A stretch of 61,939 bases of DNA, taken from Balanoglossus misakiensis. Its lineage: Eukaryota; Animalia; Hemichordata. Both the position numbers and the translations under genes were made by a program. Below the pieces are notes generated by a model that saw only the letters and a list, made by a program, of their open reading frames with translations, did no database searches and had not been told where the DNA came from. The stretch is from NCBI GenBank assembly GCA_040954595.2, contig JBECUI020000050.1, positions 1 to 61,939 on the forward strand, written 5' to 3'. Shown here piece by piece: positions 1 to 61,939 of this stretch. The number at the start of each line of letters is the position of its first letter. Position 1 is the stretch's first letter.

Positions 1-3000
1 TCAAAAATCGAGGATTTTTCGACTTTGCGAATTTTGAAAATTTCGTCATTTTTTGAAAAAAATCATTGGTTATAGCTCAGGAAAATCGTCCAAAACGAAG
101 ATTTTTCGACTTTGCGAATTTTGAAAATTCGGTCATTTTTTGAAAAAATCATGGGTTATAGCTCAGGAAAATCGTCCAAAAACGAAGATTTTTCGACTTT
201 GCGAATTTTGAATATTTGGTCATTTTTTGAAAAAATTATGGGTTATAGCTCAGGAAAATCGTCAAAAATCGAGGATTTTTGGACTTGGCGAATTTTGAAA
301 ATTTGGTCATTTTTTGAAAAAATCATGGGTTATAGCTCAGGAAAATCGTCAAAAATCGAGGATTTTTGGACTTTGCGAATTTTGAAAATTTGGTCATTTT
401 TTGAAAAAATCATGGGTTATAGCTCAGGAAAATCGTCAAAAATCGAGGATTTTTGGACTTTGCGAATTTTGAAAGTTTGGTCATTTTTTGAAAAAATCAT
501 GGGTTATAGCTCAGGAAAATCGTCAAAAATCGAAGATTTTTGGACTTTGCGAATTTGAAAGTTTGGTCATTTTTTGAAAAAATCATGGGTTATAGCTCAG
601 GAAAATCGTCAAAAATCGAAGATTTTTCGACTTTGCGAATTTTGAAAATTCGGTCATTTTTTGAAAAAATCATGGGTTATAGCTCAGGAAAATCGTCAAA
701 AATCGAAGATTTTTCGACTTTGCGAATTTTGAAAATTCGGTCATTTTTTGAAAAAATCATGGGTTATAGCTCAGGAAAATCGTCAAAAATCGAGGATTTT
801 TCGACTTTGCGAATTTTGAAAATTTGGTCATTTTTTGAAAAAATCATGGGTTATAGCTCAGGAAAATCGTCAAAAATCGAGGATTTTTCGACTTTGCGAA
901 TTTTGAAAATTTGGTCATTTTTTGAAAAAAACATGGGTTATAGCTCAGGAAAATCGTCAAAAATCGAGGATTTTTCGACTTTGCGAATTTTGAATATTTG
1001 GTCATTTTTTGAAAAAATCATGGGTTATAGCTCAGGAAAATCGTCAAAAATCGAGGATTTCTGGACTTTGCGAATTTTGAAAATTTGGTCATTTTTTGAA
1101 AAAATCATGGGTTATAGCTCAGGAAAATCGTCAAAAATCGAAGATTTTTCGACTTTGCGAATTTTGAAAATTTGGTCATTTTTTGAAAAAATCATGGGTT
1201 ATAGCTCAGGAAAATCGTCAAAAATCGAGGATTTTTCGACTTTGCGAATTTTGAAAATTTGGTCATTTTTTGAAAAAATCATGGGTTATAGCTCAGGAAA
1301 ATCGTCAAAAATCGAAGATTTTTCGACTTTGCGAATTTTGAAAATTTGGTCATTTTTTGAAAAAATCATTGGTTATAGCTCAGGAAAATCGTCCAAAAAC
1401 GAAGATTTTTCGACTTTGCGAATTTTGAAAATTCGGTCATTTTTTGAAAAAATCATGGGTTATAGCTCAGGAAAATCGTCCAAAAACGAAGATTTTTCGA
1501 CTTTGCGAATTTTGAAAATTCGGTCATTTTTGAAAAAATCATGGGTTATAGCTCAGGAAAATCGTCAAAAATCGAGGATTTTTCGACTTTGCGAATTTTG
1601 AAAATTTGGTCATTTTTTGAAAAAAACATGGGTTATAGCTCAGGAAAATCGTCAAAAATCGAGGATTTTTCGACTTTGCGAATTTTGAATATTTGGTCAT
1701 TTTTTGAAAAAATCATGGGTTATAGCTCAGGAAAATCGTCAAAAATCGAGGATTTTTGGACTTTGCGAATTTTGAAAATTTGGTCATTTTTTGAAAAAAT
1801 CATGGGTTATAGCTCAGGAAAATCGTCAAAGATCGAAGATTTTTCGACTTTGCGAAGTTTGAAAATTCGGTCATTTTTTGAAAAAATCATGGGTTATAGC
1901 TCAGGAAAATCGTCAAAAATCGAGGATTTTTCGACTTTGCGAATTTCGAAAATTTGGTCATTTATTGAAAAAATCATGGGTTATAGCTCAGGAAAATCGT
2001 CAAAAATCGAGGATTTTTCGACTTTCCGAATTTTGAAAATTTGGTCATTTTTTGAAAAAATCATGGGTTATAGCTCAGGAAAATCGTCAAAAATCGAGGA
2101 TTTTTCGACTTTGCGAATTTTGAAAATTTGGTCATTTTTTGAAAAAATCATGGGTTATAGCTCAGGAAAATCGTCAAAAATCGAGGATTTTTCGACTTTG
2201 CGAATTTTGAAAATTTGGTCATTTTTTGAAAAAAATCATTGGTTATAGCTCAGGAAAATCGTCCAAAACGAAGATTTTTCGACTTTGCGAATTTTGAAAA
2301 TTCGGTCATTTTTTGAAAAAATCATGGGTTATAGCTCAGGAAAATCGTCCAAAAACGAAGATTTTTCGACTTTGCGAATTTTGAATATTTGGTCATTTTT
2401 TGAAAAAATTATGGGTTATAGCTCAGGAAAATCGTCAAAAATCGAGGATTTTTGGACTTGGCGAATTTTGAAAATTTGGTCATTTTTTGAAAAAATCATG
2501 GGTTATAGCTCAGGAAAATCGTCAAAAATCGAGGATTTTTGGACTTTGCGAATTTTGAAAATTTGGTCATTTTTTGAAAAAATCATGGGTTATAGCTCAG
2601 GAAAATCGTCAAAAATCGAGGATTTTTGGACTTTGCGAATTTTGAAAGTTTGGTCATTTTTTGAAAAAATCATGGGTTATAGCTCAGGAAAATCGTCAAA
2701 AATCGAAGATTTTTGGACTTTGCGAATTTTGAAAGTTTGGTCATTTTTTGAAAAAATCATGGGTTATAGCTCAGGAAAATCGTCAAAAATCGAAGATTTT
2801 TCGACTTTGCGAATTTTGAAAATTCGGTCATTTTTTGAAAAAATCATGGGTTATAGCTCAGGAAAATCGTCAAAAATCGAAGATTTTTCGACTTTGCGAA
2901 TTTTGAAAATTCGGTCATTTTTTGAAAAAATCATGGGTTATAGCTCAGGAAAATCGTCAAAAATCGAGGATTTTTCGACTTTGCGAATTTTGAAAATTTG

Positions 3001-6000
3001 GTCATTTTTTGAAAAAATCATGGGTTATAGCTCAGGAAAATCGTCAAAAATCGAGGATTTTTCGACTTTGCGAATTTTGAAAATTTGGTCATTTTTTGAA
3101 AAAAACATGGGTTATAGCTCAGGAAAATCGTCAAAAATCGAGGATTTTTCGACTTTGCGAATTTTGAATATTTGGTCATTTTTTGAAAAAATCATGGGTT
3201 ATAGCTCAGGAAAATCGTCAAAAATCGAGGATTTCTGGACTTTGCGAATTTTGAAAATTTGGTCATTTTTTGAAAAAATCATGGGTTATAGCTCAGGAAA
3301 ATCGTCAAAAATCGAAGATTTTTCGACTTTGCGAATTTTGAAAATTTGGTCATTTTTTGAAAAAATCATGGGTTATAGCTCAGGAAAATCGTCAAAAATC
3401 GAGGATTTTTCGACTTTGCGAATTTTGAAAATTTGGTCATTTTTTGAAAAAATCATGGGTTATAGCTCAGGAAAATCGTCAAAAATCGAAGATTTTTCGA
3501 CTTTGCGAATTTTGAAAATTTGGTCATTTTTTGAAAAAATCATGGGTTATAGCTCAGGAAAATCGTCAAAAATCGAGGATTTTTCGACTTTGCGAATTTT
3601 GAAAATTTCGTCATTTTTTGAAAAAAATCATTGGTTATAGCTCAGGAAAATCGTCCAAAACGAAGATTTTTCGACTTTGCGAATTTTGAAAATTCGGTCA
3701 TTTTTTGAAAAAATCATGGGTTATAGCTCAGGAAAATCGTCCAAAAACGAAGATTTTTCGACTTTGCGAATTTTGAATATTTGGTCATTTTTTGAAAAAA
3801 TTATGGGTTATAGCTCAGGAAAATCGTCAAAAATCGAGGATTTTTGGACTTGGCGAATTTTGAAAATTTGGTCATTTTTTGAAAAAATCATGGGTTATAG
3901 CTCAGGAAAATCGTCAAAAATCGAGGATTTTTGGACTTTGCGAATTTTGAAAATTTGGTCATTTTTTGAAAAAATCATGGGTTATAGCTCAGGAAAATCG
4001 TCAAAAATCGAGGATTTTTGGACTTTGCGAATTTTGAAAGTTTGGTCATTTTTTGAAAAAATCATGGGTTATAGCTCAGGAAAATCGTCAAAAATCGAAG
4101 ATTTTTGGACTTTGCGAATTTGAAAGTTTGGTCATTTTTTGAAAAAATCATGGGTTATAGCTCAGGAAAATCGTCAAAAATCGAAGATTTTTCGACTTTG
4201 CGAATTTTGAAAATTCGGTCATTTTTTGAAAAAATCATGGGTTATAGCTCAGGAAAATCGTCAAAAATCGAAGATTTTTCGACTTTGCGAATTTTGAAAA
4301 TTCGGTCATTTTTTGAAAAAATCATGGGTTATAGCTCAGGAAAATCGTCAAAAATCGAGGATTTTTCGACTTTGCGAATTTTGAAAATTTGGTCATTTTT
4401 TGAAAAAATCATGGGTTATAGCTCAGGAAAATCGTCAAAAATCGAGGATTTTTCGACTTTGCGAATTTTGAAAATTTGGTCATTTTTTGAAAAAAACATG
4501 GGTTATAGCTCAGGAAAATCGTCAAAAATCGAGGATTTTTCGACTTTGCGAATTTTGAATATTTGGTCATTTTTTGAAAAAATCATGGGTTATAGCTCAG
4601 GAAAATCGTCAAAAATCGAGGATTTCTGGACTTTGCGAATTTTGAAAATTTGGTCATTTTTTGAAAAAATCATGGGTTATAGCTCAGGAAAATCGTCAAA
4701 AATCGAAGATTTTTCGACTTTGCGAATTTTGAAAATTTGGTCATTTTTTGAAAAAATCATGGGTTATAGCTCAGGAAAATCGTCAAAAATCGAGGATTTT
4801 TCGACTTTGCGAATTTTGAAAATTTGGTCATTTTTTGAAAAAATCATGGGTTATAGCTCAGGAAAATCGTCAAAAATCGAAGATTTTTCGACTTTGCGAA
4901 TTTTGAAAATTTGGTCATTTTTTGAAAAAATCATTGGTTATAGCTCAGGAAAATCGTCCAAAAACGAAGATTTTTCGACTTTGCGAATTTTGAAAATTCG
5001 GTCATTTTTTGAAAAAATCATGGGTTATAGCTCAGGAAAATCGTCCAAAAACGAAGATTTTTCGACTTTGCGAATTTTGAAAATTCGGTCATTTTTGAAA
5101 AAATCATGGGTTATAGCTCAGGAAAATCGTCAAAAATCGAGGATTTTTCGACTTTGCGAATTTTGAAAATTTGGTCATTTTTTGAAAAAAACATGGGTTA
5201 TAGCTCAGGAAAATCGTCAAAAATCGAGGATTTTTCGACTTTGCGAATTTTGAATATTTGGTCATTTTTTGAAAAAATCATGGGTTATAGCTCAGGAAAA
5301 TCGTCAAAAATCGAGGATTTTTGGACTTTGCGAATTTTGAAAATTTGGTCATTTTTTGAAAAAATCATGGGTTATAGCTCAGGAAAATCGTCAAAAATCG
5401 AAGATTTTTCGACTTTGCGAATTTTGAAAATTTGGTCATTTTTTGAAAAAATCATGGGTTATAGCTCAGGAAAATCGTCAAAAATCGAGGATTTTTCGAC
5501 TTTGCGAATTATGAAAATTTGGTCATTTTTTGAAAAAATCATGGGTTATAGCTCAGGAAAATCGTCAAAAATCGAAGATTTTTCGACTTTGCGAATTTTG
5601 AAAATTTGGTCATTTTTTGAAAAAATCATTGGTTATAGCTCAGGAAAATCGTCCAAAAACGAAGATTTTTCGACTTTGCGAATTTTGAAAATTCGGTCAT
5701 TTTTTGAAAAAATCATGGGTTATAGCTCAGGAAAATCGTCCAAAAACGAAGATTTTTCGACTTTGCGAATTTTGAAAATTCGGTCATTTTTGAAAAAATC
5801 ATGGGTTATAGCTCAGGAAAATCGTCAAAAATCGAAGATTTTTCGACTTTGCGAATTTTGAAAATTCGGTCATTTTTCGAAAAAATCATGGGTTATAGCT
5901 CAGGAAAATCGTCAAAAATCGAAGATTTTTCGACTTTGCGAATTTTGAAAGTTTGGTCATTTTTTGAAAAAATCATGGGTTATAGCTCAGGAAAATCGTC

Positions 6001-6420
6001 AAAAATCGAAGATTTTTCGACTTTGCGAATTTTGAAAGTTTGGTCATTTTTTGAAAAAATCATGGGTTATAGCTCAGGAAAATCGTCAAAGATCGAAGAT
6101 TTTTCGACTTTGCGAATTTTGAAAATTCGGTCATTTTTTGAAAAAATCATGGGTTATAGCTCAGGAAAATCGTCAAAAATCGAAGATTTTTCGACTTTGC
6201 GAATTTTGAAAATTCGGTCATTTTTTGAAAAAATCATGGGTTATAGCTCAGGAAAATCGTCAAAAATCGAAGATTTTTCGACTTTGCGAATTTTGAAAAT
6301 TCGGTCATTTTTTGAAAAAATCATGGGTTATAGCTCAGGAAAATCGTCAAAAATCGAAGATTTTTCGACTTTGCGAATTTTGAAAATTCGGTCATTTTTT
6401 GAAAAAATCATGGGTTATAG
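1..6420 (+). repeat. Satellite block A: tandem array of an 87-bp monomer (~74 copies, truncated by the window start)
   Basis: The consensus ATGGGTTATAGCTCAGGAAAATCGTCAAAAATCGAGGATTTTTCGACTTTGCGAATTTTGAAAATTTGGTCATTTTTTGAAAAAATC repeats head-to-tail, visible as a 29-aa periodicity in the ORF track. Diagnostic variants recur at fixed offsets (higher-order structure). Confidence 0.98.
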
Positions 6421-6935
6421 CCCATGATTTTCATCAAAAAATCACAATTTTCCGACTTTTTTAATTTTCAAAATTTGGCCATTTTTCACAAAAATCATGG
6501 GTTATAGCCCATGATTTTCATCAAAAAATCACAATTTTCCGACTTTTTTAATTTTCAAAATTTGGCCATTTTTCACAAAAAACATGGGTTATAGCCCATG
6601 ATTTTCATCAAAAAATCACAATTTTCCGACTTTTTTAATTTTCAAAATTTGGCCATTTTTCACAAAAATCATGGGTTATAGCCCATGAAAATCATCAAAA
6701 AATCACAATTTTCCGACTTTTTTAATTTTCAAAATTTGGCCATTTTTCACAAAAATCATGGGTTATAGCCCATGATTTTCATCAAAAAATCACAATTTTC
6801 CGACTTTTTTAATTTTCAAAATTTGGCATTTTTTCACAAAAATCATGGGTTGTAGCCCATGATTTTCATCAAAAAATCACAATTTTCCGACTTTTTTAAT
6901 TTTCAAAATTTGGCCATTTTTCACAAAAATCATGG
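6421..6935 (+). repeat. Satellite block B: ~6 copies of a diverged 87-bp variant, same orientation as block A
   Basis: Unit CCCATGATTTTCATCAAAAAATCACAATTTTCCGACTTTTTTAATTTTCAAAATTTGGCCATTTTTCACAAAAATCATGGGTTATAG. Copies start at 6421, 6508 and onward (87-bp period). It shares the GACTTT, AAAATTTGG and AAAATCATGGGTTATAG landmarks with block A. Confidence 0.95.
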
Positions 6936-6938
6936 CTA

Positions 6939-9712
6939 ATGATTTTTTCAAAAATCGGCCAAATTTTGAAATTCCGCAAAGTCGAAAAATTCTCATTTTG
7001 GGATGATTTTCATGAGCTATAACCCATGATTTTTTCAAAAATCGGCCAAATTTTGAAATTACGCAAAGTCGAAAAATTCTCATTTTGGGATGATTTTCAT
7101 GAGCTATAACCCATGATTTTTTCAAAAATCGGCCAAATTTTGAAATTCCGCAAAGTCGAAAAATTCTCCTTTTGGGATGATTTTCATGAGCTATAACCCA
7201 TGATTTTTTCAAAAATCGGCCAAATTTTGAAATTCCGCAAAGTCGAAAAATTCTCCTTTTGGGATGATTTTCATGAGCTATAACCCATGATTTTTTCAAA
7301 AATCGGCCAAATTTTGAAATTCCGCAAAGTCGAAAAAATTCTCATTTTGGGATGATTTTCATGAGCTATAACCCATGATTTTTTTCAAAAATCGGCCAAA
7401 TTTTGAAATTCCGCAAAGTCGAAAAATTCTCATTTTGGGATGATTTTCATGAGCTATAACCCATGATTTTTTCAAAAATCGGCCAAATTTTGAAATTCCG
7501 CAAAGTCGAAAAATTCTCATTTTGGGATGATTTTCATGACCCATGATTTTTTCAAAAATCGGCCAAATTTTGAAATTCCGCAAAGTCGAAAAATTCTCAT
7601 TTTGGGATGATTTTCATGAGCTTTAACCCATGATTTTTTCAAAAATCGGCCAAATTTTGAAATTCCGCAAAGTCGAAAAATTCTCATTTTGGGATGATTT
7701 TCATGAGCTTTAACCCATGATTTTTTCAAAAATCGGCCAAATTTTGAAATTCCGCAAAGTCGAAAAATTCTCATTTTGGGATGATTTTCATGAGCTATAA
7801 CCCATGATTTTTTCAAAAATCGGCCAAATTTTGAAATTCCGCAAAGTCGAAAAATTCTCATTTTGGGATGATTTTCATGAGCTATAACCCATGATTTTTT
7901 CAAAAATCGGCCAAATTTTGAAATTCCGCAAAGTCGAAAAATTCTCATTTTGGGATGATTTTCATGAGCTATAACCCATGATTTTTTCAAAAATCGGCCA
8001 AATTTTGAAATTCCGCAAAGTCGAAAAATTCTCATTTTGGGATGATTTTCATGAGCTATAACCCATGATTTTTTCAAAAATCGGCCAAATTTTGAAATTC
8101 CGCAAAGTCGAAAAATTCTCATTTTGGGATGATTTTCATGAGCTATAACCCATGATTTTTTCAAAAATCGGCCAAATTTTGAAATTCCGCAAAGTCGAAA
8201 AATTCTCATTTTGGGATGATTTTCATGAGCTATAACCCATGATTTTTTCAAAAATCGGCCAAATTTTGAAATTCCGCAAAGTCGAAAAATTCTCATTTTG
8301 GGATGATTTTCATGAGCTATAACCCATGATTTTTTCAAAAATCGGCCAAATTTTGAAATTCCGCAAAGTCGAAAAATTCTCATTTTGGGATGATTTTCAT
8401 GAGCTATAACCCATGATTTTTTCAAAAATCGGCCAAATTTTGAAATTCCGCAAAGTCGAAAAATTCTCATTTTGGGATGATTTTCATGAGCTATAACCCA
8501 TGATTTTTTCAAAAATCGGCCAAATTTTGAAATTCCGCAAAGTCGAAAAATTCTCATTTTGGGATGATTTTCATGAGCTATAACCCATGATTTTTTCAAA
8601 AATCGGCCAAATTTTGAAATTCCGCAAAGTCGAAAAATTCTCATTTTGGGATGATTTTCATGAGCTATAACCCATGATTTTTTCAAAAATCGGCCAAATT
8701 TTGAAATTCCGCAAAGTCGAAAAATTCTCATTTTGGGATGATTTTCATGAGCTATAACCCATGATTTTTTCAAAAATCGGCCAAATTTTGAAATTCCGCA
8801 AAGTCGAAAAATTCTCATTTTGGGATGATTTTCATGAGCTATAACCCATGATTTTTTCAAAAATCGGCCAAATTTTGAAATTCCGCAAAGTCGAAAAATT
8901 CTCATTTTGGGATGATTTTCATGAGCTATAACCCATGATTTTTTCAAAAATCGGCCAAATTTTGAAATTCCGCAAAGTCGAAAAATTCTCATTTTGGGAT
9001 GATTTTCATGAGCTATAACCCATGATTTTTTCAAAAATCGGCCAAATTTTGAAATTCCGCAAAGTCGAAAAATTCTCATTTTGGGATGATTTTCATGAGC
9101 TATAACCCATGATTTTTTCAAAAATCGGCCAAATTTTGAAATTCCGCAAAGTCGAAAAATTCTCATTTTGGGATGATTTTCATGAGCTATAACCCATGAT
9201 TTTTTCAAAAATCGGCCAAATTTTGAAATTCCGCAAAGTCGAAAAATTCTCATTTTGGGATGATTTTCATGAGCTATAACCCATGATTTTTTCAAAAATC
9301 GGCCAAATTTTGAAATTCCGCAAAGTCGAAAAATTCTCATTTTGGGATGATTTTTATGAGCTATAACCCATGATTTTTTCAAAAATCGGCCAAATTTTGA
9401 AATTCCGCAAAGTCGAAAAATTCTCATTTTGGGATGATTTTCATGAGCTATAACCCATGATTTTTTCAAAAATCGGCCAAATTTTGAAATTCCGCAAAGT
9501 CGAAAAATTCTCATTTTGGGACGATTTTCATGAGCTATAACCCATGATTTTTTCAAAAATCGGCCAAATTTTGAAATTCCGCAAAGTCGAAAAATTCTCA
9601 TTTTGGGACGATTTTCATGAGCTATAACCCATGATTTTTTCAAAAATCGGCCAAATTTTGAAATTCCGCAAAGTCGAAAAATTCTCATTTTGGGATGATT
9701 TTCATGAGCTAT
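6939..9712 (-). repeat. Satellite block C: ~32 copies of an 87-bp variant in inverted orientation, highly homogeneous
   Basis: The reverse-complement unit ATGGGTTATAGCTCATGAAAATCATCCCAAAATGAGAATTTTTCGACTTTGCGGAATTTCAAAATTTGGCCGATTTTTGAAAAAATC aligns ungapped to the block A consensus with 13 differences in 87 (manual alignment). Confidence 0.98.
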
Positions 9713-9929
9713 TTTTCAAAAAAATGAAGAAATTTTGATATTTCGCAAAGTCGAAAAATTGTCATTTTTGGATGATTTTCATGAGCTATAACCCATGGGT
9801 TTTTCAAAAAAATGAAGAAATTTCGAGAATGAAAAATGTCAAAAACCGGCCAAAACACCAAATTTCAAAACAAATTTCGACAACCGATTCCATAGTCTAC
9901 ACATAGTCTATCGTCAATAGAGCTAAAAA
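9713..9929 (-). mobile_element. Degenerate satellite tail and candidate element terminus (Helentron/DINE-like non-autonomous element end, tentative)
   Basis: About 1.5 decayed monomers are followed by unique sequence. On the minus strand it begins TTTTTAGCTCTATTGACGATAGACTATG, a T-run plus AGCTC start and a short inverted repeat (TCTAT/ATAGA). This resembles non-autonomous Helentron 5' ends as I recall them. No library search was possible. Confidence 0.3.
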
Positions 9930-11111
9930 CTACAAGACAAGATCATTGAAAATACGAGTTTTATATGTACATAGTTTTTGTATGATTAGGAATATTTTTT
10001 GATACAACTACATGTATGTTCAAACTCTGATATACAAATACAGCAGTAGGTCAAATCAGTGATAAAGAAGGATTAAATGATAGAAAAATCTAGTGTCTTT
10101 GATGTATAGAAAAAATGTGACATCTGAATCCATGAGTACAATAACTTTCGTTGAAACAATTCAAAATACAGATGTTGTACAAAGGACACTGGAATTTCAC
10201 AGAGCTCAAATATTCAGGAATTTTAAGTTGTCAAAAAATTGAAAAGGTTATCTTCAACTGTTTCTATCTTGTTTCGTTTAAAATTATTTCAGTTCGTGAT
10301 ATTTTATAAATTTACAATTGATTCATCACATCGTCCTGCTAAAAAAGTACTGATAATTTTCTGTGCACATCTGATGTTTTAAACGAAAAAAAAAAGCTTA
10401 GCTTGTAATAAAATATTATCTTCTCAGATAAACATTAGAATTTGAAGATAAAAATTCAGATCCGATAAAAAGTCTATGCATTACTCGATCATTGTATCGT
10501 AGACGAATTCATTTGATAATGCGGCACTTTTGTTGCTTGCACAGCGCCACCACGAGGGACACGGGATATGCTTTCTTTCCCGCAACACGTTAGGTGATGA
10601 CGTCACTCTGAGCCGCATTCTGTGATTTAGCTGCCATTTTGGTAAAAACATTCACAAAGTTAAATTCCAGTTTAAGAAAGAGCTGCCTCAATATATTGAG
10701 AGTAAGCTTACTAAGAGTACATGTATATTTGAAATCATATTGAGATGCATGATCCCTTTTGATACAAAATACGCCAAGTGTTTAAAAAACTAAAATAAGT
10801 TTGGGATTTGGGGCACAAAAGTCGATATTGACAATTCTCGGTTACAAATTCGTTTGACTGAAAGATCGAACCAAGTAGTCGTAAATGTATTGAATTTAAA
10901 CTTTGGGATTGGAAACTGTGGCCAATGTCTAAGCAGTCTGCAAATGCTTGAAAAGAAATCAACAGGTACTTTCTGAAAGCCTATCGAAAATAACACTGAA
11001 GTCAACTGCACATCATCACTTTCGGTGTCACGTGGGTTACCTGCTTAAGGTGAGAGAGCAACATTGTCTCGAAAGTCTGCAAAATATTTACATCTAGGGT
11101 GAGTTATATAT

Positions 11112-11434
11112 TTATCTTTTGCTCTCACCGTTTTTCTGTTTGAGAAAATATTTTTGGATGTAGTTGGGATTAAATTTGTAATGGAGTCTTCTCCTGAATT
11201 CCTGAAATATGCCCTTCTTCCCATAATGCCTCAGGGCCCTCGCCATCTTGGAATACGTCATTAATGACTTGTTTCCCTTCCGCTCTCCCCACATCCGGGC
11301 AAATCTGTCCTTGTTCTCCGACACGAATCTGAAAAGTCCCTCTTCTTTCTTGACCCACACTAAAGCGTCTGACATGGCCGGGTCATTCAGTCCCTCCAGA
11401 AGAAATCGCCACAAAATAGGGTGGACTTTCTTCC
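11112..11434 (-). CDS. Spi/PU.1-like: Exon 6: ETS DNA-binding domain and stop codon
   Basis: Acceptor ttatttttcAG at 11436-11435. Encodes (R)KKVHPILWRFLLEGLNDPAMSDALVWVKKEEGLFRFVSENKDRFARMWGERKGNKSLMTYSKMARALRHYGKKG...LHYKF. The three ETS tryptophans and the RxxR recognition helix are present. TAA at 11114-11112. Confidence 0.96.
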
Positions 11435-13921
11435 CTGAAAAATAAGTAAATATATCAAAATCACAAAAAAATATTACAAACATTACAAAATTAACGACAG
11501 AAAATTCTAGTAACACAATAAAATAGACAAAAACAATAGTATTTCTGTTGAAAGCGGGTTTAAAGATAATTGGAACGTACGTTTCTCAAAGCCAGGAGGT
11601 TTAGGTTTTGGGGGCCGACCTCGTTTCCGTTTAACTAACATAGGTCGCTCAGGTCTGCTCAGAACTGTGGCTTTCGAGAGTTGAATTGCAGGTGCATCTG
11701 GTATCGGTGGAAGAATGCCATCTTTGGGTTCACTTCCGGAATTGGGAATTGCTGGGGCGACCCCTTCACTCATCATTTCACCAGTTTCAGTTTTGACTTG
11801 AACTTTTCTTTCGTCCGTATTGTAGAAGTTGATATGTAATGGCGCTTGACGATCGTCATATTGGTGAGTCTCAATTTTCACCTTGGGTGTATGATCGGCC
11901 ATCTTGGTTGAGGCACTCTGGGAGTTCAAAAGTACGACAGGGGCCTTGTTCCTATAGTCGTCCACCCTGTATGAGTTTAATGTTAACACAGACGCTCTTT
12001 CTTGAATATTTCCATCAATCTTGTTCAAGGAATTGTTGGAGTTCAATGCCACGGCTGCCAATCTTGCCCTACAATCATTGTCTTCCAACTTGACTTCCTT
12101 TACCTCGCCCGCCATCTTGATTTCTCCCTTCGATTCAGCAACACTTGAGGGCAGTGCATTCATGTCGTCCGCCTTCACCTCTGCTCTGGCGTTCTCCCTC
12201 GTTTGTGACCTTTCACCTCTAGATTCCAATCTGTCAAGTTCATTGCTTGGGTCTGACTCTTTTGTCTTCTTCAACGACAAGTCCAGGCAACCCAGATGAT
12301 CGGTACGCTGTCTCGATGAATGTGTGCTCAAATCTAGCGCCTTTGGCTCCTCTTCGACTGCTCTCTTCGCCGTTGTCTTGTGCATGGGTATTGCAATATA
12401 TCGGGACACGGGCTGCGGCTTAAGAAACAAAGAAAAGATTGCGTAGGATTTTTTAAAACTCTACGTGTTAACTGTCCCAGACAGTTGGTACGCAGAACTA
12501 TGTGAACAGGAAATCATTCAGTTTCAATTACTTGTACTGTAGAATGCTATGACATCAATGGGCGTCCACCAATAGCAGACACGCCAATAATCAACCAGGA
12601 AGTGTAACTTTGAAACCATATTTTGTTCCCAGGTACAGTAATTGTGTCATATTTATTAACATGAACAGTTCCACCTAAACATTAAATTTGTAATGTCCAA
12701 ATTGGTTACTAACACAATGCAATCAATACACCCTTGTGTTGATACGCGGCTACGTTTAGTCATTTTGATAAATCTGGCTTAGTCAATCCCGGGGATTAAC
12801 AGTTCCGCTTCCGTCACTCAGTAATTTATAGGCAGTAAAAGAATCATGGACGCCGGAATTTCTCATATCAAACGGGGATAAAGGCCTGTCAATATTTATA
12901 GAAAAAAAAACTAACTTACTGAATATTGTAGCGTTTGACGAGGTACTGTCTGGTAGCGCTGTTGTTGCAGAAGTTGTTGTTGCTGCTGCTGCTGTTGTTG
13001 TTGTTGATGATGTTGTTGTTGTTGTTCTTCGTGATGAGGATGATGAAATATGGGCTCCTCGATGTGTAGTTTAGGTGCGAAATCTTTTCTAACCATTTCT
13101 CGTTCCCTTGCCACACTGTGAATCATTTCCTCGATTTTCAACGGTTCGACTGAAAGAAAGTAGGAGAGGTGAACGCATGTCTCTCGGACGAAAGTGTGTT
13201 AGCAATGGTGCAATGTATGGCGCATTTAACCAAATATTACAGGGATACAATCATTTAATTAACATACAATGCCCGTAAATGGTCAAAGGGGCGTGTCTAA
13301 GTCTTTTATTGACCATCTAACGGTGTATTTTTGGAGTGGCTGTGCAGATTTAAACTTCAGAAAAATGAGTCCTCCAAACATTTCGATTCTGCGATCTATT
13401 AAACAACAAGGCGTTCAACATGAAATTCGTGCATTGACAAGCCTCGGTAACATCAATAAAAACTTTTATGTTCTCTCAGATCTTTCCTACGGCCTTCCAA
13501 TAGACTTTTACGTCGCTTTGTCCTGTTTTACAGAATTACAACCTTGGATGACGCCTTCGACAGCAGATAACAAATTCTCGAAAAGCACATGATTACAACT
13601 ATAATTTTATGGACGACCACATACCTGTTTTCCAAAACTGTAAGTGCTGGTACAAGATATCTACATTGTCTCCCTGTGTACAGAAGATTTCATGTAATTG
13701 TTGCTCGTTCATGAAGCAAAGCATGGGACCTGTTATGCCATGATTGATGATGTGTCTGCTGAAATGGTTGTCCAGAGCGCAACACTCGCTGAGCCAATGG
13801 AACCAGAGAGCCGCTTGTTGACAAGTCCAAGTTGACGGGTCTGTAATCGAGAGAGAGAGAGAGAGGGGAGAGAGATACAGAGAGAGGGGGGTGAGAGATA
13901 CAGAGGGAGAGAGAAGGGGGG

Positions 13922-14017
<96 letters not shown>

Positions 14018-17000
14018 TCGAAGACAAGTCAGGCATTTCGTTTCAGAAGGGAGAGGTGTGTATAGATTAAACTAAGTTACCAGGCTAAGACTGCTCTTAC
14101 CAGAAAACACACACGAACAGTACGAGGTCTGCAAATCGTTTGCCCTTCAACTGACAGGGCGCATTGCTATAAGGAAACAGGCGCTGGTTTATTTTTGTTT
14201 GTTCACTGTTCCTATGCAGCGTTTCCTTGTCCAGGGACTTCCAAATGTACAAGTCAGAGGTTAACATTTTGGTTCACAATCCACTCTACGGCTTCCTAAA
14301 AATACCAACATTAAACCTAGCAACTGTCAAAATTCACCAGGATCCTGTGTGGAGTCAATCTGTATACACGGACAGTCTCCCTTCAATTGCTACGTTTTCC
14401 TGCAAAGAGAATTTACCTGCAATATTGATGTAGATATACCCACTAACTTGGCACGGATGTGCAAACAGCGCTTAATCCAGTACAAACAGTAAGTAACACG
14501 AAAAACGTGTCAAAATATGGCGACGTCACACAAGCCACTCTGCATTACTCAACGGACGCTTCAGTCCGATCATGGATTTCCGTTGTCAACAGAAGGTCGC
14601 ACCTTAGTTTACCAGCTTTGGGTATTTTCTAGTAAGTCTTACTACTTTGGATAAAGAAGAATTTATCTGCACACTATGTTGTCTACATGTCCATGTGGTT
14701 GCTAAGCATGGAATGGAAATGAGGGCAAATTCACAAATAAGAATTAGTCCAGCGTGAACTCTACGCACATGTACTACTATCGCTAGCATTTGGCACAGTC
14801 TAAGAATGAGAAGTCCTTCTGAAAGAGTGTTAAGTCAATCAACACGTTGAGTGGGCGTGGCATACGCGTACGCCTATACTCGCATTATTGAAGATGGCGC
14901 GAAGAAACGCAACTTTATTAATTTCCCGATAACTCGAACTTTGAGTCTTTCTTGTAACCCCCCGTGAGTTCAACTGCAGATCTGCAAAATATCATCGTGC
15001 AGACAGCTGAAGTGGGTTGAACAATCATATCGCTACCCCTCCAAAGGCCTTTGCACCCGGAAACCGAATGAGGAAATAAAACCGAAAAATAAACTTCGAG
15101 AAAAGCTCAGACTCATTCAGGGTCGCAACAATAATCTTTGCAAACGTAAGAAAGAGAGTCATAAACTCTTGTTTATCGTGCATTTGTTGATGTTGTGGGC
15201 TCTTTTTTTCGATGTGCGCACTGAAAACTTGAAGAAAGTTTGTCGCGTGCGATGTTGCAGACCCGTACTGTATATAGAACGCATGCCGTTGTTGATAACC
15301 GTAGTATAGCTGTTTATAGGTAAGAGTGAAATCTCCACCTACCTGGGGGAAGCCCCTTTTCTCGATAGGCTTTCCACTTATCCCGTTTGATTTGACTGGT
15401 GATCTCTCTGTCAATGATTTCCCGCATTTTATCTTCTGAGATATTGACTTCCATGTAAGAGTTCCTTGGCACCTGAAAAATGGATGCAATTTAAAATGTC
15501 ACGCTTCAAGACAAATTAAAAAGTAACTGGCAGAAATTTAGCACCCCCAGTGAGGGTATATTTCATCCTCAATGTAGAAAATACGGCTGGCCTAAGTGGT
15601 CCACAAGTATTTGAAACTCAGACATTTTGAAAAGAGTCGCGATTTTTTTCTATTCGTAGCTAGGCGAAGGAAAATTGCAAATCCACACTCATGTATGTAG
15701 TTTTTTTGTTTCATTCTTTTATATTTCCATTTATTTTCATCGGTATTGGTATTGGTAGAGTGACGCGGGGGACCACGGAAATTGTCCTTTTAAGCCATCT
15801 GGACACAGTACTGCTATTTTGAAATTCTTTGTCCAGACTCCAGAATTTATTATTAGATATATACTTCATATAAATGGATAAAGCTTGTCACTTCCTCTTC
15901 ATTAATAAATAGCACAGGCGGCATTTGAGATTTTGGTGGAAGTCGCCACTTCCCTCTCTGTTGTTTAAACACCGAAATTCGATAATATCCGATCCGCCCT
16001 TTTCTAGCTTTTTGTGGAGCGTCGACCTTAAGTTATCTTATCTCCGGTTGCAATATTGTAGTTTCTAGCTGCCCCTGTTAATGAATGATTCGCAATATCT
16101 GCAACACTACGTCGATCGTGTAACAGTTATGGAGGAACTGTGGCTGTACCCCGCACCATGCACTGCCATAGTGCGCTAACCAGTTCAGTTGATTTTTCTG
16201 AAATCCTACTGCTGTTATACTACAGCTCCTTTCTCACAAGTGCCCGGATATCCACAGAACACGATCCTTATGTGTCATGAAAAGCGATGGATTTTCTTTG
16301 GTTGATTATTGACGCGCACACACTTTGTGTTTACGTCATCACTACGGGAGTAGTTCGGGACAACATACCTCGTTGACGACCGCACGTATACAGTACTCTA
16401 CGTTACACCTGGCGCTTCCGATCCACTAAAGCATATTCAGTAAGCACTCGTATACCGAAAAATATATTAAAACGTTGCTAAATTATTACGTTCCTTGACC
16501 GAAGCGATAACAATTATTTTGACATAGAACTTCCTACAGGTAGTCTGGCATACTTACTTCCTATAGGTAGAAGACAGACCATGTTTTGTCGGATGACAAT
16601 AACGCGAGTGGTAGTATGAATAGGCGGGAAGTAGTCAATAAAATTCCGAACAACTGACCGCTCCCACCTTCATTTGTCCTTAGGATACAAAAACTGAAGG
16701 TCAGGCAGCGCAGGTGGGGTTGTCGGGCAAGGGCAGTAATGTTAAATATCACGCATGAGAACACTTTGCCATTATGGAGAAAAAAACACAACATAAACTC
16801 GACTTTATAAGACAGCACCTGCAACCGTCGATCGGGGTTTGGTTATGTGAATTAGAAATCAGTCAAATAGGCAGAGCTTTCTAACACGTAAATTTCGATG
16901 TAATTGGCAAGCGCGATAAACATTAGTATTACGTTAGATATTCGCTATGATATTCGGTCTCTCCAATGATCTTGCTGACAGCTGCGTCGTCCGGCGAAAT

Positions 17001-20000
17001 GTATGATTGAATGACTTCCTACTCGGAGCACGTGGTATGTGAAAACACGCCCTGGTTACATATCTATAACTATTTTATTCATTAATAAATCATAACCTTA
17101 ATTACTGTGGCATTATTGAAAGGAAAACTAGTATAACAGCACAGAACAGTCACGAATATCAAATAAAATATTTGTTTTGGCGCGGCGTGTACAGGTGTTT
17201 ATAACTGTAACCCGAGAAATACGCCGAATTTCATCCGGGTGATTTTTGCTATGTTGGCAGGTATTATGTTGTTGATATGATTATTTTGTGTGTCCCGTTT
17301 GAGACTTTTTCCTATCGAATTCTTCACAGGGACTTCCTCTACTTCGTTGGAGTGTGCACGATTATCTCTGATCGCGCTTTGGAGAGATTAAACTGAAACT
17401 GACAAGGAAAGGTATTTTGGTCTATTGGGGCAGTTTTGGCCAATAGAGGGGAACAGTATCCGACCGTCTGTCGCGCTGTTGTCATAGATCTTCTTCATGC
17501 AGGATATACTTATAAAGAATGAGTCACCCAACACTATGATCCGAGTGGAATGTGCTGTGACCCGTCGCGGTGCGGTGTTCTATTCAAATACAAGGCCAGT
17601 CAGTAACCAGGCGAACAACCGTCGTGCGTCAGGAAGTGTGCTACCGGTACTGCCCAGTCGTGCTGCTGTCGTGTCAGTCTTAAAATCATGTGTACCAGAA
17701 CGGGGCGCTTCGACGCTGTTCAGAATACACAACTGATAAATGCTCACGTTTGTAAGAATCCCTAACAGATAGGCCCAAGTTGTTCAATAAAAGATGCCGG
17801 GTTACCACTGCGACCGAGGTGTTGATTACCATCTTTTAACACAAGGGGTTATTTGTCATCTGATTTGAATGTTCAACAAACTGCTCACTAGGGACTTACC
17901 TCAGATACAGACAGCCAGGGACAGTACCCGTTTACGAGTAAATACCTAAATCGTAGAAGATCCATTGGGTTGACGTGATAAGGGGAAGCCCCTTCTATGG
18001 CTGCGGTGACCGAGTATACTGGTTGGATGACCTCTTTTGGCCTATGTGTTTATATTATACGCGTCTACACATTGGAGACCATGGTAACCACTCTTGGCGG
18101 TGATCGACAATACTTCTGAGTCAGCACAGCGCTGTGTTGAACTAACGACGGTTAGGGGCTCGTATCTGCCACGATCAGGTGCCCAAAGTTATCGCCACCT
18201 TTGCAAAAGTTTGTGGTCGGCTCGACAACTATTCAAGCTCGTACCAAACGGCGCAGTCGCAGCTGATTATCGTGTGTGCGGTTCAAAGTTCACTTGGCAA
18301 GCCAACAAAAGCGAACGGGGAACTGTCAATAGCGAAAACAGTGAGGGGCGTAGCCATAAACTGTCACTATGTCATAATCGCTACACACAGTCATCAACTG
18401 TGTAGTTTTTCACCGCAAAAAAGTGAGATTTTTATCAGTTTTTAGAAAGATATCAAGAATAATCAGTGTTAGGCACTCGTTGTGCCGCAAAGCTGAGTTC
18501 AATAGTACTTAAACCTGGCAGATATCGATCGCAATGGCCTTGAAAGAGGTCTCTGTGATTGTGTTTAGAATTGGACGTGAGAGGCAAATAAAAGAAGAAT
18601 GCTTTGGCCCACATAATGGTCCCCGGTAGATCGTGCTCTGATCACAGTCAGTGGTCGGTAACAAAGCACCCCGCGCTCCAGCAAAGCTGAAAGGTGTGTT
18701 AACAATGGCGAAACAGTGACTATAATTTGCAAAGGACACGTCGAAACTTGTGTGTAGCTGAGATTTGTAAGGCATTGACCTTAACTTTCTCAAAGAAAAA
18801 TATTTGTTAAGCATTGGTAAATATCACCGAGATTACACCACCCGTTCTAAATTTACTCGGAGAAAAGGTTTAATTAGAAGTTTAGTCCTAAACAATTTCA
18901 GAGGGCCTGGCAATGGCAAAAAATGGTTTTGCGATTTCTTAGACAAATTACAAATATTGCAAACTGTAGAAGTATGCCTGTGATCATCTCTTGACACGGT
19001 TTCATAGAATGTGCTCTGATCACAGTCAGTGGTCGGTAACAAAGCACCCCGCGCTCCAGCAAAGCTGAAAGGTGTTTTAACAATGGCGAACGAGTGACTA
19101 TAATTTGCAAAGGACACGTCGAAACTTGTGTGTAGCTGAGATTTGTGAAGCAAAGCATTGACCTTAACTTGCGAGGATGGGACTGAGGCTAAAGAATATT
19201 TGATTTCCGAAAAGTGGGTGACGACTTGAAATATTAGCGTTCTCAAAGAAAAATATTTGTTAAGCATTGGTAAATATCACCGAGATTACACCACCCGTTC
19301 TAAATTTGCTTGGAGAAAAGCCATGCTGTGCCATTAGTACAGTCGGCGAAATCAGGTCACCGTATCAGAGATTGTCAGTCACGATCTTCAAAACAAACAC
19401 AACAAGGCGATATCGACTTATCGTCTGCTGTTTCGATGTTGCCAGAGAATAATAAAGGGAAGATTTACTTTTCGTGTTGATAATTTCATCCGTCATCTTG
19501 CCATGCCCCTGCCCAATAAGAATAGTAAATATTCTGCAGAAATATCATCAAAAAGAGAATCCCAAACGCAAATCCTGAAATTTTGCAATAGGTATATTCA
19601 TTATTATGTAAGTGGTCTCGTTACAGTCCCATGGAAGTAGAAAACTTTCAGTGATTAAACGATTATTCATGAGTTTTGGTTAAGTTTGTTGTGCCACGGA
19701 TTCCTCGACGCTGCAATCCACCTTTCTCGTTTGGTTCAAAACAGGCATTTCTGTCACAAATCATCGGTTCGTGACTCACAACCCCGCCAAATTGATAACG
19801 CTATCTAAACGGGAAGGAGTGTCAATAAAAAACTTGAAAGCCGGCGATATGCAACTATGGCATTTTTGGCAACACGCCAAATCACCAAGTCACGTGAGAT
19901 CTCAGTCGACACTGGTACCTGCGCAGGTGATAATAATTGCCATCGAAAAAACTTTTCATCACTTGTGATGAACTAATTAAGCCGCCTACTTTGTACTGAA

Positions 20001-21256
20001 AGTACAGATGACTCTTGAGTCGAAAATTGGCACCCAAAGCAGTACATTTTGACCAACAGACAAGAGAATGACGTAACTTCGCCAACTCGTAATAAGGTCA
20101 AAAAGGCCTGTTCGAATTAGACAAATGATAACCACTTGGCTTGTTTGAGATCGACTCTGGCCCCTCAGATAGGTATCACGGTGAACCACATATTTATCAT
20201 GGGTCTGTGGATAGATAGGGTACCGTGACAGTCAGCGTAGAGCGACCACTGTTGAACACAGGTGGCGTTGTCAAGAACCAGTTATCAGCATGACCACGTG
20301 ACCAATCAGCTGTTCCCGTAATTGCAATGAAGAAAGCCGCGTCTCTGGTTGAATTCACCAAAGAAACTTCATCCATGAAAAACTTCTGACGCGTTAAACA
20401 ATTTCTCATTTTTTAAAAGTTTCCTGTGAAGGGATTTGTCTGCAAAAGGTCTTTCACATGTCTGATGCACTACTGGCCGGGCATATGTATGTTTGTACGG
20501 TGCATGTCTGACACGCACGCCATGCGCCAACACCAGACCTGATTTGACAGACCTGGTGAACTTTAGTTGTGCATGAGAGCAGACGGTGCATAGATTCAGG
20601 ATTGGAGTCAAAGTTGGCGACAACTATAAACGTAAACTACATGTATTAAAGTTCCACTTCCTCTGTGGTAAATTCCAACATTCAAAACTATCTTTGTTAG
20701 TTTAGACAAAATCAACCTGGAAACTTCCTCTTTCAAAGAAGCGCTGCTAACATTTGCAAACCGAAAGAATATCATTGGTACGCCTTTCTCTAATTAATGT
20801 TGATTATGCAAATCGTTTCTATATTTGGCACAAAAGCCTCAGTATTCTGTGCGGTTAAACTGAGACTCGGAGCCCATGTAATCTCTTGGAAAAAAGTAGC
20901 AACTATAACTAGCTTTGTTTCCAAGCAAATCGTGAACTTAAACTTACTTTGATTTGGTGCGACCCGTTTAAATTTTCTTACTGGTATATATTGCCACCCT
21001 AAAATTCGAGGAATTTACCAAACTAAACGCAAATTATAACTGATATCCTCGATGAAGATGTACAGCAGAATAAAAACTTATTTTATGTCGGTGCGCATGT
21101 TAAACTACTCACCATTTTCCGCAATCGTTTCCGCCCATTCGTTCCTTCCTCGTCATTTATTTCGTGATTCTGGGTGACAAGTTTTTCGGAATTCGGCGTC
21201 GCCATTGTTGCTTCTTTCGGCTTCTGGACTTGGTCACCACTCGACTGCCCGTGCAT
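11112..21256 (-). CDS. Spi/PU.1-like: Six-exon ETS transcription factor with an SPI (PU.1/Spi-B/Spi-C)-type ETS domain, N-terminal PNT/SAM domain and AT-hook. Join complement: 21113-21256, 15343-15472, 13625-13840, 12920-13149, 11581-12418, 11112-11434. 626 aa, or 609 aa from the ATG at 21205
   Basis: All five introns are GT-AG with matching phases (0,1,1,0,1). The summed CDS is 1881 nt with no internal stop. The PNT and ETS domains are recognisable by motif. Exon 1 is the least certain part. Confidence 0.85.
11581..12418 (-). CDS. Spi/PU.1-like: Exon 5: central region with ALDLS/CLDLS motifs, psi-KxE sites and the AT-hook KRKRGRPPKPK
   Basis: 838-bp open frame. Acceptor ctttgtttcttaAG (phase 0; an alternative CAG lies 6 nt downstream). 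Donor C|GTACGT at 11580 (phase 1) joins exon 6 in frame as GFEK-R-KKVHP. Confidence 0.9.
12920..13149 (-). CDS. Spi/PU.1-like: Exon 4: His/polyQ-rich exon
   Basis: Acceptor ctttctttcAG at 13151-13150 (phase 1) and donor TCA|GTAAGT at 12919 (phase 0). Encodes EPLKIEEM...HHPHHEEQQQQHHQQQQQQQQQQQLLQQQRY...QYS. Confidence 0.9.
12959..13045 (-). repeat. CAA/CAG/CAT trinucleotide tract encoding polyQ/His
   Basis: TTG/CTG/ATG triplet runs on the plus strand, inside exon 4. Confidence 0.93.
13625..13840 (-). CDS. Spi/PU.1-like: Exon 3: core of the Pointed (PNT/SAM) domain
   Basis: DPSTWTCQQAALWFHWL...ITGPMLCFMNEQQL...DILYQHLQFWK matches the PNT pattern (DP..W....V..WL.W, G..LC.L....F, GD.L..HL). 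Acceptor attacAG at 13842-13841, donor G|GTATGT at 13624. 216 bp, phase 1-1. Confidence 0.92.
13849..14014. repeat. (GA)n microsatellite, imperfect in its left part
   Basis: Directly visible dinucleotide run of ~165 bp in intron 2, abutting the exon 3 acceptor. Confidence 0.98.
15343..15472 (-). CDS. Spi/PU.1-like: Exon 2: N-terminal helix leading into the PNT domain (not in the frame given by the ORF track)
   Basis: Acceptor ccatttttcAG at 15474-15473, donor CAG|GTAGG at 15342. Translates VPRNSYMEVNISEDKMREIIDREITSQIKRDKWKAYREKGLPP and joins exon 3 as GLPP-D-PSTW, the typical PNT entry. It also contains an internal ATG at 15454. Confidence 0.88.
18633..19320 (+). repeat. Local direct duplication in intron 1 (copy 1 18633-18867; copy 2 19011-19320)
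   Basis: GTGCTCTGATCACAGTCAGTGGTCGGTAACAAAGCACCCCGCGC...GGAGAAAAG occurs twice with few substitutions. Copy 2 has ~70 extra bp at ~19171-19240. Confidence 0.95.
20656..20813. promoter_or_regulatory. Candidate intronic enhancer: two PU-boxes, a RUNX site and an octamer
   Basis: ACTTCCTCT at 20656 overlaps TGTGGT at 20664. ACTTCCTCTTT (reverse complement AAAGAGGAAGT) at 20723. ATGCAAAT at 20806. These are motif matches only. Confidence 0.4.
21113..21256 (-). CDS. Spi/PU.1-like: Probable coding exon 1 (MHGQSSGDQVQKPKEAT-MATPNSEKLVTQNHEINDEEGTNGRKRLRKM)
   Basis: Two in-frame ATGs with A at -3 (21256 acaATGc; 21205 acaATGg). A strong donor ATG|GTGAGT at 21112 is in phase 0, matching exon 2. The exon lies just downstream of a TATA/CCAAT/CRE cluster. 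Confidence 0.65.
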
Positions 21257-21437
21257 TGTAGAATGTTTTCGGCGAAAACGCCTGGAAGTTAGAATTTGAC
21301 TGAATGGGTGAAGACTGGATACCAGTTTTGAGCAAAGAACTATTTGTCTTCTTGGCAGTATTCGACTTGTGGATGGCGGACCAGGACTAGTTTCGGAGAT
21401 TGATTTGTCTGGTTGTTGCTATCTACCTGGTGACCGT

Positions 21438-21640
21438 TTTTATATTTTTACTGCCGCATATTCGCTCCTATTAGGTACAGGTTATCGCCCATTTCCAATG
21501 AACCGAAATGATTACCATCGATGTCCTACTATCCTGATTGGCCAAGCCAGACCCTGTGACGTAAATAGTATCTCATCCATGGCAGTATTGCTTCACCAAT
21601 AGGCTTCAATATTTAATACAGCGAAACAAAAAATGTGGTG
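21438..21640 (-). promoter_or_regulatory. Putative core and proximal promoter of the ETS gene
   Basis: TATAAAA on the minus strand at 21444-21438. CCAAT/ATTGG boxes at 21495, 21537 and 21596. CRE-like TGACGTAA at 21557-21564 and RUNX-type TGTGGT at 21634. All lie 180-390 bp upstream of the first ATG. Confidence 0.5.
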
Positions 21641-21826
21641 ATTCTTGTTAAAGATTTGAGGAACTTGATGGTATCAGTGGATGCCTCTTGACTTTTTCTT
21701 CATAGAAAAGTAGTGATGTCATAATTAAACCATTAATATATTTTATGTACAAATAAAAACTCATATGACTATATAGTATAAACGTACGTTATTTTGCATT
21801 ATTGATCGCACTACTATTATTATTGG

Positions 21827-21860
21827 ATGAATGAATGAATGAATGAATGAATGAATGAAT
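21827..21860. repeat. (ATGA)n microsatellite
   Basis: About 8 tetranucleotide units, directly visible. Confidence 0.95.
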
Positions 21861-24800
21861 AAGGCCACACCCATAACTCCATAAATAAGATAATGAACCA
21901 TGTAAAGTATGCAGAGAGCGGGTTTAACCTCTGGAATCAAGGTACTATATATGTCAAACATGTGAATAGGTACCATTTTAGTTTTGGTTGTTTCACTACC
22001 TCATTTTTGAAGGTTGCAAGTAACATTTGTTTATTTTCGGTATTGTATGCTGGGATCGGTCAGATCTCACTTTCTTCGTCGATGCATGACAGTCACTGAA
22101 TGGTACCTGGCGCGCTCCAGGCATGTAATTCATCACTGCTCTCGGACATTCAGCGACAAATGAGAGTAATGCAAAGTTTCCAAAATAGGAGCCCCGTGCC
22201 AGTTGGCACACACTTAAGTTCTTACGAGACAAGACTTTCATGATTGTCACGTCAGGCGGACAATGATCAGACATGGATGCAACCATTTCTCACATCGTGA
22301 CGTTTGGTTGGTTTTATTGTCGTTCACCACTACGAGTCTAAACCTTGGAGTAGGATTTATAATCTGGGCGATCCTTTCGGCGTCATTTAATTACATGTAC
22401 AACGGTACTTAAATCCTGAAACGCTATTCACCTCCACGTGGAAACTGCCACTGATATATAGCCTAGGTACTGACCATGCTTGACCTCTTCAACAAACACA
22501 CTGTTCAAAATATCGCCAGTGCTGTTGACTACTTCCTCTCGTCGCCAACAAAACCAGCTGTAACCGGTCTGAAAAATACTTTTGAATGGGAAAAAGTAAA
22601 CAAGTCTGCTTTCGAATGTTTATTTGTCGATACATGTTGACAGATTTTTGTCTCTCATACATATGGGTATGTCAGAAGGTTTCAATGAGACATTAATGAG
22701 TCGTACAATCAAATTGAAATATTTAATAAAGAATTGATTTATTATTCTCAGATCGGGTAAAGTATCCATCTTACTCTAATCACAATTGTTCAAGGCATCG
22801 ATACATTGGTTTTTCGCGTTCACTTTGCCATCATGGCGTTAACTACTATCATGTACAATCAAACAAAATTGCAATATGTAACCTAGTAACGCCTGTATGT
22901 TGCCAAGTGACACTGTATGCGTCTTCAGATTTTTCATTTCCACACACATTCTGTACCGACACAGAAATGCTCCATCTAGTAGGAAACTATTTACTGCAAG
23001 CGAAAAACGGAAACAAACACATATCTTGAAAATTGTGCGAGTTGGGTATTAATTACAACATTTTACAAGAAGAAAATTACATCAAAGGGTAACCTGTTGT
23101 GCATGTCAAGACACATGTATCACACAGGTATTGTGAATAGCGCCCTCACCAGTTGCCACTCTGATAAATCTCCGTCACATCAACGCCGTTTACACATTGT
23201 CGATTGATTTTTGAATCCACATCATTGGATGCACCACTCATGGAACGGTGCTACAGTGTGACATCCATATTATTGTTCAAGAGGCATGGCAGATGGCGGC
23301 CATGTCTTTGTTTGACCCGATCAAAATTTTAATTAAAACGATTCGCACCATATGTGATGCTCATGTGCACTTTAGGAATAAGATCTTATATTGAACAGTG
23401 CACAGAACGTTAAAACAGTTTTCTGGTGTGATTCCATATAAAATACCATACATAAAAACGAGAAAACCAAAACAAGAAACTTTAGGTACAAGGCATAAAT
23501 AATATACGAAAATGAGTTAAATATTAAAGGCAACATCTATTCTAGTAAAGTGGGGGAGTTCATTTGTAAGCTAAAATGTGAATGATTCCGTACTATAAAT
23601 TGACACATTTTACGTGACAGCCATGTCGCGTGAAGTATGTCATTACTCGTTTGATTGTGTCTAAGTTGGTTCTGGTTTTGACCGTTCCAATTTTCACCCT
23701 TGAGTCATTTGATGTTGCACTTGCACTATTATTATGTTACTATGGTTACTGAGCGATAAGTTATACCCGTGGCTGTTCCTCATTGGTAGGTCATTAAATA
23801 TTGCCACTTAAACTTTAGCTACTAGAGTTACAATCCCAGTTGCAATCATTTTGTTATTACATATCTATTCAGGTATAGATACACTCGCCAAGAGAAATAT
23901 CCAATATCTTCTTGGCATTACACTTCATGAAGATATGTATTGGTAAATATGACATTGATATGTAACTAAGAAGTTTCATATCAACGCAAGATTAACGATG
24001 TAGAATTTCCTTGGGGAAAATCGCGCGAAAAGATACAGTTACAAGTACCGACACTCAATTCAATTCCACAAGAAATGAAATGATGTCACGGTTGCAAATG
24101 TATATTTACATTTAATGCGAACATGTACGCAGACGGATGCTTTTAGCGCGTAAATTTTACTGCTAGCCTATTTCTACACACAATTTTCTCAAAGGCCAAT
24201 TTGACTTGCACCCAGGACTAACGGTTAATTTAGTTTAAAATGTCAACCACCTCAGATTTTTCTGGATTCAGTTGAACATATATTGAGAGTGAACTTCAAA
24301 ATGGAAACAGTATGGTCTAAGTACAGCGAATAGGATATTACCATCCGTTATTTTCTTCTCTTTAGGAAATTGATTTCGACCGTCAGGTTAATTTGAGTCA
24401 ATTGTTGTCACAGACTCTCTTGAAATTGCGCTTGTTGGATCTGTTAATCTGCGAGTTGCTTACTCGTTCCCATGGAGACAAGTACAAACCCAAGGAGAAG
24501 CACTCCCATGGACAAGTGGTTTGATCTGGTCTGTCAACACTTTCAGCCTACAAAATGGCGTGCTTATTGAGCAATTCAGACGGCTAAAATTTTTCAAAAT
24601 GGCGGATAACTACTACTCGAACAAACAGAAGGATCATGCTTGAAGTACATCATCTATTTGGGTCAAATAACTGACATTGCGTACTAGATAATGAAAGAAA
24701 ATCAAGAAAGAGTTGGTTTAGTCCTGTGTGCTAGCTAAAACTACTTTCCGTTATAAACACCACAAGAAATGCGTCATTATTCCACGTGTGAGTGGGCTGA

Positions 24801-25491
24801 CTACCGATAATGCAATTCATTTTAATACCCAGTGATTATTTGATTCCTTTGGATGACGTGGTATGCTTTTTAAGATAACAAAAATTAAATCTAATAATAA
24901 ATTGACCCTGGGTCAGTCTGCTCGTTCCGTGCAACGGTTGAAGTAAGGATTTCCTTGGATACAAGATCGATGTTAATTTAGAGAATGATTGGTCGTAGCG
25001 TTAAAAGACATGTAAATGAGCGGCCTTCGTGATTCAACCATACGGTGCCAGTGCATGCATAAAATTGACTCCAACAGTCGGGAAAATGAAATAATTTTGC
25101 AATAACAACACAATATGCTGTTGGCTCACTACTATACTATGTGTAAGAGAGGTTTTAAGTACAAATGCCGGAACAGTACAGTGTCTTCTGTAACACCTAG
25201 AAGTGTAATGTAATACAAGTTATACAAACATATTCGTCATTAAATCTCTTTTCACGTGACAATTAACAGTCACAATCCGTGATATGTAAATGTATATTAC
25301 AATGAGAAGTCAGTGCAAAGACTCACTAATAATTAGCATACGTTTAAAATTACTTTCAAAATATACAACATAACCTACAGCCTACCAAACATATCAGACA
25401 TACATAAATTTTTCTAACAGATAAGTATAACTATATTTAACAAGTATGGTATATACTAATATAGTAAATAAATAGGTCAATCTATAGGATG

Positions 25492-25568
25492 ATCATCTTA
25501 TGCCCATGTGCCAAACCAGAGACTCTGGTTACAAACAATGTATACGGTCAATGCCATAAGGCAGTGTG
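25492..25568 (+). repeat. Dispersed repeat, copy 1 (77 bp, with internal palindrome)
   Basis: ATCATCTTATG..CATGTGCCAAACCAGAGACTCTGGTTACAAA.A.TG.ATA..GTCAATGCCATAAGGCAGTGTG matches 49592-49668 without gaps. Confidence 0.9.
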
Positions 25569-28500
25569 TTGTCCTGACAACATACAAGATGGCGCTGACC
25601 ATAGTCTGTGTTAGAGATCAGGAAAAGAAATGACAAAACTAACGTCATGAAATATTGTAGGAAGCAAAGTCAGTCCACAAAATTTCGCACGTGAGCATGA
25701 GAAGATCATCAGTCTTTAAAACTCTGCTTGCCTAAATACTACCCTAAGATTGGAAAATAACATTGGTTTGCAGACACAAATAACAAAATGTTAGTTTATC
25801 ACAAAGAAAGGAATTGTCATATTGAATAGCATAGAAACAGTCCAAGCTTCGATTATCAAAATTGTCAATGAATTTTGACCCATCCTGCAGTGAGGAACTG
25901 GTCTTTGACCTACCCTACTCCTATATTGATTTATCTAGTTCACTGGCTGATCTAACTCGTCGAAGACCTTTGGCCCCGGATAAACACACATAGAAGAAGA
26001 AACAAACGGCTAAAAATATAACTCGGCAGATCATCACTAGCTTCGTCCAGAATGTGAATCCCTCGGTTTCCCAGAGCGTGTAAGCTGTCACTACAAAAGA
26101 CAAAAAATAATGAATGAAAATGTTCTTAGATGTTATCAATGCAATGGGGGAAAGTAAAGCACACATTTCAGTAATTAATTCTGAGATTGAAATGTTTGGG
26201 ACTTTATCGCAGGGAGAACTGAAATTCTCTGTAGAAAGCTGGTGTGTAGTGTTATCCTTCTTACACTTTCATTTTCTGAAGGACGTATTACGCTAAACCC
26301 ACCATTCGTCCAGATTGTATAGAGGCTCTCCTCCTCTTTGTGATATTCATCACGAACGCAATTTATGGCGAAGGATTTGTGCTTTCGAGTGTAAGGGCAT
26401 TATACAAAAAAAAAATTCAATGCTGACGTCTCTCCTACACATTTTGTACTTGAAGTACTTCCATTATCCCGACACACACAAGTAATTTCTCATCTGATTC
26501 AAAGCAACATGATTGAATTCCGTTTCTGAAATTACTACTGTCAAGGGAAGATTAAATTTCAGTGCGCAACTCTGATTTACATGGAATGTGTTATTATTTA
26601 AAGAAAAAAAAATCAATCAATCGCTGGGCTTGCGTTAGGGTTTTGCTTGAATTTAATTTCATCTTACCTAAAATTTGAATGGAAAAGTATGCTATTTCCG
26701 CCAGTAGACACCAACGCATCACGTGTTTGCTGACAGTGTTGATAGCTCCCCACAAGACAATAGCCAGACCTGGAGAATAGAGAAAATCGCGAACGTTACA
26801 AATCATGACATACTAGTATAGGTCGTCGACTGAAATCGGGATTAAATACTCCAGGAAACATCAGCATGTGATCATTCACAAGTTGGTTTATGTCAATATC
26901 TTAAAAGCTTATAACATGATTAGTTTCAGGGAAAACATGTATTAGCAAAACAACAAACCTTTTCTATCCTTTCGAAAATAGCCTTCCTGTTTACGTTTCA
27001 AACGCGGTCTTTCATTTCTTGACACTAATGCTATTATGGATTTGCAAAAAAGTATACGTGTACCAGCCACTGATGTGACTGTCAGTCACTCTCTCCTAAT
27101 GCGTGCCTCTTCTGTTATGAAAGAACAGCTCTGTATCTCTTCAAGGAGGACGCATCACTACACCGTTTTGTAATAATGAAAACACACTTGCAAACAAATT
27201 TATCATTTGCATAGATATTTTCAATAAAAGTGACCACCAACTGATAAATGGAGTGGATGTCTGAACTATTGAATTGCATTGAACACTGACAGTTATCTCA
27301 TGGATTTCCCAGAGTCTAAATTATCACCTAAACCTTAACCTGCGTCTTGCAACAAATGGCGTCAAACAAGTTAAGAATTACATCCCTGGCCTGACAACTT
27401 GGCGCCATACACAAAAGTTGAAAAAAACCGTATAGTGTAGTATCTATCATAGATAAGAAAGAACAATTGTTCCAGCTGCAGATATAGTGTTCAATTCAAG
27501 AGAATTGATCGTTGAGTCGCACGCTAGCTATATATTAAACTTATCTCGTTGAACTGCTTGACTCCAGTACAGCATTTATGTCACCAATGCCAACAGGCAC
27601 AACTGCCAACAGCAGAACTTTCCTCTGACATTGTGACTGTGATTGTCAATGTGAATGTCATGTCCAAGATATATTTCCCTGACCAACGGAAATTAAAATA
27701 AAATGGCCTGAGAACCTTTTCTGTCTTTGCGGCGACCGACAAGCAGTTTGTAGAATGCACATTACAATTGGATCGATACTTACTCAACAAGGCTGCTCCA
27801 TAAAGTCTCCCGGGAAGAGCGTAGACATAACTTTTATCACACTCAAACGAAACGTCAAACATGTAGGCAGGAAAGAACAACGTCTGTCGAACAGCATTTA
27901 AAAGAAAATCACGCAGTTAACTGCGGTCATTAAAACAACAGTGATTAATATCTGCGAACTACAAGGCTCATATATTTTTAGATGTTGCATATATCACTTG
28001 CTTTTTCACCGCACCGCTATACACAGCGTCTGCTCTAGTCAGAGAATAGAATGAAACGTCGCAGCTTGCAACGGACACAGATTTGGCAGATGGCATCATG
28101 TTTCAATAGTTCGCAGCTGCGTCAGTTAATAAGAACATACTGATTTATCAATTTGAAGATTTTTGACGTTTACTATAGGCAGCAAGCGTTTGATTATTTT
28201 GTGAATTACAAATGCACACAGTGAATATTTGAAATTGCAAAGTGTGAACTATTAAACTCTCACAGAAAAATCTCAACTGGCCCAATTTCAACTTTAGAAT
28301 TCCTGAGTGAACATATTCATATTATAATACACAACTTAAAGGAAAAGTTGGTCTTAGATTTTATGCCAATACTACAATCTGTAACTACAGGTTTGGAGTC
28401 GAGATTGAGCTTTTCGTTTGAGTCTATTCGATAAGCTGTCGGTGATGTAAGCGTCCTTGATATAAATATAAGCCAGTTAATTCACTCGTAAAGCACTTTA

Positions 28501-29084
28501 TTTAACCCCACGCAGTTAAAAGAGCTCCAGGTCATTTTCGTGATGTGAATTCTAGATTTTAACACCCCTGTAGTCATATTGGATTACACAACATTGCATC
28601 AAAATCACACAAATGGTAGTGTACATATACCGGTATATGTGACACATGATTTGTGCTCAGAATTAATAAATAAAAAGCACTCACCAATAAGGACACTAGC
28701 GTAAACATACCGGCGGAAAGTAGAAACCATATTCTGCATAAATTAAAAGAACATAAAATTAAATTGCTTGTTTTTAATTTAATAGGCAATTGTAAAATGT
28801 GAATGTAAAAATCATTACAAGAGTTAATGTCCAATGGTAGCATTAAGAGTATGTGACATCAAATCCTCTTTAAGTACTGGACAGGTGAACTCGAGGATAT
28901 CAGCTGTTCCCTTTGCAGTGCCACAGTCTGTTGTGTACTTAACACAGATTTCCATACATTTGTTCAAACGTGAGGAAATGTGTGTGTTAACTGTGATAAT
29001 TCATCACGTTCTGGGTTGCAGGCTGAAAGAACATCGCGGTTCTGTTCTATTGAGATTTCCTGACAGCGTAACATAAATGCTTAC

Positions 29085-29143
29085 CTCAGTCCCGGGGGTA
29101 TTGTTAACATACAGTGGTCATCACTACCAAGAATTTGATGAAT
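29085..29143 (-). other. Candidate 59-bp internal exon (possibly non-coding or 5'UTR)
   Basis: Flanked on the minus strand by ttcattttgtttgtcaaattacAG and CTGAG|GTAAGC. There is no protein similarity, only splice signals. Confidence 0.25.
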
Positions 29144-32100
29144 CTGTAATTTGACAAACAAAATGAATTCGAGTGTGGATATAGTAAGTTGTTCCTAGTT
29201 CTGTCAGAACTCTGAGTTGCTTTTGATAGTTAGCAAAGATAAGTCAAGGCAACATCATCAAAATTGTGCCAGCCCTGAGTCACAGGCCACTTCTCAAGGG
29301 AGGGCATGATATAAACTGTTCACTGTAAACCCCATTACCACATGAAAGCATAAAAAAACAAATATCACCAATTCTTCGATATAAAAACTGATTCATCGGT
29401 GCTGTAGTATTATTTGAAACCTATATATGTTCACATTTATTCTTAAATAATCTGATCTTTTCGCTCCATGTTTTTAAAAACCAAGAGGCTGACCCTGTGC
29501 GACTGTCGACTTACATTTAAGATGCGATTGACTTTTCGCTCGAAGATTGCACCTGCAGAGATGCATTAGACTCAACTGGCCATTGGTTTTACACTTTCTC
29601 TGATTTATCAACTGATTATGACGACGCCCATTAAGAACAGTGGACCCCAAAGACCGGATTATCCCGGAGGGGGGAGGGATACAATATAATACAGGAAAGA
29701 ATGTTAGCATTACATCCTAATACTACCTCAGTGCCAAGCAATTTGAGACCTAGAATGACCCCATTAGTTAATGACATTTGACAATTGCTTCAGAGTGGGT
29801 TCCACTTGTTTCTAATAAATGCAATTATTTCTTACGCAAACTGGATCGTTTGTGTACAGATTGAATATTGGTTACAATTGTCACACTTAATGAATATTAC
29901 ACAATTTTCTTCCTCCAAGACCTTTGACTATGCTGTACTGATATGTACAAATTATTCCGTGCAAGAATTACCTTAAAAATAAATTCTAGCATTATGATTG
30001 ATGGTTTAGATGTACATGTACACCACATGTTTGCTCTTGCCAGTGCATAGAAGTGTTGAGTATACAGACCTCCAGTAATGAACAGTCAGTCAGCAAATGA
30101 CGCAAGCCGTATATTGAAAGGTTTCCCGGGCAACCCACATGTCCGCAAGCAAGCGATTACACCAAACGAAGCAGAGACTATGACGGACTGTTTCACTGCA
30201 GGCAAACAACCTTCCGGAAACACACAACGCAGTGATCAACGAGACATAATAGTTTGCACCGTTGCGCTGCAGAATACTATAACTTGAAGATTGCCCTTCT
30301 AATAATATTTCTCTTTCATATATTACCAATTACATGAAGCATCTAAATAAATATTTAGTTATAATTAGTGAAATGAAGAAGACAGAAGAATACATCCAAG
30401 AAGACAGCCAATTTACATTTGAAAGCGACAGCGACAGTAACTTGCTGCATGTTTTTTTCCATTTGTCGATCATCACAAGAGAGTAATGAACCTACGAAGC
30501 AATTGTACTTACAAAATACCGAACGGGAATTCAATACACGATACTATTAGTTTTCTATTAAAGGTATTATTACCATCACATCATGTCTATTCTGTGTTGC
30601 CAAGGTAACAACTGAAGCACCAATATGCGTTGACTGTTTCTTTGGAGATTTTAACAAGCATGGTTATTAAACCTTACGGTTGTCACTCAAACACTCATTG
30701 ATGGTCACCTTTGTAGAATAAAACCACAGTATAATCTGAGTAATGTTATGTCATGCTATGTTCTGTTCTGTTCTGTTATGTTACGCTTTCTTTTGCAGGC
30801 AAGGACCTTTTGATCTAGCCTGGGTCCAAGGTTTAACAAATTTCAGATTTTCAAAATATTCTAATCCTAAATCAGTATTCATGTGTTTTCAGTCAATTTA
30901 TAACTTCAAATATTTCCTACAACCGCCATGATCAAACCATGCATTTGTTTGTAACAAAGCTGCAATGTCAGAGAATACCAATTTATGTTAATGTGGATGT
31001 GTAATATAGAGCTCCTGCAGATCATCAAAATGAAGCTAATCACCATAAACTAATTATTCAGTCTTTCTATTGCACCCACGTCACTGAAATCAGACCACAT
31101 CTCTTTTCACAATTTATAACCGCAAAACATGTTTAGGGTCTTGCGTTGTAACATCAGCCCATTTCACAGTCTTTGTGAAAGCTCTTAATGCATACAAAAC
31201 TGCTTTAAATATGTTGTAAACCGATGACATATCCAACAGCTGTGTTTTTGATTATTCTTTCTAAATTCGCATAACTGAAACACTGGTTCTTGACCTGAGA
31301 ACTGTCTCTTCGTATAACATGTAACTGTTTGTGTGTCTCAAATATCAAATAACTGTCATCTGCCCTTCTATTACTTCATTCAGAATATTATTACAAATAC
31401 CAGTTTGTATAAAATGTTACGTTATTCTGTCTAGCAGCAAAGTTCCAACTCGATCGTTATTTATAGTCTGTGTGTGTTTCTCACCAAATGTTCAATATAT
31501 TTGAGGGCGGTTACTTTTATGAGTGCTCGTGGTTGCGGTACACTATTATCTTGATAATCGTATTTACATTTAGATGTTTAACACCATGTGCAGACGGCCG
31601 CATGTTTATAACAAAGTGACCCTTTCCCCTAGTAGCATATACGCCCTTTCGGAATATGAACTCATATTCTTTGAGGAATCTATATTCAATTGACCTTTGG
31701 TCCTTTTCTGCACCTAGTTAATGTTCGTGTCAATGCTGAAAATTGATGATTGATTGAACAAGCTGTGAATTGTATATCTGTGATGGCGACACACACAGAT
31801 TATGTTCACATGGTGTTTCTTTCTTGAAGCAATGTACGGTAAGCATGAATGGTGTTATTGATCACTGTGGAAAACCTGCATGTTAGACATCCTGCCATAT
31901 TTTGCTCAGGCAACATTAGATTATTCTCTCTTAAAATTGAGAATAAAAAATGGGGGTCATCACACAAAATTTTGAATGAGAGACCATTTGTTTCAAATTG
32001 TATCAAATTGGAAGTTCAAAATGGCTGCCAGGCTCTGTGTTAAGTTTACAGAGAAAATTTAAAGTAGTGCATTCAATGAAAGAAGACAGTAAACACCCTG

Positions 32101-35100
32101 TTTTATTCTTTGCTTTCAAGAAAGACTCCCCATCTGCTTTAATATAGAGCAAAGAATTGAAAGGTTTGGAGGACTATTATTTTTTTCTAAACATCTGTCC
32201 TCGAGGCTTAACTCATGAAGAAAAGATTATTCAGATGTCCATACAAATAACACACTTTATGTGTTACAATAAAATGTGTTGGCTGGCACGTCATCCATCG
32301 TTTGGCCTCATGGAGGAAAACAGAAATGTGTTTTCCTGTTGAGTTCAAACATTATGACATATAAAACTGTGAAAGTCACTTCCCCTAAGTGAAGGAAGTC
32401 TAGTAAAAGATGAAGAAGAATTTCTTCAAGGAGAATGAAATAATCGTACCTTCGAGAGAGGAACTGAGCCATCTTCACTTTCTCCCACGCCAAGTAATTT
32501 CCTAGTTTTCAGTCGACTTTGCAAATCGCCACTACTCTGCTTCCTGTGAGAAGATAAAGATGTGTCAGATCCAATTAATGAAATGGCTTGTGACATTTGT
32601 ACAACGAGGAATTTGTTTAGAATAAAAGTTGGTAATCTTACAGGGCCAATTCATGTATCTTTTGATAATGTTTTCATTATATTGTGCTTTGCCAATTCCC
32701 CAAATCATGTTTACAATCATCTTGTCAACTGAGCCAAAATTAAGAATGAATAAATAAGTAAGTAAATAAATAATAAATGAAATAAATAGACAGACTAGGT
32801 TTACATCAGGAATTCTGTTTTCAAAGAAGGTCAATTGCAATAAAAGACGAATATTTAAATTAGGTCGCGCGAAAGCATCAATGTAAGTGGTTCATTTGCG
32901 TTTGTAGTAAACACGGAATTAGAGATTACTGAAGGATGTACATGCTATTGCAATCGTGTTATACACAGTGATTGTATCACAATGTTTTTATATGTACCAG
33001 TACATAGAGTCACCATGTAATGTTATCTGCTAAAATCAGGAAACGTGAGATTTTACACGCAATAAGGAGTAATTGTGCGGTAAATACTCGAACAATTGAA
33101 CAATCAGCGACATATGCACATAGGATGCGACGGAAACCTTCGCTTTTGAGAAAAATGACTTAAACAAAAGCCTTCATCATTAGTGTATAAACGGACAGAT
33201 TGTTCTTTAACTAGACATGCAATGGCATGGAGATAACAGTTAAATACAGAATACATAAAGTCCTGCCAGCATCTCACTGTAGTAATTATGTCAGAGTCAC
33301 AATACAAATACCCAAAACCGTGATCCATGGTTTGCCTTTCTTGCCGAGAAAACACCAGCTGGAACGAAAAACGTTCTCTTGTGTCGTCACCTTCGTCAAC
33401 AGAGATATTAAAAACTCGTTTGACAAGTATACACTTCTCGCGGCAAATGGCATCTTAAACATCTCCCAACCCAGCGTGCAGCTGAGAAGAAACCCAATCT
33501 GCCATGAAGTGTACAGCAAAGATAAATTATCCACATCAAATTTGATACATTAACTCTCGTCTCTTCTTTTTCTACAACATCCAAACAGCTTATTCGTAAA
33601 ACATCTTTCTAAAAGATGTTCAAGGTTAAAAGCGACACGGCGCAAAACATTGATGACTTATACAGGGCACAGCTTATACGTACGTGGTGAAGAAAAACAT
33701 GGCCTGGTTAGTGCTGAGTTATATCTCCATGACAACGCAAAAAGCCAATGAGCAATGACAGTACACGAAACAGTAATGGAAACGGTTACGGTGTCTTCAC
33801 AGTGTCATGATATCTGCACAAGTAGAAAGCGACGTGATGTACCTCAATCAGCCAGCGGGAATGTCTTGTGGGAGCGTGCGTTGGTTTCTACTGTGGCAAC
33901 GCTTGTGAATGCTAAAGGCACGTGACAGAGTTCCGTCGTTTCTTTAATAATATTACAATGCCTTTTCACCGGGTTTCATTGGTTTAGGCGCTGCGTGCTC
34001 CTTTTTAATGAGACAAACGAGGCACAGATAACGTCGTAATCACGCAACTTAATTCTATTCTTAAAAACAACTGGCGAGGACATTAAATCCTATAAAATCA
34101 ATGCTTTGTCAGGAAACGAGCCGCGACCAACACTTCCTTTATCGGCTAGGCAGTTCCAGTTGTTGTCGCTTCGAGTTGTTCACCCAATGTGACCTCCATA
34201 TTAAGAGATTATGGTATCGAATCAATACGATTTAACTTCTTCAAGCAAAATTAACCCATTTTACCCAATTTATTTTCATTTTCTATCACTGAAACTACTA
34301 ATTCTTTCTGAACTACCCAGAAATTCATATATGTATATTCACATTTATAAGCTTAAATTCTGTAAAATGCTTTAATCACACAAAGCCTCGTTTCATTTTA
34401 TTTTGTGAAGAGCACCATCTGGAAAATATCTGCCTCTTAATTTTATGGTTCAACTGACAGAAAATGAACCGTTACACTGAGAGAATGTTCCATGTATATT
34501 ATTAAACACAAATTGAACAATGGGTAACGGAGGACAGTACCAGCTAACTCTCACAGCACTTTCACTAACAATTCCTGAATACGTCGCAATTCAGTAGAGA
34601 TCAATGTAATACAACACCGCTGTACATCCAACTCTCACTGACCTTCCTTCACGTGGATGTGACCTGTGATCAATATCATGTTAATATTAACTGTGAATTT
34701 AGATTACACAAAAATTTGAATCCCGAAAAAACACAATCTGAAAGGACATTAGTGGTATCTTGGTATGATGTGGTATTGGCGTTTACGAAAACAGATCATT
34801 ACAAATAATTAGGAAAGTTGATTTACTAGAGTGGCTATGTGTTAATACTTTATACGACAGAATAATAGATTGTAACGCTTCCATAACAAAAAAGTGACAT
34901 GCGCATGTTACTGCGTGTTGCTAGGTAACAGAAATTCCATCGCAACACCACTCTATATGTGGGAGCACTGACCATTAAGCATGGTGGCGCTGTACAACAA
35001 TAAACACATGTGAAGGTGAAATGTTCTTACTCTGTCAAATATCCTGTTGCAAGATTTCAAATAAATCTCAAGCTTATTTACACTACATACTAATATATTG

Positions 35101-38100
35101 ACAAACTATTTGTAGGTAGTACTGTCACTGGATGTTACACGGGTGTTAGGATGCATCGCTAGTTTCAAAAACATAATTGCACTGAGATTGTTTCATTGAC
35201 CGCTAAATAATATATGCCACCAACCGATGTCTGTGCCCCTTAACACAAGGTTATAGTCAAGAATTCTTTCAGAATGACTGTGAACGTCTGTAATCCTTTG
35301 AGGGATCAGAGACGTCATAAAGATTTTATGGGACTGAATCCCAAAAGAGTCCCTGTTCTGTTTTTTACGACAGCCAGCGGGTACGATTGAAATGTGTGTA
35401 TCATAAATCTGATTTATACCCTCCACCACCACTAGATGAAAATATTCAAATAATTTAGAACAGTGAAGCAAGATGAAGATGTAATCAAAACACTTCAGAC
35501 AGTGTAAGACGCGAAGAGTGTCCACAAAACATGATTTTCCGCTCATTGCGAGATCTCGCGAGCCTAATTGGTTAATTACTGTAGCAACGGGTTGCTAGTC
35601 AAGTCATTGCTCATGTTTCCAATAGAACACAGAATCCTTTGACCTTAAAAAATTTAATAGAAAGTGTCTGTTTACAAATCTAATTGATTTGCATTGTAGG
35701 GCATCATTATAAGAGTAAGTCAGAGACAAGCCTTTTTCTAAGTGTTCCTGCACTACAACGATCTGGCTTTGGTGTATGAAGCAGCTTTCAGAGCACAGTT
35801 TTATCTGTCATATTTCATCCCTTGGCAGTATATATACAGAACGTAGATAGTTTTTGATTGCTTTATCACTTGGCGCAGACAGCTTTTTTGTCTCACGTTA
35901 ACAAGTCGAGGAGTTTTTATGTCAATAAAGTCTAATTGATGCCTGCAGCTACTTCGTTCCAGGGAATGATGATTGATGTCTCGTCTTATTTTGCCTCGTT
36001 CTGAATAGCCTAACAACAAGCTTGTTGAAAGATCGAAGTCTCGTCCATTTCACTCCATGAATTGTGGCTGACTATTCCCAGTGTCAGGGAAATCGAACGT
36101 GATCAGAATCAGAACGGACAGTTCTTGACACGACCACTAAAAGGGTTATAGCTGAAGGGCTTTACATACAAATGGCTGGGATTCTGTCAGCGTCCCATCG
36201 TTTGCAAACTCAAGGACAAAGCTCAGCTTGATGGTCTCAACTATTCAATCTTGTTGTGGGAAGGATGTATATACCATTTGAACGAAAGCATTACCGGGTA
36301 TTTTTAAATCATACAAATATGACAAAATTCTTTTCACTGTGTTGTAGATATCCCATCTAATTAGATTTTAATCTCTTTTTAACGGACCACAAAATAACTT
36401 TTGGACTAGTAGGCAAGGAAAAAGAATTCAATCATTGAATCGAAGATTGAGAATCGCATTGATTTCCGTCACTGCGGCTTTTCATGGTTGAGGGATTACA
36501 AATATTAACTTTGTGCGTGTTTTGCATGAGATATCAGCTGGAGACTGTAAAAACTGGCATGTGGACTGGCGGGTCCAGGTGGGAACATACATGTAACAAT
36601 TTATATTCCACCATTGAAATGTAATGTTGAATACGTCAGCAATTCCAGCTGCAGAATTGCTACATAACGAGCTCAGCCAATCATTCCTTAACAACATCAT
36701 GCCCACACCCGAGATATTTTTCAACTCTTGGTGAAGGGCAGGTCTCTGTTCGCTCACTGTTAACATTATTTATGCGCTGAATCAAAACCAGCTGGTGATT
36801 TTGTAGTTTAGAAGTTATTGCAGCTAGTTAATCGAAGGAACCATTCTGCAATTGAATGTTGAACAACATGACACGAAGTAATGTATCAAGTGTTATGCAT
36901 CCGTCAAACATAAAGAAATGCGTCAGTATTGCTACATCACACCCATGAGTTCAATAAACATCATAGTTCTGATTTTAATTGCCAATTCTAAACTGCGTTG
37001 CCACAACTGTTGTTTATACATCAGAGTTTCCAAAAGAAATACCTCACATCAGATTGTGGTGTGTTAGATCGTCATAATGCACGCACAGTGTCCAGATTGT
37101 ATTGGAAACAGTAAAAAGACACTGATGGTAGGCCTATACAGTTTGCGACTGTCACTTAAAAGCGGAGAGACATGATAGTACATGATTAATATTTGCAATC
37201 ATCTTACTCAAAGCTATTATATTAATCCGAATTATTACCTTGTATGTAACCCATTCCAAGGAACATATGACTTAAGCTGATTTTAAAACCATCCGGACAA
37301 AATTCCAAGCCACGGCAATATACAGCCATTGGTCGATATCACTTTACAATTACCTAACCATGGTGAAGCCATTAAGCCATGTTCTTGGAGATACAATTAC
37401 CAGTTTCCGATTTAATACTGATTGGACCGGAGATTGGCGCAATTATCCAACCTCCTTTTACTGTAAGCGAACACTAATAGAATCTTGCAGAATCATGCTG
37501 GAGATTTTACAGCCACTGTGTACTGTCTTCCTTTTACGGATATCACAGTCCTACATTTGATAACGTCAGTTGAATTTGTGTTCCTTTTGAACCGGTAAGT
37601 CTACGATAACTAAGCTGACTTCGAGTGGACTGAGATTAGAATGTGCGATTAAATGATAAATACAGAGAACCCCAATATGTATGGACAAAGTATTCATTCC
37701 TGTGTTCGTTCGACTTATTTAGATATCATTATTCAATAAGAGAAGACTTTTCTTTCTTTTATGACAACCTCAACAAAAGAAAGTAGTGCAGTTGATATTC
37801 TTGGCTTAATCGTTACCTAAGAATTGAGTTTAAGGTCAATGTTGTTTTCTTGAGATGAAACGAGTGTTAACAGTTCATCCGAAACATTCCACAACCACAC
37901 CATTAAATGAACTGGCACGTGGCCTTCTGTAAAATGGTTTGATCTCATTGTGTAAAGGTGACACAGCGCGATGAGATAAAATAACATGAAAGTTCTGTTG
38001 ACGAATAAGTAATTGCGTGTCTGCTGCTTGTTACCTATGGGCAATTACCCTCTGACAACTGAGTACTGCAATTTATCTTAATCACTGGCGAGACCATTTG

Positions 38101-41100
38101 GCACATGAAAAATCATGTCACGAAGGAGTACAGAGGGTAAAATGCTGGTGTGAAATGGTAAAAAAGAAAACTGTTCCAATCGTGATTGCTATAATTGTTC
38201 AAACCCACTTTATATTCAAGAATAATGACCCAATGGTATTCAAGGAAACACAGATTTCAAGAAACCTTCTTGATCTTTGTATCCTGGTGATACGAAGATT
38301 GCATTTAGATACAAAAGAGACTGATACACTGCACCATTTACAATGTTTATGAGGGTCGCGTCGCAATCTTTTGATGTTATTTTCCTAATCTTTCTTTCTA
38401 TGAAAAGTTGACCAATGTTATTTGGGCGAGTGAAACTGGATGAGTATTCCGTGACTGCAATAATAATCTCATTTTTGCGAAGGTTGTATGGGTGTGTTAC
38501 ATTTGACCTTGGACTTCATGATCAAATGTTATACATCTTTTTGTCTGTGGTTACATTGCAGACGTTAATTTCCTGAGGTTACAATGTAAGCTAACTGGCA
38601 ATATTAGACATCTACGTCTATATAGGCAAATAACTGTCCATATGTCATTCAACAACATGGTATGCTCTTATTCAAGAACTCACACACAACATAATGTGTA
38701 GAAATAATGGCGAGTACACCCATTTCAAGATTTATGAGCAATTTTGCAAATTACTGCTTGGCATCTAGAGCATGCTAATAAGTCAGGTCGATGGAAACAG
38801 AGCCACTTTGGCCATGCGAGTAAAAGGTTCAATTCTGTTCCTAGTTTAAAACTGTGCAGCGGGCGTTACATCATTAGTGGAAGAAATCTAATGATATCAC
38901 ACAGTTCTGCCTCCTACAAGTCTAATGCGCAGAAGTGGTTGACACGCAGTGTGAGCCAGCGCTACTGAACAGCACGCTTCGCCCCCTTATTGCTTTTACA
39001 AAGAATAAACTTTTGTTGAGCAATATAAACCACTATTTAAATAAACCATCCATAAGAAATAAAACCAGCTGTAATTTGTGATTATTTTAGTACTATTTGT
39101 TTCTGTGCATCGACATGTACATTCCCGTTACATTTCCTTTTGGCTTGCCACCGCAGTGTGTAGATGTGTGTCACAGTACATTCTGGTAATTGACGTTTTA
39201 ATTTAATTATGGACTTCAAGTCCAATTATCAATGTTAATAGTGCTAACAATGCATGGACAAATTATGTTGACATTCCGGATAGTGAATGTTTCAACACAC
39301 GCTGGTGAGAAGAACAGTCAAATATAGTCGATGCAAGGGACAAAAAATTCGGCAAAAAATATCAAACATAGCACTTAAGTGCATTGAACTCAAACATCAC
39401 CGGCACAGATATAGTTAAGAAATGATTACTAATGCATGTGTATTTCATTAAGTTTTTTTACGTCTTGAATAATATATTGGCAATTAAACTGAATTAAAAT
39501 GGTCATAAATTCTAGTGCAAATGTCAAAGTATAATTACTATTTATCACAATTTATTGACTGTTGCTGTAGCATTTACCATATCACCTAACATAATTGAGA
39601 TATCGCAGATTCATGTGGTACATGCTAGAATCATTAACTTTGGACATCAACAGCACAGATAACCACATCCATCTCTGTGAATCAAGGCCACAGTTGACAG
39701 TCATCATTGAGACAATAATATACATGGATTTTATTTTCCATAAAGCATATCCTACAATGTTAACTTGTACCAAATGAAAGTGACGCCAGCTTTACCTGAG
39801 GCAATATGGTGTCTGTAAGAATGCCTTATAAGCCTTTAATTCCTTTGTTAAAAGCAACAGACAGACGAAGATTATCAATAAGTAAAGCAGGTAAAGGCGT
39901 GCTTCAGGTATAGTTTTCTTTTGGTCAGACGTAATCGTTTGTATCTTAGTGACGACTTTCTCGCGATAATAAAAGAGCCGTATTCTATAACGGCAGAAAA
40001 ATCCATTTTATAGTCGACTTCCTATTTACTTTTTCCGGTGTAAGTTACAACATTTTCCTTTGAACGGGGAAATGAATGAATGAATGGCAGAGAAGTGACG
40101 GTAGCAGCAAAGACATAAGAATGCTTTTGAACACTATTCTATCGTTACTTATATGTGCTTTTCTCGACTGATTAAACCATTCACACCAGTGCATATCGCA
40201 AAGTGTCAACTCATCTACGACAGAAACGTGGGTCGATGTAAAACAAAAAATACTCACGGCCGACGGTTCCACCAAGGCTCCATATTTTTAGACTTCATTT
40301 CTGCTTTTAGAGCGAGAGAGCACTCGAAAAATACAGTTAATTATCGTCCAAGCACCGATGGATTTTTCCGGCAGTAGTGCAAGAATGTAGGGAGAGCGTG
40401 TTGTGAAATGTGTAGACTGGCAGTGAATTCCCGCTCTGTGTACACAGGCACGCGTCGTAGAATTTAGTTTCGAGTGAAATGGACACGCCGAGAGGGATTG
40501 TAAAAACGGTGCACCAATCACGTACAATCTCGTCCCTTCATTTGCATCGCTAGTAGACGGGGGAGGTTGCCATGGTAACGCTTTGCCTGAGTAAATAGGA
40601 CTGATAGCTTCATGAGCTTATCACAGCCTACATCCCTGACCAATCTTGTCTGGGTCTCACAATCGATCACACATAGGCGTATGAGCTTCACACGTACATG
40701 TAATTCCAGCTTGCATTCAAAGGCGGGTTTTGTTCCAAGAGAAACGCGCGTCTAGTGCCAACCCATTACCAAAGAAAAGACACTCATCTCTCCTGGTTAT
40801 CAGATCTTAAAGGGTTTTGAGACTGGGGGATTGAAAATGCCATTTCATGCGATTAACTCCAGATTACACCTTACTTGATTGTACGCTTTCAAAAGAAACC
40901 AATGTCATGAACGAAACTGTGAGCATGCGCGGCTGTATTTTTTCTACAAAATTGAATGATTTAGCACTTGCATGTCATCTCAAGAATTGTTAAAGTATAC
41001 TGTTTTCTTTATTTTCATAACCATCATTATTTCTTAGTTCTCCGCGATATGATTTATTGTAATGGGATTTTGTTATCTCCCCTTTCTCTTCTTAGAGTCG

Positions 41101-41316
41101 CCTTTTTGTTATCGCGTTGAATTAACGCCTCCGCAAGGGTCCTCTATCAGCATTAGCGTTCATCAAATGGCCATCTTGACTTACAAGAGACGAAGTTAAC
41201 ATCTTGTTTCGTGGGGTGGGTCGTACCGTGTTCATTAATAAGGGAAAATATATCTATGGATTACCATCAGGTTCTACTGAAACATGTTAAATTATTGCTT
41301 CATCTCTTCTTTCACA

Positions 41317-41461
41317 GTGTGTGTGTATGTGTGTGTGTATGTGCGTCTGTACCGGTATGTATATATGTATGTATGTATGTGTGTATGTATGTATGTATGT
41401 ATGTATGTATGTATGTATGTATGTATGTATGTATGTATGTACCGTATGTATGTATGTATGT
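41317..41461. repeat. Compound (GT)n/(TATG)n microsatellite
   Basis: Directly visible; it produces the spurious CMYV ORFs. Confidence 0.97.
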
Positions 41462-42650
41462 GAGTTTACTGTGTATGTGATTCATATGACGATATGGTTG
41501 ATCCTATAGTGTTTGCATTTTATAGCTAAACAGAGAGCGTGAAAAAAGCCTTAAACAGACACATATCCATAACGCTATCATAACGACACAAATACTTTCT
41601 GCAAGTTATGCAGAAGCATAGCAACGCTCTTCCTTTCGTCGACAACTAACCACAAAACACAGGTATGTCACATATCATATGCACATGAATGATATATGAG
41701 TAGAACTCTAACCTACATTACCAGATCACCCAACAAATGGATCTGTGCTCACAATGGCTGAACCGTATCACCATCACTGTAACATGCAAATTTTTGTGGA
41801 ATTTATCTTTATTAAAACACATTTCTTTTGTTGCAATATTGAGCACAGTCCTGTGGATCAACACATACAAGATAAATGAATCTAATTGTGTTCTACCACA
41901 CCACTACCCTGCTGTGTTCAATTACCAATGGCCTCTAACCTGCATTGTGATATTTCTGCCTTCAAAACTCAAGACACTACTAATGCTCAATTGCAAAGAG
42001 GCCTCCTGAAATCATCTGAGTTTATGTAATAAAGTTCAATCAAGGAATGTTGTATTTGCTAAAATTTACGTAGAGTGGTAATACTTTTCCACGATTGTTG
42101 TTTCTCTGTATGTTTATCAAGCCCATCGATAAGAAACACCCGCCACAAGAACAGCGCCATCTACCATTATTGTTTGGAGACTTCTTTTTTTCAGACCGAA
42201 TTGAATAAAGTCACTTGAGTTGTATCCCAAACGAATCTAGGTTCATCGCGCCCTCTATAGTACAAATGGGAATTATTATTTCTATAGCTGATCGCATACA
42301 CACATACATAGCGCATACCAGACATGTTATATGATTTCAGAGTTGACGACAAACATCAGTTTACGACGCCCAGGCAATTGATATTCTAAATATTCACATA
42401 TGAAGTAGAAAATATCTCCATGCGATTACTTGTCTTTTAGGTATTCGATTCCGGTTCAATTTGCAAAAATATTTTGAACAAAGTAATATCCGCATACCCT
42501 ACAAAGGTCGTCAACTGTTTCCGACAGTTTGTGACGTTAAAGTACACGTCAGTGTGAAGTCAATATACTTCAACTACTCCTACGATGTAGATGTGCCACT
42601 TGACACTATGTTTCCTGAAAATTTTACTGCAGTATAAAGCGAGAACGCTT

Positions 42651-42868
42651 GTATGTATGTATGTATGTATGTATGTATGTATGTATGTATGTATGTATGT
42701 ATGTATGTATGTATGTATGTACATGTATGTATGTATGTATGTATGTATGTATGTATGTATGTATGTATGTATGTATGTATGTATGTATGTATGTATGTAG
42801 TGTATGTATGTATGTATGTATGTATGTATGTATGTATGTATGTATGTATGTATGTATGTATGTATGTA
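42651..42868. repeat. (TATG)n microsatellite, ~54 units
   Basis: Directly visible, with two small interruptions. Confidence 0.98.
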
Positions 42869-45800
42869 TAATGAATAACTCTCATCACTATCTATATTAT
42901 TGGGAGGTAATAATGTATTGATAAACTTTATAAAGTGTGCACCAATGATTGATGAACTCATCGAGTCTGACATTTAAACAGTCCGTGAAAGGAGATGAGT
43001 ATTCCCACAGATGACACACTATTGGTTCAAACACATTATCTATATAGAGATATTTCATTTCGAGACGGTATTGTTTTGAAGGGTTGACATGCACCTCCAG
43101 GATACCCCCAACTACTGTAATTTCCTTTTCCACATACAACAGAAATGAGACCACTCTTGTGAAACAGCAAGTCCCAGACATTCATTTGTCCATGAATCAA
43201 GTCACAGAGAAGCTTGCTTTTGTTTCAATTATATCATCTTGATCATGTGATGTTATGTTTTATTAGCGTCGGAAAGCTAAGTCTGATTTATAAAGGCCTG
43301 ATATAAAGGAAAAGAATTACTGTCCTTTAAGTCAAACAAAAGCCGCTCAATTATAACTGTTTCACCGGTGGCTATTTCATGCTGAGTGGTTTAGTGAGAG
43401 CCAGCAAGATGGATGCAATGAATCATTTATCTGCCATGCGAATTGTTGTATATGCGCGTAATGTATTGGTGGCGAAATTTACACAAGCGTTGAGTGTGAA
43501 TGTGCCAAGGACATAATCATTAATTAATATACATTTTTAAATTAATTTAATGTGATTGAACGTTCCTTCCCCCCTTAAAGGTGGAGTGAACACGCACCTT
43601 TGTTGTGGGACTTGAATTCCAAAACTAAAGTTATAACCACAGCTCCCGTGTTGTGTCAATTGCAGTAATTGTATTGTGTTAGGAAATGGTTGCGTGGCAA
43701 CGAGCTACACAGGTAGCTTCCAGAAAAAAATACTTCAGAGATATTGCCAATGTACAGTAATAAGCCTGGTACTGTGTCGGTTTTATGTGATAATCATGGA
43801 ACTTGTATGATAACCATGCACCATTCCATTCTAAATTACGAGAGTGTGGTCACAGTGTGATAGAAAAGTATGATTAGTTTACTTTTATTTGAAATGCACA
43901 TGTACATGTACACTTATACATATCCAGCGGTGAATGCAAACGATCGAGGCAATATGACGAAAGTTTTTTTGTCGGTCAAGGTCGTAAAAATTAATTCCAA
44001 GGGTATTTTTTTAAATCGATTTCTTCTTCCAATTGTACTTTTGCGATGAAATGTAAATAAAATGTATGGATGATAGCACCGTACATTACTTTCCGTCAAA
44101 CACTATTATTATTCTTTTTCGACGAAGCATATAAAGCCATTTTGAAAGCAATCATGGTCAGAGAATGTTCAAAAAGTGAACGTAAAGAACCTCTCTTGGA
44201 TGCAATTACCCTACTGCTTTTATCAGGTACCAAATCCAGATAATATGTCACTAAATGTCAATGGTATCTGTGCAGTGCTTGGATATTTTGACATTTGATG
44301 CATGGCAGCTCAGTATTTATCACTGGTGTGTGTTCTATCCATTTACAAATGAATATTGCTTGACCTTTATGGGATATCGTGTACAAAGAGTGGGATGACC
44401 AAGGAAAAAGTTATCATTATCAAGTCAGCATGGCGTAGAGGCAGCGTTTCTATGATACCAGGAACTCTGCTGTCTTGTTGCCATGGAAATCACCGCAAGC
44501 AGTGAGCAATGGAGGTCATTCGACTCGCCTTGTTGTATGCGCCCAACCCCTACTCCTAATGGTCACTGTTTGCCGTCCGATCAAAATGATGAGAACTCGA
44601 TCAAATGATCTTCAGAGAAGTTACTCCAGGAGCACTATTTATGAACCATAATTTTTATCAATCCCAAATAACAAAAGAGCTTTGAGAGACCCAACTGTTC
44701 CAAGCATTTTCTAATGAATTTGCTTTTTGAACACGCTAACTTGAAATATATATGCGTAAAGCTGATCATTTACTTTTACAACAAGTAAAGCATGTAGGAT
44801 TCCCTTACATTTATGCGATGACAAAGTATGGTTAGTAGATTTAAGAGGTTTGCAGATAATTTTTATGGTTTAATCAGATGGTTCTTTTATTGATGAAGTC
44901 TGACTGTTTGGCATTTATCTTTTATGGATGATGAGCCGAGAGGTCTAAAATATCTTCACGACACACAGAATATTTGTGTGACTTGCTGACGCACTGTCAC
45001 GTTTATGGAAACCTCAACTGCAACAGTTGTTGCTTACTAGTATGTTTATAATAGATAGATATAATTGTCAGGTGAAAACCACACACTGAAATGAGCAGAA
45101 ACCTGCACACAATGTTCTTCTGCGTACGCATATAAACATTAATTTGCAATCGACCTTTCTCTTTCTTTACAACCATGCTGTGAACACCCACGCATCAATA
45201 GAAGGATTCACACATCCATGATGCGTTCCAGATAATCTAGCGACGCATTTCATTGACTTCACCTTTCTTCCAAATATGAAACAAACTATTCTTTTCAAAT
45301 AATCTGAAAGCTTGATAGTTTTGCAATCACAATTTCACAAAAATGAGGACCAAACACAACGTGAGTAATTGTCTTTGGAAACTCATTATTATGTCCCTTA
45401 ATTGAAGCTTATCAGAATAAAAGAAAACTACAGAGAAGACATGACTTGAGAGGCCACATGCATCCAGCCATGTTTATGACGTTCTCTCTTCTTATCAAAG
45501 TCCAATTCACGATACATCTCCTTGACAAGGAATAATCACTTAATATGCCGCAGCGTCATGGTGTGTAACATACTATCTCAGATTTCACTTATCTAGATGT
45601 GTCAGTAAGATTTCAATTTCACCATCGAACATCTTCGCGTGCGAATATGCCACAATAATAGCATGATGATCAAAGGAATGGTTTATCTATAGATATGGTA
45701 TATACGAAAATTGTCGTTAGTGCAAATTTGTTGCTATAGAAAAAGATAACATGCCTTTTAGACATGGTTCGCTAACTTTCAATGGCATGTCAATAAACCC

Positions 45801-48800
45801 GTTGATGCAATTAATCGTGGCATGTTTGCTAGTTCTGGATAATGACTTTATTTGGTTAACTGCGGATACATTGCAGGAAACAGGGTTTGCTCACTCTTTT
45901 TAGACACTAGCCATCAATACTTGATCATATGTCATACATCACAAAGCATATGTGACTATTTCAACTGTTGGAAACCACTCAACATTGTTCATTTTTCCTT
46001 CGCGTAATCGCACAATAGCAAAACAGCGGTAGATTTTGGACTACGTCTAATTTCCCTTCGCAAATGGGAACACAACAAAATGGACGCCGGCGTCACAAGT
46101 ACTTCAGCTGACATCGACAAGTGTGGCAGCATTCTCAAAGGGATGTGACGCCCTCAAAGTACGACATAATAATTAAAAGGAAATGTGCCACGAGGCCATT
46201 TCCAATGGTAATCGTTATTTCCGACATTGTTGACAACATCGATCAACTACACAGGCATGGTCTACCACTTTACCTTCGCGGCTGTGTGTCGCATTTATTC
46301 ATTGGTCCCACTGAGTTAATTGGATTGGCCCACAGCGAAAGATGTCCGAGAAGGACAAGAGTAAAATTAGGGTCGTTGTCTATAAGCAAATTGACCTTTG
46401 TAAAATGTTCCCTTGCATGGAGACATACTTTAGATCACAAAATTGTATAACTAAATTATTTTTTTTTTCATTTTATGCAGGAAGTTAATTCCTGCACTAT
46501 TTTCTTCAATATATGACCACAATATACAGTATGTGTACAGTGTCATCTTATTTGAGTAAGCATTGCATTTTCCTCTGGATTAAATCACACTAACAAAGGC
46601 ATCGTTTCAACCATATGGTTCATGAGGATAAGTATCGCACTTCGGGTAATATTTCATTGTGTGGAACGGTTTATTCGACGCATGCCAGATGCGCTTCACG
46701 GCAGTTTTCATAATTTATCACTGCCGTTTTCAACAGTTAGGTGTATTTATTTTCCAAAACCTTATCATGATAGAAAGTATCACAAACCCAGCCAAGTGAT
46801 CAATCTGATCCTGCCTGTGCAATGTACCAGTGTCAACTATACAATAACATTGACTGAAGATAGAATGAACAGAGGTCATAAATATTTCTACCATAAAAAA
46901 AACTGAACAATTCAATATATAATTTCGCCAATTTATTAATTACTTTAGGCATAGCACCTGCTATAAACAACATTGTTTTTCAAAACATATGGATTATGAA
47001 TTATACATCAGAGCTGAGAATATGTTTTTATTATTCATTTGATAATAAATAACTTATAAATGTTTTGAAGAGCAGTTCATCTCAGTTGTGATTTTCTGTT
47101 TGCAATACGTATACGAATAAATGATGCATGACTTACTTGGACATCCGTTTAAAACATAAAGCGTAGGTGATTAACTTCCTTCAAGGACCTATTCACAATC
47201 TATTTTATCATCAAGCAATGGCAAAATGTAGTGTGGGTATGTATGTATGTAATATGTATATCTATGAGGTCAAATGCGAATATATTCAAATTTTAGAAAA
47301 TTTTTCTGTTTAATATATCTGGATGTCTTTACTGATTATTTACTAGTGTGCTTCATTACGTAACATTTCTTTATAATGTATATCAACTCATCCTCACTAT
47401 AGTTCGATCATCCTAGCATCTGTTGGAAAACAGTCGGTCTGTGTATCATTATGACCTACGTCATCGATGTGATATTGGATCGCCACGTTACAGTAAACCC
47501 TGATCTGTTTAATTTCACCGACCGCAGTGTGACTTCGCCCTGTGGCAATAATCACAGCAATGCTTTTGCAAAGCGCGCACACACAAACCAAATTACTCGA
47601 GTTACTGTGAATGAGTTCTCTCTGCAAGAATCTCCACTGATCTCCTATTTAGCCGTTACGGTATATTGAAAAGTAAGAAAGAAAAAAAACACTTGAGTTT
47701 GCTTCCACAACTACTGACTAGATGTATATTCCCAAAAACAATCAACAAAATACGTCCATTCTACAAGTATATAATACAATCATGATATCACAAACAATGG
47801 TAACTATAATTTGTTCATATCTCACCTCTAAAACGCACGTTTCATAAATTCGTCACCATTTTTTGCTAAAAGGGCGTCAATTGATATTATTTATTCTTAT
47901 TTTCCAATGAGGACAACTTTGCAAACATGAGCATGCTGGATGTTCACGAAATTGTTACTCACTGTATCTGTGCAAAACACTTTTGAAACATGTATGCAAA
48001 AATGTCAGATATTATGTTCATACTGTTCGATTGTCTACCATGGTTTTAATCTATTAAACCAAACCCAATAGGAATAACAAACACTGACAATACAACATAA
48101 ATTGCTTATGCGATGAAATATGAATGAAGTAGCCATGAGGAACTATACGAAAGTGACTGCTTATTGAGTAAAACCAACCATGTCAAATTACCATAACTTG
48201 CACCAAGTTGGATAATTCAATTACATATAAATGGCAATTGGAGAGAAAGCTAAGCACATAATTACTGAATTGTTAAGATGTTGGAAATTAATTAATAATG
48301 AACTCACACAAGTCGAAGTAGGCGCTCCTCACGGGTTGCCATTTCACTCAGGCTTCAGCTAGATAACAACTGTGAACAGGCCTTTGGCGGCTGCTATGTG
48401 ATTGAAATCCATCCAATTAAATCGACGGTGTCTATACGCGTCGAGAACGTCAAAGACCCGACTGTTGTAAGTCGCAATCACTCGGAAATAGGAATCCTTC
48501 AAGAGTTATGAACTCAGTAGCACTAGTGGTGTCGAGCACTGAGAAGCTGCCTCTCGTTTGATGTCTTTGAAATTTGGACCAGTTTCGGTAGAGTAGTAGT
48601 TCTTGTTGTTAGTGCGCAGGTGCGAGTATGCAAATGACTGTTGGCAAGGGAGTCTCGATGGACTAAGGCAGATCTCAATCATATGGTGACAGCCATGTCT
48701 CAAAATATCTGAATGATTGATCACCAGATACGAAATTCGAATTACAAGCTCAGTAACCAAATTAGAAAAATAGGTTTAGGAAATCCCCAATCAGAAGTTA

Positions 48801-49591
48801 CAACTTAAGTTTTCTATCATTTGTAGGAAAGTGTCCCGTTGAAACACTTTGTAAGCACACAATTTATCAATATGCCAAGTCTGCAATGAGCAACAACCAC
48901 TCATGTGTGATGCGTTTTCTTTGTTTCATTGGGTTTAGACAGAAATCATAACCACAATATTAAGAGTCTTAGACATTTGCTTGTCTTCTTCTCAATGAAA
49001 CACAACTGACGTAACGCATCTATTTTAAGTCACTGAAAATCTGGAGAAACTGCTATAATTTCAAGGTCATGAGTATACAATCTTGTCTACATATACATGA
49101 GATTTCCTCCTTAAGTTCTTCCGTTGTGCCAGCAAAAAACTGCTTAATTTCAAATTTAACGACCGGCGTCATCCGTTTGCTGTGGAACGGGGATATGTCC
49201 CGGAGGCACATATAAACTGCTTCTTTATTGGATGCAAGAGAAATAGAAGAAATCAGTGAAGGAAGATAAAGCTGTCACGAAAGCGGAGCGAGCTACAACA
49301 CCTGCCCTACTTGACACAAATGCAATACTGATCTCAGGAGTGCATTAAAAGTAAAGGACCTGGCCTAATCCACAAAATCTCTTATCCACAACTTATTGTT
49401 CTGTCGTCTCGATGAGGCAGTATTAACTCAATGTGCTCTTCATCAAAGCTGAGATGACAGGTCAATCTTTTCAACCATAAATGTATTAATACCTGATGTG
49501 TGATAATTTCAATTTCGTGAATGTAGAAGCTGACATCCAGGGGATGACTGCATTTTGGATTTTGTGTTCAGCACAATTAAAGGGCCTAAGT

Positions 49592-49668
49592 ATCATCTTA
49601 TGTGCATGTGCCAAACCAGAGACTCTGGTTACAAAAATTGCATAGAGTCAATGCCATAAGGCAGTGTG
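49592..49668 (+). repeat. Dispersed repeat, copy 2 (77 bp)
   Basis: Ungapped match to 25492-25568 in the same orientation, 24,100 bp away. Confidence 0.9.
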
Positions 49669-52600
49669 CAACCATACTCACATTTACCATAATTTTATAT
49701 TCTGCCTATTAAGAAAAGACGTGAGATACAGTATAATGTTTCATATCCAAAGTAATCCTTTTGGAGAGAGGGAAATGAATGTATTTTGCAAAAGAATTGC
49801 AGACATGATGGTCAAACAAAGACCCTAAATATAGGAGTTTTGAGTGAAACTAAGACATCTATTTTGCTAAAGATAATTGAAACATAAGCAGCCTTTTTCA
49901 AAACTAAAAGCTTCTTCAGGAAACCAATTTTTAAGCCAACATATGGACATTTTATCCTTTTACCACAAGGAATCCCTGAAATAATATTTGAGACACGAAC
50001 GGATATAATAACTCACCCAAGGCTACACATTCGCTAGGTAAGGGATAAAAGAATTACTGTAATTCGATGATATTTTCCAATGCAATGGTGTAACTTCATC
50101 AGAGGTCTACAGAAAATTCTTCAAAATGTATTCCTATGTACATGCAGCCAATTTTATTGGATTTTCTTTGAATTCTACTCACTAATTGATACTGACTATT
50201 ATATGCATTAAAATTAACTTGTATTTCAATTATATAGTACATACTTATAAAGCTTTAAAAAGTAATGCCAATATTTCCCTACTGTGTCTGTTTCCAAAGT
50301 GAATTTACAGCACCTGACGAAGAGACAGACACACGGGCACCTATAGACAGGTGAAATACTGAGACTGGGTCACTGTACATGTTATTTATGTCATCATGTG
50401 TTATATGCCGCCAATCACATTGTGGAAACCTCTTAAGCATCACCAGTAGACCTGTTCTTAGAATCCATAATATGCCTGAGAATATCCATTGGATCAATCT
50501 GCAAGTACACTGGATAATGAAAGTCATGTTCGAATTTGAAGTGCATTTGCGCATATGCTTTTAGGGTCTTTGTGCGAGGTCATGACAGTTTAAACATCCC
50601 CTGGCAACAGTGAATGATTTATCTAAGAAATGATGCAAATAAGATCAGAGATGGATATTAGCTGTCCATGCATTCCCTGATTACCCTACATGTATTAACC
50701 TTTGCTAAAAACTTACTTTAGGCATTATCCTTGTCTTGTGCAGTGCACTACAAGTGAGTCAGCCAAAACCGGTTGATGCAAAATGTGTTATCGTCTTTCT
50801 CTGAGTCATTCAGTTGGTATAGAGTTATAGAATGAAGCTACATACATGTAGTATTACATGTATATGAAATCAACGTTAATCAATGAATGGAAAATGTATA
50901 TCGTACAAACACTTTTCCTTGGTTAATGATATCCTATTTCCATATGCAAATAAACTATACCATAACAAACTATAACGTCATCTCTGTCCCAAAACTTGCA
51001 TTAAACTGTGAGGGCGCGCTCTTTGAGTTTCCTTACGTCTTAAAATTTCATTATTTGACGTAGGTGGCGTAAACCTCCAGAATGCTGCTACATGTGTTGG
51101 ATCTTCCCCCAAGGACACACACCCATGTGATCATAGAAAATGTAGCAAGATTGGCTCTTTATTGACAACATATTTCATATACAAATTTTTAATGAGCGTA
51201 TGGGGAATCGTTCGATGAATAAAATGACAGTTACAGCTCACATTATGCTTCCTGGACAGGACCACAGGTCGCTGTACCAGTACATTCATATATGTCAATT
51301 AAAGAAGGTATTGGATATGTCCACACTTAGGACCCAGAACACACAAAGCTGATGTCAAATATTGTAATGTAATTACACTACTGGCAGTAATAAAACGAAA
51401 GTGTAATTTCCGAGAAATTTAATCGAATGTTTCAGGAAAATCGTCTCACAAAAAACACATTAGGCTTTAATCGTTCACTGATGTGAGGTAATGATTATCG
51501 CGATTCAGTAATCATTTGTTCAAAAATAGATATTGTCGCTCAAATCGTTTCAAACATCTTATATCCATTGTCCAAAATGCCATTCTTGCATCACACAGAC
51601 AGCCATATAAGTACATACATTGGACTTTAATAGCATTTTCGTGACAGGATTGCATGACTTCAGAAAATAACTGTCATTTGAAAAATTCCATAACATATTA
51701 ATGTCCGTCCTCTGGTGAGTAATGACTTCACGAAATCTTTCTAAATCTCTGCAGAGTGCAGATCTGGTTATTCATTGACTCCCTGGGGACAAGAAACATT
51801 TGCGATAAGCCTGGGAAATGTCCTCTCATTTCACGATCTCAGAGTAACATTCAAGTCTTACAATAAACCACTTTTTTTACACAAGATCGAAACTAGTGTT
51901 TTTATATATTTCGTATGATTGTTCCATGTCATTTACACTTTCTTCTTCTACTTGCCCAAGTTGCAAATGAGCAACAACCATTGTTATCTTTGACAAATGA
52001 GTTCAAGTCTGGGATAGAATTCAATTTCAACAACAGCAATTATAATTCTGATGATAGAACATAAAAGGGTTGTGTGGACAAAAATATTTATGTAACATTC
52101 CCTTCGAAGCTGTGAAAGTTACCTTAGGTCATGCATTAATCAGTAGATAAATACCAAATTGAATCCTCACGCACTATTTTGCTGTCAGCTAATGCACGTT
52201 AGGGATCACACAGATGACCTAATACAGAATCTGTAGTTTGATTTTCATGCGAAAGTACCACTTTTAAGTATTACAAAAGCCCCGGGCGACATGTTAACAC
52301 GCACTTTTGCAAATCAGTCATCGATGAGAGACACATTGGTGAGAGTGTTTATTACTGCCAACATGGAAGTAGAATTGACAGGCAGATAAAATTTGCACAT
52401 TTAAATTATCCCCCCTCCTCCCTTTGAGTTTTGCAAATAGCGAAATTGTCAGAGAAAAGCTGATGTAGAGTCGTCGAGAAAAAGGAGCTAGTGAAGCGAT
52501 GGTAATTTTGTAAATGGAAAAGAGAAAAACAGTGATGTAATGTGCACTTTTCTAATATCATGGCTTTATATCTCAGAAGCTTCGTATGAACGGAATGCTT

Positions 52601-53942
52601 TTACCCCACTTGGGATTGTCATTTGCATATCGCTAGCAGCAACTTTAAAAGGTTACCTGTGATAATGGATGTATATTACGCAAAGCAAGCTTCTAATGGT
52701 TATTTCCTAACACCTTGCATATCATTTGCAAGTTATGAGTTCCAATATAACACTCATTGGTAGACACCAAAAACACATAATATCCTCTGAGCTAATGCAA
52801 AAAAAAAACAGACTTGAATGAATGAAAGAGAGTGTTTGTTTCATCATTCGCTAACACAAACAGTTACCCCTAATGCTGCTGTAGGTATTTTATCAACATT
52901 ATTCATGTACGGCTAAGATAAGAAGATGAAAGAAGGTGACATGTTTGGAAAAACGACCTCACGCTAGTCTCAGTGGAATCAATTAAATGGTTTAAGTGAA
53001 ACCACAGAACCATTAGTGCTATTTTTGGTTCTTTAAACTTTACCCACTAATTGAGCAAGTGAATTTTGTGCGGTGTATAATTTTATGAGCGGTTTACTGC
53101 AAATCGATTTAAATTGCGGATATTAAAACGACTAATGACCCGTAATAACATTGTTACATCAACATAGCCATACATCAACTGTTGTTTTACAGTACACTGT
53201 TATGCTACAAAATTGGATGGGTGAAATTTGTGCTATTTATACCCAACAATTTGCCTGCTTATTCACTGATGGATTGAACAAAAAGTGAATTTTATAATGG
53301 TCAGTTTTTACATGTTAGCTGGTGCTCACTAGTTACATATCGGTACATTAAAAACATTCACCCCATCTCGCATACATGAATGCAAATGCATCCATTTATA
53401 AAATTTAATAAATCAAACATGCCATGTTTGAGATATAGCTATAATATTGTCATCTGGTTTGGAAAGTGACCTGGTTTTTCGCTTCGTTTGTACAATGTGT
53501 ATTTCTCATTAATAATTTATTTGTACTTATTGCTGGTAGAACAAACCAAGGCTTATGTTTCCTCGTAAATCACTTGAATTTCCCAAACCCTAAACCCACT
53601 CCAATCTCCATCACCTCTTGACGATCACTGTAAAAGCTCATACTCAGAAAAGAAGCTAGACCATCATGCGCATGAGTTGATGACAAAGGCCACACATTGC
53701 ACCACCTGCTGTACCTTTAATTTCCTCTATCTACAGGTGTCGATACACTCATCGCAGTTTAACGCAGCAGGCTACCGTCAACCTCAGGCTATCATTAAAA
53801 CTAATATTACCCATGCAGCGATTTTTATATATTTGGTAAACCACCCATAAAATTTAAAAGTGCCAATAAAACTCGGTTCTGATTATGAGAGCACAGAACA
53901 CAGACCAAATGTGGTATGAAGTTGTGTCAGTACGTGTGTTTT

Positions 53943-54093
53943 TGTATGTATGTATGTATGTATGTATGTATGTATGTATGTATGTATGTATGTATGTATG
54001 TATGTATGTATGTGTATGTATGTATGTGCATGTATGTACGGTATGTATGTATGTATGTATGTATGTATGTATGTATGTATGTATGTATGTATG
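53943..54093. repeat. (TATG)n microsatellite, followed by a degenerate (GTCT/GTCA) tail
   Basis: Directly visible. Confidence 0.97.
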
Positions 54094-57000
54094 CATGCCT
54101 GTCTGTCAGTCCGTCAATATGTCTGTCTAACCACCTCTAACGCTGCACACGTTGGAATAATATGATTAACTTTCTAAAGGTCAACATGCTCTTAACAGTT
54201 CATCGTTGGTGTCCATGGCGACGTAACAGTCCCTTCTGGTTTGTGAAACATGCCATCTTACAAGACACAGTGTCTGAGTGTAAGACATACAAATTGCAGT
54301 TCTTCAACTTGACAAAATAAGTCGTGACCGGTTTCACTTTAACAGCTTTCATGTCACACGCACGCGTCCGCGCCTGCAGGATTATTTGATAAGTAATGTC
54401 ATATTATAATAACCAAGACAGCTCTTTGGTGTAATCTGAATATATCTCTTCCGAGCATGATGGTGACAGTCTGTGAAACTAAAGATCATGTTCATTTGAC
54501 TATATCTAGATGGGACTGGGGTCTTACATTTTAGCCCTGATTAATGTGTAGTTAATCCTCAGTTTTCAAGTGTTATTGCAAGAGAAATCAGACCAATCTT
54601 ATCAACGCCCACGGCATTAAAGGCCATATCTGCATGCAGCTACTGGTTTTGGAGTCCTATGTCTCAGGTTCATATCGCATGTACTAATGTGATTAGAAGC
54701 GATCGAACAAGTTGAACCATGAGATTAAGTGATTTGGAAAATAAAGTCACGAAGAACTAACTGTTCATGCAAATCTCATGCTTGGATCATCATATGTCAC
54801 GATTTTCTTCTTCGTCTACGCAAAGGCAAAGGCAAAGGCAAAGAAACATAAAACATTATTTTCTACTTGCGGGCAATAACAAACACAAAACATTGGGACA
54901 GGAATTTATGTTCATTTTCTTACTGGGCTACAAGACATACTTGTCAAACTCCCAGGAGGTTTTATGGAAAAAACATTGGACTGGTACACCTTTGTGCATA
55001 CTCCCACCCAGAATATGACACGACCGTCAGTTCTAAATTGTTTTCTCTGAAGGCTAATCTATTTTTCATTGATCTCGAATATTTTGCGAATGTATTTTGC
55101 AAGGCCATGGCAGCAGTAGCTAGGAGACTTACTATGGCCCCTGAAGCAGTGTTCATGCCATGATGATTAACTTTAGCTGACCCCTCGACACAATATATCC
55201 AAACGTATAGGGAGGGGGAGTGTGAACTTTCATCATTATGTACATGCTTTTTGCGAGCTAGCACATCTCTGCAGTGGTTGTTTAGTTGACAACAGAGGAA
55301 TGACACTGGGTTTCACTGTACATATGCTGTCATCAATTCTGTATGAGTAAGGATAGTTTAAACAGCTGGTTTGGAAACGTTTGTCGCCGAGCAATAATAA
55401 ATGGGAACGTTGAACTACAGAATAACAAACCATTATAAATATTATATGAAATTCATGCATTCATGATGAAATATCTTAGTTGTACCATTTTTAATCACTG
55501 AAAGAAAAAATAAGATTTTTGAATGGTCACACTCAACCAGGGTACCATTTACAGCATTAATTCTCAAGTTTATAAATCCACTAGTCGCTGTTACAAGCAT
55601 CAGTCATATGTTGTCTTTCTGTGTCATTTAGACCTCATTTTCGGGAAGAAAATCGATGCCATTCAGTGCTTGAAAGACTCCCCATATCATCACACACATC
55701 CACTTCCTCCTCTTGTAGTTGCCTGACAATCTCTTCACACCGTATGGTTATGGCATGTGCCTTTCTTCAGAAAGCAAAGAAACTCAATCAATGAGACGTC
55801 GATGAGACAACTATATTTAGCTCAGCCTTTCCAATTGTAATCAATGAAGCCTTCCATGGATTCTATCTAGCACAACGTCAATAATTTTCAGTCGTAACTT
55901 TTTTTCCTAAACAGACCAGGTCCCAACTCTTGAAAAAACAGTTAATATCCAATTTGCTTAGTGATTCATACTGTGTGATAGTATCTTATGATACACACAC
56001 ATCTAGTTAGAGTAACTAGTAGAGTAACTAGAACTCAGACTGGTTGATCTAAAGCTTGCCTTGTCGATTCAGCAAGTCCATGTCCCAATCACGTGACGCT
56101 GGGAAAGGAGGACAAATCGAATTTTAAATAGTACTTTTGCGCTCGCCACAAATCTGCGCGCTTTTTGCCTTGTTTTCCCACCAATCTGTATTGCTAATGT
56201 TTCAAATGTCAGATACGTGAACTTTACAGACTGTTATCTTGGCAAGTGACTTCATTTTGACCGGAGTTCATTAATATCGTTCGGTTCTCATGAAGTAGGC
56301 ACACATATACTTGACGCTGAATGGAATTGGGTTACGAGTGTTCAAAGCCACATTGCGCGGCGTCTCAGAGATCTCTCCATCACTCACTATACATTTACGA
56401 GTCAGGGTAACAAAGTTTGTAACCTTGTCTACTAATTATCTCTGTATCTTGTTACAAAGAAAACCATCTGGCATTGGACAAGGTTTAGGTCTTCGGTTAA
56501 CCGGGAAATACTGTAGGAGGTGTAAGAAAGTGAATCTGCTTGTGTTTATCACAATCTATTAACAACACAAGTCTGGGATGATATAGCTGCAGCCTTTTGA
56601 AAATGTACAATGTATTCATTATGGTGGGTTGATTAAAGCTAGGCAACTCGCTCGCTTAATGAACACCGTAACTATAAGTCTGCAGATGTATGAAAGGAGA
56701 CAAATAAGCTTAAGGCGTTAACGATCTAACAACCTACATAATAACAGAATTGCTACTTGAAAACAAAAGGGTATGTTCGTTCAGGTTACCATATATATTA
56801 CCTATACCTCAAACTATCATTAGATTTAGCTGAAGGCAAAATCGTGTAATGTGATCTCATTTGCTTGTGAGAAAATTCTGTTTAAGTCTTATCACCACAG
56901 AGACACCGTTGACACTCAACAACTTTTCTAAAATACTGTGCCAGGATTTTAAGTGGCTGTACTTTCACTTTTTTTTTCAATGGAGGTTCATTAAACGAAG

Positions 57001-60000
57001 GCTACATGTTATTCAAACGATTAGGTCTTTGGAAACAGCAATATAATAAATCTACCTGATACCTCTCAAAAAAGTGAGATAACTTATATAGAACACCATC
57101 TGTTCAACAGGCAGCTATAGAAAATATATGACTACCTTCCCTCGAGCATTCGCGATTGATTTTTGTATGTTTTATATTGAACAGCGTACGCACAATCGCT
57201 TTATCAAATTTCAAACTGAGATAAACAGGCAATTTTGTACCGTGTACCACATGCAAATAGTTGAGAACAAAACCTTAAGAAAATCAGGCATTAATTACAG
57301 ACACCGTAAATATGAGGTGTGTGCATTAAACATTTATCCTCAATTTTGCGATCACACACTCATGGACAGAATACGCCGCTAAAACAAACTCAATAATAGA
57401 ACAGCTTATTAGTTGTGTGTACATGAATAGGAAATAATTGGTAATTATCCACACAAAGACACCTACCGCATCGGCACATACTCAAATTCACGTACAGGGT
57501 TAAATTCCATCTTCAGCACACCAAACAAACGTAGTTGTGTTGATTCTATCAAGCTCAGAGATTGTTTGATGGTAGAGCGTAAGAGCGCTTACAGAGTCGT
57601 CAAACACGTTCTAGATTCCCGGCAACCCCGCGACTGTCTTCTTTAGTTAACACTAACGTTTAAACACAGCAAGACGTTACCTATCTTTCGACCAAGGGTT
57701 TGGCCGCGAATGCGATAGTTAATACCGAAGGTTATCTTCTGCAAGTGTTATTTATCGTGTGGTTCTTTGTACTTCCTAACATATGCGTTATCGTTCACAG
57801 TCACGAACGATCGCAAAGACCGGTCGTTCTGCATAAGCCATCCACGCGTGAGAAGATTCCACTCTTTACACAGGGGTAGGTTATCCCTCATGTTACTTGG
57901 AATAGTCCATCGACATTGCTATCGAATGACGTATATAGCTTGAGATTTAGCATTGAAGAAATCCTTGTACTAAAAAACAGAGGGTCAAAATGAAGATTCT
58001 TTCATTGCTATCAATGCTTCAAATGCTTTCACATGAATACTTATTTAGATGGAATGTAAGAGACTTAGGGGAAAGCTGGCTTCAAAAGGAATTGTACCTT
58101 GCAACCATTATTGTAGAATAATACACTTGAATTAGCTCTAAGTTAGGCACGTTTTAAAATTAGAGTGTCTTCCTTGAACATGAATATACATGTCTAATTT
58201 CTGCCAATGACAGGGCCATGCAAGTGTACTTTCACCTTGTAAATGTGTCATTACAGTATTCTCTGAAAAGATGAGGAGATAGAAAGGCAATCACAAATTA
58301 TTTATCTTTCGTCGAACACCTTTGCATCAATCAAGCTCCGAATCAAACCTAATTCTCAAAGTGGTGATGATTTCATCACAACCTCTTGTACTCATGACTG
58401 TTTCTTTCTATATATCACACAGCCTTTAAAATCACTAGCGGTCAAACATTCCATCAACATCTGAAGTTTGGTACACTAGCGAATTATGATGGCACTACAT
58501 TTTATGAGTTGGCCTGATAACCTTGACAAGCTCTGCATGTCCAGTTTACATTGACATGAGGTTTAACCTTGGAAGTCGTTACGAAACAGGCGTCATTCTG
58601 TTCAGCGCTACAACGTTCTTCACATAACTGCCCTGAGCATTCCAAAATGGCAGATTTAATATGTACAAATCATAGAGCAGAGAAAAGACTAGCGCTATTT
58701 TCATAGATACAGATATACATCTTGACACATAATCTTGTAACAGCTATAAATAACCCAAATTCCAGTTTTATGATGAAGTTAGCATGAAAGCTCTCTCTTT
58801 CACTCAGACATTTATGGCTGGTTTTCAGTTGAGTGTGTAAGTGCTGGTGACCTCCGACTGAAGTCAACAAAATTTGATTTGATTATGGTAAAGACTCTCA
58901 CCAGAAGAACCTTTGGCATGCCATATATACGGTACTCTACTGCAAGCAAGCTTAAGTAGCACGTACCCTCTTGTAAATGCATATATCTGCGTCACGATTC
59001 GAACGGTTTATATAATGCCAAAATTCATTTCCAATGGAGAAACTAGTACTTGTTATCAGTACAAGTGGTGTACATGTACTTAAAATCGCCTGTTGCATCT
59101 AAATCAGACTTTGTATGCAAATACAGAGAAATAAAACCTACGCGTATCTACCATAGATCATCATAACATAGTCATAACCATAGTCAGAACATTCAATGTA
59201 ATCCATATGGGCTATTTTTAAACACACCCACGCACAGAGACATAAATCCGCCTTGAAAATAAAAACGTGAACACAATTCCCTCTACATATTACTCTAAAG
59301 CATCAGGACTAACGTATGTGGTTATCGGTAAGTTAAGGTATGTTCAATTGATATTTAGAACTTTAACTTAGAGAGAGAGAGTCTATAAAGTATTTCGACA
59401 TTTATTCTTTAGAGAAACATCTATGTGATAATGCAGCAGCTTAACACGTACTTTAACATTCATTCAGGACCTCTGTGTTCATAAAACCCCTGGGCCAAAG
59501 GGCACTTATGGGAAAGTTGAACTGTGTTTTGTAATTATTTGACTGATTTTACCTCTTCTAACAGCTTGCATATGCCACATGCTGTTCTACTGCTGTATGT
59601 AAGTTGAGTATGGTTTGACCTCAATTTAGCTCTGACTGCTTCATTCATATACACAGAATGTAAAGCTATATTCATGAATACATGGGAGCACATTGTCCAA
59701 TTCGACCGCAGATGTCAAGCTACAGGTGTACCCTATACAATTACAATGTTATTATCCTATTAAGTTACATTATACATATGAGCAAACACAAACAACACCA
59801 AGACAACAACATAAACTTGTTTAGTCTTTTCACTGGCAACATTTTCGCAGAGATAAACTCCCAGCTTGATTCAAACATGATATTCATTCGCCCGAGCCAA
59901 ATTTTATCTGGAAAATATCACATACCGGTACATTAATATATTTAATCTTCAACGTATACATTTACATATCCTGCAATTTTACAGCATCTCCTTAAGATTT

Positions 60001-61939
60001 CCAATTATATTTCTTTAGCAGATCATCTGAATGGGTCAGACTCCCTTCAGATACTAGTCACCTGGTTTCAGGCCAATCCCAGGCACATACATCACCCGCC
60101 TCGTTATTGATTCTGTAACAATAAAGCTCATGGCAATTTTGTTCATCATACCTTTTCCTGTTGCAGGAAGTAATTACGTTTATGATTTCCCCTAACAGTT
60201 AAACATATCCGATAGATACAAAGGGCGTGATTAGTATAGTAATAATATTTAGTGCACCTCACTGGCTCAGCATAACTGCGGGTGAACTTTATAGGACTAA
60301 CATTTAGAATAGATTAAACATGCCTGTGTAATATGTAAAATAACTATAAGAGCTGGGTTTGCATTTGAGAGACTGTCTTCTGTCGTGTGTTTTAAATAAA
60401 AACATGTATCATTAGATGGTCGGAAGACAAACATTTCGCAAGCTGAGCACGAGTATGCGATACATCAACATGTGAGCTTGATTCCCATTGTCATGGAAAT
60501 GGGGTGTAACTATAAATGATAAATAAATCAGTAAAAGTAACTGCTGCATTATGCTATATTTGAGAATTGGGAATACATTGCTGTATTGATAACACTGTAC
60601 AGTATGAGAATACATTGAATGTTTGCGATGGCCATGTGCCTGTTATAAATCAGACTATAGAGGGTGTTGTTTGGTCAAACAAAATTAAGGCCGACCTTAC
60701 ATGTTTGCCGCAGGAGAAACATGACCAGAAGGACATGGAAACCACAAAACAGTACTTTCCAAGCCAAACAATCATAGATGTACTGAATCTAGTAAGACTA
60801 ACATAATAAAACCATCAGGTCAACACATACATAAAGCTCTGCGAAATTTGTGATCAGGATCAGCACATGCCGCGAGTGTGATTAGAGAATACCCGCAAAA
60901 TCTGTTAAATTGCACCAGGGAAATCAACATTCATGGTTTTCTCAAAGCACCAATGCGTATTAAGTTTAAAGGTTACAACGCAATAGCTGTCTCCTAAGAT
61001 TAGACTATTCAGACAACCTGAAGGCATATATGCTCCGGACTAGCTTTGATGATCCTATCATCCAAAGCTAGCTGGAACTACAACTGATCGCTTCGTAGAT
61101 CAAGTCGTGCTGACGAAGAGATGTCATGACTGCTGCAGGTAAAGATAGGAAATTAAATTCTTATAGCCTCTACCCATACAGTTAACACTGTTCTCTTGCT
61201 GCACACTGATAAAACGTCATGTCTTTAGGTTGGATGTACCTTGGGGACAGATTGTCAGAAAAAAATATTAGTAAGTCCTCTACACCTTTCAATTCTTTGC
61301 TAAAATTAAATTCATGGTTTTCATGGATTGGTTTCCTGCGAAAACCACTTGTATACAATGATGTCACACAAAGAAAGATGTCATAGAAGTATATATAATC
61401 ATACATAATAATGATTATAAGACCATGCATAAAATGAGTGTGCATTATCTAAAACTTCCATCAGCCTTGAATTAAATGCAAGTGATAGTTAAGTTTATAT
61501 GCACACATCCATATAATTTATGAGTGGTGGGGTTAGAGAGTTATGATATTACAGAGCTTGACATTTCCATATTTTCAATCTGATTTATTTTGAACAGATT
61601 TCTGCTTCACATATTGAAGTTATTCATACTCAAAATGCTTGATGAAATCTACAGTTATAAATTAACTTCAATCTGTCTTAACTGCAACTTACAAATCAAG
61701 TTTCAATCAATCTCATCTACAGATGTCCAGATAACTTGTAAAAGCCTAATATTTTACTCTCTTCAAATTCCAAATATTGCATTTCAGTGGGAATTGAACT
61801 GCAGTAAATAGAGGCAAGGAAATACTGGTTTGAATGGAGTAAAGTAAACCTCATCTTGGGAATGTTTAGAGCAGGTTGTCCCCCAAGAGCCTATGTTTTG
61901 ACGGTAGTTTTAGACATAAGTGTTGAAGTAATGAGCGGA

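What the first reader, a model, noticed from the sequence alone, without database searches (positions are those of the whole stretch)
15889..22540. Cluster of PU-box sites in the Spi-like gene's own intron 1 and upstream region, suggesting autoregulation
Seen: the 9-mer ACTTCCTCT (AGAGGAAGT on the gene's sense strand) occurs at 15890, 17332, 20656, 20723 and 22531, all in the same orientation. Further ACTTCC cores lie at 15948, 16529, 16556 and 17014, and GAGGAACT at 16132 and 21658. A rough base-composition estimate predicts well under one such 9-mer in 7 kb, and I noticed no other exact copy in the remaining ~40 kb by eye. Established: the SPI-class consensus is AAAGAGGAAGTG, and vertebrate PU.1 autoregulates through such sites. 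Inference: this is a conserved or convergent autoregulatory loop, which also independently supports the SPI assignment.
Basis: partly seen in the sequence, partly recalled or inferred. Interest (0 to 1): 0.7.

Follow-up and report, generated by a model that had tools for sequence, protein, structure and literature searches.

The report
PU-box cluster at acorn-worm SPI gene
Five exact copies of the DNA word that the blood-cell regulator PU.1 prefers lie around the first exons of an acorn-worm relative of PU.1, far more than chance gives, but this protein has changed three DNA-touching residues and carries motifs predicted to recruit a repressor, so the sites likely take their activating input from sister genes while the protein would damp its own gene rather than boost it as PU.1 does.

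Summary
AGAGGAAGT occurs five times, all on the gene's sense strand, and nowhere else in the window; 0.04-0.06 are expected, and 2 of 400 simulations gave any 9-mer so clustered. In a region fixed from the gene model, GGAAGT ranks first of 1,870 six-mers and stays enriched without the five sites. The flanks are unrelated. The gene is an acorn-worm SPI-lineage ETS gene (ETS domain 93% identical to a Ptychodera flava protein) with a firm and a probable alternative first exon, a PNT domain, an AT-hook-like motif and ALDLS/CLDLS motifs. The reading 'PU.1-like autoregulation' is only partly supported. Both residues that define SPI-class specificity are replaced (Gln226 by Ser, Asn234 by His), a DNA-contacting lysine is Glu, and P. 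flava has eight SPI-like genes, six keeping the Gln. Best reading (0.42): SPI-family input from a Gln-bearing paralog, with this probable CtBP-recruiting repressor feeding back negatively. Conservation, binding and expression could not be tested. The scan's notes held no earlier report of this on other DNA.

The parts
22531..22539 (-). AGAGGAAGT site 1, about 1.3 kb upstream of the exon 1a ATG
21534..21543 (-). CCAAT-box-like word upstream of exon 1a (motif label recalled), with a TATA-like word at 21437-21450; candidate promoter 1
   Evidence: sequence; function untested
21113..21256 (-). Probable first coding exon 1a (48 codons, GTGAGT donor, in frame with the common exon)
   Evidence: best of 671 donor-ended peptides against the N-terminus of P. 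flava isoform X1 (score 36, next 32, mean 14.5): weak homology
20723..20731 (-). AGAGGAAGT site 2 (AAAGAGGAAGT), 389 bases inside the exon 1a donor; overlaps a kB-like word and abuts a TTCnnnGAA word (labels recalled)
20656..20664 (-). AGAGGAAGT site 3, 67 bases from site 2 in the same orientation; overlaps a RUNX-type TGTGGT (label recalled)
18049..18059 (-). TATA-like word about 85 bases upstream of the exon 1b ATG; candidate promoter 2
   Evidence: sequence; untested
17900..17965 (-). Alternative first coding exon 1b (22 codons, GTAAGT donor)
   Evidence: tblastn 91% over 23 residues to P. flava isoform X2, E 4e-9; in frame
17332..17340 (-). AGAGGAAGT site 4, 567 bases inside the exon 1b donor
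15938..17637 (.). Seven further GGAAGT cores in both orientations (15938, 15948, 16529, 16556, 16627, 17014, 17632), including an inverted pair at 15938-15953; two more lie at 19633 and 21284
15890..15898 (-). AGAGGAAGT site 5 (GAAGAGGAAGTG), 418 bases upstream of the common exon 2
15343..15472 (-). Common exon 2 (start of the PNT region)
13625..13840 (-). Exon 3, SAM/PNT domain
   Evidence: Pfam PF02198, E 5.4e-6, 26.7 bits over a cut-off of 24
12920..13149 (-). Exon 4, with a His/Gln-rich tract
11581..12418 (-). Exon 5: ALDLS (12326-12340) and CLDLS (12275-12289), candidate CtBP-binding motifs; AT-hook-like KRGRP motif (about 11612-11629)
   Evidence: ALDLS binds CtBP in RAI2 (PMC11187106); AT-hook label recalled, no Pfam hit
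11112..11434 (-). Exon 6, SPI-type ETS domain; Ser (11250-11252), His (11226-11228) and Glu (11199-11201) at PU.1 Q226, N234 and K243
   Evidence: Pfam PF00178 E 3e-24; PDB top hits SpiD and PU.1 with ungapped alignment

Best explanation
The five AGAGGAAGT words are a real, non-random cluster in the 5' region of an acorn-worm SPI-lineage ETS gene; they are likely SPI-family binding sites through which a glutamine-bearing sister paralog would switch the gene on, while the gene's own product, predicted to be a CtBP-recruiting repressor, would compete for the same sites and limit its own expression. Shown: the enrichment, the gene model, the three residue changes, the motifs, and the paralog family in three other acorn worms. 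The likely setting is a phagocyte-like cell, which is extrapolated from other deuterostomes.
For: Enrichment: 5 observed versus 0.04-0.06 expected; 2 of 400 simulations reach it with any word in any place. In the region fixed from the gene model (15473-22756), GGAAGT is first of 1,870 six-mers, AGGAAGT first of 4,252 seven-mers and AGAGGAAGT first of 6,652 nine-mers. With the five masked, 9 GGAAGT remain against 3.1 in shuffles (P 0.006) and 14 in 38.5 kb outside (P 0.005). The word is of class III type (G at -2, A at +4; PMC2905244); CCGGAART occurs 0 times and GGATGT 0 times (3.4 expected) in the region. The region has CpG o/e 0.97 against 0.72 upstream. The 67-base same-strand pair resembles PU.1 clusters in activated genes (half within 80 bp, head to tail; PMC3467057). 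Reader: Gln is present in 141 of 150 aligned relatives and Lys/Arg at 243 in 142 of 150, but this protein and its Ptychodera and Glandiceps orthologs have Ser/His/Glu. Six of eight P. flava SPI-like proteins keep the Gln. Repressor: a [PA][LI]D[LM]S motif is in 6 of 6 His-bearing acorn-worm proteins (canonical PLDLS in Glandiceps), in 0 of 10 other acorn-worm paralogs and in 1 of 147 other stored proteins. Precedent: Spi-C represses at a site that Spi-B activates (PMC7225353).
Against: No binding, conservation or expression data. The paralogs were seen in other acorn worms, not in this genome, and none lies in this window. Losing the Gln need not stop binding: PU.1 Q226E keeps the classic motif (PMC13757776), and His favours A at +4, so self-binding remains open. 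The residue rules come from ELF4 and PU.1 and were never measured for Ser or for Glu243. The six motif-bearing proteins form one clade (support 83/76), so 6 versus 0 is one event, not six. Tandem ALDLS in RAI2 inactivates CtBP rather than using it. None of 14 partner or promoter motif patterns (RUNX, GATA, C/EBP, kB, STAT, IRF and others) is clearly enriched; the lowest values were shuffle P 0.037 for CAGCTG and binomial P 0.048 for YGYGGT, uncorrected. One-mismatch neighbours of the 9-mer are almost absent in the region (1 copy among 27 words), which is sharper than a typical motif. The real background is only the 38 kb of this window.
Confidence: 0.42

Rival explanations
1. PU.1-style positive autoregulation: this protein binds the sites and activates its own promoters.
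For: Top PDB matches are SpiD, PU.1 and Spi-B (78-80 bits at best, against 62 for ELF5 and 51 for ETV6). R230, R233 and K217 are kept. Q226E PU.1 still binds the classic motif, and PU.1 is reported to autoregulate through proximal and distal GGAA sites (PMC13757776). A Gln-rich tract could activate (inference).
Against: Ser/His/Glu at Q226/N234/K243; CtBP-type motifs conserved in the orthologs; Gln-bearing paralogs exist. Even for PU.1, fast direct autoregulation is disputed (PMC8624737, abstract only).
Confidence: 0.17
2. The sites are functional but are read by a non-SPI ETS factor (ELF/ESE, ETV6, GABP or ERG type), so the gene is simply an ETS target.
For: All ETS classes share the core and their profiles are similar (PMC2905244). 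The nine extra GGAAGT cores have varied 5' flanks, three of them TAGGAAGT. PU.1 motif pairs overlap the consensus of other ETS factors (PMC6972792).
Against: The five strongest words have G at -2, the class III mark; CCGGAART is absent and CAGGAAG is not enriched (1 versus 0.63).
Confidence: 0.15
3. The cluster is neutral: chance, or remnants of a repeat family that carries the word.
For: The word and interval were picked after the fact, the simulation is a Markov-3 model rather than a real genome, and 2 of 400 runs did reach the value. No genome-wide background or repeat library was available. Two minor cores are a local duplicate.
Against: The 30-base flanks of the five sites match at 4-12 of 30 positions, as chance gives, and 300-base surroundings have no local alignment above a score of 22. 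No repeat found in the window overlaps a site. None of 87 open frames in 14-25 kb hits Pfam. The top word of an unbiased ranking is the family's own site.
Confidence: 0.15
4. The word acts in RNA, as a purine-rich element on the pre-mRNA, which would explain the strand bias.
For: All five words and 8 of 9 AGGAAGT are on the sense strand with no purine skew in the region (0.50); four lie in the intron of the exon 1a transcript.
Against: Site 22531 is about 1.1 kb upstream of the candidate promoter 1; the sites are 389 or more bases from splice sites; 5 of 14 GGAAGT are antisense; same-strand clustering is also reported for PU.1 DNA sites.
Confidence: 0.05

Closest known systems
Vertebrate PU.1/SPI1 autoregulation (promoter site and upstream element about 14 kb away)
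   Same: An SPI-lineage ETS gene with SPI-type GGAA sites in its own regulatory DNA (PMC13757776, passages).
   Different: Here the sites lie within 1.3 kb upstream and in the first introns around two first exons. The protein has a PNT domain, an AT-hook-like motif and CtBP-type motifs, which the vertebrate-type SPI proteins checked lack (3 of 3 without PNT; 5 of 5 without either motif), and it lacks Q226, N234 and K243.
Spi-C opposing Spi-B/PU.1
   Same: An SPI paralog that represses at sites a sister activates (PMC7225353, passages).
   Different: Spi-C-type sequences in the alignment keep Gln, Asn and Lys. The acorn-worm group is a separate clade (99/96), so any likeness of role would be convergent.
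ETV6/TEL (class IIb ETS repressor)
   Same: His at the +4-reading position (PMC2905244). A PNT domain and corepressor recruitment are also shared (ETV6 side recalled).
   Different: The ETS domain scores 51 bits against ETV6 and 78 against PU.1. Self-association of this PNT domain is not established.
Homotypic PU.1 site clusters at target genes
   Same: Several sites near the start, with a close same-strand pair (PMC3467057; PMC6972792; passages).
   Different: Only one pair here is close (67 bases, outside the 12-50 bp range of PMC6972792); the others are 1.4-3.3 kb apart.
Ptychodera flava XP_070558063.1 and isoforms; Glandiceps talaboti XP_077994819.1
   Same: Orthologs by tree (98/86): same domains, same Ser/His/Glu, DLS motifs; P. 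flava shows alternative N-termini matching exon 1b and probably 1a.

Membership tests
ETS family | ETS domain with the two helix-3 arginines | tested here: met
   PF00178 E 3e-24; both arginines align to PU.1
SPI subfamily (by descent) | ETS domain closest to PU.1/Spi-B/Spi-C/SpiD | tested here: met
   The first 12 of 67 PDB matches are SPI proteins
SPI subfamily (by descent) | Groups with vertebrate SPI proteins apart from other ETS subfamilies in a tree | tested here: inconclusive
   50 SPI-like rows are split from 6 outgroup rows with 96/89, but the outgroup is only three proteins, with long branches and no named ELF, ESE or ETV6; 106 columns; 56 rows chosen by me from the stored proteins
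Class III DNA-binding specificity (Wei et al. 2010) | Gln at PU.1 226 (mouse 228), giving G at -2 | tested here: not met
   Ser here; Gln in 141 of 150 relatives
Class III DNA-binding specificity (Wei et al. 2010) | Asn at PU.1 234 (mouse 236), giving A at +4 and tolerating C at +5 | tested here: not met
   His here, the class IIb residue; Asn in 129 of 150
Class III DNA-binding specificity (Wei et al. 2010) | Measured preference for GAGGAA-type sites | not testable with these tools
   Needs SELEX, PBM or EMSA
PU.1-type DNA contacts | Lys217 and wing Lys243 | tested here: not met
   K217 kept; 243 is Glu (Lys/Arg in 142 of 150)
Autoregulatory site cluster | Family-type sites enriched in the gene's own regulatory region | tested here: met
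Autoregulatory site cluster | Sites not part of a repeat family | tested here: inconclusive
   No shared flanks and no overlap with repeats inside the window; no genome-wide test was possible
Autoregulatory site cluster | Sites conserved at the orthologous locus | not testable with these tools
   No acorn-worm DNA was reachable
Autoregulatory site cluster | The gene's own product binds the sites and changes its transcription | not testable with these tools
   Needs ChIP and perturbation
CtBP-recruiting repressor | PxDLS-type motif conserved among orthologs | tested here: met
   ALDLS and CLDLS here and in P. flava, PLDLS in Glandiceps, PIDMS in Saccoglossus; ALDLS binds CtBP in RAI2
CtBP-recruiting repressor | CtBP binding and repression | not testable with these tools

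The most novel reading that the evidence does not exclude
Acorn worms split their expanded SPI family into activators and an SPI-derived, ETV6-like repressor (PNT domain, AT-hook, CtBP motifs, His in the recognition helix), and this site cluster is the wiring of that pair: the activator turns the repressor on and the repressor shuts the loop. This would place SPI-site feedback outside chordates and parallel the Spi-B/Spi-C antagonism by a separate route.
Probability: 0.3. Interest if true: 0.65.

Novelty: new variant of a known kind. Interest (0 to 1): 0.45.

Why it matters
Spi1 homologs are reported as highly expressed in deuterostome macrophage lineages (PMC13250551, passage), but how the SPI network was wired outside vertebrates is little known. 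This locus offers five defined sites and a defined set of candidate readers, so a reporter and a binding assay can say whether SPI feedback predates chordates and what sign it has. The protein is also a natural test of the ETS recognition code, since it replaces both class III residues and a DNA-contacting lysine. Self- and cross-regulation through site clusters is a known kind of circuit, so the interest is moderate.

Tried and rejected
Whole genome: none is held for this window, so no genome-wide background, repeat library or paralog count. Sequencing runs: no RNA holder listed; this says nothing about expression. Metagenome scans: none for the ETS domain (123 pattern matches, 0 relatives); four loci for the family alignment, all vertebrate-type last-exon pieces with little or no 5' DNA and 0 AGAGGAAGT, so useless as a conservation test. 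PNT self-association fold: no verdict, score 0.00, alignment not used; no evidence either way. Single-sequence model of the ETS domain: pLDDT 53, not used. Partner motifs: none clearly enriched, so the RUNX, kB, STAT and octamer words next to 20656/20723 are left as anecdotes. A first exon matching P. flava isoform X3 was not found (best score 32 among 612 donor-ended peptides, no outlier). Rfam: 0 matches in 9800-61939. Transposon coding remnants: 0 of 87 frames in 14-25 kb hit Pfam (8 of the 95 frames listed were left out: six over the GA microsatellite and two already scanned). Exon 1a as the only first exon was rejected. A structural paper on PU.1 site selection was not held. No position weight matrix was available, so exact and IUPAC words replaced the FIMO scan.
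Full report
OBSERVATION. ACTTCCTCT starts at 15890, 17332, 20656, 20723 and 22531 on +, and nowhere else on either strand. Markov models of order 0-4 trained on the non-repeat window or outside the region expect 0.04-0.06 copies in the 6.65-kb span; higher orders trained on the region itself absorb the signal. Because word and span were chosen after the fact, I scored every 9-mer in every 6,651-base window. This word ranks first (log10 P -8.3, next -5.2), and 2 of 400 Markov-3 simulations gave any word as extreme. At lengths 8 and 10 no word stood out as far in that scan. In a region fixed from the gene model (last acceptor to 1.5 kb upstream of exon 1a, 7,009 unmasked bases), GGAAGT is first of 1,870 six-mers (14 versus 2.7), AGGAAGT first of 4,252 seven-mers and AGAGGAAGT first of 6,652 nine-mers. 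That region was drawn after I had seen the sites, so it is not fully blind. With the five masked, 9 GGAAGT remain against 3.1 in 1,000 dinucleotide shuffles (P 0.006). GGAA alone is not enriched (51 versus 54). GGATGT is absent (3.4 expected) and CCGGAART is absent. Flanks of the five are unrelated, no repeat found in the window overlaps them, and 0 of 87 frames nearby hit Pfam.

THE GENE. It lies on the minus strand. Exons 15472-15343, 13840-13625, 13149-12920, 12418-11581 and 11434-11112 have AG/GT ends and give one open frame with either of two first exons. Exon 1b (17965-17900) is 91% identical to the start of P. flava isoform X2. Exon 1a (21256-21113) is the best of 671 donor-ended peptides against the start of isoform X1, by a small margin (36 versus 32), so it is probable rather than proven. 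With 1a, four sites are in intron 1 and one is upstream; with 1b, two are in intron 1 and three upstream. CCAAT-like and TATA-like words precede 1a, and a TATA-like word precedes 1b (labels recalled). The region has CpG o/e 0.97 against 0.72 further upstream. The ETS domain is 93% identical to a P. flava protein and 70-72% to two Glandiceps proteins, so the source is likely an acorn worm close to Ptychodera.

IS IT SPI? By descent, very likely. The first 12 of 67 PDB matches are SpiD, PU.1 and Spi-B. A tree of 56 ETS domains separates 50 SPI-like rows from 6 outgroup rows (96/89) and puts the window protein with its Ptychodera and Glandiceps orthologs (98/86) inside an acorn-worm clade (99/96); the outgroup is thin and long-branched. 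Unlike the three vertebrate-type SPI proteins scanned, most acorn-worm ones, a sea star one and one amphioxus one carry a PNT domain, which suggests that vertebrates lost it (inference). By DNA-reading residues, it is not class III. Wei et al. (PMC2905244; passages and the first part of Results read) trace class III specificity to a Gln (G at -2) and an Asn (+4, +5), and class IIb (ETV6/7) to a His at the Asn position. A review (PMC13757776; passages and section 6 read) names R230, R233, K217 and K243 as the DNA contacts. Counting along the ungapped alignment, this protein has Ser226, His234 and Glu243. Among 150 aligned relatives (three isoforms dropped), 141 have Gln, 129 Asn and 142 Lys or Arg. 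The Ptychodera and Glandiceps orthologs share Ser/His/Glu, so the change is old.

WHO READS THE SITES. All five have G at -2 and A at +4, the class III marks. P. flava has eight SPI-like proteins among those I had named (P0002, P0009, P0011/P0156, P0019, P0029, P0034, P0070, P0137), six on one 63-Mb contig and six with the Gln; Glandiceps and Saccoglossus also have several. I named only 23 of the hits, so this is a minimum. That this species has the same set is inferred; tblastn found no second ETS gene in the window. The window protein has ALDLS and CLDLS 17 residues apart. A [PA][LI]D[LM]S motif is in all 6 His-bearing acorn-worm proteins, none of 10 other acorn-worm paralogs and 1 of 147 other stored proteins. 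The six are one weakly supported clade, so this is one gain. ALDLS binds CtBP in RAI2, where the tandem form polymerises and inactivates CtBP (PMC11187106; passages), so the sign of the effect is not certain.

MECHANISM. My best reading (0.42) is that a Gln-bearing paralog binds the sites and activates the two promoters, and that this protein, binding GGAA sites less selectively and perhaps more weakly, helped by its AT-hook, recruits CtBP and limits the output. Spi-C does this to Spi-B at one tested element (PMC7225353; passages). Against it: PU.1 Q226E still binds the classic motif, so self-binding is not excluded; nothing was measured for Ser or Glu243; partner motifs are not clearly enriched. 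Rivals are positive autoregulation (0.17), a non-SPI ETS reader (0.15), a neutral cluster (0.15) and an RNA-level element (0.05). Same-strand PU.1 clusters near starts of activated genes are described (PMC3467057; passages), as are close motif pairs (PMC6972792; passages). Fast direct autoregulation of PU.1 is itself disputed (PMC8624737; abstract and outline only).

WHAT IS IN PRINT. Four searches aimed at invertebrate or acorn-worm SPI genes (listings seen) returned no title on this gene, this family expansion or these sites. Term look-ups in the main text of two acorn-worm genomics papers found no mention of Spi or PU1 genes (PMC13554239; PMC11618098); their supplements were not opened and may list the gene. 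Spi1 homologs are mentioned for deuterostome macrophages (PMC13250551; passages) and for tunicate immune cells (10.1101/2025.05.20.655184; one passage). PMC13401050 (passages) confirms Q226 as an interface residue. Most subscription papers are not searchable here, including the older sea urchin ETS surveys (recalled, not seen). The scan's own notes had nothing near this place or for this protein and nothing with all the words.

VERDICT. A real cluster of SPI-type sites at an SPI-lineage gene. Novelty: new variant of a known kind. Interest 0.45.

Noticed in passing
window 1-9810: An 87-base satellite in two arrays (1-6935, about 80 copies; 6939-9810, about 33 copies) whose consensus units read as reverse complements of each other, so the array switches orientation near 6937. 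Identical open frames recur 3,565 bases apart, which suggests a higher-order repeat. It ends 1.3 kb past the gene's stop codon.
   Followed up: no
proteins P0002-P0169: Acorn worms have an expanded SPI-like family with PNT domains and mostly an AT-hook-like motif, under misleading automatic names (ERG-like, ETV7-like, Elf-3-like, ets-4-like). Most of the named acorn-worm proteins have Asp or His instead of Asn234.
   Followed up: partly
window 20650-20815: A dense 160-base patch on the minus strand: octamer ATTTGCAT (20806-20813), TTCnnnGAA (20732), PU box overlapping a kB-like word (20719-20731), GATA word (20688), RUNX word overlapping the second PU box (20664). Labels are recalled and none is enriched region-wide; it is the best candidate enhancer.
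   Followed up: partly
window 18627-18867 and 19005-19320: Local duplication between exons 1a and 1b (148 and 87 bases, 95% identical); it holds no GGAAGT.
   Followed up: no
window 18116-18126: TGCTGACTCAG on the minus strand, a Maf/AP-1-type word (label recalled) about 60 bases upstream of the exon 1b TATA-like word. Vertebrate Spic is repressed by Bach factors.
   Followed up: no
window 13361-13399, 32144-32206, 61239-61301; 25492-25568 and 49592-49668: Short dispersed repeats (79-93% alike), one copy inside intron 3; probably small non-autonomous elements.
   Followed up: no
window 12598 and 16369: A CAGGAAGTG site on + in intron 4, and a good GTATGT donor-like word near 16369 on the minus strand that could end a non-coding first exon, as P. 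flava has an isoform starting at an internal Met.
   Followed up: no
window 22757-61939: 39 kb upstream with no open frame above about 135 codons, no ETS paralog and no Rfam match; not scanned against Pfam beyond 25000. One GAGGAAGTG lies at 55702 in the same orientation as the five.
   Followed up: partly
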